Of a stretch of 64,000 nucleotides of DNA, positions 1 through 64,000 are shown piece after piece. The notes below the pieces were generated by a model that had not been told where the DNA came from, made no database searches, and was given only the letters and a program-made list of their open reading frames with translations. Both the position numbers and the translations under genes were made by a program. Each line of letters opens with the position of its first letter. Position 1 is the stretch's first letter. This DNA is from Vermamoeba vermiformis (taxonomy: Eukaryota), in NCBI GenBank assembly GCA_045837725.1, contig JBEWZL010000209.1, forward strand, positions 558,001 through 622,000, in the 5' to 3' direction.

Positions 1-120
1 ATATCTAATTTCGAGATATTATTATTGTACCATTACTTGTCGCTACAATGCTTATAAAAACATGTTTTTATAAAATAGTTGTACAAGAGTGGATCGACCA
101 CAAGAAATTCTTAAGGCCAC

Positions 121-1737
121 CTAGTTAGGTAACTTGAAGGCATAAAGACCAGCGAGAGCAGGGTTAGTGACAGGGACGCCATAGTAACCATATCCAGTAC
201 CAATGTAGATCGTGTCTTGAGAAACGGATGCGCCACCGTAGATGCCGTTGTTCAAAGTGGTCGTGTACAAGAGCTTGCCGTCAGACTTGCGCAGACCATA
301 GAGCGAGCCACCAGTAGAACCAACGACCACGAGCTCGTCCCAAACTGTTACGGGACCAAAAGCACCGCCGTTCGAGGAAACAAATTGCCAGTTTACGGCT
401 CCGGATGTTAAGTTGACGGAGGCCCAGAAAGGCAAATTCGAAAGAGAACCGTTGACGAGGGTGTATGATTTATACTGCGAGTTGAAGTTGGCAGTAAAGA
501 AGCTTTTGCCGTCAGATGCAGAGCCCCACATGCTTCCACCGACAATGCCTCCAGGACCAACTTGATTGGCCCAGATCTTTTGACCAGTTTCAGCATCAAA
601 AGCCCAGCTGATGCCAGATTTCTGCGAGACGAAGATCATATCGCGACTAGCACCGCCCAACGGATGCGCGACATCTCGAACCAAGATCGGAGCTTGAGCA
701 AAATCGGCGTCAGGACCAGGCTTGCCAGGGCAGTTAGCAGTGTTGGTGGGAGGGAAGCCAGGGTAACCGCAAGCAGCATTCCAAGCGTCAATAGGAGGAG
801 CAAAGTAAGACCAGCGAACAATGCCTGAATCCAAATCCAAAGCCAAGACGGAATTGGCGTGGTTTCCGTCTTCGTGGCAAGGCTCAGCGAAGATGTAGCT
901 GCGAATAGACTCGGTTTGGTTGATGCATTCGTTGATGCGGGCGGGAACTTGGTAGTTTTGGCTGGTACCAACATAAACTAATCTGCGATCGGTGTCGACG
1001 GCAGGCGAAGAGCCCCAAACAGCAGCACCAGAATAACCACCGACTTGATTGTTGTTGTCAGGCACGGTATATTGTTGCCATTGCTTAGCTCCAGTTTGCG
1101 CATCGAGTTTGACGACGCTGCCTCTGAAAGTGCAGCACGGGTAGCCTGGCTCAGCGGCAGCGGAGGTCTCGTGCGATGACACACCAAAGATAACACTATC
1201 TTCTACGACAGTAGGGCTTTGAGTGATGGTGGCGTTGAGATGCGCTTCCAAAAGGGTCTGCCAAACAAGATGACCGTCGTCCTTGTCCAAAGCGAAAGCA
1301 AATGCTCCACGACCAAGGCCAGGGAGAGGAGGAAATTGACTGCCAAAAATCAACAAGTCGTCGTAGATCACGGGGCTGTTTCTAGTCAAATAGTTTGGCA
1401 ATCCAAGAAGTTGAGGCACAGATGCGTTCCAGATTTGACGTCCGTTGCGATCAAGGCAGTAAATATTACCGCCAAAATCAGGGAAATAAATTCTGTTGCC
1501 GCGGACAGTAGGCGTGGCTGAAACTCCGACTTGAGCAGGGAAGAAAAATTGTTGCTCAAATTGCTTGACGGATGCACCATCGTTCAAGCCAGAGATATCT
1601 TGAGATTGATAGCGGTCGTTGAAAGGGTCCTTACCCCATCCATTCCAGTTCGGATCTTTCTTTGGTTTGTTGTTGCCAGCGAACGCGTTAGATGCAACGA
1701 GCAAAAACACAGCTAAAGCTACGAATTGTCTTTGCAT
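121..1737 (-). CDS. Secreted PQQ-binding beta-propeller protein, polyvinyl-alcohol-dehydrogenase-like family
   Basis: Intronless 538-aa ORF. It has a signal peptide, repeated PQQ-propeller motifs (ALDKDDGHLVW, KLDAQTGAKQW, ALDLDSGIVRW, AFDAETGQKIW), a vicinal-Cys motif YPCCTFRGS and GAAVWGSSP. Confidence 0.85.
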   Translation of the reverse strand: MQRQFVALAVFLLVASNAFAGNNKPKKDPNWNGWGKDPFNDRYQSQDISGLNDGASVKQFEQQFFFPAQVGVSATPTVRGNRIYFPDFGGNIYCLDRNGRQIWNASVPQLLGLPNYLTRNSPVIYDDLLIFGSQFPPLPGLGRGAFAFALDKDDGHLVWQTLLEAHLNATITQSPTVVEDSVIFGVSSHETSAAAEPGYPCCTFRGSVVKLDAQTGAKQWQQYTVPDNNNQVGGYSGAAVWGSSPAVDTDRRLVYVGTSQNYQVPARINECINQTESIRSYIFAEPCHEDGNHANSVLALDLDSGIVRWSYFAPPIDAWNAACGYPGFPPTNTANCPGKPGPDADFAQAPILVRDVAHPLGGASRDMIFVSQKSGISWAFDAETGQKIWANQVGPGGIVGGSMWGSASDGKSFFTANFNSQYKSYTLVNGSLSNLPFWASVNLTSGAVNWQFVSSNGGAFGPVTVWDELVVVGSTGGSLYGLRKSDGKLLYTTTLNNGIYGGASVSQDTIYIGTGYGYYGVPVTNPALAGLYAFKLPN

Positions 1738-3378
1738 GGCCTCGTCAAGTTGTTGATAAGCAGTTGTGGTGCACTACAAGGAGCTGAAAATAAGATTGAA
1801 TTGAGAATTAGTGCCGTATCACGTTCGTATTTATATCTTTTTCTTGATAAAATTTAAATTGACGTGTGTGCCCGTAACAAAAATAGAACCGACAGCGGAA
1901 TAACTATTGGAACGGTTTTAGGGTCTAGATCCTTTGTAGCTAGTCCTAATGCTAACGAACTTAACAATATCAAATTTGATTGCTACAATAAATCGATCGA
2001 TATACTCAATTTTTGCACATCAAGCATGTATTTCGTTAATATAGGCCCATATAATCCATTCGCAAGCTGTTGTAGAGTTAATTTGGTCCACTACGGCATG
2101 TTCCGGTTTTTCCGCTTTGACCGATGACAGGATCTCAAAGTAGCAAAAAGACATTTTATAGCCCGCGGAGTAACCGTTCGATAATCGATAGTAATTACGC
2201 CGCATAGTCATGCAAATGAATGATTAACAGCAAGCTAATGTGCATTGATTCATCGGCAAACTTCGAAACGGTTCACATCCGATACTCCGATTCGAGAGCT
2301 GACGGAGATTGACCAAACATATATATACATATGTTACTATATTAACTCAAGTCATATAGATAGATCTATGAGCCAGAAGCTTTGCATGTTTTCTTTCAAT
2401 TCATTTCAATGATTCACTTTAAATAAGCAGTGAAGAATTGCACGAAGTGCCGAAAATTAAAAGGATAGTGAATCATCTCTGCATATAAAGATCATATTAT
2501 GTGAACTGTAAATCAGGTTATAATCGACGGGTTCAAGTTTGTCACCAATCGTAGAAGCTTGAAATTACGACTCGGTTTAATTTCGAAATAAATTATTGTT
2601 CGCTCAGGCGAATAAAACAAATCTTGTCCTGAGATTGACACATCGGCCCGAGATCGGAACTCGCGCAAAAATTTTGTGCATTCGTTCGTACCGTAATTTG
2701 CATTAAAAATTATGGCGATAAACTTACCATGCCTGATATTGATTGAAATTTATGCTTTGTTTCATCGCCCTGACTTTCCCATCGAATTGTGCACGTGTGC
2801 AACAGAGGTACTGCAGAATATACTGGTAAATTAAATATTACGTTTTCTTTAATATTAATTAAGATAATTATAGAATTAAGTATTTATGAATCAAGGATAC
2901 TCATATCAATGCGCGAAATGCGGGCGCCAAATAATTAATTTTTTTAAAAATTCTGATTTAAGCTTCGTGCAGGCCAAAAATTTGAATACCAGCACAAGGC
3001 GATGATAATGTTTAAATGTTATCGAGCCAGCATTTAATTCGGATCAATTCTCGATGAGATTAGGTTGGAAAGAGATCAGCTCATTCTCACTTACGACAGT
3101 CCTTATAGCCATATCTTCTTGTCTTAAGCGTAAGTGCCATATTAATAACGTTCTTTTTAATTAACCTTCAGTTTTTTCAAGCGTAATGGATCCGAAGCTT
3201 TCGCAAGGCCGAGGGCAAGCAAAAATGGCGAAAGTTGTTATTGTAGGTAAGAAATATCTCTTGTTGTCTAAGATTATAAATTGTTCTTTACAAAATCCAA
3301 ACTCGCAACTTTCACAAAATACGGTTTTATTTGATTTTAGAGTATCGAGAGTTCTCTCTACGACTACATTGCACGATC

Positions 3379-5643
3379 TTAGGCTATGTTGACCTTCTCG
3401 ACGTAGAGCCTAATGTTGCAGGAAGTATCAACACCGCGTCCTGAACGGAAATACAACATTAATTTCTGTGAATTTTAATTGGTGGGATCTACTACTTACG
3501 CAAGCGCATGTAACCGCCTTCTCCCCACCAGCTACCCCAAGAGTTACGCACAATCCAGTAATCATGGCCAGTAGGTCCATCAGTACCGTAGCCAACAATG
3601 TTCACTGCGTGGTTAACAACGCCTTCGCAAGATCTGCCACCAGTCATTATGCCACCAGAGTAGCTGTAAAATCCGTATGGTACGTAGATTGCGACCGAAA
3701 GAACTCCTTCTTGGAGCTTGCTTATAATCGCAGCGTCGGTAGTCGGACTACCGTTGGATAATTTCGTGGATTCAGATCCGCGAACAACTCTTCCGATGCC
3801 TGAACTTGTTCTTCGGCAAGAACCCTTCGCATTTTGGTAAGGATAGTCAGAAGCATAAGCAACACCTCCGTTGCTGGCGGCAAACTGAAATGCTCCCAAC
3901 ATCCAGCCACCTAAATTTACTTTTTAGTACACGCTCGATTGAGTCTTTAAAATGTGATATAAAAATATACTTATTTATCAGCGAGAAAGGTTTTATAATT
4001 ATTATTGCATTACGTACCGTTGCAGGTATACTGTGAATCCGAGCAGTCGAGGAGTTGTTGAACAGACAATACAGGAGGGGGTGTCTGATACTTGATTGCG
4101 TAGTTGCTCTCGATTGAAGCAGCAGCACTATGAGCCCAGCAAGATCCGCAAGTTTGTTGATCTTTGATCGGACTCGAAAAGCCTTTGTCAGTCCAAGAGA
4201 ACTTGGAGCCAGTAGCAACAGGCGGAGATACAGGGGGAGATACAGGCACATCGGAGTCATAGCATTGCTGCACGATTTTGTAAACATTGTTGCGCCATCC
4301 GCCTCCGCACATCTGAGCGGGATTGCCCATACACGGCACATTGCAGTCAGATTCACTCGCCTGGCCGTAGTTACCAAATGAATTGCCACAGAAGCATTGC
4401 GAAGCGAATTGAACACCAGCCACGGTGTATCCTTGGCTCGAGCAGATCTGCACGCACATGTCAACTGTCATGTCAACCGAAAGTGTCACTGTGCCTGACA
4501 GATCACGATAGACATCATCGATGAAACATCCTTGATACTGAGGGACTTGAGTGCAAGTTGTGGTCTGGGCTTGAGCAGCTTGTATGCTGTAGATCGAGTT
4601 GCGATAATAACCACCGCATTGTTCGTAGGCATTACCGGCACAAGGAACGTAGCACTCGTAGTCTTGTACCTGGCCATATTGACCGTAAGAGTTGCCACAG
4701 AAGCATTGATTTCCGGCCTGAACTGCTGCGTACTTGAAGGCGTTGTTGCGGCAAGTTTGAACACAAAGTTCAACGGTCATTGCATAGTTGTAGAAATAAG
4801 CGCCCAAGAGGTCACGATAGTAGTAGTCAGCATAGCATCCCATGTACTGAGTAGATGGAGGTGCAGCGGAAAGACAAACGCCATTAGGACACTGTCACGA
4901 ACTTGGATCAGATCCGTTGCGTCTCACTGAGAATAAGTACGTACATCGGGGTTGCATGGAGGTCCGCATGTGACGGTCTTGCAGCCATCGGATACGCGAC
5001 CACAAGTAGCATTACCACATGGATTAAGTTGTGGGACACAAGTACTGTTGCTCGGTTGCAAGCCTCTGAAGTTACCACGAGGTGCCCAAGTGCAGTGCCA
5101 GTACTGACCAATCGTAGGACAGGTCACCATAGCACATCCTACTCGGTTACTAAGATGAAAAGTTGAACGTTAGTTGCGGACTTTAGATCTTCGAAGAAAT
5201 TTCCTTACGTTGACCACCAAACCATTTGAGTATAGTTCTTGGCTTTATAAGCATTGCCCAACTCACCAGCGTAGTTAACGTTTTCAGATTCCCAAGCCAA
5301 GAGCGCCTGAAGTTATTATAATTAACGTTTTATACTATCGCTTATTACGTACTTGTTCGTAAGTGAACTGCTTCTTATCTCCGGATACGATGAATGTTTG
5401 GCCACGGACACCGCGTAAAGATGGATCTAAGCCGACTTTGCACTGAGAGACCCAGTTCAAAGACTCTTGCTCCAACTTGTCGTCCCAAGTGATAGTCTTC
5501 ATATTAGCAGGTGGAGGAGTCACTCGAGCACGGATAGCGCCGATGTAATCTAAAATATTAGATTTATCGCTGGAGGCAATTTCGTTAGCTCCGCTGGCAA
5601 CCGTTACAAATAAAATTAGGCCTAAAAATAGTAGAGTACGCAT
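3379..5643 (-). CDS. Secreted multidomain protein: CAP/SCP domain + 2 WSC domains + papain-family (C1A) cysteine protease
   Basis: Spliced from ORFs 5335-5643, ~4924-5300, 4010-4843 and 3492-3902, plus a last exon ending TAA at 3379. CAP motifs: RARVTPPPANMKTITWDDKLE, GLCGQRYYTQMV. Two WSC repeats (GCY/F...MTVELC...C...YAAVQAGNQCFCG...C.G...CGG). Protease catalytic motifs: IKDQQTCGSCWAH, VNHAV, WIVRNSWG. Confidence 0.85.
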
Positions 5644-5839
5644 GTTGTCGCGTATAGTCGTTTTATAGATTAAGACCTTGAAAACAAGTTTAAACCTTTT
5701 CCTGCTCGCTGTATTGGCCGTAACAATTGAAAGTCCTCCCCGCAGTATTTACGGTTGAATTGCAATATTCTTGTTTTTTTCTTCCCGACCGTAACCAATT
5801 TAAGCCACTATTTTGCTATTCTAGGCACAATTCTATACG

Positions 5840-6458
5840 ATGAGAACCAACATTTGCATTATTTTACTGTCCCTCTTGAGCGTATCGCTCGCTTGGACGG
5901 ATCTCGAGTACCAAGAGGTCTTCGACACATTTAACGAGAACTATGGCTACTCATTCAAGTCTGGCGATGAATACAACAAAGCATTTGAGAATTTCAAAAC
6001 AAATCTCCAGGATTCTGCCTCGCTATCCACCGACGATGGTAATAAAAAATTAAATCCATGAAAAGGGACGCTTACTTATCTACTTTAATGAAATAGTCGA
6101 GCACGATATCACGCCCTACTCTTATATGACCCAAGCGGAGCAAATTGCAATGCTTACCGGTGCAGTTGCTCCCGCCGCTGCTGCAGCTGCCCTGACCGAA
6201 GGCGCCATTGCAGGCATTGTCGTTGGCTGCGTCGGTGCTGCAGGTCTCGCAGTCGGAGGTGTGTTCCTTGGATTGCATTTGAAGAAGAAGAAGGAAGAAG
6301 CCGAACAAAATGCCGGATCGAAACAGCAAACAACCACTGACAGTCCTGCTACTACCTCCAAAAAGCCCGTTCAAGGAGTTGATATCTATCCTAGCATCGA
6401 TGGTCGTCATCAATCCATCACTGCCCGAGCTCCTGCTATCAAGAAAACTCCCCAGTAA
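5840..6458 (+). CDS. Type I membrane protein with a cathepsin-propeptide (inhibitor I29)-like ectodomain
   Basis: Two exons with an intron at ~6039-6097. Signal peptide, then FDTFNENYGYSFKSGDEYNKAFENFKTN (ERFNIN-like) and HDITPYSYMTQAE (GNFD/FADMT-like), then a TM helix GAIAGIVVGCVGAAGLAVGGVFLGL followed by KKKK. Confidence 0.65.
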
Positions 6459-7063
6459 AGAACGGCAAAACGATGGGAAGTTTGAACCACAACAGGCTTG
6501 TTTAAAGTAGTAAATCTGCCCTTCATTTTGACTCACTTAATTTCTCGCATTGATTCCTATCCGTGTTTTAACTAAGTTGAGTTCTGAAAGTCTAGGATAG
6601 TTCGTTGTGCCGGCAACAAAAGTTCGAGTAACACTCTTAATTACGAACCTGATGCTATTTTTAACTTACTTGTGCAGCAAGTCCTTATTTGAATCGAACA
6701 GCGGCGGGCGAAGATGTGGATCTGATCCGATGGTTCACCGTTGGGCCTAGGAAGACATCATACTACTGAACGAATAGCGAGTACTCGACGTATCTTCACC
6801 ATTGCGTGGTAGTATTTTGAGCGGTTCCCGCGCGACCAATTTCAAATCATTCATGAAACAACGCCTCCTCGAATAAAGCATTTGACCGCGAATGATAGAC
6901 TTACCATGTTGTTCTTGGCTCCAGGCAAGAGGTTGAGTTGTACGACGATGTTGTCAGGATAAGGCAAGCTCGAAATCAGTATTCTACTAACAACAACAAA
7001 AGTTATTTTAAATATTATTGCATTTAAGGATAACGTTATTATACACTATTGATTGCTCGGCGC

Positions 7064-10000
7064 TTAATGGCTGCGCAAGAACTCTGATATGGTTTCCATC
7101 GACTAAAGATACAATGTTAGTTACTGAAATTGCATCACCAAATAGAACCACTTACAGGTCGATCATTTGGATTTGGTCTCCAACACATCTCCATCACTTC
7201 TTTCAGCACCGGATCGCAGTTCTCAGGAATCACTGGCGTCGCTGCCGAGTCACGAATGCGCACTGCAATCGAGAGCTGATCTTCCTCCATGTGCGGCTCT
7301 GTGCCTGCCACAATCTCGTACACTAATAATCGATAGAGTTAGCACTACTATATGAGATATCCTATTATATTACGTACGCAAAATTCCGTAACTCCACACG
7401 TCAGACTTTGTGCTGTACGATTTGTCTTTCAAACTCTCCGGAGCCTGTGAACGCGGTTACAAACGATGCATTAAGCCAAGTACTACGTACCATCCAACGA
7501 ATAGGGCCAAAGGACGCCTTTGTCTTGCCTTGTGAACTCTCTTCTTGAATGATGCGTGACATGCCAAAGTCAGAGATCTTGGGTTGACCATCGTTCGTGA
7601 GCTATAAAGAGCGGTTAGAAGTTGTCAACTTGAACGCTATTTTGACTCTTACCAAGATATTTCTCGCGGCCAAATCACGATGAACGATGTTATTGTTGTG
7701 CAAGTGCAACAGTCCGTACGCGATCTTCAACGCGTAATCACGTCTCTGTTCGTCAGTGACATGCTTCTCGCGATCAAAAACAATGTTGTCGAGACTGCCA
7801 CCACCGCAGAACTCGAGCACAATGCACGGATTGGGTCCATCGAGACTCACTCCGAATGTTTGAACGAGATTCGGATGAGGTGTTATTCCGCTGAGCAGAT
7901 GTTAGACCGGAACAAAGCGCAAAAATGCCGTGGCTTAAGACTTACAGTGTCAGTTTGGCTTCACCAAGGAATCCATCAATATCAGTAATGGTGTTGTTCA
8001 CTTTGATTGCCACTTGAGCACCTCGCCATTCACTGATCAGGTTCGTTAGTGACACGTGTCAAAAGATGTCAAAATATTGAACTCAGCTTACCCGACGAAT
8101 ACTTTGCCGTAGCTTCCTGCACCAATCTCTTTAATGAAGCGAAGACTCTTGTATGGAATTTGCATTCGTTTGTCAATCTCGCTTGGCTGAATGGCTGTTG
8201 GATTGAGTCCGTCGTCTTTCGCCGTGCTAACGATTGCCGAGTAGCGACCTGGATCTGCCGCAGGATTAATCACGGACATACTTGCGTCACCATCAAGAGC
8301 ATCGTCATCTTTCTTCTTGTCAGCTTTCTTCTTTTCTTTCGAAGGAAGAACACGAGCAAGAACACTCCCGCGGCAGCTGCTGCGATCGGAATGGCAATGG
8401 CAGGACCGAGTACTTTTGCATCAGCGCCAGTGGCGTTGGGATCACCAGGGCTTGAAGTGGGACTAGTGCCGATAGCGTCGCTCGGTGTGTTGCTACCAAC
8501 TGGACTCGTAACTGGCCCTGAAGCTGCAGGGGCACCTGCTTGCGGCGCACTTTGAGGTGTCGCTACAGGTCCCTGAGAACTTACTGGACCAGCACTTGGC
8601 ACCCATGCTGGAGAGGCTATCGGAGTACCCGAAGGAGTTGCAGTTGGAGTCGCGGAAGGAGTGAACATTGGGGTTGCAGAGGGCGTTGAGGATGGTACTC
8701 CCAACGGTGAAACAGTGAGGGGCGTACCTGCCTAAAAATATATTATACATTAGAGCGACCAATTCACCATTGCTTAATTCTGAGTCTTACGAGGCCTTGA
8801 TCGAACAAGTACGTCCTGAGCCAGAGACCAGTAGCGTTGTTGTGCACGACACTGAGCACGTTGTTCATAGCATCAGCCATGGCATAGCCGTACGCCAATT
8901 GCTCGCTTTGGGCGCGCAGAATTTCTGAGTTTGAAGCGTCTAGGACTACAATTTCATAAACGGATGCGTTAGTTTGCATCACGACTGCAGCGGCGTTTGC
9001 ATTGAGATAGGCCACTGAAGGGCGGGTAAGTGAGAGACTAGGCAAATCTGGTAGTAATTGAGTGTTGGTGCCTAGATTGGTTCTGCACGAGACCTGTTGA
9101 AGAGGTAAGATCGGATTCAGGCAGTTAATTTAGCCACTTACAGTCGATGCTGCTGTTTGCGTATCATAGCAAACAACCCATTGCGTTGCGCTCAAGGCGT
9201 CGCAAGCAACTTTATACCCAATATTTGGAGTGAAATCAACAGATGCGGATGCACCATCGAATCCGACCTCCACAGATGCAGATTTTCTTCCGACCGCATA
9301 CATTACGCTTGATGTGCCTTAGCAATAAATTTTAAGTAAGGATTCTATAGCTTACAAATTGCCGATGAAATTTAGTGCGTTGATTAAAGATTAGAAATTA
9401 ATTTAAATGTCAGGCCGAAACTTAAATAATAAATATAGCTTACTTATTACAGATCCGCACACAGAAGTAATTCCCGACATTGACAGTTGGTTGAATGTCG
9501 TTGTCAATGTTTGCGTATTGGCCTAAAAAAAATTAACCGATTAAATTGTTGCAACAAATTAAATTTCATCCCATATTGCATATACTTACGTTAAGCACAT
9601 ACGTTTGATTAGTAAACGAGGCATTGACCGTTAGAATGTTATAGCCCAGAGTCGGAATAGGAATCGTGGATGGAGGACCAATGGTGGCTTGAACTATTGC
9701 GTAGCTGCTGGTCGAACCCTATTAAATCAATTATTAATAACTTGAATATAAATGGCGAATTAAACTTACTGATTCTTGGTGCATCACGCTGTAAAAGCAT
9801 TTATCGGCGGATGAATCCATCGCTGAAATGTCCGTGGCACTCGTGTAACTTGATGGTAGCAGCGGAGTACTTTCACTCGTATCTAGCGGTATTGTCCCGG
9901 AGGTAGAGACGTCTCGTGTATAAAATTTTGGAACAGATCCGGTAGTGGCAACGGCTCCGACACAAAGTCGGTAATTGCCTCCAGACAATTGTATCATTTT

Positions 10001-10246
10001 CGTAGACATACTAAGGAAACTTGTCGTTGTATCTAGCTGCTTTTCAGCAACCAATGTCAAACTTGGTGCCGCATCTAGTAAAAAATAAATTAATTAGTTC
10101 TGTTATTATCGTTCATTTCTGAATAAAATAATAAGGAACAATTAAATATAAATATAGAAGGCTAACTTACTGGCACAAAGCATCAAGTTTAACAGATAAA
10201 ATACCGGGAGTGCAACGGTCGTCAAGCACGTGCCAGATCTTGCCAT
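7064..10246 (-). CDS. Receptor-type tyrosine-kinase-like (TKL) protein kinase
   Basis: Multi-exon gene. Signal peptide MARSGTCLTTVALPVFYLLNLMLCA, ectodomain, Pro/Ser/Thr-rich stalk, TM helix (IAIPIAAAAAGVFLLVFFL-RKK). Kinase motifs: IGAGSYGKV, VAIK, HRDLAARN, SDFG, GPIRWMAPE, SDVWSYG, CW...RP. Confidence 0.88.
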
Positions 10247-10799
10247 TACTGCTGTCTAACACGGAGATAATAGTCCTATAGACGTCGTGTCGACGAACAG
10301 CTGAAAAAAAATAAATTATAACGCGGTCCAAACCAAATTTAAATCTTTGAGCTTTTTCAACGAACAGTGAACGTTCGTCGAAACCTATTCCAAAAAAATA
10401 GACGGCCAAATAGACCCGAGGTCGATAAATGCGATTTTCATTCTTGCTTACCAGTATAATAGGGTATGTCGTGTTCCACTCATCTCCAAAAATTTTTTGA
10501 TGCGCACTTGTTAGATCTGCGTTTGACACGTGTCATCTCAGCGTGGTGCTATCCGCGTAATTGATTCTTTACAACCCTATACTTAATAAAATATCTTAAA
10601 TATGATACTATAGTAAGGTAGCTCATTAACGTCGTGTGAATCAATTTCAGAGAACCCGATCTTTGAAACTTGTTGGATGTGACAGGTAAATTATATAAAT
10701 TCACCTAATACATACGGTACCCAAGGATTATTGCTGTTCTGTGGTAAAAAATCAAAATTTATTAATGTGATAATTATTTTCAAAGAGCGATAGAGCTTA

Positions 10800-13500
10800 C
10801 TAGTCAAGCCCAAAAAGATCTTCGGCTACTTGTGCCTCTTCAATGTAGGACAGACAATCTTCTTTGGTCCGCAGCAGAGGAGGGCTTTCAGGGTCATACA
10901 GCAAACGACCGTTTAGTCTTTTAGAGCCATAAAAGCCAGCAGCAGCTGTCAGGACTTGAACTTGCTGCGAAGAGTATTCGAAAAATCGTCTGTGGTAAAG
11001 TCGGAACGAACGAAAAGCCTGTTCGAACATGGTCATTACCGCATAGACACAAATGAACAGGTCGTCGGAATCAAGTTGCTGAATAACGAGCGGCAAAAAG
11101 TCTGGCATGTCATTGCGCTTGAGCATCAATTTGAGAATGAATTCTTTTGGGTTGTGAATGACCTACAAACAATTTTCATGAATGAGGTTAACGTCACGTG
11201 ACACGATTTGCTTGACACTTGCAAAATTTGCTCGTTTGAAGCTAATCTCTTCTGATTCCATCAAGAACCGTCGTATATTGTGTTGAAGAGTTTTTTTGTC
11301 CAACACTTCTAATCGCGCTAAACAAGCAAACGCCGCGAAATCCAACGCTTACAATGAAATGTCACTTAATACATCTTTCTTTTACGCATCTTATGAACTT
11401 ACGTAAATCATTGGTGCCTCTATAAAGTTCAAATTCGTTATTCACAAATGTGACGAAGGAGGTCCAATCTTCGTCAAATCGTGGCCACAACAAACTGAGC
11501 GACACAAGCAGCGATGCCTTCACTTTCGAGTCAGTCTCAATTTCATAGCGTTCTCGCAGTTTTGGAACCAATTCGTGTGCTGATTTTGGTAGTAAGCCCA
11601 ACAGATGTGCTGCCCATCCTCGAACTAAAACTTGCTCGTTAGACCTCGGCATTTTACCTGCAAGAAATTACCTTCGTTTGTTTCGTTAGTTAATAGTCCA
11701 ATTATCTTAGGAAGGTCGGCCATAAATTTTTTTTCGATGTCCAGCAGGAGCTGCAAAAATTCCGGTTCGTGCATCCAAGCCGTTTCAAGATCCAGGCCTT
11801 GCTTATTGAGAAGATATTCAGCGCGACTCATCAACATTTCAGTGCATAATTGCAATATCTCGTGCTTGTCTTGCACCAACGTAGCGTCAAGGAGTTCGAG
11901 CAAGAACGGTACAACATACGGCGTCACTTCGTAGCAGTAGCCGTCGTAAGTAATTGCGTAACGCAGTTCCAAAAATGCTTTCCTGCGAGTTTTTGGCTTC
12001 CATGATGCCATTTCTCGCAGATAAATTGGTGTGCTTTCACGGGAGTAACTAAATGTTTCACCGTGCTCCAGCGCAGACCAGGGTACCAAATCAAGTCCAT
12101 CAAACCTTGGGAATCGCTTTAGATCCTCGATTTTTGTATCTGCGTAGCGATATTGTTAGTTAGCTATATTATTGATACTGAAACTGTTGTGCAGTGTTCG
12201 TACCTTGAATGAAGTGCACCATTGATTCACGCGTACTTGGCAAGCAGTACCGAGTGAGCACATTGCACACTGCTTCGTTTGTCCAGATATGATCAATAGT
12301 CGTTAATTCTGTCAGCATCGTAGTTGCCATATTAGGCAAATCGATGATTTTGATACCAGGGATGAGTGGTGACTCAAGCACGAAGAGCAATATCATTTCA
12401 ACTACGTTATGTGTCATTTTTGCACTCGTCAGTTGTTTGAGATTGGCCAGAGATAGCTCGAAAAATAGTTGTTGTTCGCGGCTGTCAAATTCTCTCGCGC
12501 AAGAAGCGACGGTTTTAGCAAGCTGAATGTCGATGAAATTATCCCTATTGCAAATTTAGCCATGAATTTCAGCTTATTTGGGTGTCGTTAAAACTTACGC
12601 TAATGTAGCCTCATATTCATCGCACCATTTCGTGTATTCCGCTAGCTCTCGAACTAGCTGATCCGACGGTACTTGCAAGAATCTGATTAATTCTTCGTGA
12701 AAGTACAGTGTTATAAACAGTTTGCATAGAAATGGAGCAGGTTTGGCTAACAATTGTACCATGATCTGCCCTAGCCGCAGAAAGGAATCAATTAGCGAGT
12801 ACTGCTTAGGATCGGGGAAAAAAGGCTTTCCAATCAGCACCAAGCAAGCCCTAATCATTGTTATTATGATATTTTTCGATGTAACATGACATACTGCGTA
12901 AGGTCATCGACGAGAGGCAATTGCGAGATAATCACATCCCTTATTGTTTCCGGATCTTTGCCTAGAAACGTTCGATCTTGCGGTCTCACTGCAAAATAAA
13001 TCGCTGCTGATCGGAAATATTCGACATTATCTATTATTTATTTATTAGCTAATTACTAATATATAATCTTGAAATTGATAATTACCACTAAATGTCTTGA
13101 AAAGAAAGGCCAACGGAACTTGTTTATCGAGCTTCCAAAACGCGCCTTCATGAAAACTCGGAATGTTTTTTGATATGACTATAGCGATATTAAGAAGACC
13201 TGAAACGCTAAGTTACTTTCAACCGGATCTGGGAGTACTTACCTCGAAACAAATAAAGCCTCTCTACCACTTCTTCCTGTTTAAGCAATATACAAATGTA
13301 TTTGCAAACTAGCAATTGTCAGTAAGAGCACTAGGTCAAATTGATAATACCGATCCCCCAGATGCTTCGCAGAACGAGCTGATCTCTCGGCCTAACTACT
13401 GCTTTTTTTTTTGTGAATTCGCGTTCTAATTTGTTAATTGCACATTTGACTCCCTCTGAAGTCTTCTCGGTGAATAGTAAAGCGAGATTTTTTTGGACTG
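10800..13500 (-). CDS. HEAT/ARM-like helical repeat protein, paralog 1 (5' end approximate)
   Basis: Chain of minus-strand exons. PWSALEH...YCYEVTPYVVPFLLEL and AAHLLGLL motifs. Colinear and homologous with the gene at 16758-19450. Confidence 0.6.
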
Positions 13501-13882
13501 TTGAATAAAAATTAGAATTAAATTTTAAAATTATTCTTTATTAATTATTACATCGCTAACTTACGTGCATTTGTAAATTGGGTATCTAAACAATGTTTGG
13601 CCCATTTGGGGCCTAAAATTTTCGTTAATGAGAAATATAATGCTTCTCCTTTATCGCGTTCCATTTTACGGGCAGGTAGTACTTGCTTGAATTGATATAC
13701 TAGTTGGCATGCAGTTGTTGTACTTGTGGTTTCCAATTTCGAACGAAACGCGAGATCAAGACCACCAAATTTTTTTTGCACTTGAACTAACCGACACATT
13801 GTTGTTAAGTGATTCCAGCTAAACTGCGCTTTGTAACGAATCGCACAACTTGCCTACAGATCCGGGTTTATTGGAAAAATTT

Positions 13883-15821
13883 CTAAAGTACTATTGCTAG
13901 TATTAACACGTTAATCACTAATGACAGAACTGGCACGACGTGCTCTGCATTTGAAACATGAGCAGTGGGGCCGTTGTTGTTCGTGCTTGGCTCAGAAGGG
14001 TTTGAAGGGCTCGGAGACGAAGGAGACAGCGGTGTCGGCGAGATTGGATTGAAGGCATAACAACCAATGTCATAGTCACCACCTCTGATATTTCCGTCGT
14101 TATCAATCTCCGGTGCATTAGTCGAATTGCCTTTGCCAATGAACGGAGATGAACCGTTGTTCTTGAGGCGTAAATTAAAATTGTCCGGATCCACGAATAA
14201 ATCAACTAATTCTTGTCTCGTCCATCGTTTGATAGCATTGGAGTTTTCACTGGAAACTCCGTCAATGAAGCTAAACGCAGCGGCGATGTTGTTTTGAATA
14301 ATATTGCCTTCAATGCCATGTCGCTGAAGAAACGAAAATTTAATAAGAATTTGGTTTTACAACTAGGCATAGTTAACTGTGGCTAGTTACTTACAGTAGT
14401 GATCCATAAAAGGGTCGGAGTGGCACTAACGTCCATAACTGTATTGCTAACAATACGACAGTTACTGGCGTAGTACAAAGCAATGCCGTTGTAATAATTG
14501 ATCGTAGTGACCAAATTATTCTCGACAACTACGTCATATAAAGGCACGTCATAGCTCGCTGAAAAATATTCCAGGAATTAATTAAATATTTTTGATAGCT
14601 GTTTGGATCCGGATGTACTCACAAATGCCTTGAAATCCGTCGGCAAAAGGTCGGTTTTTATCTTGATCGGCAATAAAGACGTTGTTTCTAATAGTAATGT
14701 TTGAAAGGAAGCCCAAATCTCCGTTTGTAAACAACTGAAGGCCGTCTCGATGATATCCGTTATTATCTAAATTCATACTGTTCATGACCAAGTTATATTC
14801 GACAACAGTGTTGTTCATCATAATATCAAATCCGTCAATAGTGACGTAATTAAGGACATTATGCGATATGATTGTGTTCGCACTCATGCAGGTAATGCCG
14901 AATCTAAAATAATATAGTTATGTAAGGTTCATATTATCTTTTAAGAACTTTTCCGTACCTAACGTGATAGAGGTAATTATATGAAATAGTAAGACTAGTC
15001 GCTCCACGGGTAAAAATGCCACTAGCTGTAGCGTTGAGCATAAATGATTGGTTCAGATGTCGGAACGGCTCGAGAGATTCATATGAATAGATGGTATTTT
15101 GGGTGAATATAACGTCGTACAACGGTCCTAATTATATGTTAGAATGGTGCATCGGATCCGAAAAATTCGGCTAATTTTTTGTTTTTTACCTAAAAAGGTA
15201 GGTCCTTCGATGTCAACGAGGTTCATATTTAAATTAGGATTAGATGACGTGATATTAAGGCAGCGAATGAGCCAACCAGTTCCGCTAGCCATTGCAAAAG
15301 TGTCGATAATTGGAACTGCGCCAGGCTCGCCCATGAGTGTAACAGGCAATTTGTTATAGTAACCGAGGATAGTAATCCGACCATAATTACCGCTTCGTAG
15401 TACAATAACATCACCAGGTTGGATGACTCCGTTCGGATTCAATGGTTTAAATTGCGAATCTGGTACGGGAACGACTCCATTGTAGTTGTTGACTTTCATA
15501 GTCGTTGTATTCAACTGCAAGAGTACTAAAGTAAAGTTCGACCACGGACTAAAATAACGACGTTATTCAAACCAAACGAAAATGTCAAATCCGTTTTTGA
15601 TACATACTTGGCCGAACTTCCATCGCCGTTCACAGATCCATGGACAGGATCCACGTACCAAATGTTGCAATTTTCTCTATGGCAATACTGCGAGGGCGCA
15701 GCTATAGCAATAGATTAGTTTATCAAATTGAATCACGTGAATACTTACTATTGCAAACTGGATAGTACGACGCAGTTGATAAGGTCGCTAACAATAGCAA
15801 AACAGCTGCTATGGCCTTCAT
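13883..15821 (-). CDS. Secreted or GPI-anchored right-handed parallel beta-helix (pectin-lyase-like) protein with a choice-of-anchor-Q-like C-terminal region
   Basis: Signal peptide MKAIAAVLLLLATLS. WYVDPVHGSVNGDGS and PGDVIVLRSGNY motifs. Asn-ladder repeats (NTIISHN, NTVVEYN, NITIRNN) and HRDGLQ. C-terminal NLRLKNNGSSPFIGKG...DNDGNIRGGDYDIGCY, a Ser/Pro linker and a hydrophobic tail. Confidence 0.75.
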
Positions 15822-16757
15822 TTTCAACGATTTGTTAGAAAATCGAATAACGGGCTACGTTTTTATGCGTTTGTGACATGCATTGACGTTCGATTATTTC
15901 CGGAGTTTTACGGCTTTCTGCGCGATCCGGGGGTGATGCGCATGATGAAACAGCTCACCCCGAATTTGAATTGCATATTTTACTTCAGAATTTATGTATG
16001 CTAAGCGAGTACCATGGTACTTCGGGAATAAAATCTTCGTACGAGACAAAATGGTTCACACTGGCAAAACACGATTCACAAATATAGCGAGGACTTTGTT
16101 GCGCAGTGCCGACGTTATTTGCATTGCGTTTGCTAAATTTGCTTGTTGTATTGATTTCTTACCTCTTTGCTTTCTAAGCACCAACGATTTCTTTCAGAAC
16201 ATGATGGTAAATATTTACACATCTAGAAACCACGGAGACGGAGACATACACTCTCATTTCAACTGGTAAAGGGAGTGTCAGTCATCGATTTTGGTTAATT
16301 TAGTTTGTAATTTTTACAGCAGACCTATGTAATTTACACGTAAAATTATTAAAAATAATTACATTATTTCAATTAATTCTAATTTTAATATACGTGCCCT
16401 GAATTAATTGTGCTTAACTAGGCCTGCCAGTTAAAATAATTATTTCTTTGATAATTACCGGTTGATCAGGGATGCGGTCCATGGTTGCTCAACGCAGCCT
16501 CATCAGGACGTAGAACAAAGGGCATTTCGTGTTAACCATGTTCCACAATAATATCTAGAGGAATCCTGAATGTGCACTGTTACAACAACGCATTGAAACT
16601 GCTACCTGCTGAAATCTGGCGGCTGAGCATTTTGTTTTTGGCATAAATTTCTTGCTGAAGTGCTGGAGACTCGACTAACAACGTTACCAAAAATATGAGT
16701 ACGAGTAAGCCGAATTACTTAAGAGCAGATTCAAGCAGTTTATACGTTGGATAGCAC

Positions 16758-19450
16758 TTAGGGCCCACCATAAAGATCTTCAATTACTTGGGCCTCAGCA
16801 AGAAACAGCTTGCAAGTATCTACGTCGTTCGGGAGTCCCGAGTCTTGCATATTCCAATTTCTACCACAATTGTGGTAATACTCTGCAGCCTTCGTTACAA
16901 CCATTATTTGCTCTTGTGATGCAACTTCGCTGTGTAAACGACGTTTGTGGCTCCCAAACACGACCGAACGAAAAGCAAGGCGCATCATTGTTTTGCAAGC
17001 TTCTGACGCGATGTCGTAGTCGTCGGATTGGAGGTGCTGGATGACTAGCGGCAACAGTTGGCCGTCCAAACAGTTGTCGCGGATACTTCGCAGAATGAAT
17101 TCTATTGGGCTGGTAATGACCTACAAACATCATTTTTGCAGTCATAAGTATCACATGATATAATAATGCACAAACTTCAGAACACTACTTACATAATTTT
17201 CTCGTTTTTGAGTTATTTTGTCCGATTCCATTAAGAACCTTCGGAATTCCCACTTCAAGCTTGTTTCGGTGAAGTCATACATGCGCACTAAACTAGCAAA
17301 GGCTGCAAACTCCAGATCTGCAATATCTTCGTCAAATCATTTGTACAGATCGTTGTTCTACGATACTATGACTTACCCAAAGCATCAGTGCCTCTATAAA
17401 GTGCAAATTCGTGTTTTGCAAATGTGACGAAGGATGTCCAATCTTCGTCAAATTGTGGCCACAACAAGCTGAGCGACACAAGCAGCGATGCCTTCACTTT
17501 CGAGTCAGTCTCAATGTCATAGCGTTCTCGCAGTTTTGGAACCGATTCGTGCGCTGATTTTGGTAGTAAGCCCAACAGATGTGCTGCGCATCCTCGAACT
17601 AAATAAAACAACGTTAATACCAATTTACCGATTGGGATTCCTTAATGCTTACTTTTTCTCGATTCGTTGGATAATAATCTTATTATTCTTGTTAAATTTT
17701 CTGTGAATTTTTGTTCAATGGCCAACCGGATCTGCAAAATATCAGGGTATGGCCGCCATGATGCTACAAGATCCAGACCCTCAACGTTCGTTAAAAAGTA
17801 ATCGACGCGACCGGTCAGCATTTGAATGCAGAACCTCAGTATTTTGTGCTTGTCCTGGACTAACGAGGCCTCAACGAGTTCGAGAAAGAACGGCACAACG
17901 TGAGGTGTAGCTCCGTAGCATTGACCTTGATGCGTGATACTGTGCCTCAATCCCTGCAATGCAGATTCCCGTTGCTCAGGCTCCCACGATGCCAAATGAC
18001 AGAGCCTCTTGGGTACATTTTCAGCGCTGCCATAAGCGTGCTCCAATGTGCTCCAAGGCACGGAATCGATCGTTTTAAATGTTGGAAATCGTTTCGGACC
18101 CTCAGTGCCCTTATCTAAATAGTATTTTACATTAGCTGATCGATCGTCATGCGCGTTTATTTCTTACTTTCGATGAACTGCACCATTGCCTCACGCGTAC
18201 TTGGCAGGTCGTATCTAGCGAGCGTATCACACACTAAAGGATTGCTCCATATGTGGTCCATAGTAATCAACGCCGTGTATAAATCAGTGGCTAAATCAGG
18301 CAAGTCTATGATTTTAGTGCCAGGCAGTTGCGGTGAAGTGAGGGTGAAGATCAACAACATTTCAACTGCATGATGTGTCGCGTTTGTATTTCTCGGTTGT
18401 TGTTTGAGATTGCTCAGCGACTGCTCTAGAAATGTGTATTCGTGGCCTTTGAATTTACTAGCTGCGCAAGATGCAACTAGTTTCACCAAATTAACATTGA
18501 ATGAGCTCTCCCTATTAGAGGTTATTTAATAAGTATAGTCATATAACATCAAAACTTACTTAACCGCAGCTTCATATTCGCCGCACCATTTCACGTAGTC
18601 AGCTAATACTTGCACAAAAGTCGAAGTGTGATCTGATGTACGCTCCTCTTTGCCTCTGGTTATCTTTGCAGGCAATTTTAACGCAATCATCAACTTGCAC
18701 AACGATGGATCGGGCGCGTTTAAATATTGTATTGTGGCGTCACAAAACTCGTGGTCGGATAGAAATCCGCTATTCAAAATTGCCATGCCAGCTGCGACCA
18801 AACAACCCCTAATTAAATATTAGACCTATATTTTTATATCATTATTATCATACTGCGTAGTAGTGTCGACGAGTGGCAGCAGTTTGATTATCGCATCTGC
18901 CACTTGTTGATCTTCGTCCAGAAATACTTTTCTCTGTCTTAGTATGAAAAAATTGGAAACCAATCGCAAGAACTCGACATTATCTACATGACATGTTATC
19001 AAATAGCTATTTGAAAGTTGCTACTTGCCACCGAAGGTCTTGAAGAGAGAAGAGAACTGAACGTGCTTATTGACCTTCCATAGCGCTGAATTTCGAAATG
19101 GAAAATCCTTCGATATGGATATAGCGCTGTTTATGAGTCCTATTGAATAGCTTAGGAACGACAAAAATAGATCTTTCGGATGTTGAAACGAACCTCGAAG
19201 CAGATGAATCTTCTTCTCAGGAGTTTCTTCCGCATTAAAAATCTCGCGCAAGTATTTGCAAACTACTATGGTTAGATTTATTCTAATTACTTGTTGACAC
19301 TTACCGAGCCCAAATAACGAGATCAGAGTCTGGCACTCTTTCCAACTAGCAACCGCACATTTACTCACAAATTCCCGTTCTAATGCGTTAATTGCACTTT
19401 TAAAGCCTTCTGACGCCTTCTCGGTCAAAATTGAAGCGAGATTTTTTTGG
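16758..19450 (-). CDS. HEAT/ARM-like helical repeat protein, paralog 2 (5' end approximate)
   Basis: Exon ORFs from 16758 to 19428. PWSTLEHAYGSAENVPKRL...SITHQGQCYGATPHVVPFFLEL. Same exon organisation as paralog 1. Confidence 0.62.
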
Positions 19451-20237
19451 ACTGAGAAAATAAATGAAAATTAATTTTTGAAAGGTATTGAAAATTACAA
19501 TACGCTATTACTTACTGGACCTAATAAAATCAGCACCCAATAAATATTTTTGCCACCGTTTGTCAGTCGGAATCGTATCTACGGTCAGCTTCTCTTTAAT
19601 TGTCAGCTCCATTGAGTTAAAATGTGTTATGGACACTATGTTCCTTCTGTTATTATTATAAATAAATTATTGAATCTGATTGATCTAGACATGTGTTCTC
19701 AGATAATTCTGTGTCCATAAATACATGTTGAAATCCATTTCAAACGATTTATTATAAAACTGGACAGTGGATTACAATACTATCACAAGTCTAGATAAAC
19801 CACATGTGACGCACAAGTTCGAGCGAAGCTTTGATTTTCAATGGATCCGCGAAGGTAATTTTTAATTAGTCGTTGGTTACATGAATTATGGTTGCGAATT
19901 TTATAAATGGAATTTTCGGAAAATTGTCATAATTACGGGCTGCGGATGGCGTTTATCGCCGGCTGCTTAACGATCTAACAATTTTTTTGAAAACGAAATC
20001 AATTCATTATTTAAATACTGAAATCATAGAAAAACTGCGAATAACCATAAATTAGCTTACATCAGCATCAGGAAGGAGCAACAATGATTATAAAGCCACC
20101 CGAAGGAGAAAAGGGGATATTTTGTGATTTTCCCTTACTCCTTCGTAAGAAGTTTTTACGTAGCTACGCGACAACTATTTAAGACCCACCCATTCATCTA
20201 TTCTGCTCAATAGATTGCAACTCAACAGAAAGAACAA

Positions 20238-21436
20238 ATGTCGTCAGTTATCGTGTACGGTGCATCCGGTTACATTGGCCGCTATGTGGCTTATGGACTA
20301 AGAGACGGTAAGAACTGTTTATGCCTTCGTTACTATTCGAGAATAGCATTGGAGAAAAGATAACAAATAAGACTTTTGGATCCAAACAACGAACTAACAA
20401 ACATGTATCTTAAGCTGGATATCGAGTCTACGGAGTCATAAGAAAACCTGATTTTGCGTCAACTTTACTTCAGCACGAAATCTTGCCGATCGTAGTGCCG
20501 TAAGTACTTTTCAACACTTCCGACAACTTAACTGACTATCCTACTTACTACAGTGATATGAAGAACCCCACTGATGAATTCAAACGAGCCCTAGTAGAGT
20601 CGATTTCGGTTGTTGATGCCAGTGGCATTAACGTGGATCTGCTCAATTACCTCGCGGAGCTGAACAAGAACGAGAAGAACCGCAACTACCAACATCAGTA
20701 CATCGGAACTTCTGGCATGTTGGTGCATGACGGAGCTGATTATGTCGCCACCGAAAGAAAGCGTCCTTTCTCACCGATCCCTTTACTCATGGAGCGGATC
20801 CTGCTCGAAGACCGTGTTATGGGAGAAGACATCAATGGCGTCGTAATGAGACCAGGAGCGGTGTACGGATTGGACGGCAATCTCAGCGGACCAATTCCGA
20901 GACTTAACGAACGCACGTTTCTGATTGGTCAAAACGACGAGCTCAAAATTTACGGCAAACGCGATAAAAAGCTTGGTGTCGTGCATATTTCCGACGCTGT
21001 AGCTGCTTATGTGTTGGCAGTCGAACAAGGTGTCCGTGGCAAGGTAAGTTACAGAACCTTCCTTGTTCAATACTATCAGCTATAACAACGATGGTCGTAT
21101 TAGGTCTACGATATCGCTTCGGAATCTGTTTCGTACGATCAACTTCGCATTGCCACCGCAAAAGCTAGTGGTTGGAAAGGCAACGTGAAGTACGTCGACA
21201 TCAACGACACTCCACCAGAGCTCTTCTTGTAAGTGCCTCCTATAAGTTCATATTCATGATTATTAATGATGCGCAATTACAGTGAGAAGTGGATGGACAA
21301 ATCGATCCTTGCCGTTGGCACGAAACTTCGCAAAGAATTGGGCTGGAATCCAAAGCGCATTGGCTTGGTGCACGAGGTGGACATTTACTATCGTGCCTTC
21401 GTAGCTCAACGTCAAGTCTCTGCTCATACGCAATAA
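20238..21436 (+). CDS. NAD(P)-dependent epimerase/dehydratase (atypical SDR)
   Basis: N-terminal VIVYGASGYIG Rossmann motif, YIGTSG, VMRPGAVYG, VHISDAVAAY, KLRKELGW.P. Five exons spliced to TAA at 21436. Confidence 0.85.
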
Positions 21437-21597
21437 GCACCTTAGCAGAAGAAATTGTGAGATCCATGACGCATCTCTAACCCTTTAATTTTTAGTCAGT
21501 CCAAACGATAAACATTAAAAAAACAGTTTTCTTTATTAATCCATGTTTGCAGCATTAGATCAACAGTTTCTTTGTCGTATGTACATGAATAAGGCGA

Positions 21598-24500
21598 TTA
21601 TAGTTTGTTGTCTGTTGCCTTCCAGAATTTAATACTACCATTCAAACATGTTGAAGCCAACAAATCCTTGCCGTATGAAAGCGATGATAATGAAGTCTCG
21701 TGTGCCTATTTATAATGCCGTTAGTCATTGTTCAAACAATAACAGTATTAGGCAGCTCGATCTTCGTGCTAGAGATCTCATCTGAAACAGATTTTAGGCT
21801 GAGCTTACCTTAACAGCCACGGCCTTATCGCTGTTCATAAAGTCCCAGACGTGAATTTGCATGTAACCTCCAATATAAATTTTGTTTCTAGTAGACAAAG
21901 TTAGTTCGTGTTCGGATGCGCGGTCAGAAGCTTGATCCTAGAGCACTTACTCATTAGTATAAACACATGCTTGAAGTTTACGAGGCAATTTCGTTGTTTT
22001 GATGTGCTCAAAGTTGTTATTGGACGCATCCCACACCTTGACAACATCGTCTGAGATCGTGACTAGCCTATCACCCTGCAGAACCACCAGTTAGCCTACT
22101 GATAGAGGAGAGTATAGGAAGGGTGTACATACATTAGGCGACCATGTAATGGCGTTAATTGGTTTGTCATGAGCATCGCCAATGGTGCGCAGTTCTCGCT
22201 CGGTCGTGACATCCAAAATCTTGACCACCGTGTCATAACCTGCAGCGACTGTGTCACCACTGTGCGACTGGAATCGGGCAATCTTCTTAGCCGCGCCTTC
22301 GATCCATGACGAAGAGTTCTGTTCTTGCAAGTTCCAGAACCTAGTTGACAGGTTGTCAGATCAAAAGCCCGCCATCTGGATGTGACCGTTACGCTTACCT
22401 GAGAATACCGCCACTGTCAGAACTAGCCATCAGATAGGGTGTTCGTGGATGGAAATCGATGCTTGTAGCATTGAAAGTCTGATTATCGCTTTGGCTAGAA
22501 ATGAAAGGAAGATCAGACCGCGAGAACCAAAAACACATCTACAAAACTTACATTGCAGGCATCTTCAACGTCAAATGAATAGACTTTGTCTCGAGTCTGT
22601 ATCCCAAATACGAATCGTTTCTTAAAAACAAATGCTGTTAGTACTCCGATCTTAAGTCATTGCAAAAATTCGTGACTTACGATCTTGCGCGCAAGTAGCA
22701 ACGTATTTGGAAATAATAGGCGAGAACCGAACATCGACCACAGAGTACGTGTGTCCTTCAAATGTCATCGCAGGCTCGCGTCTTTCAACGTTCCAAATGG
22801 TGACTTTCTTGTCTTGACCTGCTGTGGCGAGCAACGATCCGTCCAAGTTGAAGTGCGAGGCCAATATTTTGTGCGGATATGTGATCGAGCCGAGCTCTTC
22901 TAACTTAGCTTCTTGCTCTGTTTGCACTGAGTAGTTGTCATCGCCAGTCTCTAAGAGCGAGTCGAGCAAATTTTCGTTCTTGTTCGAGTCATCGTTGCCC
23001 ATGTCGAGGAAACTTGACACGTCTGAGTCTTGCGACGGCTTCATTTCAACATCATTCGGCATCATCATTGGATTGCTCATGTTTGGGTTGTAATACTATA
23101 GAGAATTAGTCAGCAACAGATCCAAAAAGATTTGACACGTGTCACACTTACGCCATATTCCATTCCATTGCTCATTTGACCCTTTGGCATGCCGGGCATT
23201 GGTCCGCCCATATTCATTCCAGGAGGCATGCCCATAGTTGGCATGAAACGTTGGCCGTTAGGCTGACCGGGCGGCATGTACATCGTTGGTGGTCGGCCGC
23301 CTGGCGCAGGTTGACCTGGTCCGCCTGGTCGTCCGCCCATTTGAGCCATCTTCGCGTACTCTTCGGCACTTGGTCGGTTTGACATGTATCCTCCTGGGGG
23401 CATGCCTGGTTGAGGAGGTTGACCAGTGGAAGGTGGCACGGGCATTGGTCCGCCTGAGAGTGGACCTGCAGGAGCTCCTGGAGGTGACATTCCTGGGCCT
23501 GGCATTGGACCGCCAGGAATTGGACCTGAAGAGCCTCTCATTGGCCGTCGTGGTTGAGCTGCACCCTTTGCGGAGCCGCCTGTACTGCCAGTTGGTGTTG
23601 AAGGTCCTGATTGATCCATTGGACCTGCGCCGGGTTGCGACGATGCTCCGCCTTGATTAGATTGTTGTGTGCCGCTTGCGTTCATGCGAATTCTTGTGAC
23701 TGGCCCGCCTTGGTTCGCCGAGGGATTACTCCCATTACTGTCGCCTGTGGGTTGAAACATTTCAGGATTTGACGAGCTCATGGTGCCGGGAGTGCTTGGC
23801 GTGTTCGGAGCGCTGCCCATCGCATTGGGTGAGTTCACATTCTCGTGTCCCATGTACGGTGAGAATTTGGGTTGTCCTCCAGGGATCCCTGGCGCCCCCT
23901 TGGGGTAGTTTGGCATTCTCATTCCGTAAGGACCTGGTCCTGACCCGCCATGAGTTGGATGTGTCGGCATTCCTGGTGAGCCGCCTGGAGGCATTCCAGG
24001 ACCGCCTTGCATTTGTGAAGGATTCTGCATGCCAGGATAAGGCATCATACCACCAGGACCCGCCGAACCAGGGCCCATATTTGGTGGTTGACCAGGAGGT
24101 GCAGGTCCGCGAGAGACGCGAAGATTACGACCTGGACCTGATTGTCCTTGGTGACCGCCCATGTCTTGAGGGTTACCACCAGGGATGTTTCCCGCTTGAG
24201 GGTTATTCATGCCCCAACCACCCTCCTGAGCCATCCCCGGGCCATCCCTCGAAGGAGGCTGGGTTGTTGGCTGTTTGGCCCACGACCCTTTGGGTACTTG
24301 AGTGGGACCAGGGGGGAAATTGGATGGCTGAGGCAGCTGCTGGTTTCCCTGCATATTGCTAAACATTTCGTGAGGCATGTTGGGGTTTCCAGTCATCGAA
24401 GGTCCACCGGGACCTCCTCCTTGGCCACCAGGGCCAGCGTTACCATGAGGCGACGCGGGAGTAACGTTCATTGGTTGACCAGGATTTGGCATGCCAGGTG

Positions 24501-26345
24501 AGTTTGGGATGCCGCCAGGAGCGCCAGACATGTTTGAGAAATCTTTTGATGATCGCTGTGCACGAGACCGTTAGTGTCAGTCTAGCTTGAATAATCGATA
24601 GAACGAACCTTTTGCATGCGTGTCGCAGGACCCTTTGGTTGCATAGGGCCAGGACCTTGATTCATTTGAGGCGGGTAACCGGGAACAGGGCCGCCTGGTG
24701 CGCCTCCTTGACCAGGAGCTCCACCAGGGCCGGGCATTGGACCACGAGGGGGCATGTTAGGGTTAACGCCCATTGGGCCGCCTTGACCCATGTTCATGTT
24801 CATCTCATTTGGATTGAAGAAACCTTGTGGTGCATTTGGATTGCCTGATGGACCGGGGCCGCCAGGGCCTGTCGGGAACCCGCTTGCGCCAGCCCAAGGA
24901 CTACCAGGGCCTGCACCCGGGATTGGTCCCGAGGCACTGCTTCGATGTCCGGGCATACCACCAGGGGCCATGCTCGTGGGTCCTCCAGGAGCGCCAGGAC
25001 CGCTGGGCATGTTCATTGGCGCGCCTGGACCTCCAGGGGCACCAGGGCCCATTTGAAATGATCCAGGAGCACCAGGACCTCCAACTTGCGGACCTGCTGG
25101 CCCTCCAGTGGTCGGGTCTAACATGGTAGGTGGCATTCGATTTGACGGCGGGTATGGCACACCGGGTGGCATGCCAGGGCCGGGTCCTCCAGGACCATCA
25201 CGTCTGGGTCCTCCTGGCACCTTAAAATAGTAAAGATTAGCTTGGTATTCCTAGCAACACGATCAGACATTGATGGGTGTGTCGTTTTGTGCTTGGATAA
25301 AATTTAAAAATACAAATCGAGCAGGCGTAAGTAGGGCGTAAACGTCGGAGAGGTGATCCGATTCGTGGTAAAAGCATAAATGGGTATAATAGCTCTCATG
25401 TGACTACACATATAACATAACATCACATTTAAGTTATATTGCACGGTCACATTGAGGTTTCGCGATTTTTGCGCTTATTGCATAATTCTTTTGCCAGACT
25501 AAAAAATCCCTACGCCTTAACGGTTAAATTTACAATAAAATGCGTATTATTGTGACCGAGTTGAATAGCAGATAATTTGAGGATGGTGAAAAAAAAACAC
25601 CAAATCTAGCAGATTTTGCGACATGCGGAAAAATGATCAACTATCGCTTCTGCCGCTTTGTAAAGTAATAAAAATGGGCAACCAATATTATTTATATCGT
25701 ATTGGCTATTTGCAACGGTCAAACGGTGGTTTCTGTCAAGCACAAGGGCACGATCAAAAATAATTGATTACTGTCTGAGCACCTCTCGAACCACAAAAAT
25801 CCGTTCAATATTAAAAAAACAAACCGACAATAATTATAGAGGATTTTCTGTATTTTAGAATAAAAGCTTACTTGGTCTGCCATGAAAGGGGGATTCCCAT
25901 TGAAAGGTTGCCTTGGCTGCCAACCGACGGTCGAACCTCGTTGTCGTTGCATCTATATAATATAATTTTGAGCATTGGGCATGAAAATCGAGCAAAATCA
26001 ACGAGCTCAATGTAAAATCTCGTTATATCCATACATCAACGTAGGCCTTCGCGTCAGGTGACGACGTCTTCTTAGTCCTCGCGCTAAATACATCCCAAAA
26101 TACCGACCACCACTCCAAGAGAAAACCTCCTGGGGCACTGATTAGAACGGGATCGTGAGGCACTTGCGCTTCTTTCTGAAAAATATTGGCGCTCTTCTCT
26201 AGACCCTTCTTCCTCAGATAGTCCAGAATATATGCGTTCAGCCTATTATTTAATTATTAATTAATTAACTCGGGTGATTATCCCGTTGCAAAGGGATTAA
26301 GGATGCTCACATCTGGTCTGCTTCCCACTTGCTGGTTCCTGACAT
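21598..26345 (-). CDS. LEUNIG-like transcriptional corepressor (LisH/LUFS + Pro/Gly/Met/Gln-rich region + WD40 repeats)
   Basis: Spliced N-terminus WEADQMLNAYILDYLRKK...SAPGGFLLEWWSVFWDVFSAR (LUFS domain). About 700 aa of low-complexity sequence. C-terminal WD40 repeats (LLATAGQDKKVTIWN, FEGHTYSVVDVRFSP, AHDKPINAITW, GSIKFWK). Confidence 0.85.
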
Positions 26346-26955
26346 GTAAGCGCAGTAGTGCTAATTAACGCATAATATTTACAAAACTCAACTCTTGTTG
26401 ACGATCTGAACGATAAAGAAAAATAATTTCTTGACAGAAAACAAAATTAAAAGTCAACTCCGCCTGTCATTCTTGTTGACTCGCCCTTGGTAGCAGAAAA
26501 CAGAGAGAATGCTATTTGTTAAAGAGCATATGATGTAGTGCCCGTGCGGGTCTCAAAAGGAAGTTTAAAAAGGCCGTGATCTACGCGAATTTAAATTGAG
26601 CTTCCCTCTCGTGCTTCGTTAAAAATTCAATTACCAGTGGTGTTTGGGGATTATTTTACTTATTTTCAGACGAGTAATCCGTCAATTGACTCGAGTTCGT
26701 CGTAGATGATCTTCGTGGCATGCTCTTCTTTTATCTCAAATGGTCCAAAGGGTAATATGATGTAAATGAATACATCCCTTTACGCTTATGTGGCCAACTC
26801 TAGGCAGATTAATTGCCATTTTCACAATCACTCATGCTTTTACCGTTACTTGACGCCGGTATTGCAAGGAAATTGCTTTGTTCTTGTAATTTTGCTCGTG
26901 CTAGCACCACTACCACTGACCAAATCAATAATGCGAGGTGGTAAATGTAGGCACA

Positions 26956-29900
26956 ATGTCTAACCCGTTGAAACGAGGACGAGAAGAATCGCAGCCGGAT
27001 GTAGATGAAGGACCCAGCAAGAAACAGAAAATCTCCGAAAATAATATTTTAGATTATTTACACGATGAGTTAGTGCAACATATTTTGGTTTTTGTCCCAC
27101 ATGAGCATGTTGGTGAGTGATCTGATCCACCCTTGGCTAAGCTCGTCTATAATTTTAATTAATTTGTTAATTATAAAAGTTTAGTTTCCCATTCGATTTT
27201 ACTAATTCTTACTCGGATCAGGCAGTCTACGCTTAGTCTGTAAATTGTTCAACAATATTATTCAATCTCAAGAATACTGGCGAAGAAAATCAATTGAAGA
27301 ATGGGACGCTGATGATGTAATACCAGAGCCACGTGCTCTTTCACTATCAGCTTCGAGTGACGCTTTATTATCGAACACAGAGTACTTGATCCCGTTTATT
27401 AAAGGTTCGTAAGTTTAATATTGCAAAATCGACACGAGCTAATATATTAATTAGATGGCTCGAAAATATTAATACATTGGAGACAATATTATATTACCAG
27501 GTAACAAAACTAATTTGTTGCGATCTTGTTTTTTGGCTAATGCTTCTTTAGGAAAAAATTACACAGTTTTATCGACGAATTAATGCCTAATTTTACTGAG
27601 GAAGACTCTGTGGTAATCATTTACTCCTTTTTATTTAAACCCGATCTGCTCACGAGATCTTTTGTTGTCCAGGATTTCGACGATGTGAGCGAACTTAAAA
27701 TCGCCGATATTAAGAATGTGTTGGGGTATATAGAGACCTATAATTGGGATGATGACGATCCAATCCTGTGGCCCGAAGGCAACAAATTTCAAAATAACTT
27801 CTCTCGGCTCATGTTCGATTGCACCGCTGAAATACTCCTAGTCTACATTAATAACGAAAAATGGGAAGACGTGGAGCACATAACAAGGAATATATTTCCT
27901 AAAATGGATTTAGCAGGAAGTTTCATAAATCACGAAGCGTAAGTCTAAAATTCAATTTTCTTTAAATATTGTTATTACACTTTATTAGGAAATTTTAAAA
28001 TATTAATATGCTTAATAAAGTATATGCGTCAAATTGCTCCAGATCAGCGAGGCACTGCAAGACAAAGCTACTTACGTGGTTCCATACTTCCACAAAGCAG
28101 TCAGTTGCTTCAAAATTCTAAAAGAAGTAACGCCTTTCACGAAAAGAGTATACAGAAGAGTAGTAGACCAACAGATTAAGATGGGCTTGCTCACGCATTA
28201 CTTGCCTCTACATCCGACAAAACACTTGCATTTCAGATACCCACAGAAAAGCTTCCAAGCTATTGTCTTAACAAAATTATATCCTTTAATCGAAGGTAAT
28301 ATGCATATATTAATATATTCGATTATTAAGCCATTTCATTTTTAGAACTTGTTCCGATCCTGTTTGCAACAGTGGCCAAGGTCTTTTACGATCCCAAGTC
28401 TGATTGGAGGTCGCGAGCAAGTGCATTGGCGGCTTTAAGAACTGTTTCGATACCTGCTGACGATAAGTTGGCCTATGGGTTATTTGAGTAAGTACAACCG
28501 TAGTTTTTCATACGTGTGTTGGATCTAATATTTTCGTAGATTTGCATTAGACGCTATCAAAATCGATAACGAAGAAGTATTGCATGCAGGTTTAGTGTTG
28601 CTATACGAGACTGCAACTTTTTGCGGTGATATTCATGAACGGATCTCAGATGAGCAAGCGATCTGTTTGTTTCAGATAGTTACTCAACAAATTCGAAAGC
28701 AGCCCGTTCAACACGGGTAAGTTTAATGCTTTATATTATAATTTCTTATTAATGACTCAACCATAGTTTGTTTCTCGTGGAAATTCTCGGCGAGTTGTTG
28801 GAACATCAAAAATCTCCGTGTTTGAGCGATCAACTGCTTGATGAGCTGAATAAGAATGTTCTGTGGCTATTGCAACAACAAGGAGTCATTAATAACGGCT
28901 CTGTTGAGTTCCACGCCCTGAACAAAATTCAAGATCTGGGTAAGATCTTCAGATCAAGAATGCGACCTGTAAGTAGCGCATCGATTAATACACAACCTGT
29001 ATCTAATAAGAGCCGCTTAGTATCTGCCAGCATATAAAGAAGTGCTATTCAATATGGCCCTATCAGCCGACTTGAAGGCGAATCTGACCACAAACGAAGA
29101 GATCTTGGCAGTCTACTATGGGCTACGTAAGTAGTTTTATTAATGTATATGCAATGATATAAATCTAATATTTTTTATTAGTTAAGGATACAGTCGAGGA
29201 TTTTGACCGAGAAGGAAAGGTACTGATTGATCAAGTACTTCAAAACGCGATCGGATTCGAAGTTCGTCATCCTCAATTCTTTGCTCTATGTGGAAATATA
29301 GTGCAACAGCATCACTTCCGTACCGAAGAAAATAGAGATCAGTTGGCATTAATTATCAAAGCCATGCTGGCTTTGTTCACTGATCAGATCCATCTGTACG
29401 GCCAATCATTATATCCCGATGCGATGCTGCCAGTAGAAATTCCGTCGGATATTCCCGACACTCTCGATCAGTTCTTGAACGTGACCAAAGATATTATTAT
29501 TGACAAGAAGGTGACAGCCGACAAAACAGATCTGGCTGAATTTTTCAATTTTGAAGCCACGCCCGAGCCTCAAGATGTGAAGGAGACTAATAGTCCATAT
29601 ATAGTCAAGGTTAACTTCCTTGATGTCTACGAGAATGATTTTGATCGTGTGGCCATTCGACAGGTAAGCAGATCTCAGCACTAAATCCAATTGACCAGAT
29701 CTGACCTTTCGTATTAGGAATTATCTTCGCATTTTGGCATTGCAGCAATAGAAAATCTCATGGAGATTGCATTGCGAATGAAGCAAGATTTCCTTCCTTT
29801 TGCCCAAACAACACTTCACGTTGCCCTTGCATTGTTCCGCGTAGGAGTTCCACCCAAACACTATTTGACGTTTGGAATCGGAGAATTGCTCCAATTAATC

Positions 29901-31005
29901 AAAGACGAGCTCGGAGATTATGACAAGATGCAGTACGTCAAGATTTTGACGCAACGCTTGGACTTCTTTTTCACGCACTATTTCGACACATTGCGCGCTC
30001 AAAAACTAGTATCATCATTGAATCATTTGTATATGATAGTAAGCACATCTAATATAGATAAGGGTATATTAATTAATATTGTCTAGTGTGCGCACTATCA
30101 GCTGAAAAATCCGTACATTACACCGACTGTCATTAAATGCATGCTCGATTTTTTCTTGGAAGCAGAACAATCTCCGCACGACCCTCAATGGCCTAAAGTG
30201 GTGCGTACATGATAAAATATGACCTAGTAGTAGTAATCCTGACCTATTTTTAGCTCCCTGAAATCATTCGAATCTACGTTCTCGGTCACCCGCGTAAAAC
30301 TTATACAGCGTTGTTGAAATCAAAGTTAAAAGAAAGTGGATGGTTTTTAACGACCATAGAGGCCAATGATGTAAGCACTTATCATAGACTAAGTTTTCGT
30401 ACCGGAAATCTGACAACGTTTCATAGCATCGTAGAAGCGCTGTCTTTGAAGCATTATCGTTTTTGGTGATATATTTTGGAATCGATTATTCGCTGGTAAG
30501 TTTTATTTCTTATTTTTTAAGAAAATTAATAATTTTGTAGAGTCTGTTTAATTCTCCACTCCCGACCTTAGAACTCTTAAAGAGTAAGTAACTCGGTCAT
30601 TAGCTTACATATGTGCTTATTATTGTCATGATAGAGGTCAGAGATAGCTGCCTTCAATTTTACATGGAGACTAAGGCGACTCTGTCGCTGGGTACCAGAG
30701 TCTTTTTGGAAGTTTTCATAGTGCTGAGCTCAGCAGCGCTGTTCAAGCAAGAAATATTGGAATTCAGATTTTTCCAAACGTTCATATTTAATATGGAGAT
30801 GATTACGGATGCGCTTGAAAAAATTACCAGCGACGAAGAAGTTAAGCAACAATACGGCACTGGCAACGATGAATTTGATAAGTTTATTGTCGAGGATATA
30901 TTGGAGGCTCATCACGGATTTACGGCTTGGTATTGGGTCGGCGTGTTGAAGCATTACGGAAGAGTGCTTGCTTTGGAGAATAGTGAAGACAAACCTCCTG
31001 AATAA
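26956..31005 (+). CDS. F-box protein with helical (ARM/HEAT-like) C-terminal region
   Basis: N-terminal NLS (KRGR...SKKQK), then an F-box (ILDYLHDELVQHILVFVP...LRLVCKLFNNII...W) across exons 1-2, then many helical exons ending at 31005. Confidence 0.65.
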
Positions 31006-31175
31006 ACTTAAAGCTTACTCCACATCATCGTGTTATTTATTAAGTGTTCTGAAACGGATCGTCTTTGGTGCCACTGTGTTTTTATTGCGGATTCAGGTTT
31101 TGACCAATTTTGACCGACGCATAACTGAGAAGTTCGTGGCGATTTCTTCTTTATATATTCTGTAAAATAGCAACG

Positions 31176-32278
31176 ATGTCGGACGAAGACAGCTCAGGAA
31201 ATAAAAATGAAAGCGATTCGGCGATCAGAGAACAAGATCGATACTTGCCGATCGCGAATATCAACCGTATTATGAGGAAGTCTTTGCCTAATGCAGCAAA
31301 AATATCCAAAGACGCTAAAGAGTGCGTTCAAGAATGCGTATCAGAATTTGTGAGCTTTATTACCTCAGAGTAAGTAAATTTTTATTTTCGGTTCGAGATC
31401 TTGCTTTTAACAATTCCGAAAAATATTATAATAATCACAAAAAATATTTGGTTGCAATTGAAAGCGTAATATAGCATTAGAACCTTAACAGAATTAATTC
31501 CAAAATTAATTTAATTTTCGAGAAATTATACTAACCGGCGAATGATTAGAGCCAGCGAGAAGTGCGTCAATGAGAAAAGAAAAACAATTAATGGAGATGA
31601 TATTATTGTCGCTTTATCTACATTAGGCTTTGATAATTATGTTGAGCCGCTCCGTCTTTATTTGCATAAATTACGCGAGGTAAGTAACAGCTTTCCGAAT
31701 ATTGAAAATTAATTGTAACACATACGGCTTATTTACTAAGTTTAATTTGTGATATATTTTAAAGTACAATTCACAATCACAAACGAAAAAACCATCGTCA
31801 AAGCGAGGCGGTGAAGAAAGTTCCTCGGGTCCAAAGCAGAGTGAAGTGCCTGCAATGAATGCTGTCGCTATTCCACCCACTATGTATGCTAATTATAGCG
31901 TAAGTACTACTGACCAATTATTGATAGTAACATTTCTCTCGAGATCTTCTATTACTTTTCATTTGTAAGGTTTTGACGTTCGATTAAAATTCTAATTTAC
32001 GAAGTATCGATATCGCACTTATTATAAGTAAATAGTGTTATATACTGGATGGTCCAAAACAATAATGCAAATTGAGTTTTCGAGCAGATCTTTTGAGCTC
32101 ACTTTGTTTTGCTTGCCTTATTTTATTCTAACAATGCATCATATTCGTATAGAACTACGCAGTGCCACCAGGTTTTCCCAAAACAGGTGCCTACGTGATC
32201 ACACCTGGCGGCATCCCAGCTGGTACAATGGTTGGAGGTGAGCCGTCCACGCCACCTGAACAAAGCACGCAGCAATAA
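31176..32278 (+). CDS. NFYB: Nuclear transcription factor Y subunit B (HAP3/CBF-A)
   Basis: [83 protein letters not shown]. Four exons. Confidence 0.95.
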
Positions 32279-32716
32279 TAATAAGACTAGTATTATTATT
32301 TAAATAGTCAAATTTAATAAATGTAAAATAAGTATTGTAGCAAAAAGTTATCAAATATCTACCGGATGCCAACAGGAGGCAGTAAGTTAATTAATAATTA
32401 TGGTAAGCAAAAAATTGCGTTTTTCTTCGTATAAATTCAAGAGCCGCTCAACACCGGACGAACTGAACACAAAACGGACAAAGTACTAATCCCTCTCATA
32501 TTGTGTGGCGAAATTGCTGTGGCTTACACAGAATAGATCCGCTTGCGTAACCTAAAGCTGATAAAGGACCGCAATTTTGGAATAACATGTATTGTAACGA
32601 TTAGTGTCTAATGCATTTAATTAGTTCGGAGCTCGATGATTCGCAGGGTGGTTTTATTCTATGTACACTACTATGTTACAACAAGCACTGTTCGTACCCA
32701 ATAAGATAAATTGCAA

Positions 32717-35403
32717 TTAATTTTTCAGCTTTGAAATAATCTTTGCAGCTATTTCAATGGCGGCTTCTATATCAGGGGCATAATACGCGTTCAATACGGC
32801 GTCAGTACATTCCGGAAAATGGTCCGCAAGTGAGGATCTGACACGTGTCAATTTTCGGTAATTGTTGTCAATGTAAACCACCGGTCGGTCAATCAAAGTT
32901 GCCATAATTGATGCGTGCAATCGATCGGAAATGATCACGCGACCGCGACTAAGCATTGTATTGCCTAATTGGGTTCGATATGACACCATTGCCTCGATGC
33001 TTTGGTCTTTGCCAGGATATAGATATCGATCTGGTAGTATCGATGTGATATTACTAACTACCTCGTCCGCCATTTTCGCCACGGGAAATCCCAAAATAGG
33101 AAAGTCGAAAAATTCCGCTGTCAAGTCCGCTTTCTTGGCCAAGTCCTTTATAGTTTGCTTGTCTAATGTAGTGTATTAGTATTGTTAGATAATACGCACT
33201 ATTGATATAGTTTAGTCCTTACTTGAAATAGCAGATTCGAAGTCTTGTCGGATCAAGAAAAAAAGATCCACGACAGGATCTGCATTAGGCAACAACGGTC
33301 CGAGCATGAAAGCCGCATCGGGTAAGTAAATAGCCTTTTCTAATTTAAACCTATCTTTGGCCAATTGCAAGGATTCGTTGTCTCGAAGCGTCATCGTCAA
33401 GTTTGGGTGTCTGTAGCTTTTCACCGCCAGATCCAACCGTTCTTGTGATTTGTAGTGGATACTTTGCGGTAACATGACTAATCGTGCGTTATATAAAAAG
33501 TTGTCGTAGCCAATCACATTGATCAGCTGCCATCGATCGCTATCTGCTTCGGGATAAATGTCACCCACATTGCCACCACCTGTCATGAACAAAACTCCGT
33601 TGTGAATGTCAATTTGTCCCTAAATAAAACAAAGCTCATATTAGCACCACTGATCTTATGATAACTTATAAAGTCGGTCCCGAATTAGTCAATTTTTCAG
33701 ATGTGGATGTGTCACGAATCCAATTACTTACGGTTATCAGTAGATTATACGATTTGAAATTATCAACGAGCGTAGGTGAGCGTTGTGCTATTTGTCCATA
33801 TATATTCCATAGTGTAGTCTGGCCGTTGTAAATGAACGCATCGCCCAAGTTCCAATGATCCGGAAAATGAACGACCGCAAAGTTAGCGTTGGGTCTGATC
33901 ATAGATGATACTTGATCTATATATAGCGATCGTGTTTTGTGCAGGCACTGCTGTCGCATTTGCTTTCTCACGCCTACTGGCATGGATCTGTCGTTGAAAT
34001 CGATCAATGGGATCTCGACACTTGGTTTCTTAAACGTTGTTTGTTCGATATTATAATCGATCTTTTGAGGTAAATTTTGCAATTGTGCGTGCACCATAAA
34101 CAGCACAAAAGTCACAATGATGACACCTGTCAATTTTTGAGTCGCGTAGTTGTTGTGCTGTTGCATGATTCGAGGCGTTATAATATCGTTGTAATGCTGA
34201 TCTATCAACGGCTCTTCATCAAATCTATTATATGCAGCCATGGCTATCAATACCATCGATATTAAGATGATCAGTAAGGGGATCCCGGAACTCGTCAAGA
34301 TGGCAGATGTGACTCCACAAATAAGACTCGCAGTAACAGTGGCCGTTTGCTTCGTTGTTGGTAATGATTGCCTCGTGAATATGAAAGCTAAACAAGCCAA
34401 AGCACCGCTTGCAATCAGCAATTTTAGATCCGGAATTCGGTTCATGAACGAGTCCCGTTCGACAGGTGACATGAGCCACAAGACGAGACACAACGTTGCG
34501 TCGGATACGATGTCCGATTGAACGACTATCATCTTCGTGTGCTGAGAGGATAATTTCTTGGCTTCTAGTCTGATTATCGATGAACTCGCTGCGAAAGCCA
34601 CATCCAGCAATGAAATCGACTTGTTTGCTCGTAGAAACAAAATTGAGCCGACCAAACTGAGCCACAGCATCTTCTTATTGTCTATTTTCTGCTCCATAGC
34701 ATTGGTAGCAGTAATTGCCAGCAACTAAAAGCCACAAATTAATTAGGTCCGAATTTAATACACGTGATTTTGTGCTGTTGCTGATTTATCATTAAATATG
34801 CCGGCATATCGGTAAGTCCGTCGTAATTTTTAAGATATCGAAATTCATGTAATCATGATAACGGAAGTGTTCCGCGTGTAATTTACCTGGATCAAAACGT
34901 ATGAGGTTAGATCGACGTTGCTTATTGCCAAAAAGAATAGTAACAGGTCGCTTCCTCTATAAATAGCCAGTTCTACGTTCGCCGCGTTGAATATACGGGT
35001 TTCTTTGTTCATTCCTTGCAGCATCCCGTTATAAATCAGAGCCATCGCAGCACAGGCCATAGTTAATATCATAGGGGCTGATAATATCGATAGAAAATAA
35101 TATGAGAACAGTATTCTGGCCGTTTCAGCGGCGATGCCAGCAATAACATCGCACTGGCACCAAATCCGCATGGTATACCAATTCTGATTCTTATTCTACT
35201 TATTCTATCTAAAAATTATGCCTCAACATGTGTCGTTCATGTTGTGCATAAATAAATTCCAATAAACTGAAACACAACATTGGCAATGCAGAAAGATTCT
35301 GCCTGACAAATGACGGCTTTAAATTTAATTCGGGTATTTGAACGATTTCGTCAGCTTGACGATAGTTATAATTAAATCGATTATCTAATATTTGGAACTG
35401 CAT
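32717..35403 (-). CDS. Polysaccharide pyruvyltransferase (Pvg1/EpsI-like) with an N-terminal multi-pass membrane domain (5' end approximate)
   Basis: HWNLGDAFI, GGGNVGDIYP, PQSI, LRDNES, PDAAF, SDRLHASIMATL..P and DNNYRK motifs. ORF 33666-34724 links several TM helices in-frame to the catalytic domain. Confidence 0.8.
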
Positions 35404-35629
35404 AAATATTCGTAGCTTTTTGAATTGGGGGTGAGGATCCTGCGTAGATCTCTTCTAACTTCTCGATAGTGGTACGTTGATAAGGATAGAAATAATTTTC
35501 ATGTACCTACAGATGCTAATCAACTCCTGGGTCTGTCGAGATAGATTTATCAAATTTATTCGCTGCGAAAAAAAAACCAACGGTGAACGGTGAATGACTA
35601 ATTAACTAACATAAGCCACATAATACAAC

Positions 35630-36253
35630 ATGCAGGTACATTTAATTGTATTGAAGAATTAGTATTTGCACGTTGACTAAGCAATTTTATTCTTATTAGA
35701 GTTCAGAGAAAGATCAGTTCAGAACTTATTTGAAAAAATCAGGAATTATCGATGCGCTTACCAAAGGTAAATATTGATATTAAGAGATGTGAATATTGCA
35801 AGCTTGATCGTTGAATGCATTTGCTCGATCTGAAAATTAATAAAATTTCTCGATTGTTGGTTATAATTTATCGTGCCTAATTCTATTGAGCAAAAATATT
35901 AATAATTAATAAGCAATATTTTGGCCATTAAATAAATTATCTAACAATTTTTTTATGATCTTAGTGCTCGTAGCTGTTTATGAAGACCAAGAAAAACCAA
36001 AAGATTCTGTCGAGTATCCTTATTAATAATACGCATAATATAATATAGATAGCGTACTAATCGTCATTTATTTGAAATTTGAGCATAAATTTCGAACTTC
36101 AATTTTGCTGTTGATCTGATCCTTAACTACTCGCTTAGATTTCTTAAAAAGCACTTAGGACCTGTAATTGGTGTTGATATTGAAGCCTTAGAAAAAGAAA
36201 ATGCAGAATTGAAAGCTAAAGTTGAACAGTTGAGCAAACAACAAGCGGATTAG
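35630..36253 (+). CDS. MYCBP: c-Myc-binding protein (MYCBP/AMY-1) homolog
   Basis: Four small exons absent from the ORF track. They splice to MQSSEKDQFRTYLKKSGIIDALTKVLVAVYEDQEKPKDSVEFLKKHLG...LEKENAELKAKVEQL. Confidence 0.85.
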
Positions 36254-36592
36254 ATCCGATCGGTCAGTTTAAAATGTGAAGCTTAATTTTAAATTATGCA
36301 TCATATTTCTCTATTTGTTAATAGTAATATACTTGTAATAAAGAGCTTCTATTTAGATCATTATTTTCAATTTCAAGTTCGATCGGTCGATCAAATTCCA
36401 AGCCGATCTCAGTTTTGTTCTGATAGACTTGATAATTCGCCATTACATGACATCTGTAATGTTCATAATATAGGCAAATCACAAAGCGTATTCTTTGAAT
36501 AGATTCTTTTTTTGGTCCGATCTCGAAATTTGATTGCAAGAAAGATATTTCAGTTGGAATCAATTTAACAACAGTAGTTACTACATCTCAAG

Positions 36593-39500
36593 ATGTCTTC
36601 TAACGCACCACCTGGTCGTCATACTATTAAGGTCTCAAGTAAGTAATCAAATCTTCTTAGCGGATCCCGAGTAACTTTTTTGACTTGTTGATTTTAGTCT
36701 TACAGATCGACAAACTATTGGATAAAACGATAGGTCAGTATATAATTAATGGTAATATAATATTTAGCAATCTAAATTACTCGCAGGTGCACAGTATTTT
36801 TGCGAGTTATTTGTGTCAACCGAATCTGAAGGCTACAAGGTCGAAAAAAGCACTGAATATAAGACTGATAAAACAGAAGTAGAGACTTTTAAATGGGACA
36901 AGCCAAATGAATTTTCGATGTAAGTCTAATTAAGATCCGTAAATTGACGTTGCATTTTTAATGCCGAATCCAGCGATTTACCAGCCAAAGCTGAAGCTAT
37001 AGTTGTATTCTTATTTGCAAAAAAGAAGGGATCGAAAGTACGTATTAACTAAAGATACGCCGATAATCTTTTTTGTGCACGTCAAGCGTAACTGATTTTT
37101 TGCTACATCCGCAGCGCGAAGAAGTTGGATACTTGCGTATTAACTTGGACGATATTACTTCTAATGACAAGAAGTGGTTCGTATTGCATAGCACCAAAAA
37201 AGAGCAAACTTTAGGTGCAGGTCTTCTTTACATCGATCTAAAATACGGAGTAAGTAATCTCATGTAAATTCTTCCATATAATTTTGATAATTTGATTCAT
37301 ATTCAACCCGTAACGATAGGAAATTTGATTCAAAAATGCGTAACAGGCTAATTATGTCAAGGAAAAAATCTAACCGGAAATTTCTATATTTAGAATAAGT
37401 TAGGACACGCTGCAACAGCTGTCGGAAGTGTATTTAAGAAACTCACAAATATAGTCACTGATAGTGGGCCTTCTGCCAAACAAAAAAAGCAATTTAAAGA
37501 GGAGCGCAAAAAAACTGTTGACACGAAGATTGGATTGGGCTATAAATCTGGAACGATTTCGTTGAAGTAAGTAATTATAGAATATTTAGCTAGACGAGTC
37601 ATATTAACAAGTATTGAAAGATTTTTGTATATTCCGCCTGGTCTGAAACGAGAAGGATGTTTGTGCGTAACAGGTACGTACCAGTATTTGTTATTAGATT
37701 TATTCATAGTCATAATTAGCCCTATTTGGTGTACAAGTTTTCGTTCGCACGAATTTTACTCTAGAAATGAACATTAATGTTTTGTCCGATGCAGTTTTGT
37801 CAGGCGCCAATCTCGATGCCAAGGACGTTGATGGAACTTCCGATCCATATGTAAGTACTACTCGACAAGCGTTCCAATTTGATATAATATAAAGGCTTAC
37901 CGTAAAATTGTAACAGGTCAAAATGACGCTGAACAACGTGACCGCCGTGAGTCAAATTATCAAGTCGAATTTGAACCCAATCTTCAACTACGAATGTCAA
38001 TTTGTTATTCCACCAAACTTTGAATTATTCACGCAATTGCACATTGAAGTCTGGGACTACGACAAAGTGACCAATGATGATTTGATCGGCACCACGGATG
38101 TGATACTCGATGAGTTCATTGAAGTTAATAATAGATCTCACACTGAATGGGAATTAGTATTGCCGTTGTTGCGACGAGAGAAACCGGTCGTGGACAAGCT
38201 GGATGGCACTAAAGAAGGAAATTCTTACAAGAAGATTGGTTACAAGCCTAAATATCCTATCGCGCTAATTCCTGGTAATTATCGCACATTTAAATATCGA
38301 TTTCAATCGTCGAACAACCTTTTCAAGTTTTTCAACGTCCGTGTTTTTTGGTGAAGGTTTACTGAGTCTATTTTTAGGTCTTGCCTCTAGTGTGCTCGAA
38401 GTCAAAGAAGGTGACAAGTACTGGCAAAATGAACGAATTTGGCTCTCATTGGCCAAAATCAACGCCGGAAAAGTCGATCACGTGACTAACAGTAAGTGCG
38501 ATACTTTGCAACGATTTTTCACCAATCTAATGATTTCCTTTTTTAGAATCGAACATGAAGAGCTCTAGCGAGGCCAAAGCCAACAAAAAGAAAGACAAGA
38601 AAGGCGATTACTCGATTAGGAAACAAAAGCTGTTGACGCAGAACAAGTGGGTGGACCACATGTGCCTCTCAGAAAAAGACAACACGAGCGATCCACCAGG
38701 CATCAAAGTGCGCGCAATGAAAGGTCATCAAGCCATCAGTTACTTGGCCGACGGTCTGGCCAAGAGCATCGCTTACGTAAGTACCTCAGCGCCTGCTTAG
38801 TTATTAACACTTCCTAATTTGGTAATCGTACGTAGGTCATGGGTCCGTTGATTGAAAATTTGATGGCTTTTGGCTATGACGAAAAGAATCTCGTTGCTTT
38901 GCCGGTAAGCAGCTTTGACACGTGTCAAACTTTTGGATTGATGAATAACGAACGACTAACCAAACGTGTTTGCAGTACGATTGGAGATTGCCACTGCCAG
39001 CCCTCGAAACGCGTGACAAGTACTTCACAGAAGTCAAAGAGGAGATTGAAAAACTGTACAAAAACACCGGGCTGCCCGTCGTAGTTGTCTGCCACAGCAT
39101 GGGCAACAGGTGCGTCAAGGCCATCTTAACAACGATGCTTATTCTCAGTTTGTAACGATACTTATTACGTATTGTAGGGTGTTCCAGTACTTCCTCAATT
39201 ACACTAAGAAACATTTCGGTGGTCAAAGTTGGATCGACAAACACATCCACACTTTTTACGCCGTTGGAGCTCCGTTCTTAGGCTCACCAAAGATTCTTCG
39301 ATCACTTGTATGTGCTAATATAATTCAGCATTTGTTTCTTTGCCTAACTTGATATTGTAGGTTTCAGGCGAGCGTATGGGATTGGATTTCTTCTTGTCAA
39401 CTTCCGAGGCATTGAAATTTGCACGTACTTTGGGCAGTTTTCCGTGCTTGTTGCCAATGGGCATCACTAAGCACTATCAGCCCAAGATCTTCACGTACGT

Positions 39501-40324
39501 CAAGAAAGAAGAGTTGAACGTGGACAACAAGGAGAAGAACGGTTCCTTGGTTGTCAAAGCCAAGAACTACGAGTGGATTGGACACAACGTCACGTCAATT
39601 TTAACGCTTGCTGGTGCTGAGGTACGTGCAGCCTAAACCTCTCTAAGAAGTACTCATTCGTCGCATATTTATAGCGTCAACTGGAAGTGTTCAAGAAGAC
39701 CTACCAAGCCAATTCACTCTACGGAGGCAGTGAAGAGAGCGAAGTCATTTTGAAAGCTCCTCCCGTCAAGAAGATGCGTCATATATACGGTATGTAGCAT
39801 TACCAAGTATTGTTGCAGGCATGCTTTTGACACGTGTCATCGCAGGTGTCAACTTGAACACGGAGAAGTTGTACTTTTACCGCTTCAACAAAGAGAAGAA
39901 GAGACTTGATTTGGACAAAACATTCGACGGGGCTGTGGAGGACTTCCCTGGCTACAAGTTCTTGGACGTAAGTCTCATTTCCTAATTTGGCAACGGAGGC
40001 ACGTTACTGACACGTGTCTCAAGGGCATCGGCTACGAGTGCAGTGACACACCGCAACAAAACGCCAAGAAATTCACGGGATTTATGAAGAACTGTTCTGG
40101 TGATGCGACAGTGCCTTACGAATCACTCAATTACTGCATGAATTGGAAAGACGATCTGGATCTGGAAGTTATCGGTAAGCAGAGGAATAATTTGTCGGGA
40201 GTTTGTACAATAGACTAATGTGGTGCTATTTCTAGAGCTTGAAAAGGCGGAGCATCGCGACATTGTTAGCACGACCATGTTTTTCCGTTTGTTGATCGAA
40301 TACGTCGCTGAGAAGTCAATGTAG
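36593..40324 (+). CDS. C2-domain-containing LCAT/PDAT-family acyltransferase
   Basis: C2 domain (ANLDAKDVDGTSDPYV...NLNPIFN...IEVWDYDKVTNDDLIG) and possibly a second, degenerate N-terminal C2. LCAT/PDAT motifs: PIALIPGLASS, LMAFGYD, YDWRL, VVVVCHSMG (nucleophile), GAPFLG, SGDATVPYESL, AEHRDI. Confidence 0.85.
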
Positions 40325-40566
40325 ATCGTTTATTATTATGTGATGTTTGCTTTTGATTGACTGGCATTATTTATTTGTACAGTAAATTAGTTGTTCGTTA
40401 GTCTTCGATCTCGATCTTGGTACGTCTTTTCTTTTAACTCCTTGGTCATATAACTGAACGCTATGTGTTTCCATTATACCCTTTGTTTTCTATCCCTAGC
40501 TCCAAGACTATTTATTTCGTTGAAGCGAAAGAAATTGATAGTTTCAGACTACTTTAACACAACACA

Positions 40567-41402
40567 ATGAGCTCTCCTGCTTGGGTTTCTTGTAAGTTAT
40601 AGATATTAATTATAAGATCCGAAAATATATCTAGTGGGCAGTTGCTTGCATTAAACCGATCGGATCTGATCTAACTTTATTTGTTTTACAGTGCCTTCAT
40701 GGGCTGTATTTTATTTGTGCTCTTTGCCTCGTACTGAAGCAGATCAAGCTACTACTAGCGCAAAGCCTGAGGCCAAATCCGAACCAAAAAATAATAACAA
40801 AAATAATACTAAACAACCAGCAGCTAAAACCGAACAAAAATCAAGGTAATATTATTGCACGATTATTTACTATCGAAATAATATAATTACAAGCGTAAAT
40901 TAATTTCTGTTAATTTTCTCGTAGTTCTGCAACGAGCCAAGATCCCGATGCGCAAGCTCGTGACGCTTTTCTCGCACGTGTAGAAGAAATTAAGAAGATG
41001 GGTGCCCAACCCGTCCGCAATCAAATTTTTGGAGCCTTGCACGGCGCTGCTCATCACGCTGGTGCCCTCCAAGTCAAAATCAACAGTACTCCCAAGAGCG
41101 AGCGAGATCCTCACTTCTTTTATTGGGACTTTGTAGACACTACCAAGCGCGATGAATATTACAAGCAAATTAACTTCGATTACTCGCACTACTTGGATTC
41201 ACACGGTCACTCGACGAATCCCGATCCGCACCACTATTACTGGGAGTTCTTGAAGGAGGCCGGCAAGACTGGTGCCACGCGCGACAGAAAGGGCAGTTGG
41301 ACTGCTGCCAGTGCACAGCCTAATCGCGAACGACGCGGCTCTGTAGGCCTCAGAGGGGATGCGCGCAGTGCTGTTCCTGTTGCTAACAACAACAATCAAT
41401 AA
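40567..41402 (+). CDS. Small membrane-anchored hypothetical protein
   Basis: Three exons. N-terminal hydrophobic helix (WVSLPSWAVFYLCSLP), Lys/Asn-rich linker, and the last exon is ORF 40998-41402. Confidence 0.55.
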
Positions 41403-41757
41403 ATGGTAGACTATTAGCGATTAATTAATATAGTCGTATTTGTTGCACTATACGATAGTCTCATAAATGTCGATATCGCTTTCCTACATTCAGAAGACGA
41501 AGTTCGCGCTCAATTTTTTTGTTCGATTGTGCAGATCTTCCAGATGCAGTACCACAAGTAGTACTTTTGACAGGATTAGTAACTAAAGATCGATTGATTT
41601 GGTTGAAATCTCTGCTTGGTAAGTCACTGAAGTTCTTTCCGATTTGTCCTGACTTCATCACTCCACAAAGGTACTTAAACTTAACACGCATTTTAGTAAC
41701 ACCAATAATACGTGTTTGCTGCTAAAAACAAGCGCCAAGATACTTAGCATAGCCACA

Positions 41758-42699
41758 ATGCTGAAAAATATTTTTGTTAAATCCGCACGCAGGTATAATG
41801 AAGTACTGATCGCAGCATAATTATTTATATTAATTTTTAGATTTTATTGCACGAGCCGCCCTTTGATTTTAACACCACAAGATCCGCTGGTCAAAAGACA
41901 AGTCAAACTCGCTTCAAATCATATTTTATCGATAAAGAAGAATGATCTAACCGAAGAACGCGCAGAGGCAATAGTTAATGCAGCGAATGGATACTTGAAA
42001 CACGGTGGAGGTAAGATCTTTGTTTTTCAATAATTTTGCGCTCAACGCTTAACTTGACGATATCATGTATTTAATAGGCATTGCTGGAGCAATAGTAGCA
42101 AAAGGAGGTCATATAATTCAGCAACAATCAAATGAAATCATAAAAAAGTTGGGCGGTGAGTGACTGGATCTAGCGAGTTGTGCTCACCTTCAGAATACTC
42201 ACTTTATGTCAATGTTATATAGGTGGGTTAGGAGACGGCCAGGTTGTTTCAACAACAGCAGGAAATCTCCCCGCAGATTACGTGTTTCATGCTGTGGGCC
42301 CGATCTACAACAACAACCCGCGCGCTGAAAGTTCGTTGCATTTAGCTGTGACAAACTGTTTGAAGAAAGCCAATGCGTTAGAATGTAAGAGTATAGCACT
42401 ACCTGCTATTAGCACCGGAATATTTGGTTATCCAAAGGTACGTGTTAATTTAGTAGATCGGCCTCACGACTTTTTAATCATTTTGACGATCGGAGTTCCG
42501 AGGCGCCATTTAAAATGAATTTATATATTCTAATGCATTATAGGACGCTGCATCGAATGTTATTATGAAGGCGATTCTTGAGTGGTGCGAAAAACATTCA
42601 AACCAAGAACCGCTTGACATTCGCATTGTTAATTTTGACGATGAAACAGTGAACGTATTCGTGAAGAGATTCGACACTCTATTTGGTGCATACAAATAA
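41758..42699 (+). CDS. MacroD-type macro domain protein (ADP-ribose glycohydrolase / O-acetyl-ADP-ribose deacetylase)
   Basis: [63 protein letters not shown]. Confidence 0.9.
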
Positions 42700-42736
42700 G
42701 TGGGCTTAATAAGCGTAATGTATGTAAATAGCAATT
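42511..42736 (+). repeat. Direct repeat copy A (3' end of last intron, last exon and 3'UTR of the macro-domain gene)
   Basis: Near-identical to 45049-45268. Confidence 0.9.
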
Positions 42737-43134
42737 TTTTCGTCGGTAAACCAAAAAACTTAACGCTTTTCAACGAGTTCGCATATTGACGATACGACCA
42801 GTTTGCAATTAAATCAGTAGTTTTTATGGCCATAAACCCTACCGACTCAATTAATTATTATAATTTTTCGCGGTTTATTGATCACCTTTGCAACTTTGAA
42901 CTAACGTTAATTTTAAAAGTGAACAGCAGCAACACCATGCTTCGTTTACTACTGAATTCCAGCCGCAAATATCTTATGCGACCCTCGCCAATGACGAGAC
43001 CAGCGGTGCAAATAGGTATGGATGGATTAACGTACTCATTCATTAATTAACGGGAAAGAGTTCTTTAAAACTAAATCAATTTTTCTAACATATTTGCAGT
43101 AGGAAAGAAGTTATTGGCTGCAACGAGCTCAAAA

Positions 43135-44930
43135 ATGTCTTTGTCAGCACGACAAAATTTCATTTTTGTTCCTCGGCGCCCTTTTTACACGAGCATGCAA
43201 TTACGAGGTAGGTAAACCACCCCAATTTTGTTACGCATAATCTAATCTCGAATCTTAGCTCCCGATCCACCAACTCTGTCAAATAGTAAGTAAATTTTAT
43301 TGAACAACAACCCAATTTATAATATTTCAGGTGACTTACCGACATTGGACTTTTTAAGATCCAAATGCGATGCCTTCCCGATCGAGTACGCACCGTTGTC
43401 GGCAAAGGCTCGCAACAAAATTTACGACGAGCACCCTCTCAAGCCTTATATGGCAACTACAGCAAGACTGCCGTTGCACCCACTGACCGGCAAGGTCGAC
43501 TTTCGTTTTCTGAAGTCACCGTACTACAACGATCCAGTAATTAACAAGCTCGAAAGCGTCAAGCCTTCAGATGGCATTGCAATTTATCTCCAAGCGGCGT
43601 CTGGTGCCGGAAAGACTGGTAAGGCTTGACATTGTTACTCTCCTTTGCTTACGTGCCTAGGATCAATTTTTGCGCTTGCTAAGAAGTACTTCACCCTGTA
43701 CATCGAAGTGCATGAATCTAGAGAGGAAGATCCTCTTGATTATTATGACGTTGGGTTTGCTGCCTTCTTGACGGTGGGAAAACAGTTGGAGACCTCTCTT
43801 CGAGGGCAGAATTTGAGTCCTTTCACTCAAACTGCAATCTACACCTGCTTGACACAACTGTTGTGGCTATCACAAGCTCTGCTACTCGACAAACTGCGCA
43901 GAGCTTACCCAAAGCTGACACCGTCTGGTTGGTTTGCATACTTGACGAGCAGAGGTGGAAGAAATGTGGGCAATATTTTTGGGGCATTTAGTGAATGGTT
44001 CATAATATCTCTAAGACAGAAACAATATGACGATCTTTTTGTTACTCTCCTGCAACGTCGACTTGACACATACTTGGAACAGGTTTCCAAAGATGTTTTT
44101 TTTGTGGTTGATGAAGCACAAGTAGCACAGCGCTTGTTTTCTGGCATTGAATTTCAATCATTGAACGACGTAAAAAGGTAAATTTGGAATTGGGCAGATT
44201 CACTTGCTAGCAAGGGGCTGCTAAATGATGAATTCTTGACCACACAAGCATCAACCATCAAAATACTTACCTATTGCCTAGGACTTTCTTCTCTGTGCTG
44301 ACAAACTATTCCCAACCAAGAAAACAAAGTTCTATCATTGCTGGCACTCAAATGCCAAAGTTTGATGCTTTAACAAAGAGTGGAGAGTCGAAAATTGGCA
44401 AAAACAATTACCATCTTAGCGAGGAGCTAATTGATTATCCAATTGTTTCTGAAGAAGAAGCCATTTCATTTGTATCTCAATACTTCAATAATCAACTGGC
44501 TAGCAACCTTGACATTCTAACACGCATTGGCTATGTCTGTCAAGGAAGACTTTGTAGAAGTGTGAATCTGCTCCACTATATTTGGGACTGCAACACTGAA
44601 TCTAGTAACCTATCTCTTGCTGAAATAGTTCAATTGGGGTTGAAAAGACTTGAGGAGAAAATTCAGAATGAGGTATTTGCACGACTCAATGCACAAAGTG
44701 AAAGATTTAAAGCCAATCCTGCTTTGGCTGAAAAATGTAAGCAACAAGAAATGCATCATTTGCTTATATATATTAAAACTTTGGTTGCAGGGAATAGATT
44801 ACTTCTGGAGTTGTTTATTGGTGCAATCAGCAGTAATGTAATGTTGCCAGAAAAAGAATTCAAAGATCTTGAAGTGAATGTGGAAGATCTTGGGTTTGCT
44901 CTTGTCACAAAAATTGAAGATGATGAAGGT
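43135..44930 (+). pseudogene. P-loop NTPase gene, Crinkler (CR)-NTPase-like, apparently 3'-truncated
   Basis: Walker A LQAASGAGKT, Walker B FFVVDEAQ and IIAGT. The coding frame ends at a donor-like site (~44929) followed by T/A homopolymer runs, with no recognisable downstream exon. Confidence 0.5.
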
Positions 44931-45048
44931 AAGGAAATTTTAATTATTTTTAATTATTTTTTTTGTTTTTTTTTTTTTTTTTTTTTTTCAAATAAAAAAA
45001 AAAAAAAAAAAAAAAATTAATGCTGTAATTAATCAATATCGCGAATTC

Positions 45049-45268
45049 TAAAATGAATTTCAATATAAGTCGCAGCGTCGAATGTTATTATGAAGGCGAT
45101 TCTTGAGTGGACCAGGTGCGAAAAACATTCAAACCAAGAACCACTTGACATTCGCATTGTTGATTTCGACGATGAAACAGTGAACGTATTTGTGAAGAGA
45201 TTCGACGCTCTATTTGGTGCATATAAATAATTGGGCCTTCGAAAGCATAGTGTATGTAAATAGCAATT
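45049..45268 (+). repeat. Direct repeat copy B: orphan duplicate of the macro-domain last exon
   Basis: Matches 42511-42736, with a 6-bp insertion (ACCAGG), a few substitutions and the splice acceptor changed from TAG to TAA. Confidence 0.9.
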
Positions 45269-45603
45269 ATTTTGACGACATCTAGATCGTGATCAATTTT
45301 TTCAAACCGATACTATACATTTATTTATTTACATTCTAAAAATAGCGCTTTACTGGATAAGCAATAATGCTTTGCATTTGATTTTCTTTTTTAATTATTC
45401 CACGCTTGCCAGATCCGTGGATGCAATCTATTTTTGTGGTCAACAGGAGCTTCACGAAAAATACTACCATTTAAATTGAACGTTGAAATTATTATTACGG
45501 TCCCAATACGTTATTAGGATACAATTTACACAGATCTTTTCTTCCATTTATTAATTACTGAAATAGAGCCAACGAAGTTCGTACTATTTAAGAATCCTAT
45601 AGC

Positions 45604-47239
45604 ATGGACCACGAAGAAAATAGCGACGAAACAGCTTTCCAAACGAGTTCGAGTGACATTGAAGATGACACGTGTCACCAAACGACTGCTGAGCGCGCCA
45701 ATACAAGCGCAGATCTGACGCAGTTATCGCATCGATCAGAAGGCACTGAGACTAGAAGAGTACTAAAACAGCCTTTATTGTTGAACAATAGTGACACGTT
45801 AAGAAGTGGCTCGGGAACTTCATCCGCTAACAGATCTGATGTGGAGCATGCGCGCCCGATTGATGATAGTGACGATCACAAGTACGCGGAGATTAATAAC
45901 CAAAAAAGGAAATATTTTCAATATATTCTGCGAGCCTACGAATACTCGAAGGGAAACATGCCTGCGTGGACCGAGAAAATGAACGCCATGGACTCGAAGT
46001 GGGGTCAGTGCCTCCGATTTATAGACGCCTTATTGCGTGGCGTTAGTCAGGTACTGTATTATCTACACCCTATCGCAGCGCAAAAGGAGCTAACAAATCT
46101 CTTACAGATCGGATTCGTAAACAGTCCTATTTTTGGCTTAGGAACGTTTCTAGTAGCGCTTTTCACCGAGTAAGTATAATTATCTATGTTTTTTACTATA
46201 GTCTATCAACTTCTATTCAAGTACGTGGATTGGACTCTGCGGCATGGTGGGCTGTTTGTGTACTTCCGTATTCGCGGTGCTGTTCAAACTGAACAAAGAA
46301 TCATTTAGGTACGGCATTACAATCCTATTTATTGGTAGTATAATTACGATCTAATGGCCAAGCAGGCTTGGATTATTTGGATTTAACGGGTATTTATTTG
46401 GTGCCTCGCTCGCGATCTACCTTTCAACTGCTTGGGATTGGCGGACAGTAGTATTAACCATTCTATTGGCGCCATTGACTATCGTGAGTCGCGATGGATT
46501 AATGATAACTTAACATTAGCTTACTCGATTTTGAACAGATCTTTCAACTTGGTATCGGCAATATTCTATCGCCCTATAATTGCCCACCATTCGGCTTACC
46601 GCTCTGTATAGTCGCCAATCTGCTATTTTTAGCACTCAAAAATGCCCAACCAAAAGTAGAAGCAGCTGTGGCTAATGCTGTTGCGGGGTACGAAATTCCA
46701 CACGATGCTTGGGACGCACCAGTATTCTTTCAATCGCTGGGCCGGTGCATTGCTTTAACGTTTTTCAAGCTCAATCCATGGTCGTAAGTTTTCAACAAAA
46801 CTAAACTTCAGTGAGTAAGATCTGTTTTTCTAGATCAATTGGCTTCGCCGCGTTGTTGCTTTTATATTCGCCCATCCATACACTGAACGCCGTTACAGGC
46901 TCATTAGTTAATACAGCCACTCTTTTTGTCCTCGGTGTGGATGAGGCTAAAATTGCCAACGGAGTTTTAGGCTGGAACTCGACTCTATTATGTAAGACCC
47001 ATCAATGCATGGTGCTGTTCACTAACGCCTATTTAATATTAGGCTTGATGCTAGCAGAGTTCTTCAAACACAGCTTGACTTCGTGGCTGTACGCCATCTT
47101 TGCCTCAATATTGACGACGTTGCTGCACGTGAGCATTGCGCCAATGTTTGCGGCGATTGGTTTGCCTGAAATCAGCTTGCCATACACTATCATTGGATAC
47201 TTATTCGTCATCTCAAGAGCGCTTGTGGTGCCAGATTGA
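45604..47239 (+). CDS. Urea transporter (UT/SLC14 family)
   Basis: FIDALLRGVSQ|IGFVNSPIFG, GLFGFNGYL, PPFGLPL; second repeat LGRCIALTFFKLNPWS, NGVLGWNSTL, LPEISLPY. This is the duplicated LP-box architecture of UT channels, with about 10 TM helices. Confidence 0.85.
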
Positions 47240-47496
47240 GTTGACCAAAAGCATTGCTCAACTCGCTAATTCTGAACCACAGCACGAAAGGAAACTGCGC
47301 ACTCCGCTAAGGCACTTCAACTTTGACTGACCAACGACATATATCGGAGGCAGGACGAGATTTGAACATGTCCCCAGCGGTAAATCCTCTGTTTGCTCGA
47401 GCATGCGATTTGCTAGACCATTATTATCAACCTAAATTTATTATTTATATATATTTCGCAAAATTCCTTGTCCGCGTGCGAGGACCTCATTCGTTC

Positions 47497-49475
47497 TTAT
47501 TCACCTTGGCCTTGAGAGAAGCTAGGCTTGCCGTTCATCAAGTACAAGTTCTCCATCTTGATAAAGTCGAAGCCAGCATTGCGAATGCGCATCAACAACG
47601 AGATGATCTGCGCGTGCTTGATGGGCTCACCAGTCACAGACTTGAATCTGCAGCGCCAGTGGTCAGTGCAGAAAGTCTCGGGGAAGCCGTTGGGCCAGAC
47701 TTTAACACCACGGTTGGTGATCAAAGTCAACTTCATGCCGTCACCGTTCAAACTCGAAATAGCAGTGCCCAAGTCTTCAGCAGTGCCGTTCTTGGGAGAC
47801 CAGTGCAAGAAGATGTCGCAACCGATCGTGTCCTTCTTGGCAGGAGGAACATCAGAGACAGTTGGGCGCCACTCCTTCATCGAGCTGCCGTCTCCCTTAG
47901 CGTAGTGCACGGGCTTGAGTTGAACTGGCTTCTTGCCAAGTCGTTCAATAACGGCCTAAAGTGCACGGTCAGCACAACTAGTAGATCTAGATCCGGAGCT
48001 CGTTCGACGTACCTTAGTGAACTCAGTGGTGCTGACCTTCTTCTTCGAGACACCCTCGCGATAAATATCAGGAGTGTGGAGACCGTCTTCAATGGTCTTG
48101 AGCCAAGCGTTGTGCACGTTCTCAGCTACATCAGGTTGACCAATGTGCGACATCATCATCACAGAGGACAGCAAGAGACCGGACGGATTGGCGACGTTCT
48201 TGCCGGCAATTGGGGGAGCAGAGCCGTGAATGGCTTCGAACATTGCACCGCCGTCACCAATGTTAACGGATCCACCGAGACCGACGGAGCCAGTCAATTG
48301 AGCAGCGACATCAGAGAGAATGTCACCGTACAAGTTAGGCATGACTACAACGTCAAACATTTCGGGGGTATCAGCAAGACGAGCAGCACCAATGTCGACG
48401 ATCCAGCGGTCCTTTTGGATGTCTGGGTAACGAGCACCAACTTCTTCAAAAACTGCACGAAAATTATTAAAATATTTCCTATTAATTATATAATTGATAT
48501 TAATACCTTTGTTGAACAAGCCGTCGGTCATCTTCATAATGTTGTCCTTAACGAAGCACGAAACTTTCTTGCGACCATGTCTACGTGCGTACTCGAAGGC
48601 GTATTGAATAATACGCTCGCAACCAGGTCTAGAGATGAGCTTCAAGCATTGAACGACTTGATCGCTGAATTTTTAAAATGGATTAGTCTAGATCTGAAAA
48701 TTAGAATTATCTGCTTACGTTTGCTGATGCTCAATTCCTGCGTATAAATCTTCCTCATTCTCACGAACAATAACAACGTCCATATTAGGGTGCTTAGTCT
48801 CGATGAATGGCGAGTACACATTGCAAGGACGAACGTTCGCGAAAAGGCCCAAAGTCTTACGGATCGTCACGTTCAAAGATTTGTAGCCACTGCCGATGGG
48901 TGTGGTAATAGGACCCTTCAACAAAACTTCATTGATGGTGAGAAAGGTATATTTTTAAAAATTTTAGTAATAATTTTACCTCGAGTTTTGCGGATCGAGT
49001 CCCAAGATGAAGGAGCAATGCCTGAAGAATGGCCCTAAAAAGGCGAACACGTTAGAAATGGATTCTTCCATGTTTCAGCGACGTACTGAGAGGTAGACCT
49101 TCTCTCCAACATCAATGTGGTCCCACTGAATTGCGGCGCCTGCTCGATCCAGAATTTCTACAGTAGAATTTGTGATTTCGGGACCTTTGTGGCTCTATTA
49201 GTACTCGTAATACGTAGCTGCGTAGCTTTTACATACCAATTCCATCACCTTTGGCAATTGTAACGGCCACCTAAAAAGATCGTTAAAAATAACAGCAGAT
49301 TGGATCTACTTTGGTTTACCTTCTCTCGCTGGGCAAACAACGAGGTTGAGAAAGAGCGAGAAGCGGTGTTCTTAGTAACGGAGTTCAGTGCTTTAACCAG
49401 TTAGATTACAAAGCGCTGCGAAAGTGGCGATTTTAACTTACCAGGCTTCGATTTGCTCAATACTTGACGCAACAT
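47497..49475 (-). CDS. icd: Isocitrate dehydrogenase, bacterial (Rickettsia/Thermus-like) type, with a mitochondrial-type presequence
   Basis: [11 protein letters not shown]...TASRSFSTS leader. [71 protein letters not shown]-terminal extension [10 protein letters not shown]...TDHWRCRF...KMENLY...FSQGQGE. Confidence 0.93.
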
Positions 49476-49776
49476 GATTGTTTCGCGAAGAGTCGTGCTT
49501 CTAGCTCCAAAAGAGGATAACAAATGAGTTGAACTCAGGAGAAACTTCCCACGTGACCTCCGCAACAAAAATTAAAGATAAAAAAAAGATTGTGGATAAG
49601 GATCCGAGGCCTATTGAGGAATTATCCTGTACTATTCCACACTAGTATTATAATCCTTGATTTTAAATACAAAATTATCCACGTGTGCCTTGTTTATACT
49701 TAAAAGAGATATAAACACGTGACTTTACCTATTTCGGAAATGATCGCCGTAAGCCGGAGAAACGTTATTTAGGAGC

Positions 49777-49790
49777 ACGGATAGCACCCG
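49777..49790. promoter_or_regulatory. Candidate cluster regulatory element ACGGAT-AGC-ACCCG upstream of IDH
   Basis: 13/14 match to the perfect inverted repeat at 59939-59955. Confidence 0.45.
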
Positions 49791-49944
49791 ATAATTGTAC
49801 CGAAGATATTTGTTTTTTGGTTAGTGTTCGAAGTCGATTAAGAGAAGAAAGAGCGATTTAAATGACAAAAACTAAAGTTTATTTCGCAAAAGAGGTAAAA
49901 TTTAAAAATTATCGGGCTGCTATCTGGCCGATATCTGCGGTTAC

Positions 49945-52900
49945 TTAATGCATGGTGTGAGTAGCGAGGTAATCGTCGTAGTTCTTGATGGGCATATCCT
50001 TGACGCGAGTCAATGCTTCGGCCAAGAAAGCGCAGACTTGCTCGTTGGTCAAGCAAGGAACACCAAAGTCAACGGACTTTCTGCGCAGATGGTAGTTGGA
50101 GATGTCTTCGTTGCGAGTAGGGAAGTTAATAACCAAGTCGAGCTTCTTTTGAGTGACCCAAGTGATGGCGTTGTTAGCGTCCTTTGAGCTGAGGTCGGGC
50201 TTGGAGAGCTCCGTGAATTTAACGTTATTCTTCTTCAACAAGGGGGCAACCTCCGGAGTGGCAAACAAAGTGTAACCGCCGCCGACCAAAGTTTGAGCGG
50301 ATTTGACGAACTCTTGGGTGACGTTGCCAGAGAGCAAAACGGTCTTTTGCTTAGTGGGCATCTTGAAGTAAGGAGGAACAGAGGTCATGGCCTTCAAGAA
50401 GGCTTCATACTTGTTCTCACCGAAGCAAGCGACTTCACCAGTGGATGCCATTTCAACACCCAAGATAGGATCAGCACCACCCAAACGTTGGAAGGAGAAT
50501 TGAGGAGCCTTGACACCGACGTACTTCAAGTCGCTGTTGCACTTGTAGTTAGGAGTGATCTTTTGACCCATGAAGACCTTGGTGGCAGTCTCGATAAAGT
50601 CAATGTCGTAAGTCTTGGAGACGAACGGGAACGAGCGAGAGGCACGCAAGTTGCACTCGATGACGAGGATCTCGTCGCCCTTGACCAAGAATTGAATGTT
50701 GCAAGGACCAGAGATCTCCAAGGCCTTGGCGATCTTGCTGCCCATCTCGAAGACGCGGCTCTTGACTTGTTGGCTCAAAGTGTCAGAAGGCAAGATCATA
50801 GTAGCATCACCAGAGTGAACACCGGCGTTTTCAATGTGCTCAGAGATGGCCCAGTTGACCATAGTACCGTCGCAGGCAACACCGTCAAGTTCAACTTCAC
50901 GAGCACCCAAGACGAACTTGGTAATGACAACAGGGTGGTCAGGGTTAACATCAGCAGCCATAGCCAAGTAGCTGACCAACTCTTCTTCGTTGGCAGCGAC
51001 GTTCATGGCGGCACCAGACAAGACGTAAGAAGGACGAATCAAGACGGGGTAACCGACCTTCTTGGAGAAGGACTTGGCCTCATCCATGGAGCTGAGTTCC
51101 TTCCACTCAGGCTGGCCGACGCCAATGCTGTCCAAGAGCTTAGAGAACTTGTAGCGATCTTCGGCTTGATCGATCTTGTGCGGGTTAGTACCGAGAACGT
51201 TGACGCCGTTCTTGTACAAAGGCAAGGCAATGTTTTGAGGTTGTTGACCGCCGACTGAGACGATGACACCGTTGGGGCTCTCACGATCGTGGATATCCAA
51301 GACACGTTCGAGAGACAACTCTTCGAAGTAGAGCTTGTCGGACTCGTCGTAGTCCGTGGAGACAGTTTCGGGGTTGTAGTTAACCATGATTGTCTTTTCG
51401 CCCATCTTGCGCAAGTTGCGAACGGCAGAAACAGCGCAGTAGTCGAACTCGACGGAGCTACCGATGCGGTAAGTACCAGAGCCCAAGACCATGACGCCAC
51501 CCTTGTCTTCGGGGATGTCGCTCTTTTGACCGTTGTAGGTCATGTACAAGTAGTTGGTCTTGGCAGGGAACTCAGCAGCCAAAGTATCGATTTGCTTGAC
51601 GACAGGAACGACGCCCATGCCCTTACGAACGCTACGGACTTCGAGTTCGTCGGCCTTGGCGTACTTGCCGATTTGCTTGTCGGAGAAACCAGCAGACTTG
51701 GCCTCACGCATGAGTTCACGAGGAATGTCAGTGACGTTGCCAATGCTGACAATGTTCTTTCTGATCTCCACAATGTGCTTCAACTTCTCCAAGAACCACT
51801 TGTCGATTCTGGTCAATTGCCAGATAGTGTCAACAGAGTAGCCTTGTTCCATAGCCTTGGCGATGGCGAAGATGCGGTTGGGAGTAGGGTTCTTCAACTC
51901 CTCGTCCATGTCGCCTTCGAACTTGGCTTCGAAGCCAGCGTTAGAAGGATCGACCATGCGGAGGGCCTTTTGCAAGGACTCTTCGAAGGTACGACCAACA
52001 GCCATGACCTCACCGACAGACTTCATTTGACTGCCGAGGAGAGGTGAGACGCGTTCAAACTTCTTCAAGTCCCAACGAGGAATCTTGGTGACAATGTAGT
52101 CCAAGCTAGGCTCGAAGCAGGCAGAGGTAGACTTGGTGACGCTGTTGGAGATTTGGTGCATAGGAATGCCGAGAGCAATCTTGGCGGCGACGAAGGCGAG
52201 AGGATAACCAGTAGCCTTGGAAGCCAAAGCGGAAGAACGAGAAAGACGAGGGTTGACCTCAATAACGCTGTATTCGAGGCTGTTGGGGTTGAGGGCGTAC
52301 TGAATGTTGCATTCACCGACGATGCCCAAGTGTCTGACGGTCTTGATAGCAGCAGTACGGAGCATGTGGTACTCTTCGTTGCTGAGAGTTTGAGAAGGAG
52401 CGACGACGATGGATTCACCAGTGTGGATACCCATGGGGTCGAAGTTCTCCATGTTGCAAACAGTGATGCAGTTGTCTTGAGCGTCACGAACGACTTCGTA
52501 TTCGACTTCCTTCCAGCCCTTCAATGACTTCTCAACCAAAATTTGAGGAGCAGAGCTGAGAGCACGAGAAGCCAAAGCTTCGAGTTCAGTGGGGTTGTTG
52601 GCAAAACCAGAGCCCAAACCACCCAAAGCGTAGGCGGCACGAACAATGACGGGGTAGCCGACCTTTTCAGCGGCTTCGAGGGCAGCCTTGACGGTGACGA
52701 CGGCCTCGCTCTTAGCGAACGGCTCACCAATCTCAGCGAGCTTTCTGTTGAAGAGCTCACGATCTTCAGTGGCCATAATAGAGTCGACGGAAGTACCCAA
52801 GACACGAACGTTGTACTTCTCCAAAATACCTTGGTGGGCCAATTCAACACCAGTATTCAAACCGGTTTGACCACCAAAACCAAGCAAAACGCTGTCAGGT

Positions 52901-54757
52901 TTCTGTTAACAGGCTAGGTTAGTACACGATCAACTGAACTCACTCAAACTAGTGAACTCACCTCGCGTTGAATAACGCCCTCGACCATTTGTGTAGTGAC
53001 AGGCAAGAAGTAGACTTTATCGGCAATACCCTTGGCGGTTTGGACGGTAGCAATGTTCGGGTTGATCAAGACGGTCTCAACACCTTCTTCCTTGAGGGCC
53101 TTGATGCACTGAGAGCCAGAGTAATCGAACTCTCCGGCTTGACCGATTTGCAGAGCACCAGAACCGATGATCAAAACCTTACGAGCGGTTTGAGTCTTAG
53201 CGGGTTGAGCGATGAGGTGAGTCTTGTTCTTGTAGTTGACGACAGTGTCGTAGAACTTGCCGAAGAGGTACTTGGTATCGTATGGGCCACCACGAGCTTC
53301 AGGGTGGAATTGAACGCTGAAGAAAGGCTTGGTCGCGTGCATGATACCTTCGTTGGAGCCGTCGTTTTGGTTAATGAAGTAAGGCTTCCAGCCAGCAGGC
53401 AAAGTTTGGTTGTCAACAGCGTAGCCGTGGTTTTGAGAAGTAATGTAGCATCGTCCGGATGTCTGATCCATAGCAGGTTGGTTTTGACCTCTGTTACCGT
53501 ACTTCAATTTGTAGGTATTGGCGCCAGCGGCGAGGGCCATAAGTTGGTTACCCAAGCAAATACCTGATAGCGGGTAATTAATACAAATTATTTGTGATTT
53601 TTAAAGTATAAATCCGCGTTTGCCACGGATCGAATCCCTTACCGAAAATAGGTTTTCCGATTTGATAAGCTTTCTGAATGTGAGAGATGGTAGCAGTGAC
53701 TGTAGCGGGATCACCAGGACCGTTGGAAATGAAGAGACCGTCGTAATCTTCGTTGGTAAAGTCGTAGTCCCAAGGCACAACTTTAACGGTAACGTCGCCC
53801 ATTTTGACGAGCTCTCTGATAATGTTGTACTTCATACCGCAGTCTACGGCGATGATCTTAAGCTTGCCATGGCCGTAAGTCTTGACTTCCTTGGTAGAAA
53901 CTTTCTCCACCAAGTTGCCGGAAAAGGCGCCTTCGAGATCGATATCTTGGTCGAAAACAATTTTACCAAGCATAACACCGCGGCTACGGAGCTTGCGAGT
54001 CAAGGCACGAGTATCGATTCCGCTGAGAGCGGGGATATTTTCGCTCTTGAGCCAGTCGCCCAAAGATCTTTCAGCTTGCCAGTGAGAGTAGTTCTCCGAG
54101 TAGTTAGAGACGAGCAAACCAGAAACATCTGTAGGAGAAGTGGATTAAGGAAAAAAAAAGTCTGGATCTTGTGGATTTGAAGTTCATGAACGGTTTAAAA
54201 TTAAACATAAATTTTTAGGCAACTAGGGCTTAAGGATACGAATTCGATCGGATTCGAAGTGCTTGAGAAGGCCAACTTCGTCTGTTTCGCGAAGAGGCAC
54301 ACCATAGTTGCCGACCAACGGGTAAGTGATAGTCAAAATTTGGCTCTTGTACGAAGGATCTGTAAGGGATTCAGGATAGCCGACCATACCGGTGTTGAAG
54401 ACGACTTCACCCTTCGTAGGGCGGTAGGCACCAAAGGAGGTACCTGCGAAGGTGGTTCCGTCTTCAAGGACCAAGTAGCCCTTCAAAAAAATTAAGTTAG
54501 CGAAACGGCGGATGAAAGCAAAAAGCTAAAAATAACCAATTTGTGTTTTTGTGAATGCGATCGTTTGCTTACCGGTTCGCCGTGACCATCCTTAGCCTTG
54601 GAGGCGTACAGACGCTTGCTGCCAACGGCGGTTTTCGGGTTTACAACCGCGGAGGATAGTTTACCAACTGCATTTATAGAAATTGTTATAATAATGAATG
54701 AGAATGCGTAATTAAGATTGAGCTCGTACCTGAAAGTTTTTGGATCGCGCGCAGCAT
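49945..54757 (-). CDS. Glutamine-dependent carbamoyl-phosphate synthase (fused small + large subunit) with a mitochondrial-type presequence, not CAD-fused
   Basis: Six exons. Leader [67 protein letters not shown] (catalytic Cys kept), [15 protein letters not shown], two ATP-grasp halves and an MGS-like tail. Stop at 49945 with no DHOase or ATCase domain. Confidence 0.97.
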
Positions 54758-55026
54758 GTTGCGAAGTGTAGAAATAAAAGCAAAATAATCAAAAAAAGAA
54801 AAATCTCGAGCGGTCCGTTGCACGTGGCCGAAAATTTTATCCATAAATTTTTGGAAGCTTAAACCTTTGCAATGATTTCGAAAAAAAAAACGGTACAAAT
54901 TTGGAAAGGAGGATACCGCGGAGATTAGAAATCCAGAGCCCATGTGACTTTTTTAAACATAAACCAGTTTTATAAATAAAATTTTGCTTACCTCCTCATT
55001 CATCATCACAACGTAACAACAAAGCC
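54758..55026. promoter_or_regulatory. Putative bidirectional promoter between CPS and GSIII
   Basis: 269 bp between divergent ATGs. Contains GCACGTGGC (54820-54828) and CCGCGGAGATT (54916-54926). Confidence 0.6.
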
Positions 55027-57474
55027 ATGGCTGACGCTCGCAAAGAGATCTTCACTTCTATCGTTAACTCCACTCCTCGTCGTGTGGAGGAAAAACACTG
55101 GAACAACGCTAAGGAGTTCATCGAAACATTCGCCGACGAAGTGTTGACCGATGAGATCCTTCGCAACTTGGTTCCCGACTCCACTTGGAAAGCGTACCAA
55201 AAGGCTCGCCAAGATCCTCACCACGACATCGACGCTCAAACCGCGGACCAAATCGCCAACGCTATGAAGGAGTGGGCCTTGTCTAAAGGTAAGAATTTAA
55301 CGTTAGTTTTAGCTTTATTTCGGACAAAATCGATATCCATTTTTAGTGATCCAGATTTTAATATTAAAATTTAATTAGGTGCGACTCACTTTACTCACTG
55401 GTTCCACCCCATGACTGGCGCTACTGGCGAGAAGCATGACTCTTTCTTGAACTACTCTCGCAAGGACAACAAATTCATCATCGAGTTCAGCGGCCGCGAG
55501 TTGATTAAGGGCGAGCCCGACGCCTCTTCATTCCCTAGCGGTAAGTGCTTTATCGGGATTCAACCGTTTCACAATCTGCGACCTTGAGATTTGTTTACTA
55601 AGTATACTAAATTAGGTGGTGTACGCGTTACCTTCGAAGCCCGTGGCTACACTGTTTGGGACATGAGCTCTCCTGCCTTCATTAAACGCGGTGCCAACGG
55701 ATCCAGTCTCTACATCCCAACCGCTTTCTGCTCCTGGTAAGTTTCTGGATCGATCTACGTTTCGCATCTAAAAATGGAAACTTACAATTGCTGCAGGACT
55801 GGTGAAGCCCTTGATACTAAGACTCCTCTCTTGAGAGCCGAAGAAGCCATCTCTCGCGAATGCACTCGCTTGTTGAAGGTTATCGGAGAAACGGATGTGG
55901 ACTTCGTCCGCACTACTATGGGTCCGGAGCAAGAATTCTTCCTTATTGATCGTGGCTACTATCTTAGCAGACCCGACCTTGTTGCCGTTGGTCGTACCGT
56001 CGTTGGTGCCCCACCAAACAAGGGTCAAGAGAGCGAATATCACTATTTTGGCGCTATCGACCAAAGAGTATTGGCATGCTTGCAAGAGCTCGAAATTGAG
56101 TTGTGGCGATTGGGCATCCCCGTCAAGACTCGCCACAATGAGGTCGCTCCTTCACAATTCGAGATGGCTCCAATTTACGAAGGCTCGGTTATTGCCGCAG
56201 ATCACAACTTGTTGGCAATGGATGTGTTGCGCGAAGTTGCTGCTAAGCACGGACTTGCTTGCTTGTTGCACGAGAAGCCCTTCAGCTACGTTAACGGCTC
56301 TGGCAAGCACTTGAACTGGTCTCTTGAAACTAGCAAGAAGGAGAACTTGCTCGAACCTGGCGCTACTCCTCGCGACAACCAACGCTTCATTCTCTTCTTG
56401 GCCGTTATTCTCAGAGCTATTCACCTCCACGGCGAGATGCTCCGCGCTGTTATTGCAGTGCCGGGCAACACTCACAGATTGGGCGCCAACGAAGCTCCTC
56501 CAGTTATCATCTCCGCTTACTTGGGATCTGAATTGGATGCTGCTTGCAAGAGCGTTATGGCTGCTGACTCTGGTGCCGCCAACGGCAATGCTCAAAACGT
56601 TCTTCGCTTGGGCGTTTCTAACTTGCCTCCTTTGCCTCGCGATCCTTCTGACCGTAACCGCACTTCTCCTTTCGCCTTCACTGGCAACAAGTTCGAATTC
56701 CGTGCTTGCGGTTCTTCTCAAAACATCTCCTTCCCCATCACTGTGTTGAACAGCATCGTTGCCGACTCCGTTAGATACTTCGCTGACGAGATCGAGAAGC
56801 GTGTTGCATCCGGTACTGCTCGTGCTCAAGCCATCAACAATATCATCATTGAGGAGCTTAAGAAGCACTACACTGTTGTTTTCAACGGCAACGGCTACAG
56901 CGAAGAGTGGGTTGTTGAGGCCGTCAAGAGAGGTTTGCCCTTGTTGAAGACTGCCCCTGAAGCCTTGGCTGTTTGGGACAAGCCTGAGAGTCTCCGCATC
57001 TTCAAAGAACAAGGTGTTCTGAGCCACATCGAGGCCTCCTCTCGCTCGCTCATTTTGCACGAAGCCTTCTTCGAGAGCATGTTGACCGAAGCCCGCGTCA
57101 TGGTCGACCTGGCCTCCACTCGTATCACTCCTGCCGCCGTGAACTATCAAAGACAATTGGCTCGCAGCTACAACGACGCTTTGTCCGTCCTCAAGGACGA
57201 GAAGCTCTTCGTCAACCAAAAGAGCACTTTGTCTTCCGTCACTGCATTGCTGGAGAAGCTAATCCACGCTACCAACGAACTCCGCGAGATCCTCCACAAG
57301 GCTGAGGCTGATGTCAAGAAGACGGATTTCAGAAAGGCTTTGGCTGCTTGGTACGAGCCTGTCATGAGCACTATGCCCAAGGTTCGATCAGCCAGCGACG
57401 AGCTTGAGCAAATCCTCAGCGACGACCTCTGGCCTTTGGCTAAGTACAGCGAAATTTTCCTCACTAGCAAATAA
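55027..57474 (+). CDS. glnN: Glutamine synthetase type III
   Basis: Four exons. [119 protein letters not shown]. No presequence seen. Confidence 0.96.
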
Positions 57475-57900
57475 GAAGCCACGGCGTTATTATTTGTTAT
57501 TTTCCATATTTTTTTGTTTTGAAAGCGCGAAGATTTTTTTTTGATCTGTTTAATAAATTACTTACTTACTGAAGTCCACAATGCATCTCGACCCCAAATA
57601 ATGAATATTCACTACAAGCACAGTCTCATATTGATGACATTGCTAACAAGTACCGAGCTGATCAAAAACAGGTTAGTCAATTTAATAATTAAAGATACCC
57701 AAACGGTTACCTTTTTTTGCACGTGCGTGAGCTTGCTCATATTTAGATTTTTGAGAAGTGAATTCACGCGTTATAGTATATCCACCTGCTTCATCTAACG
57801 CTCCTGATATTTAAAATGTATTTATTTGCACGAAATAAATCAAAAATCATTAAATATCGTGACGTTGTCGTGTTTGTCACATTAATTGAAAAGCAAAAAA

Positions 57901-59726
57901 TTAATTTTTGTAGTTGGCAGGAATCATGTTGAGCAACTCTTGGGCGGTCTTGATGGAGCCAGCCTTGGAGGCAATGGTGCGGACAGTGTCGTAAGCAGAC
58001 TTGACACGGTTGTTATCGGCTTCGAGGACCTTCTTGTGTTCCTCCAACTCGCTGCGGAATTGCTTCAACATATCGGCAACAGCCTTAGGACCAGTACCAC
58101 CAACAGAGTTGTAAGTCATCATAACAGACTTCGGGTCGAGAACGCGTTGCAAATCTTCGCGAGAAGCCTTGATATTGTGCTTGTTGACAATGTGGTTGTA
58201 GCAGGCTTCGAAGTTCTTGAAGTTGTCCTTGGCGCGGTAGAGATCACCGACCAAGCTGCCGACAATATGGTGAGCCTCTCTGAAAGGAACGTTGTGCTTG
58301 GAGACCAAGTAGTTAGCAAGCTCGGTAGCATTGGCGAAGTTCTCAAAGGCGAGCTCGTTCATTCTCTCGGTGTTGATGGTGGTGGACTTGATGAGAGGAG
58401 GGATGACTTCAATAGCCTTGTTGATGATGTTCAAGGACTCGACGAGGATCTCCTTGTCTTCGTGGAAGTCTCTGTTGTAGCCAGAAGGCAAGCCCTTCAT
58501 CATAGTGAAGCCAGCGACCATCAAACCGTTGATGCGACCAGAGCGACCACGGAGCAACTCGAGAGCACCAGGGTTTTTCTTTTGAGGCATCATAGACGAG
58601 CCCATAGCGAAGCCGTCGTCGAGAGTGAGGGTTCTGAACTCGTAAGAAGACCAGAAGATGAATTCTTCGGCCAATCTGCTCAAGGTAGATTCCAAGATGG
58701 CGACAGCGCTGACGGTCTCGAGCATGAAGTCACGAGCAGAGGTAGCGTCCAAACCGTGAGGATGAACCTTTTGGAAGCCCATCAAACGAGTGGTGATTGT
58801 TCTGTTAATGGGGAATGAAGTGCCAGCAATAGCACCAGTGCCGAGAGGGTTTTGATCGGTAGTGTCGTACGCGCGCTTCAGACGTTCCAAGTCACGCAAC
58901 AAGATAGCGGCGTAGTGAGACAACCAGTAAGCAACAGAGATGGGTTGAGCGTGTTGAACGTGGGTGTAGCTAACCATAACTGTTTCCAGGTATTGCTGAG
59001 ATCGCTCCAAGAAAGTCTCGACGGCTTCAACAACGCGTCCTCGGAGCTCCAAGAGTCTGCGGCGAGCGTACAACTTAGAGTCCAATACGACTTGGTCGTT
59101 ACGAGAGCGGCAAGTGTGCATACGACCACCGTGATCCATGCCGATCTCCTTGATCAGACGAGCTTCGACGTTCATGTGCACGTCTTCTTGTTCGTGGCCA
59201 AGAGCCCACTTCTTATCAATCTATTTTAATTATTACGGGTAAGTAGGAGAATTTTTAAAATTAATTCATAAAAAATTAATCCAGTACTTACGAAGTCGTT
59301 TTGGAACTTTAGAAGAGCTGGCAAAATTGCGGCAGCAGCGGCAGGAGGGATAACTCCTTGAGCACCAAGCATGGTAGTATGCGCCAAGCTACCCCAGATG
59401 TCTTCAACGACCAAGTTGCTATCGACGGTGATGGATTCGGTCCATTTAAGGAGCGAAGTATCGACGTCTCTCGAGAAACGACCACCCCACAACTTGGTAG
59501 ATTTCTTCTCGCTGGCCAAAGGAGAGCTACTCCGAAAGGTATTATTAATACAGCCGTACTTAATTATCAACTATTCTTAAACTAACCTTGTGTGGAAGGA
59601 AGCCACGGGAGTTGCCTTGCGGGCCTCAGTTGCGAGGACAGGAGCAACAACGTTAGGCTTACGAGCAGCACGGGATACGGTTCTGCTAGTAGCAGAAGCG
59701 ACGCGGCGAGTGATTTGCGAAAGCAT
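57901..59726 (-). CDS. argH: Argininosuccinate-lyase-family enzyme with a mitochondrial-type presequence
   Basis: Three exons. Arg/Ser/Ala-rich leader MLSQITRRVASATSRTVSRAARK. KLWGGRF, EDVHMNVE, HTCRSRNDQV, YTHVQHAQP, GSSMMPQKKNP, GLPSGYNRDFHEDKE, PFREAHHIVG. Confidence 0.92.
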
Positions 59727-60006
59727 CTGTGTTTGTTTGGTAGATGGAGTGGATGAAACAAAAAACGAAAATCTAAACCACCAAGGTAGGCAAATTTATT
59801 AAATTTATGGTTAAAATAGTTCAACAAAAGGGCATATTCCTTTTATAGACTACTGAAATATAAATCTCCGTGGATCGCGCTCCAAAAAATGTACGCAAAG
59901 TTTTCCCAGCACGTGGCGACTTTTCCTCCGACAATAGCAACGGATAGCATCCGTTTCAGTTTATGGTTTGGTGACCACGTAGCTCATTCAATCTCACAAA
60001 AAACAA
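59727..60006. promoter_or_regulatory. Putative bidirectional promoter between the ASL-like gene and ATCase
   Basis: 280 bp between divergent ATGs. Contains AATCTCCGTGG (59863-59873), GCACGTGGC (59909-59917) and the inverted repeat AACGGAT-AGC-ATCCGTT (59939-59955). Confidence 0.6.
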
Positions 60007-61342
60007 ATGTTGAAGAACGCAATTACTAAGGGTACGACCTCCGGCATTTGTTCGTTATAAATCCCGTACTAACGTCGATTACTTTAGGAGTTCAACTCTT
60101 ATCAAGCAACAGTGCTCGCAAATCTCCTTCTTTGGTTCGGGTATGCCTGGATCCACTAAGTTTATTTTTATTTCGATTTTAAGTTTTTATTTTTAAAAAT
60201 TAGGGTCTCGCTACAGCTTCGCCTCGCGTTGCCAGCTTGAAGGGCAAGAGCATTTTGTCTCATGCTCAGTTCGACAAGAACACTTTGGACGAGCTATTCG
60301 ATGTTGCCAAGTACCTCAAGAAAGTCGTGGATGAGAAGGGCGAAACCAACGATCTCGCTGGAAAATACATGGCTGCTGTCTTTTATGAGCCATCAACACG
60401 TACTACTTCTTCTTTCCAAACCGCTATGATGCGCTTGGGCGGAAAGGTTATTGGTGGTACGTACAATTTTCATTAATCGCAGTTTATTTAAGGGACGCGT
60501 TACTAACCGTTAAATGACCTAGTGAACTCTCAAGCTTCATCTGTTGCCAAGGGTGAGACTCTTCCTGACACTATTCGTGTTATGCAAAACTACGTGGATG
60601 CGATCGTTCTGCGCCATCCTGAGATGGGAGCCGCTGCTACCGCCGCTAAATGGTCCAGAGTACCTATCCTTAACGCTGGTAATTTTAATATTATTTTTAA
60701 CGCCCAAAGACTTTTCTAACAAAGATTTTAGGTGATGGTGCTAACGAACATCCGACTCAAGCTTTGCTCGATATGTTCTGCGTCAAAGAAGAGCTCGGCA
60801 AGCTCAATGGCTTGACTGTAACCATGCTCGGTGACTTGAAGGTACGTAGCTGATGTCGGCAGTAATGTACAGTCCTTGTAACATTTATTAATGGCTTGTT
60901 TCTCGCTTAGTACGGCCGCACTGTGCACTCGATGGCACCTTTGATGGCACACTACGGCATCAAGTTCAACTTGGTCTCGCCTCCTTCATTGAAGATGCCC
61001 AGCGAATACGTTACTTTGTTGAAGAGCAAGGGCGCACAAGTCACTGAAACTGAGGACCTCGAGAGCGTGTTGAAGTCCACCGACGTGTTATATGTGACTC
61101 GTGTTCAAAAGGAGCGCTTTGCTACTGAAGAAGAGTACAAAAAGGTCAAGGGTTGCTACATCATCGACCCTGCTCTCTTGTCTCGTGCTCCCAAGAACAT
61201 GCTCGTACTTCATCCTCTGCCTCGTGTCGATGAAATCACTCCCGAAGTCGACAGCGACAGCCGTGCTATGTACTTCAAAGAGCCTCGCTATGGTATGATC
61301 ATGCGCATGGCTCTCTTGCTCTCCGTTCTCGGTGGCAAATAA
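60007..61342 (+). CDS. pyrB: Stand-alone aspartate carbamoyltransferase with a mitochondrial-type presequence
   Basis: Six exons. Leader [98 protein letters not shown]. These are ATCase-specific; OTC's SMG and HCLP motifs are absent. Confidence 0.93.
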
Positions 61343-62367
61343 GCTCAGTAGCGAATAAATGCACTTATTCATCGACGAGATTTTATTTTACGACTCTTTC
61401 ACAATAGCCACGACGAGCAAGTAGATGTGATTCTCGCGGCTTTTCAAAAAAAGCTCATCCTTATTGATAGCTGAAACGTGTTTGAATAATTTAAATTACC
61501 GCCTTTCGCTTACTAACGATAATGTAGAATGCAACATCACAAAAACAAAGTCGTGTTTGGCACCAGTCATAGTCAGTCATAAACTGTACTTGTCTCGATG
61601 TGCACTCCGCGTGCGCTATTCCATTACACTTACCTTGTCACCTCCTCCTACTTTTTCGATAACTTGTTCGTAATCAGTGACTTCTTCGAGCGTGCGCGGA
61701 ACGTAGATCTGTCAGAACACTTCATCTTCAGCTTGATTAGAAACTACTTCTTGCATCTAAGATATATTATTAAGTGTTGGAACAAATATCATTATTTGTA
61801 GTTCGACGTGGACGATAATTAAAATGGTTTAGCATAAGAAATGCGGTTAAATAAAAATTTGGATGTAGCAACGGAAGCGTCGTATGCGATAAGAGCTGAT
61901 AAACTAGTTTATCTATTAATTTTACTTATTTTCACACTTAATTAACCTGTTTACGTGTAAGTAGATTTAATTTCAGTGGATTAGAGTTCGCTCCTCATGT
62001 GACAACCAAGTTATAACTTACTTTTACTTTCTTAAATATTGAGCGAGAACGAAAAGGCGGCATTGGTTAGTTGTGGTTCTTGGTAAAGATTCAAGTTCAA
62101 AAATGATAAAACTTAATTAAATGCCGAACATAATCCGCACCACAAAGTACAATGAACCTCGAACGAATAGTCTATTCGAGAGTTACATTATTATTGCTCA
62201 CTTAGCATGGAGAAACAAAACTGCAAGATCGAGTTGCAAACGAGGTGAATAGTTTACGCTTCATTTATTTTAGGAACTACTTCGATAATCAAGTCCTTTA
62301 ATGATAAAAATCCTGGTAGATTCGATTGCTTTTAGTATTTTTAATTAATTTAATTAATAATTGATTT

Positions 62368-64000
62368 TTACATTGCTAACGAAACGATTGATAGCATTGC
62401 CACGAGAAAAACATTGCCAACTCGATTAACATCACTCGCACTAACAACTTGACGTTTGGGACACACAAACGTGGCAGTGCATTGGCCTACTTGAAGTCCT
62501 AATCGTTCAATATTGAGCTCGACGATCGCTTTGTCATTCGATACCTCAAAGTTGTTGATCGATGCCATTGGCTCACCACAGTTGTCGTCAACGTACTGAA
62601 ACGCATCGATGAGCAGCTGCGTAAAGCCTGCTTCGTTGCACGACGTGACAGGAACGTCTTGCACACACGAAGTGACGTTGATTGGTTGCGAGAAGCACAG
62701 TGGATAGCTGTAAAGGAGGTACTTCTTATAGTCGAGTTCACTGCCGACTTCTCCTACGATGACAATGTCGCTCTTGGTTCGTGCCATGTACTTCAATTGC
62801 ACTGCTTCACCGGTTCCGTCGTCGTCGACAGAAATTCTTCCTCCGAACTTCCATTCGCGAGTGCTATCACGATACATCATTACCACGCTACCGCCATACG
62901 GCCAGTCAGTTTCATTGAAGTTAATGGGGAAGTTGGGTGCCATCAAGAATGCCACGTCCTCATTGATCCACGTCGCTGTAGAAGCCCAACTGAAGTACTG
63001 ATTGAAGTATTCGAGTTCAAGACCAAGGTCCTCTGAGTGAAATTCCTGCACTACTTTCCACGTCTTATTCTTTTGGTACTCGGCCACGTACACTGTTCCG
63101 CTGGACCATTCTTGAACGGTGCCTCCGAGGTAGAGAACAGTATCGTTTCCATTGTAATATGGAAGCGTCTCTTCTACAAATGATTCATAGCTGGCAAAGT
63201 ACTTGCTGTCGAAGAACGCGCTCGTCATGAACAAACCAGACTTTCTCTTCGAGAACATCATTGGTATTTCCACTGTATAGTATTGTAAAACGTTCGCAAA
63301 TCCTTCAACAGAGGTATTTGTGAGTAAACTAACGTTATAGAAGTCAATGCCTTTCAAGGGCTGCACGAGTGTTCTGTTCCAGTGTCCGTCGAGATAACGC
63401 CACTCCTGAATTGAATCATCTCTACTAGTGTAAGAAAAAAAATAGCCCGTTAGAACGTCTTCTCCTGTAAATGCAGCATAATCGCAATATGAAATATCAG
63501 AGTCATTCCACTTGGTATTCAAGATCAGATTTCCTTCCGCATCCAAAGCGTAAAAAGCATAAAAACTTTCAGACGGTCCGAACACTCCCGTCGAGTAGTT
63601 GTACGCTGAGACGAAGATCCACTTTCCGTTTGTTGTAACAAAGTTGCGATCGTAGGAACAGATTTGAAGGTCGGGTAACAGCAGCATCTCGTAACTGTCT
63701 GCCTTCTTCTTAAAAATCAGGGTCGTTAGGTCACGATAGTTTGTAGCATTGTATCGACATGTTATTATATAATCATCAAATTGCCCTCCTCTCGGCTGTT
63801 GAAGTTTGAATTCGGATTCAGGACCAAAGACCAACTTCGGGCTCGTCACCTGACAATACTTTTATTAGTAATTTTTTTGACCATTAAATTCGACTTGCCT
63901 GAAAAGCGTTGTTTTGAACTGCTAGCGACAAAGCGAAAAGGAAAGCTAGGTAGATCTTCGGCTGTAAAGCATTACCCATTCATAGAAAGTGTTAACGGCT
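62368..64000 (-). CDS. Surface (probably GPI-anchored) glycoprotein, beta-rich/propeller-like; 5' part probably extends to or beyond the window edge
   Basis: 493-aa terminal exon with many N-x-S/T sites, a Cys-containing C-terminal region and a hydrophobic tail. Acceptor at ~63850 and an upstream exon at ~63899-64000. Confidence 0.55.

Follow-up and report, generated by a model that had tools for sequence, protein, structure and literature searches.

We identify a cluster of six consecutive genes of nitrogen and carbon-skeleton metabolism in Vermamoeba vermiformis, encoding a predicted urea channel (UT), IDH, CPS, GSIII, an ASL-family lyase, and ATCase. Judged by its sequence, the lyase is not an ordinary ArgH; it is a member of a little-known branch, ASL', whose bacterial representatives lie within carAB/pyr operons on all six contigs examined. 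We propose, with a probability of about 0.42, that the cluster is an ordinary co-regulated mitochondrial carbamoyl-phosphate hub. This reading leads only narrowly over the alternatives, because the gene context of ASL' elsewhere points to carbamoyl-aspartate.

Results

The six genes occupy exactly positions 45604-61342 of the window, the 64,000-nucleotide stretch of contig JBEWZL010000209.1 analyzed here, and all of them carry introns (Table 1). Gene models were built from stop-to-stop open reading frames and GT..AG splicing. Contigs of run X1 that are free of the predicted introns confirm two introns in UT, four in CPS, and three in ATCase, and cover the leader exons of the latter two; X21 reads confirm one more ATCase intron. 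Both leader introns of CPS are among its four confirmed introns, and both leader introns of ATCase are among its total of four. One IDH intron is roughly matched by X21-X23 reads. The two lyase introns were placed by alignment to bacterial relatives and are absent from the listed intron joints.

Table 1. Genes and CACGTG-bearing spacers of the cluster, in window coordinates
Feature	Position	Strand	Details
UT urea channel gene	45604-47239	+	7 exons, 437 aa
IDH, ~480-aa ICDH_alpha type	49475-47497	-	9 exons, 518 aa
CPS-IDH spacer (upstream of IDH, downstream of CPS)	49476-49944		three CACGTG: 49550, 49680, 49716
CPS, fused GATase-CPS	54757-49945	-	6 exons, 1469 aa
CPS/GSIII divergent spacer	54758-55026		one CACGTG at 54821
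GSIII, type III glutamine synthetase	55027-57474	+	4 exons, 740 aa
ASL-family lyase (ASL' clade)	59726-57901	-	3 exons, 564 aa
lyase/ATCase divergent spacer	59727-60006		one CACGTG at 59910
ATCase, aspartate carbamoyltransferase	60007-61342	+	6 exons, 342 aa

The spacers computed from these models, in order from UT to ATCase, are 257, 469, 269, 426, and 280 bp, too short to hold an additional gene. With the families confirmed by profiles, the original prediction of six consecutive nitrogen and carbon metabolism genes uninterrupted by an unrelated gene is borne out, as are its two divergent pairs with spacers of ~270-280 bp, here measured at 269 bp for CPS/GSIII and 280 bp for lyase/ATCase. CACGTG is not confined to the cluster spacers and is present elsewhere in the window. 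Among ten large open reading frames outside the cluster, three match unrelated Pfam families and seven match none. A tblastn search of the window with bacterial queries found no further OTC, ASS, or dihydroorotase (DHOase) gene, in agreement with the prediction.

That six housekeeping genes came to lie together by chance, forming a neighborhood with no functional meaning, would fit the occurrence of the spacer motif elsewhere in the window, but we consider it very improbable. All six genes belong to nitrogen and carbon-skeleton metabolism and have unrelated flanks, an arrangement that we judge qualitatively to be far beyond chance for a eukaryote. CPS and ASL' also appear to share one contig in a relative with 66-68% identity (P0276, P0022; longest contig 24678 for both), and four of the six families of the amoeba cluster (CPS, ASL', ATCase, and GSIII) recur within 12 kb at the bacterial locus L081. 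The yeast DAL allantoin cluster likewise consists of adjacent non-homologous genes of one metabolic theme with divergent promoter pairs, although the amoeba cluster belongs to another lineage (Amoebozoa) and another set of pathways.

The CPS scores 1347.7 bits on TIGR01369 and has an N-terminal GATase with a visible active-site Cys motif, a CPSase_sm_chain domain, two ATP-grasp halves, and an MGS-like domain, the features of a glutamine-dependent enzyme. Among solved structures it comes closest to human CPS1, at 1197 bits, whereas E. coli CarB scores 799, and it shares 57-60% identity with oomycete and animal CPS of 1450-1510 aa that are annotated as ammonia- or arginine-specific. The ATCase has TIGR00670 as its top-scoring family on each of its two large exons and contains OTCace_N and OTCace domains. 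Its ATCase-type motifs, which presumably have roles in aspartate binding, are complete (RHPE, HPTQ, GRTVHS, TRVQKER, and HPLPR) and are not of the OTC type (HCLP, SMG). The phosphate motif is STRTT rather than STRTR, a variant common to a Chloroflexi-type clade. The closest solved structure to its C-domain is the ATCase domain of human CAD (5g1n, 142.8 bits), and its clade includes XP_004367994, the ATCase of Acanthamoeba castellanii, together with a CPS-ATCase fusion of Rigifila. By these sequence comparisons, both CPS and ATCase look like ordinary eukaryotic enzymes.

Profile matches likewise identify the remaining three genes. The UT exons score 15-30 bits each, in profile order, and the five that were mapped are collinear on PF03253 (positions 33-58, 62-96, 99-174, and 182-230); the open reading frame at 46805-47239 reaches 56.4 bits (cut-off 25). 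UT is a predicted urea channel by family membership and has an acidic N-terminal extension of 149 aa. IDH matches PF00180, and two of its exons score 349.6 and 125.3 bits on NF006673 and 336 and 91 bits on TIGR02924. GSIII has the domains of a type III enzyme, with GSIII_N on exons 1-3 followed by Gln-synt_C and Gln-synt_C-ter, and shares 43-46% identity with its L081 counterpart.

Four of the proteins begin with a basic leader, defined as the extension ahead of the first conserved core motif. The leader has 34 aa with 6 K+R in IDH (first acidic residue at position 34), 41 aa with 8 K+R in CPS (at 36), 57 aa with 10 K+R in the lyase (at 34), and 39 aa with 7 K+R and zero acidic residues in ATCase. 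By N-terminal composition, GSIII and UT are without one. The original prediction had placed mitochondrial-type leaders on the same four proteins; their composition is indeed basic and suggests putative mitochondrial presequences. That the four are alike in composition fits a single compartment. In eukaryotes, ordinary ASL resides in the cytosol or in plastids, and we know of no precedent for a mitochondrial ASL.

The lyase shares much with ArgH/ASL (EC 4.3.2.1; TIGR00838; 2e9f, 1tj7, 1aos). It has the same Lyase_1 and ASL_C2 domains, and on TIGR00838, the argH equivalog model, its exon 3 by itself reaches 437.1 bits, above the cut-off of 279.5. Its best solved relatives are the ASL of Thermus (E 1e-81) and E. 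coli (E 5e-74), and it retains the catalytic TH and GSSxMPQKKNP as well as the SRND and YN(K/R)D motifs. However, it falls in the sharply separate ASL' clade (SH-aLRT 100) and carries a C-terminal extension of ~50 aa in addition to its leader. A comparison of 50 ASL' rows with 21 ordinary ArgH gives 115 columns that are conserved in each class; the two classes agree at 101 of these and differ at 14. Five of the changes, R->H, N->H, T->M, D->G, and Q->H, are adjacent to or within conserved motifs, and N->H, D->G, and Q->H affect positions that are 100% conserved across the ordinary set, where the ASL of Thermus and E. coli likewise have N, D, and Q. ASL' thereby has a new His at three conserved active-site-motif positions, including the Q of YNKDxQEDKE, which is His in 50/50 ASL' rows and Gln in 21/21 ordinary rows. 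We take this Q to be the substrate contact Q326 of human ASL. Its catalytic and contact residues, presumably S27, N114, T159, H160, S281, N289, Y321, Q326, and K329, are kept in the lyase at 8/9 positions by motif alignment.

The bacterial gene context of ASL' differs from that of ArgH. ASL' lies within carAB/pyr operons on all six contigs, its operon partners being carAB, ATCase, DHOase, or a phosphoribosyltransferase, and to our knowledge ordinary pyr operons (pyrR-pyrB-pyrC-carAB) hold no ASL-family gene. The combination of CPS, ATCase, and ASL' recurs in the amoeba cluster. Across 11 bacterial ASL' loci, ATCase is present at four, and neither argG nor OTC at any (0/11 each), whereas 149 ordinary argH loci, a control set that leans towards Bacillota and Nitrospirota, have argG at 119, OTC at 82, and ATCase at 0. 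An ordinary argG, argH, and OTC set exists alongside ASL' in both MAGs examined (G001 and G202). This operon linkage lends independent support to the proposed pairing of ATCase with the lyase; ATCase lies directly downstream of ASL' on 4/6 contigs.

These observations raise the possibility, which we hold tentatively and with less conviction than the carbamoyl-phosphate hub, that ASL' acts as a lyase on carbamoyl-aspartate (ureidosuccinate). CPS and ATCase would then yield carbamoyl-aspartate for cleavage to urea and fumarate. The TCA cycle together with transamination would return fumarate to aspartate, and UT would let the urea out. On 5/6 contigs, bacterial ASL' is followed directly by a gene whose product makes or uses carbamoyl-aspartate (ATCase on L009, L010, L081, and G202:C561; DHOase on L001), the sixth (L008) having a phosphoribosyltransferase there, and carB is directly upstream on L008, L009, and L081. 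The bacterial ATCases that follow ASL' group in a clade of their own (SH-aLRT 92), apart from the amoeba ATCase, and the lyase-ATCase linkage thus arose with two different ATCase lineages. Both ASL'-bearing MAGs also hold class-A PyrB and OTC, so the ASL'-linked ATCase is an extra copy. The three new His residues also count in favor of this reading, and urea-handling genes are near ASL' in both settings, UT in the amoeba and a urea carboxylase 13.7 kb away on the G001 contig (TIGR02712, 1733 bits; cut-off 1304). Genes resembling FdrA/AllF occur in the vicinity of ASL' on L010 as well as on G001, and L010 also has an AtzD/TrzD-family ring-opening amidohydrolase nearby. There is chemical precedent: adenylosuccinate lyase cleaves SAICAR, which is amide-linked, and urea is the product released by ureidoglycolate lyase.

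Several observations argue against such a lyase. The protein passes the argH equivalog model, and the near-complete set of contact residues would be unexpected if no long arginine tail were bound. The amoeba ATCase and CPS resemble ordinary pyrimidine and arginine enzymes, and the ATCase clade extends to Acanthamoeba, yet no Acanthamoeba-named ASL' is among the 120 matches listed. Both bacterial genomes are MAGs, with one interruption in the ASL' frame in G202, and G001 carries both carB and class-A pyrB in two copies, so that an additional copy does not by itself imply a novel role. Two-ATP urea has no obvious use for a bacterium, and an adjacent urea carboxylase would render the route futile. 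The short urea route of the original prediction is partly supported: its cluster anatomy is correct and its ATCase-lyase pairing gains support, but the proposed reaction is weakened by a CPS and an ATCase that look ordinary and by a lyase that passes the argH model.

The same bacterial context would also accommodate an ASL' that is tied to ATCase and pyrimidine genes but acts on another substrate or in reverse, which we regard as unlikely. Another N-substituted aspartate could be, for example, argininosuccinate made from carbamoyl-aspartate and ornithine by a hypothetical ligase; the retained arginine-binding-motif residues fit a substrate with a long carboxylated tail, but no conserved extra ligase gene lies beside ASL' on the six contigs, and its neighbors beyond ATCase differ on every one of them. 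In reverse, urea and fumarate would give carbamoyl-aspartate, a carbamoyl-phosphate-independent entry to pyrimidines. The position of ASL' directly before DHOase on L001 fits such a supply to the pyrimidine pathway, but the bypass is redundant where the operon already holds carAB and ATCase.

Discussion

In the carbamoyl-phosphate hub that we favor, a single glutamine-dependent CPS would produce carbamoyl phosphate in the matrix, the neighboring ATCase would channel it into pyrimidines, and an OTC encoded outside the window would convert it to citrulline. The lyase would cleave argininosuccinate, completing arginine synthesis or the urea cycle, while GSIII would provide glutamine, an NADP-type IDH would provide 2-oxoglutarate for glutamate and aspartate, and UT would pass urea. 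In plant plastids, one CPS serves both pathways. Direct observation covers the six genes with their families, splicing in three of them, the leaders, the pair of short divergent spacers, and CPS-lyase linkage among relatives; we infer mitochondrial import, co-regulation, and every catalytic assignment of the cluster proteins. The argH equivalog score and conserved motifs of the lyase, a CAD-like ATCase, a CPS1-like CPS, and the matching leaders all argue for this hub. Bacterial ASL' loci that are never beside argG or OTC, the 14 class-specific residues, and MAGs with a separate ordinary argH point away from it, as do the search for OTC and ASS, which found neither in the window, and the lack of a known precedent for a mitochondrial ASL.

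Among solved structures, the amoeba ATCase is nearest the CAD ATCase domain, the CPS is of the eukaryotic fused GATase-CPS type, and CPS-ATCase fusions occur among relatives (P0146 of Rigifila; also P0375 and P0387). Unlike in CAD, CPS and ATCase are encoded separately at a distance of 5 kb, an interval that holds GSIII and the lyase. CPS and ATCase each have a basic leader, and the window has no DHOase domain or gene. The cluster resembles the ornithine-urea cycle of animals, diatoms, and oomycetes in its leader-bearing CPS, ASL-family enzyme, and urea channel, but it is without OTC, ASS, and arginase, and an ATCase stands beside the lyase.

Wherever examined, ASL' lies beside carbamoyl-phosphate or pyrimidine genes and never beside arginine genes, and it may therefore have a new function. 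Were this function the cleavage of carbamoyl-aspartate, it would mean two-ATP, ornithine-free urea production inside the mitochondrion.

A compact six-gene nitrogen cluster

Stop-to-stop reading frames combined with GT..AG splicing fill positions 45604-61342 with six genes, for which the Pfam and NCBIfam family calls are concordant (see table). The intergenic spacers measure 257, 469, 269, 426, and 280 bp, and the gene models bear out the two divergent pairs of the original prediction, CPS/GSIII (269 bp) and lyase/ATCase (280 bp). Intron-less contigs from sequencing run X1 back two introns of UT, four of CPS, and three of ATCase; a fourth ATCase intron is backed by reads of run X21, and this splice support extends to the small leader exons of both CPS and ATCase. 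The lyase introns are based on gap-free alignment with bacterial relatives and are absent from the joints listed for runs X1 and X21-X23. Two joints in X1 contigs run antisense to the lyase gene and could reflect antisense transcription with splicing, or else an ATCase leader that extends far upstream. Over positions 45400-61500, RNA runs X21-X23 match partially, mostly at 90-95% identity, with coverage depth generally below 3; they share the species label of the window, yet derive from a different strain or species.

Leaders had been claimed on IDH, CPS, the lyase, and ATCase, and all four were recovered, each 34-57 residues long, rich in K/R/S/T, and free of acidic residues ahead of position 34. 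Judged by composition only, these are predicted mitochondrial presequences; GSIII and UT carry no such basic leader. In type, the cluster IDH departs from the NAD- or NADP-IDH typical of eukaryotes. Outside the cluster, 10 large reading frames match unrelated Pfam families or none, and tblastn of the 64-kb window with bacterial queries gave nothing further for OTC, ASS, or DHOase, in line with their reported absence. The window contains 23 copies of the hexamer CACGTG, where 12.5 ± 3.7 would be expected; five of them fall in the 5' spacers of the cluster, three spacers that add up to ~1 kb. The hexamer may act as a promoter element common to these genes, and it also lies near other genes.

Features of the amoeba cluster (window positions) and of bacterial loci carrying ASL', the clade of the cluster lyase
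Feature	Position	Strand	Exons	Details
UT (urea channel)		+	7	
UT N-terminal extension	45604-46050			149 aa, acidic, serine-rich, no Pfam family
IDH		-	9	
IDH extra C-terminal domain	47497-47955			~150 aa; ~480-aa IDH type, TIGR02924 / NF006673 (named NADP-dependent)
CPS (GATase-CPS fusion)		-	6	1469 aa
GSIII (type III glutamine synthetase)		+	4	
ASL-family lyase		-	3	564 aa
ATCase		+	6	342 aa
X1 joints antisense to lyase (58784-59434)	58926->58990, 59237->59312	+		GT..AG
CACGTG in 5' spacers	49550, 49680, 49716, 54821, 59910			
Locus L081 (genome G001)				carA-carB-ASL'-ATCase-PyrR-PyrB, next GSIII + Amt
Locus L009				carA-carB-ASL'-ATCase
Locus L008				carB-ASL'-phosphoribosyltransferase
Locus L010				OMP-decarboxylase-like gene upstream on opposite strand; ASL'-ATCase-AtzD/TrzD family-EamA-FdrA/AllF-like
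L010, downstream of ASL'-ATCase	3427-6207			AtzD/TrzD-family ring-opening amidohydrolase (445 bits), EamA transporter, FdrA/AllF-like gene
Locus L001				ASL'-DHOase-PyrR-PyrB
Contig G202:C561				ASL'-ATCase-SDR
G001 carB pair	C8:45662-48925, C14:34188-37313			ASL'-operon copy 54% identical to amoeba CPS
G001 contig of carAB-ASL' (L436)	C14:48194-56346			urea carboxylase, AllG- and FdrA/AllF-like genes, DHO_dh + 4Fe-4S protein

The cluster lyase belongs to a separate clade

We placed the lyase in a 71-row tree that comprised 44 of the 120 listed hits, spread over the ranking, six ASL' rows drawn from fetched loci and from the window, and 21 ordinary ArgH proteins. It falls in a 50-row clade, ASL', that is split from ordinary ArgH at SH-aLRT 100; by its phylogenetic position, the cluster lyase is not an ordinary ArgH. 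Its exon 3 shares 96% identity with a protein from the same 90% cluster as a EukProt entry for Vermamoeba vermiformis, and CPS has a database match at 98% identity, which places the window in Vermamoeba or a close relative. A protein atlas search returned generic ASL clusters only. Members of ASL' come from Vermamoeba, Stenamoeba, Dracoamoeba, and Gefionella, from many contigs of transcript size, and from a small number of bacterial contigs. L008, L009, and L010 form a basal bacterial subclade, and a second bacterial group, made up of L081, L001, and a protein that its source attributes to a Myxococcales bacterium, is nested among the eukaryotes.

Across the 115 columns conserved in both ASL' and the 21 ordinary ArgH proteins, 101 are the same and 14 differ. 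The ASL' changes include R to H following the catalytic TH, N to H, T to M immediately preceding GSS, D to G immediately following KKNP, Q to H within YN(K/R)DxQEDKE, and R to Y close to the C-terminus; at all six, the ASL of Thermus and that of E. coli have the ordinary residue (in the pre-GSS case, T or S). Eight of the nine residues that we take to be the contact residues of human ASL are unchanged in ASL', the Gln being the sole change. The accessible portions of PMC12818424 and PMC2779060 contain no listing of the ASL residues that hold the arginine tail.

Sequence similarity favors the reading that we rank first, at a probability of roughly 0.4: a plain argininosuccinate lyase working in a mitochondrial carbamoyl-phosphate hub, which would feed both pyrimidines and arginine. 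The class-specific active-site changes point to a lyase linked with carbamoyl-aspartate. The retained arginine-side motifs speak against the original prediction, in which ASL' splits carbamoyl-aspartate into urea and fumarate; we regard it as possible but doubtful.

In bacteria ASL' sits among carbamoyl-phosphate and pyrimidine genes

On every ASL' bacterial contig long enough to judge, the gene sits among carbamoyl-phosphate and pyrimidine genes. In the prokaryotic check that the original prediction asked for, ATCase and this lyase are neighbors on L081, L009, L010, and G202:C561. We scored as a control all 160 loci fetched with the cluster lyase as query, a set that leans towards Bacillota and Nitrospirota. 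Ordinary argH loci carry argG in 119/149 cases, OTC in 82/149, and ATCase in none of the 149; ASL' loci, six of which span only 1.6-4 kb, carry ATCase in 4/11 and neither argG nor OTC in any of the 11. No neighbor was seen on the short ASL' contigs L002-L007, and five reading frames on L003 and L006 have no Pfam family. We consider it highly improbable that the cluster neighborhood is meaningless.

The four ATCases adjoining ASL' form one clade (SH-aLRT 92) apart from that of the amoeba enzyme, so the lyase-ATCase pairing exists with two ATCase lineages. This bacterial gene context and the extra ATCase both speak for a lyase linked with carbamoyl-aspartate. The urea-forming route would serve no evident purpose in bacteria, which speaks against it. 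That ASL' acts on another substrate, or in the other direction, is in our view quite unlikely. The region downstream of ASL'-ATCase on L010 looks, from its gene families, like a ureide-metabolism setting, and its FdrA/AllF-like gene is 44% identical to the counterpart on the G001 contig.

Second copies of arginine and pyrimidine genes accompany ASL'. In G001, from which L081 comes, contig C30 carries argG-argH-OTC as a group, and rpoB occurs once; G202 has an ordinary argH, argG, OTC, and class-A PyrB alongside ASL'-ATCase. Duplication alone proves little, because G001 also doubles carB (42-44% identical) and class-A pyrB (85.5% identical). Both genomes are MAGs with even GC within each, and the ASL' reading frame of G202 is interrupted once. 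They are the two ASL' genomes among the matches listed in the genome-contig scans (L081/G001 and L372/G202). In 201 genomes of the G001 phylum, the 69% identical match occurs in G001 alone, the best other match listed being 46%; in the G001 order, one of 301 genomes, G001 itself, matches at E <= 1e-120. The G202 phylum gave 0/401 at E <= 1e-110, a weak search since the interrupted G202 copy itself falls below this threshold.

CPS and ATCase resemble ordinary enzymes

CPS and ATCase look ordinary, which further weakens the urea-forming route. Against solved structures, CPS scores 1197 bits with human CPS1 and 799 with E. coli CarB, and it is 57-60% identical to oomycete and animal CPS of 1450-1510 aa. 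The ATCase has every ATCase-type motif and does not match the OTC type, which rules out a misread OTC; its nearest solved relative is the ATCase domain of human CAD. In an 81-row tree (every second of 80 prokaryotic loci, 30 protein hits, four, four, and two references, and the window), it falls within a Chloroflexi-type group, sharing a clade there with a Rigifila CPS-ATCase fusion, Thecamoeba, and the ATCase of Acanthamoeba castellanii. We saw no ASL in any of the 80 loci that surround the nearest prokaryotic ATCases. CPS-ATCase fusions that lack a DHOase domain were observed in three database proteins, P0146 (1494 aa), P0375 (1669 aa), and P0387 (1717 aa), one of them from Rigifila ramosa; the amoeba ATCase C-domain shares 60% identity with P0146, and the amoeba CPS shares 57% with P0375 and with P0387.

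Origin of the cluster

A urea carboxylase (TIGR02712, 1733 bits; cut-off 1304) lies 13.7 kb from ASL' on the G001 contig. By the content of this contig, the amoeba cluster and the bacterial neighborhood both combine CPS, ASL', ATCase, GSIII, and a urea-handling gene. The same contig carries what may be a PreT/PreA-like pair, named from its domains. In a eukaryotic relative 66-68% identical, the CPS match (P0276) and the ASL' match (P0022) have a longest contig of 24,678 in both, and these equal sizes suggest that CPS-ASL' linkage is kept. For the 96% and 83% identical relatives, a metagenome scan gave no long contigs.

En-bloc transfer of a bacterial operon is rejected as the full origin of the amoeba cluster, because special closeness to the bacterial locus is confined to ASL' (62-69%); CPS and ATCase are 54% and 41% identical to it, and the amoeba and bacterial ATCases fall in separate clades. 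A fuller proposal holds that ASL' is a new carbamoyl-aspartate (ureidosuccinate) lyase that, with CPS and ATCase, would form an ornithine-free three-step route carrying Gln and Asp nitrogen to urea and fumarate in amoeban mitochondria, derived by inheritance or copying from a bacterial carAB-ASL'-ATCase operon. We offer it tentatively and think it unlikely.

Significance

Outside fungi and plants, eukaryotes rarely keep non-homologous metabolic genes in tight clusters, and the amoeba six-gene nitrogen cluster is a useful case of how metabolic clusters arise. Open-access listings yielded nothing relevant on urea or pyrimidine enzymes of Vermamoeba or Acanthamoeba or on such a cluster, and none of the open-access papers searched contains ureidosuccinate lyase, carbamoylaspartate lyase, or carbamoyl-aspartate lyase as a term. 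According to PMC7948467, freshwater amoebae keep stores of crystalline triuret, whose biosynthesis it states to be unknown. The ASL' route could be the source of the urea units in these crystals, which we treat as a lead and not as evidence.

Our work sets ASL' apart as a subfamily that annotation pipelines would call ArgH, and its context in bacteria and amoeba is one of carbamoyl phosphate, ATCase, and pyrimidine genes, not arginine genes. If ASL' cleaves or makes carbamoyl-aspartate, it would represent a new EC activity. The resulting route to urea, if true, would be cheaper than the ornithine cycle and would provide a candidate answer to the source of amoeban ureide nitrogen stores.

Follow-up and report, generated by a model that had tools for sequence, protein, structure and literature searches.

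The locus analysed here raises the question of which substrate is cleaved by a lyase of the argininosuccinate lyase (ASL) family whose gene lies between those of a glutamine synthetase and an ATCase-like protein. The window, i.e. the whole stretch of 64,000 nucleotides of Vermamoeba vermiformis DNA that was analysed, contains a 16 kb cluster (45.6–61.3 kb) of urea transporter, IDH, CPS, type III glutamine synthetase (GSIII), ASL-like and ATCase-like genes. The exons of the UT-family urea transporter gene (45604..47239, plus strand) are colinear on positions 28–240 of Pfam PF03253. The CPS gene (49945..54757, minus strand) encodes a fused carA-carB protein of the eukaryote (CPS1-like) type, with the glutaminase Cys/His/Glu kept and a tentative basic N-terminal extension of ~ 41 aa derived from two short 5' exons. 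The GSIII gene (55027..57474, plus strand) has several exons, and no leader was seen at its predicted start, MADARKE. The ATCase-like gene (60007..61342, plus strand), arranged head-to-head with the lyase gene, encodes 342 aa in six exons (60007–60030, 60087–60139, 60203–60455, 60522–60677, 60731–60839 and 60909–61342), and all five introns are visible in RNA contigs. TIGR00670 matches fall on these exons, and the product carries a basic leader of ~ 38 aa. The ASL-like lyase subfamily is henceforth referred to as ASL* and its neighbouring ATCase paralogue as ATC*.

The ASL-like gene occupies 59726–57901 on the minus strand and, when its three exons are spliced, forms an open frame for a 564-aa ArgH-family protein. 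Exon 1 (59726–59587) starts with the ATG at 59726, and its 46 codons specify leader sequence that is presequence-like, basic and poor in acidic residues. After a 60 nt intron (59586–59527, GT..AG), exon 2 (59526–59292) encodes the end of the leader, the sequence KKSTKLWGGRF and the N-terminal domain. Following a second, 71 nt intron (59291–59221, GT..AG), exon 3 (59220–57901) supplies 439 codons and the TAA stop, covering the catalytic core, the class-specific motifs and a C-terminal extension of ~ 50 aa. The join between exons 2 and 3 (LLKFQNDF/IDKKW) agrees with full-length transcriptome homologues. The two sense introns were not seen in the RNA contigs of two runs (X1 and X2), which contain GT..AG joints of the opposite (plus) strand at 58927–58989 and 59239–59312; support for the leader exon therefore comes from homologues and from the open frame of the spliced model. 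In a diverged relative, represented by only 20 and 12 reads (X18 and X19, respectively), two X18 reads skip the approximate position of intron 1 with the frame kept.

The basic leader pointed out in the initial annotation is real and is common to the eukaryotic members. The stretch ahead of LWGGRF in the window's lyase is 58 residues long and has a net charge of + 9 (6 R, 5 K, 0 D, 2 E, 9 S, 7 T and 10 A). In the 18 listed homologues that possess an N-terminal extension, it always measures 28–52 aa, with net charges of + 4 to + 12. Bacterial ASL* orthologues have no leader and start at MS(N/T)KLWGGRF. Presequence-like basic leaders are carried by three enzymes of the cluster (CPS, ASL* and ATC*). 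On the strength of its leader, the ASL-like protein may be provisionally predicted to be targeted to mitochondria.

Exon 3 of the lyase alone scored 437.1 bits and an orthologue at a bacterial locus (L001) 506.1 bits against the argH equivalog TIGR00838, both above the cut-off of 279.5. The closest solved relatives are the T. thermophilus and E. coli ASLs and the duck delta-crystallins (1e-81 to 1e-61), and all ASL* members encountered carry the automatic name ASL. Both Lyase_1 (PF00206) and ASL_C2 (PF14698) were found in the L001, L156 and L174 orthologues, as well as among the precomputed domains of P0004, a protein 96% identical to the window lyase. The score against TIGR00928 (PurB) was 76 bits. 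XcbC and XcbD (NF052535 and NF052536) of bacterial coenzyme M synthesis are, like ASL*, ASL-family paralogues, and are named by NCBIfam for non-arginine reactions; membership in either was ruled out, the window lyase scoring 223 and 55 bits, far under the respective cut-offs of 575 and 600.

The motifs of the lyase are all located in exon 3 on the minus strand: HTCRSRND (59118–59095), MVSYTH (58977–58960), HGLDATSARD (58758–58729), the catalytic loop GSSMMPQKKNP (58602–58570) and YNRDFHEDKE (58479–58450). In each of its three signature regions the window's lyase has every catalytic residue of ArgH, and the same residues (RSRND; T-H of xYTHxQ; Ser, Lys and Asn of GSSxMPQKKNP; and the following Glu) are invariant in a 14-sequence alignment of the clade. 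The coexistence of intact catalytic motifs with altered ones, as originally described, was verified in the sequence. Among 123 proteins (120 matches and three fragments of our own), the first motif read HTCRSRND in 86, HTTRSRND in 19, HTGRSRND in three and HTARSRND in one, with no match in 14; YNRDFHEDKE was present in 81 of the 123.

The family score above the TIGR00838 cut-off and the intact catalytic residues speak for a genuine ASL acting in a mitochondrial ornithine-urea or arginine pathway, with OTC, argininosuccinate synthase and arginase encoded elsewhere and the ATCase neighbour sharing carbamoyl phosphate. The adjoining CPS is also CPS1-like, the type used in urea cycles, and the glutamine synthetase and urea transporter suit a classical urea cycle equally well. 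Weighed against the residue, neighbourhood and genome evidence that follows, this explanation is unlikely, although it is the best placed of the alternatives considered.

Canonical ArgH/delta2-crystallin (TIGR00838, EC 4.3.2.1) has in common with ASL* the family, the length class, GSSxMPQKKNP, the C2 T-H and the C1 RSRND. It differs in that ASL* is only 36–44% identical, carries 15 class-specific changes and has the C-terminal extension. In the tree, the ASL* clade (89 rows) is split from 18 canonical ArgH sequences with a local support of 99. At the 15 columns, the clade (89 rows) and canonical ArgH (103 rows) are each near-fixed for a different residue, and several of these columns fall within the three signature active-site regions. 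The Gln column of YN.D.QED is His in 99% of the clade versus Gln in 100% of canonical rows (103/103); the Asn column of N..DA.S.RD is His in 96% of the clade (HGLD) versus Asn in 100%. The column before GSS is Met in 100% versus Thr in 98%, and the column after KKNP is Gly in 100% versus Asp in 100%. The residues outside the fumarate side that ArgH fixes (Gln, Asn, Thr and Asp) are thus not those of the clade. Arg to His in THxQR and Leu to Ser ahead of YN are further class-specific changes. The changed positions presumably touch the arginine moiety of the substrate. The portion of PMC12818424 that was available lists no residues contacting this moiety.

Of the motif deviations put forward in the initial annotation, Gln to His and Asn to His (HGLD) proved to be class-specific, while two others do not discriminate: canonical ArgH itself has HTG or HTA at the HTC position, and YNRD is common in canonical ArgH. 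The Thr to Met and Asp to Gly changes flanking GSSxMPQKKNP, together with Arg to His and Leu to Ser, had not been listed there. As judged from the alignment, the altered motifs define a well-supported clade and not drift, and ASL* is a distinct, old subfamily of the argininosuccinate lyase family. These near-fixed differences, above all the Gln to His change, argue against a genuine ASL. Fusions point the same way as weak evidence: the canonical signature is borne by every one of the 30 long or fused forms of ASL found, argininosuccinate synthase-lyase fusions included, and none of the 30 is of the clade type.

Gene neighbourhoods were compared at the 30 clade loci whose flanks reached 1 kb or more. 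A CPS and/or a motif-intact second ATCase gene was adjacent at 20 of the 30 loci, and argG or argF at none (0/30). In the canonical argH control, by contrast, argG or argF was found at 62 of 72 loci, carB at 7/72 and ATCase at 0/72. The proposed association of the clade with a pyrB-type gene and not with argG is thereby favoured, and the absence of argG/argF is a second argument against a genuine ASL. The order carA-carB-ASL*-ATC* is colinear at L001, L126, L134, L148, L156, L158, L169 and L170. The linkage is repeated on eukaryote-like contigs, namely L132 (ATC*, fused CPS and ASL*), L128, L145 and L176, and its persistence with a second intact ATCase in bacteria and on several eukaryote-like contigs is likewise difficult to reconcile with an ordinary ASL. 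A type II glutamine synthetase gene adjoins ASL* on another eukaryote-like contig (L129). Besides Vermamoeba and the myxobacterial MAG lineage, module carriers include Stenamoeba and Gefionella. No UT gene was found near the other module loci, and no OTC, argininosuccinate synthase or arginase gene in any module locus. Ten of the 30 loci have no module neighbour; of these, L120 and its identical counterpart L122 carry a dihydroorotase-like gene and pyrR-pyrB in place of the module, and flanks are short in most of the remainder (L129, L131, L141, L149, L155, L160, L178 and L188).

The ATCase paralogue retains all ATCase carbamoyl phosphate and aspartate motifs (STRT, RHP, NAGDG..HPTQ, GRT.HS, TR.Q.ERF and HPLPR), and its product should therefore be carbamoyl-aspartate, an N-substituted aspartate. 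The ATCase-like protein of the window shares 41% identity with the ATCase encoded in the L001 module, versus 29% with the pyrB product of L001. The module resembles the entry steps of CAD or carAB-pyrB in that a glutamine-type CPS and a motif-intact ATCase would yield carbamoyl-aspartate. Unlike those systems, it has no dihydroorotase, save the dihydroorotase-like gene in L120, and bacterial module loci already have pyrR-pyrB alongside, with the ATCase paralogue and pyrR-pyrB on the same contig in L001, L148 and L158.

A myxobacterial MAG (G001) has both the module and a separate arginine operon. The carA-carB-ASLlike-ATClike module is on one contig (C14), an argC-argJ-argG-argH-argF operon with canonical argH on another (C30), and a second, E. 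coli-type carB on a third (C8). The module carB scored 1130 bits to human CPS1 versus 868 bits to E. coli CarB, while the second, ordinary carB scored 770 bits to human CPS1 versus 1294 bits to E. coli CarB. A genome that already has argH within argC-J-G-H-F speaks against a genuine ASL in the module, with the qualification that this coexistence comes from one 3.4-Mb MAG, whose contigs, similar in GC content (0.57–0.61), could derive from two organisms. Searches of G001, an incomplete MAG, turned up no UT and no urease. From this combined context, the job of ASL* is perhaps tied to carbamoyl phosphate and ATCase rather than to arginine synthesis.

The explanation favoured here, with a probability of roughly 45%, is that ASL* is a lyase for N-carbamoyl-L-aspartate (ureidosuccinate), interconverting it with urea and fumarate; the substrate is suggested by the gene context. 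Adenylosuccinate lyase (PurB) belongs to the same superfamily and removes fumarate from an aspartate with a carbonyl-bound nitrogen in the conversion of SAICAR to AICAR; the carboxamide nitrogen that departs in this step closely resembles the nitrogen of urea. By analogy, this reaction is the closest chemical precedent for the conversion of carbamoyl-aspartate to urea. PurB differs in being a distant paralogue outside the clade with nucleotide substrates. Counting against a carbamoyl-aspartate substrate, ASL* keeps the full catalytic set and many of the positions conserved among true ASLs, and it passes the argH cut-off.

A broader proposal, offered with some reservation, is that a mobile module enables a range of protists and certain bacteria to form urea with no need of ornithine. 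In the amoeba, glutamine would come from GSIII and carbamoyl phosphate from a mitochondrial glutamine-type CPS; the ATCase paralogue would join aspartate to carbamoyl phosphate, and ASL* would set free urea and fumarate from the resulting N-carbamoyl-aspartate by a reversible beta-elimination. Fumarate would be returned to aspartate via fumarase, malate dehydrogenase and a transaminase, so recycling the C4 unit, and urea would be moved by the UT transporter. Such a two-enzyme "aspartate-fumarate urea cycle" could be common to bacterivorous amoebae and myxobacteria-like predators. A bacterial motive for making urea is not obvious.

The proposed route can be set beside the ornithine-urea cycle (CPS I/III, OTC, ASS, ASL and arginase). 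In both, the CPS would be CPS1-like, aspartate would donate the second nitrogen, a lyase would release fumarate and urea would be the end product; GS and UT accompany the classical cycle as they do the window cluster. In the module, unlike that cycle, ATCase occupies the place of OTC and ASS, and the ornithine carrier and the ATP spent by ASS would be needless. Since a classical ornithine-urea cycle would likewise use UT, CPS, GS and ASL, the transporter gene favours neither reading.

If ASL* does cleave carbamoyl-aspartate, it would represent a new enzyme activity and a second route to urea, much shorter than the Krebs-Henseleit cycle, with less ATP and no ornithine carrier. "Argininosuccinate lyase" annotations in protist and metagenome data would need rereading. 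The result would also bear on nitrogen excretion by bacterivores and, since the CPS of the bacterial module is of the eukaryote type, on the origin of CPS1-type synthetases. In the partial literature coverage of our search, no relevant paper was retrieved on a carbamoyl-aspartate/ureidosuccinate lyase, on amoebal urea cycles or on an argH paralogue beside carAB/pyrB. The main text of Horák et al. 2020 (PMC7542463), as far as it was available, does not mention Amoebozoa or myxobacteria in connection with its ASL tree.

A lyase serving the same module in another role is a still less probable alternative. It could act like an aspartase, making aspartate for ATCase from fumarate and ammonia, or on another N-substituted aspartate such as guanidinosuccinate. 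The superfamily is shared with aspartase, the linked ATCase needs aspartate, and the recruitment of the ASL-like XcbC/XcbD to coenzyme M synthesis indicates that the family shifts substrate. An aspartase would nevertheless be made redundant by the aminotransferase encoded within the L156 operon, and the part of the active site that faces the leaving group has been altered, not removed. Guanidinosuccinate, which the initial annotation had suggested beside ureidosuccinate, found no contextual support, as no neighbour makes guanidino compounds.

It is very improbable that the clustering is a functionally uninformative relic of a single horizontal transfer (a bacterial operon passed on, or a eukaryotic cluster moved into bacteria) with a redundant or decaying lyase paralogue: the module does seem rare in reference genomes (at least one carrier, G001, when 301 genomes from the order, 401 from the phylum and 61 relatives were sampled) and the amoeba and myxobacterial proteins are 68% identical, but the linkage is kept between subclades only 47–50% identical, in differing gene orders, in GC-rich and GC-poor bacteria and on eukaryote-like contigs with and without introns, the catalytic and class-specific residues are near-invariant, and codon-level conservation and long open frames speak against decay. 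Few conserved metabolic clusters are found in eukaryotes. Even with an ordinary ASL in place of a carbamoyl-aspartate lyase, a CPS/ASL-like/ATCase-like cluster persisting across bacteria and several eukaryote lineages would be unusual.

The ASL-like lyase gene lies on the minus strand at 57901-59726 and comprises three exons (59726-59587, 59526-59292 and 59220-57901), the first two followed by GT..AG introns of 60 and 71 nt, respectively, and the third encoding 439 aa. Joined by these coordinates, the exons give an open spliced frame of 564 residues. Exon 3 alone scored 437 bits against TIGR00838, the NCBIfam argH equivalog (cut-off 279.5), the closest solved structures were Thermus and E. coli ASL and the duck delta-crystallins, and the catalytic and fumarate-side elements (RSRND, T-H, GSSMMPQKKNP and a downstream Glu) are kept. 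The nearest protein in a large collection is 96% identical, and its 90% cluster includes a EukProt Vermamoeba vermiformis transcript. Further named relatives come from Stenamoeba, Stereomyxa, the malawimonad Gefionella and one "Myxococcales bacterium" MAG. By these matches, the window is probably nuclear DNA from an amoebozoan related to Vermamoeba.

The altered motifs listed in the initial annotation were all found in the sequence at the positions indicated, HTCRSRND recurring in 86 and YNRDFHEDKE in 81 of the 123 homologous proteins collected. Two of the listed deviations do not discriminate, as canonical ArgH carries either HTG or HTA and YNRD is frequent there. A FastTree was built on the 107 rows that remained of 164 once any row over 85% identical to a retained one had been dropped; collection proteins entered only at 480 aa or longer, and the canonical rows were a random draw. 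It set the 89 clade rows apart from the 18 rows of canonical ArgH with a local support of 99. At 15 columns the clade (n = 89) and canonical ArgH (n = 103) differ, each being near-fixed. Numbered as in duck delta2-crystallin via an offset of +75, the clearest are Gln328 to His (His in 99% of the clade vs Gln in 100% of canonical rows), Asn230 to His (96% vs 100%), Thr281 to Met (100% vs 98%) and Asp293 to Gly (100% vs 100%), together with Arg165 to His, Leu321 to Ser and Leu109 to Met. Five of the clearest changes fall in the three signature regions that form the shared active site, and the segment Tyr323-Lys331 would hold the arginine end of the substrate. Judged from these alignments, the altered motifs are the marker of a clade and not of one odd gene. 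The clade also shares a C-terminal extension of ~50 aa. Its internal backbone is weakly supported, with a leaderless bacterial group nested within rows that bear leaders, and another bacterial group, having a DYHE motif, in the basal position.

The basic leader noticed earlier was borne out: 58 residues, nearly acid-free and with a net charge of +9, precede LWGGRF, and the bacterial orthologues start MS(N/T)KLWGGRF. The sense introns were absent from the RNA-derived contigs of two runs (X1 and X2), which contained plus-strand GT..AG joints instead. Support for the leader exon is therefore not direct and comes from the spliced frame, the homologues and two frame-keeping reads from a diverged relative. 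Both plus-strand joints are canonical GT..AG and lie inside the minus-strand gene, 59239-59312 being seen in the two independent runs and 58927-58989 in X1 only. Read in the sense frame of the lyase, one leads to stops and the other removes 21 codons including SYTHVQHAQP. They look like a spliced antisense RNA, perhaps GSIII read-through or an ATCase-like transcript with a long 5' UTR.

Among the matches listed from one-per-species prokaryote genomes, the only close relative of the lyase was found on contig C14 of G001, a 3.4-Mb myxobacterial MAG. The order at this locus (L001) is nadE, carA, carB, the ASL-like gene, an ATCase-family gene (360 aa), pyrR, pyrB, a two-component pair and GSIII. 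A second argH-family gene of G001 lies on contig C30 within argC-argJ-argG-argH-argF; it is 36% identical to the window lyase, compared to 65-68% for the module gene. The two carB genes of G001 are 41.5% identical to each other. The one in the module (carA/carB region, L001 4670-7996) scored 1130 bits with human mitochondrial CPS1 vs 868 with E. coli CarB, and the other, on contig C8 (L190), scored 1294 bits with E. coli CarB vs 770 with CPS1. A CPS1-like, split carA/carB in a bacterial module may mean that the module moved as a whole between eukaryotes and bacteria, or that the CPS1 type has its root in bacteria. The co-occurrence of both lyase types was seen in this one incomplete MAG, in which binning errors are possible; its contigs are similar in GC content (0.57-0.61). 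The label Nannocystis exedens looks doubtful at ~0.58 GC and 3.4 Mb and may be loose. The module was carried by 1 of 301 sampled genomes of the order, 1 of 401 of the phylum and 1 of 61 of the kin, G001 being the sole carrier each time. The 301-genome tally takes in an unpublished genome (G124), on which no claim rests.

Alignment of the L001 proteins to the window revealed the same gene set. Besides the lyase it comprises a fused carA-carB CPS (54474-49963, minus), which shares 53% identity with the module carB across 993 aa, GSIII (55378-57462, plus) and an ATCase-like gene (60249-61333, plus). The last of these matches the module ATCase at 34-41% identity, pyrB at 29% and argF at 20-26%. 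The window CPS also prefers CPS1 (1197 bits vs 799 for E. coli CarB), and its glutaminase Cys, His and Glu are retained. All five introns of the ATCase-like gene were seen in RNA contigs, and its product has a basic leader of ~38 aa; two short 5' exons give the CPS a tentative basic extension of ~41 aa, and GSIII starts without a leader. The ATCase paralogue, whose best solved relative is Pyrococcus ATCase, retains all motifs for carbamoyl phosphate and aspartate (STRT, RHP, NAGDG..HPTQ, GRT.HS, TR.Q.ERF, HPLPR) and so is predicted to make N-carbamoyl-L-aspartate. Since L001, L148 and L158 carry it together with an ordinary pyrR-pyrB (HPGPINR type) on one contig, it is an extra enzyme and not the pyrimidine one. 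CPS, lyase and ATCase thus form a module of divergent paralogues, each related to a housekeeping enzyme, and the three travel together.

A metagenome-contig scan with the clade alignment gave 74 loci, and the count was restricted to the 30 clade members with a flank of 1 kb or more to one side. The expectation of a pyrB-like rather than an argG context held: CPS and/or the ATCase paralogue lay near the lyase in 20 of the 30, and argG or argF in none. Control canonical argH loci, chiefly from Bacillota, Nitrospirota and Myxococcota, had argG or argF in 62/72, carB in 7/72 and ATCase in 0/72. Among the ten clade loci lacking a module neighbour, L120 and L122 are identical, with a dihydroorotase-like amidohydrolase and pyrR-pyrB coming after the lyase, and the rest (L129, L131, L141, L149, L155, L160, L178 and L188) have mostly short flanks. 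The colinear carA-carB-lyase-ATCase operon recurs across subclades of 47-50% mutual identity on high- and low-GC contigs; in the Bacteroidota-like L156 an aminotransferase sits between carB and the lyase. Eukaryote-like contigs carry an ATCase-like gene, a fused CPS of 1743 aa and the lyase (L132), an ATCase-like gene and the lyase with a mitochondrial carrier in the vicinity (L128), the lyase and a fused CPS (L145), a presequence-bearing CPS head-to-head with an intron-containing lyase (L176), or the lyase adjoining a type II glutamine synthetase (L129). The synthetase (L129 2423-3562) and the carrier-family gene (L128 4502-5437), both on low-GC contigs, were assigned by N-terminal sequence only. 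At two loci of the basal bacterial subclade (L169 12347-13739; L174 3546-5441), the module is followed by a gene of the GTP cyclohydrolase II family together with a short-chain dehydrogenase, L174 having an additional SLOG/LOG-like gene; the pairing is reminiscent of the yeast URC uracil-to-urea pathway.

When the long frames of the window were scanned against Pfam, the urea transporter family PF03253 was detected at 46805-47236 (E = 3e-15), with three upstream exons colinear with profile positions 28-178. The order across 45.6-61.3 kb is thus UT (+), isocitrate dehydrogenase (-), CPS (-), GSIII (+), lyase (-) and ATCase-like (+). The UT gene (45604-47239, plus) has several introns and is two genes away from CPS; none was found near the other module loci.

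Because the module makes carbamoyl phosphate and joins it to aspartate, its product would be carbamoyl-aspartate, an N-substituted aspartate and as such the class of compound on which ASL-type and ADSL-type lyases act. From gene context, the simplest coherent pathway would run from glutamine via carbamoyl phosphate and carbamoyl-aspartate to urea and fumarate. Glutamine synthetase would supply glutamine to CPS, the lyase would split carbamoyl-aspartate into urea and fumarate, aspartate would be regenerated by a transaminase and urea would leave through the urea channel. The altered substrate proposed in the initial annotation, with ureidosuccinate as the specific candidate, agrees with the outcome of the context test suggested there. 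The same chemistry may also run in reverse, urea and fumarate giving carbamoyl-aspartate that feeds pyrimidines. The main rival is a true ASL of the urea cycle with the remaining cycle genes elsewhere, with which the CPS1-type CPS, GS and UT are equally compatible. Against it stand the lack of arg genes at 30 of 30 clade loci, the separate canonical arg operon of G001, and the loss, fixed in the clade, of residues invariant in 103 canonical enzymes; moreover, all 30 long or fused ASL forms found, synthase-lyase fusions included, have the canonical signature. Literature searches covering few subscription journals turned up no description of this clade, of a lyase acting on carbamoyl-aspartate or of a comparable gene cluster.

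The isocitrate dehydrogenase, which lies in amoeba nuclear DNA between UT and CPS (47497-49400, minus), carries PF18324, the C-terminal domain of bacterial isocitrate dehydrogenase, and may be of bacterial origin; the long plus-strand frame at 47311-48744 is its antisense shadow. Most other long frames at 5-45 kb of the window lacked a Pfam match. Toward the start of the window, the minus strand encodes a cysteine protease of the papain family, with two WSC domains, at 3495-4894 and a PQQ-like beta-propeller protein at 124-1773.

What the first reader, a model, noticed from the sequence alone, without database searches (positions are those of the whole stretch)
60007..61342. Stand-alone, presequence-bearing ATCase paired head-to-head with the ASL-like gene, where OTC would be expected
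Seen in sequence: all aspartate-binding motifs (KGE, GRT, TRVQ, HPLP) are present, so it is not OTC. The N-terminal leader is encoded by two small exons plus the start of exon 3. The C-terminal motif reads YFKEPRYG rather than the usual YF.Q..NG. Established knowledge: in animals, fungi and Dictyostelium, ATCase is part of cytosolic CAD/URA2. Inference: this is a second, compartmentalised ATCase with a non-pyrimidine role, or a relocated pyrimidine pathway.
Basis: partly seen in the sequence, partly recalled or inferred. Interest (0 to 1): 0.72.

Follow-up and report, generated by a model that had tools for sequence, protein, structure and literature searches.

The report
Possible ornithine-free urea pathway in amoebae
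An amoeba carries a spare, apparently mitochondrial copy of a pyrimidine enzyme that keeps turning up next to an unusual lyase gene in protists and bacteria, which suggests an untested short-cut for making urea without the classic ornithine cycle.

Summary
60007-61342 is a six-exon, 342-aa aspartate transcarbamylase (ATCase) with all aspartate-binding motifs, no OTC motif and a presequence-like leader. The genome also has an intact CAD. I found no OTC, argininosuccinate synthase (ASS) or stand-alone dihydroorotase. The ATCase ends a nitrogen cluster: urea transporter, NADP-IDH, leader-bearing CPS, GSIII, ASL-like lyase, ATCase.

The ASL-like gene belongs to a distinct subfamily (amoebozoans, a malawimonad, rare myxobacteria). 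All 11 of its loci with at least 3 kb of flank have an ATCase neighbour; none has ASS or OTC. Among 77 canonical argH controls, 0 have ATCase and 64 have ASS or OTC. In bacteria the order is carA-carB-lyase-pyrB', alongside a separate argG and argH. The lyase keeps the fumarate-side catalytic residues but has fixed swaps, including one in the leaving-group pocket.

Best reading, untested (~0.57): carbamoyl phosphate + Asp gives carbamoyl-aspartate, which the lyase splits into urea + fumarate. Against it: several arginine-binding residues (roles recalled) are kept, the genome has urease, and localisation is only predicted.

The parts
60007..61342 (+). Stand-alone ATCase, 6 exons, 342 aa, with a ~35-aa presequence-like leader
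57901..59726 (-). ASL-like C-N lyase of a distinct subfamily, 3-exon model of 565 aa, presequence-like leader; proposed carbamoyl-aspartate (ureidosuccinate) lyase
59727..60006 (.). 280-bp divergent intergenic region shared by lyase and ATCase; one CACGTG at 59910
49945..54757 (-). Fused small+large carbamoyl-phosphate synthetase without DHO/ATC domains; presequence-like leader; glutaminase Cys and HPE motifs intact
55027..57474 (+). Type III glutamine synthetase, no leader, divergent from CPS
47497..49475 (-). NADP isocitrate dehydrogenase of the PRK09222/TIGR02924 type with presequence-like leader
45604..47239 (+). Urea transporter (PF03253; TIGR03441 below cut-off on one exon), spliced in RNA contigs

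Best explanation
The ATCase is the middle enzyme of a three-enzyme module for ornithine-free urea formation. Mitochondrial glutamine-dependent CPS makes carbamoyl phosphate. The stand-alone ATCase joins it to aspartate, giving N-carbamoyl-L-aspartate (ureidosuccinate). The ASL-like lyase then eliminates the N-substituent, giving urea + fumarate. Fumarate would return to aspartate through the TCA cycle and transamination; GSIII and NADP-IDH would feed nitrogen, 2-oxoglutarate and CO2; the urea transporter would move the product. Keeping this in the mitochondrion would separate it from cytosolic CAD. Shown: gene identities, the linkage, and failure to find OTC/ASS in this assembly. From family knowledge: ATCase chemistry and ASL-family elimination of N-substituted aspartates. 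Inferred: the lyase substrate, the direction, the location and the physiological purpose.
For: (1) Own genome: only two OTCace loci, CAD and this gene. No ASS by Pfam (the single E=0.04 hit has stops and lies at a ribokinase-like gene) or by protein query. One ASL-type gene only. So the lyase has no visible argininosuccinate source and the second ATCase no visible DHOase partner. (2) Neighbourhood: of 59 subfamily loci, 13 have ATCase, 9 CPS, 0 ASS or OTC. Of those with >=3 kb flank, 11 of 11 have ATCase. Of 77 canonical argH loci with >=3 kb flank, 0 have ATCase and 64 have ASS or OTC. (3) Bacterial operon carA-carB-lyase-pyrB' with overlapping or adjacent genes. Both GTDB genomes that carry it also have argG, a separate argH-type gene and further carbamoyltransferases elsewhere, so both the lyase and pyrB' are extra copies. 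(4) Four eukaryote-like contigs link lyase and ATCase, each in an arrangement different from the window's (L115, L132, L142, L153). (5) The lyase subfamily is one clade (SH-aLRT 100, stem 2.36). It keeps T161, H162, S283, K289, N291 and E296 but has fixed swaps (90 subfamily vs 81 canonical rows; duck numbers): D293G 90/90 vs D 81/81, Q328H 89/90 vs Q 81/81, N230H 89/90 vs N 81/81, T281M 90/90 vs T 80/81. D293 sits 10 residues after the catalytic Ser, like EDDS-lyase Asp290, which lines the amine pocket (PMC6973171, passages). Losing that acid fits a neutral leaving group. (6) CPS, lyase, ATCase and IDH all have acid-free, basic N-termini; the CAD N-terminus does not. (7) Urea transporter in the cluster; GSIII and Amt beside the bacterial operon L026. 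(8) Recalled precedent: adenylosuccinate lyase releases an amide nitrogen from SAICAR.
Against: No activity is shown. S29, D33, D89, H91, Y323 and K331, recalled as binding the amino-acid end of argininosuccinate, are kept in the subfamily, which also fits a larger substrate. The lyase fragment still scores above the argH cut-off (437 vs 279.5 bits). The genome has urease and arginase, so urea is also made and used by known routes, and the transporter may import. In L114 and L139 the lyase precedes pyrC-pyrR-pyrB, a pyrimidine context. The L132 ATCase has no leader. 37 of 59 loci have under 1 kb of flank, and 9 of the 22 with >=1 kb show no ATCase or CPS. L114 and L139 look like one sequence, and the bacterial loci are related, so the counts are not independent events. 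Absence of ASS/OTC rests on one intron-rich assembly of unknown completeness. Urea is a poorer leaving group than guanidinium (established chemistry).
Confidence: 0.57

Rival explanations
1. Carbamoyl-aspartate is first converted by an unidentified enzyme into a guanidino-succinate (argininosuccinate by condensation with ornithine, or guanidinosuccinate), and the lyase releases arginine or guanidine: an OTC/ASS-free arginine route.
For: Arginine-end residues (roles recalled) are retained; the argH profile passes; no OTC or ASS was found in the host.
Against: No fourth conserved gene lies within the carA-carB-lyase-pyrB' run. The two bacteria already have argG and another argH. Q328H and D293G are fixed.
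Confidence: 0.14
2. Same reaction run backwards: imported urea + fumarate gives carbamoyl-aspartate, salvaging urea nitrogen into pyrimidines.
For: Urea transporter in the cluster; lyase-pyrC-pyrR-pyrB order in L114 and L139; family reactions are reversible (established).
Against: CPS and ATCase would be redundant beside it, yet they are the conserved partners. Urease already handles urea. No mitochondrial DHOase was found.
Confidence: 0.1
3. Ordinary functions that merely cluster: the mitochondrial CPS and ATCase give extra carbamoyl-aspartate to the DHOase of CAD, and the lyase is a normal ASL scavenging argininosuccinate from prey.
For: All ATCase residues are canonical; the argH profile passes; the L132 ATCase has no leader.
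Against: It does not explain why 11 of 11 well-flanked lyase loci have an ATCase against 0 of 77 controls, nor the operon in bacteria that hold a separate argH, nor the fixed pocket swaps on a long stem.
Confidence: 0.12
4. The ATCase paralogue carbamoylates another acceptor and the lyase acts on another N-substituted aspartate in an unknown secondary pathway.
For: ASL-fold enzymes with other substrates exist; EDDS lyase ranks 3-5 in the fold search.
Against: Every aspartate-binding motif is kept (PMC4581275 passages). No tailoring genes were seen next to the operons read in full.
Confidence: 0.07

Closest known systems
ATCase (PyrB catalytic chain; ATC domain of CAD/URA2)
   Same: All CP- and Asp-binding motifs; best PDB sequence matches of homologue P0124 are ATCases, including CAD ATC domains.
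   Different: Stand-alone with a leader in a genome that has intact CAD; forms its own eukaryotic clade (12 rows, SH-aLRT 95, includes a relative of Acanthamoeba ELR25239.1 and Thecamoeba) apart from CAD and from bacterial pyrB'; no DHOase partner found.
Stand-alone eukaryotic ATCases of plants, trypanosomes and Plasmodium (PDB 6ypo, 4iv5, 5ilq; organisms recalled)
   Same: Eukaryotic ATCase not fused into CAD; the plant one is organellar (recalled).
   Different: Those replace CAD in pyrimidine synthesis (recalled); this one is in addition to CAD and linked to a lyase.
Argininosuccinate lyase / delta-crystallin (ArgH)
   Same: Fold, signature loops, all catalytic residues; about 40% identity.
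   Different: Separate clade; fixed D293G, Q328H, N230H, T281M, aromatic-to-W near residue 26; ~50-aa C-terminal helical extension; neighbours are pyrB/carAB, never argG/argF.
Ornithine-urea cycle, especially the glutamine-dependent mitochondrial CPS III form (recalled)
   Same: Proposed net chemistry: one N from carbamoyl phosphate, one from aspartate, urea and fumarate out.
   Different: No ornithine carrier, OTC, ASS or arginase step; two enzymes after CPS instead of four.
EDDS lyase and adenylosuccinate lyase
   Same: Fumarate elimination from N-substituted aspartates other than argininosuccinate; the EDDS lyase structure aligns over 431 columns, TM 0.81.
   Different: 27-28% identity to EDDS lyase; neither is reported to act on carbamoyl-aspartate in what I read.

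Membership tests
ATCase | FxExSxRT, HPxQ, HxLP and R105 (CP site) | tested here: met
   features from PMC4581275 passages
ATCase | RxQxER 240s loop, R167, S80/K84 (Asp site) | tested here: met
   RVQKER, GRT, SSVAKGE
ATCase | Measured carbamoylation of L-aspartate | not testable with these tools
   needs an enzyme assay
OTCase | DxxxSMG loop, HCLP, FxKxSxRT | tested here: not met
   NCBIfam ranks
CAD/URA2 pyrimidine ATCase | Fusion with CPS and DHO domains | tested here: not met
   own start and stop; separate CAD on C2; different clade
Split pyrimidine pathway | No CAD, with a stand-alone DHOase | tested here: not met
   class II DHOase was not searched with its own model
Mitochondrial matrix protein | Cleavable basic, acid-free amphipathic presequence | tested here: inconclusive
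   composition fits; no trained predictor or localisation available
ArgH (for the neighbour) | TIGR00838 above cut-off; catalytic T/H/S/K/N/E | tested here: met
ArgH (for the neighbour) | Invariant N230, T281, D293, Q328 of canonical ASL | tested here: not met
ArgH (for the neighbour) | ASS partner in locus or genome | tested here: not met
   0 of 59 loci; not found in own genome; the two bacteria have argG but also another argH
Ornithine-urea cycle | CPS, OTC, ASS, ASL and arginase all present | tested here: not met
   OTC and ASS not found; arginase present

The most novel reading that the evidence does not exclude
A previously undescribed enzyme, ureidosuccinate (N-carbamoyl-L-aspartate) lyase, defines a linear CPS-ATCase-lyase route to urea that needs no ornithine, citrulline or arginine. 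It is kept as a gene cluster in several protist lineages and as an operon in rare myxobacteria, and is hidden under the label 'argininosuccinate lyase'.
Probability: 0.57. Interest if true: 0.92.

Novelty: categorically new. Interest (0 to 1): 0.85.

Why it matters
De novo urea synthesis from ammonia is taught as needing the ornithine cycle. A route of two steps after CPS that borrows a pyrimidine intermediate would be a second solution, would skip the ATP-costly ASS step, and would add a new reaction to the ASL/fumarase superfamily. It would also explain 'incomplete urea cycles' (CPS and ASL without OTC and ASS) in protist genomes and correct many annotations. One purified protein and an A240 assay decide it.

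Tried and rejected
C-terminal YG as a sign of new function: rejected; it also occurs in ordinary pyrB.
Relocated pyrimidine pathway: rejected on CAD.
Weak ASS Pfam hit on C127: rejected; it has stops and lies at a ribokinase-like gene.
Shared origin of the eukaryotic ATCase and bacterial pyrB': not supported; they fall in different clades (L144 dropped as mis-extracted).
CPS trees (the first lost the bacterial rows to a pattern error, the Rigifila row dropped out of both) are too thinly sampled to give a donor or direction. The lyase tree is the quick search; the careful one did not finish.
The GSIII row in the leader table was read in the wrong frame and is discarded; the ORF shows five acidic residues in its first 30.
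CACGTG as a cluster-specific regulator: not supported; 23 copies across the window.
The AlphaFold model of the lyase fragment (pLDDT 82.6) and Foldseek gave only ASL and EDDS lyase; they cannot name a substrate.
A sample of 401 genomes of G001's phylum held the lyase only in G001.
RNA depth was too low, and from diverged strains, to rank expression or show co-regulation.
Ten literature searches listed no paper describing carbamoyl-aspartate cleavage to urea + fumarate; I saw listings and abstract starts only. Two structure papers were not held, so substrate contacts in duck ASL are recalled. Four look-ups of earlier findings were empty.

Full report
OBSERVATION. The gene at 60007-61342 splices through five GT-AG introns of 53-69 nt into a 342-aa protein. 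It has every motif that PMC4581275 (passages seen) gives for ATCase and none of the OTC motifs. ATCase profiles beat OTC profiles on the three exons scanned. RNA of related strains shows joints at introns 3-5. Introns 1-2 are not among the 15 of 21 joints listed, so the two leader exons remain a model. The first 30 residues hold five basic and no acidic residues, as do the leaders of seven close homologues give or take one acid; a side branch (P0233, P0249-P0251) has 2-3 acids. The ending YFKEPRYG is real, but YG also ends ordinary Chloroflexi pyrB, so only [EQ]P.YG marks the clade.

SURROUNDINGS. The ATCase is the last gene of a 16-kb nitrogen cluster: urea transporter, NADP-IDH, a fused CPS with intact glutaminase motifs, GSIII, an ASL-like lyase and the ATCase. 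CPS/GSIII and lyase/ATCase are two divergent pairs. IDH, CPS, lyase and ATCase have presequence-like starts; GSIII and CAD do not. A protein 96% identical to the lyase shares a 90% cluster with one labelled Vermamoeba vermiformis, so the host is probably a tubulinean amoeba.

OWN GENOME. The carbamoyltransferase families match two loci only: this one and a CPS-DHO-ATC fusion on C2. ASS was not found by family or by protein query. The lyase is the only ASL-type gene; the other Lyase_1 hits fall in three further loci that I did not read. Of the eight amidohydrolase loci, one is the CAD DHO domain and one is urease; four were scored as deaminase-type, isoaspartyl-peptidase or weak deaminase-like; one had no hit; one is a near-duplicate not scored. 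None is a stand-alone DHOase. Arginase, urease and a second stand-alone CPS are present. Completeness of the assembly is unknown, so these are 'not found', not 'absent'.

THE NEIGHBOUR IS THE KEY. The lyase's nearest relatives are 59-83% identical apart from a 96% near-twin, and include Stenamoeba, Dracoamoeba, Gefionella and a Myxococcales protein. Canonical ArgH is near 40%. A subfamily motif scan gave 2 GTDB genomes and 57 metagenome loci. By tblastn, 13 of these 59 loci have an ATCase, 9 a CPS and 0 an ASS or OTC. With at least 3 kb of flank it is 11 of 11 for ATCase. Of 77 equally flanked canonical argH loci, 0 have ATCase and 64 have ASS or OTC. Most subfamily loci are too short to judge (37 of 59 have under 1 kb of flank), and 9 of the 22 with 1 kb or more show neither ATCase nor CPS.

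Seven bacterial loci have a divergent pyrB' directly after the lyase, six of them with carB before it. Two near-identical loci have lyase-pyrC-pyrR-pyrB instead. Both GTDB genomes carry argG, another argH-type gene and further carbamoyltransferases elsewhere. Four eukaryote-like contigs link lyase and ATCase, two of them with CPS, each in an arrangement unlike the window's; the L132 ATCase has no leader. The bacterial form is rare: 1 of 401 genomes in a sample of G001's phylum.

SEQUENCE OF THE LYASE. Thirty-three subfamily rows form one clade against 18 canonical rows (SH-aLRT 100, stem 2.36, quick tree). I compared 90 subfamily rows (the window model plus 89 of 120 hits kept as full length) with 81 canonical rows. 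The fumarate-side residues are kept, while N230H, T281M, D293G and Q328H are nearly fixed. Duck, Thermus and Arabidopsis ASL have the canonical letters at these four sites; E. coli has Ser at 281. D293 lies ten residues after the catalytic serine, as does EDDS-lyase Asp290, which helps position the amine substrate (PMC6973171, passages). H162 and E296 are described as the fumarate-side network in PMC2779060 (passages). Against a changed substrate: S29, D33, D89, H91, Y323 and K331, which I recall as holding the amino-acid end of argininosuccinate, are retained, and the argH profile still passes.

THE ATCASE CLADE. Twelve stand-alone eukaryotic ATCases group together (SH-aLRT 95), apart from CAD domains and from bacterial pyrB'. 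They include Thecamoeba and a protein clustering with Acanthamoeba ELR25239.1. The ATCase partner therefore seems to have been recruited more than once, while the lyase is shared. The direction of any transfer is unresolved.

MECHANISM. The product of ATCase is an N-substituted L-aspartate, the substrate class of this lyase family. The simplest reaction joining the three linked genes is carbamoyl phosphate + Asp to carbamoyl-aspartate, then elimination to urea + fumarate. A recalled precedent for an amide-type leaving group is SAICAR cleavage by adenylosuccinate lyase. The family's equilibria are of millimolar order (recalled), so removal of fumarate could pull the reaction. GSIII and IDH fit as suppliers and the urea transporter as the exit. 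With urease in the genome, urea could be a store or a detoxification product rather than waste. I put the lyase acting on carbamoyl-aspartate at about 0.67 and the forward, urea-forming reading at 0.57. Rivals: a hidden route to arginine or guanidine (0.14), ordinary functions that cluster (0.12), reverse salvage of urea (0.10), another acceptor (0.07).

PRIOR KNOWLEDGE. Ten searches of the paper library listed nothing describing this route (listings only). A review of carbamoyl phosphate fates has no occurrence of 'fumarate' (PMC6022934, passages). PMC4581275 notes bacteria with two ATCases, where the second has an unknown role. A term search in PMC7050145 found nothing; PMC7601404 and PMC2851718 were seen as passages and added only motif background. 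Subscription papers, such as amoeba mitochondrial proteomes, were not searchable and may have noted these proteins; no supplements were read.

VERDICT. A genuine second ATCase, and part of a conserved CPS-ATCase-lyase module that fits no pathway I could find described. The proposed chemistry is untested but cheap to test. Interest 0.85.

Noticed in passing
L174 (G000:C296, about 98600-103800): A second stand-alone fused CPS, 77-78% identical to the cluster CPS over the part compared and sister to it; three CPS genes in all with CAD.
   Followed up: partly
window 47497-49475: NADP-IDH of the PRK09222/TIGR02924 bacterial type with a presequence-like leader and several introns.
   Followed up: partly
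window 49550, 49680, 49716, 54821, 59910: CACGTG lies 65-100 bp upstream of the IDH, CPS and ATCase starts, but there are 23 copies in the window (12.5 expected), so it may be a general promoter element.
   Followed up: partly
L153 4502-5446; L147 125-1264; L026 13968-17287: Other lyase loci have a mitochondrial carrier, a glutamine synthetase, or GSIII plus an ammonium-transporter-like ORF nearby.
   Followed up: partly
L132 1477-6735; L133 3-590: CPS of these AT-rich eukaryote-like contigs has an extra ~200-aa N-terminal region of unknown nature.
   Followed up: no
L107 7483-8418: pyrB' of this operon is split over three frames in the assembly (sequencing error or pseudogene).
   Followed up: no
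window 57901-58070 (lyase C-terminus): A ~50-aa helical C-terminal extension missing in canonical ArgH; EDDS lyase aligns structurally over the longer length.
   Followed up: partly
G000 C41/C103, C282/C235, C291/C126: Arginase, a Lyase_1 gene and a deaminase each appear as near-identical pairs on two contigs, suggesting allelic duplication in the assembly.
   Followed up: no
P0131: Rigifila CAD-like protein lists CPS and ATCase Pfam domains but no amidohydrolase domain, and ends in YG.
   Followed up: no
window 3492-4894, 11625-12155, 17642-18163, 22652-25250, 32717-33619: By eye only: a papain-like protease with WSC-like repeats, two related helical-repeat ORFs, a Pro/Gly/Gln-rich WD40 protein and a pyruvyl-transferase-like gene. 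Not scored.
   Followed up: no
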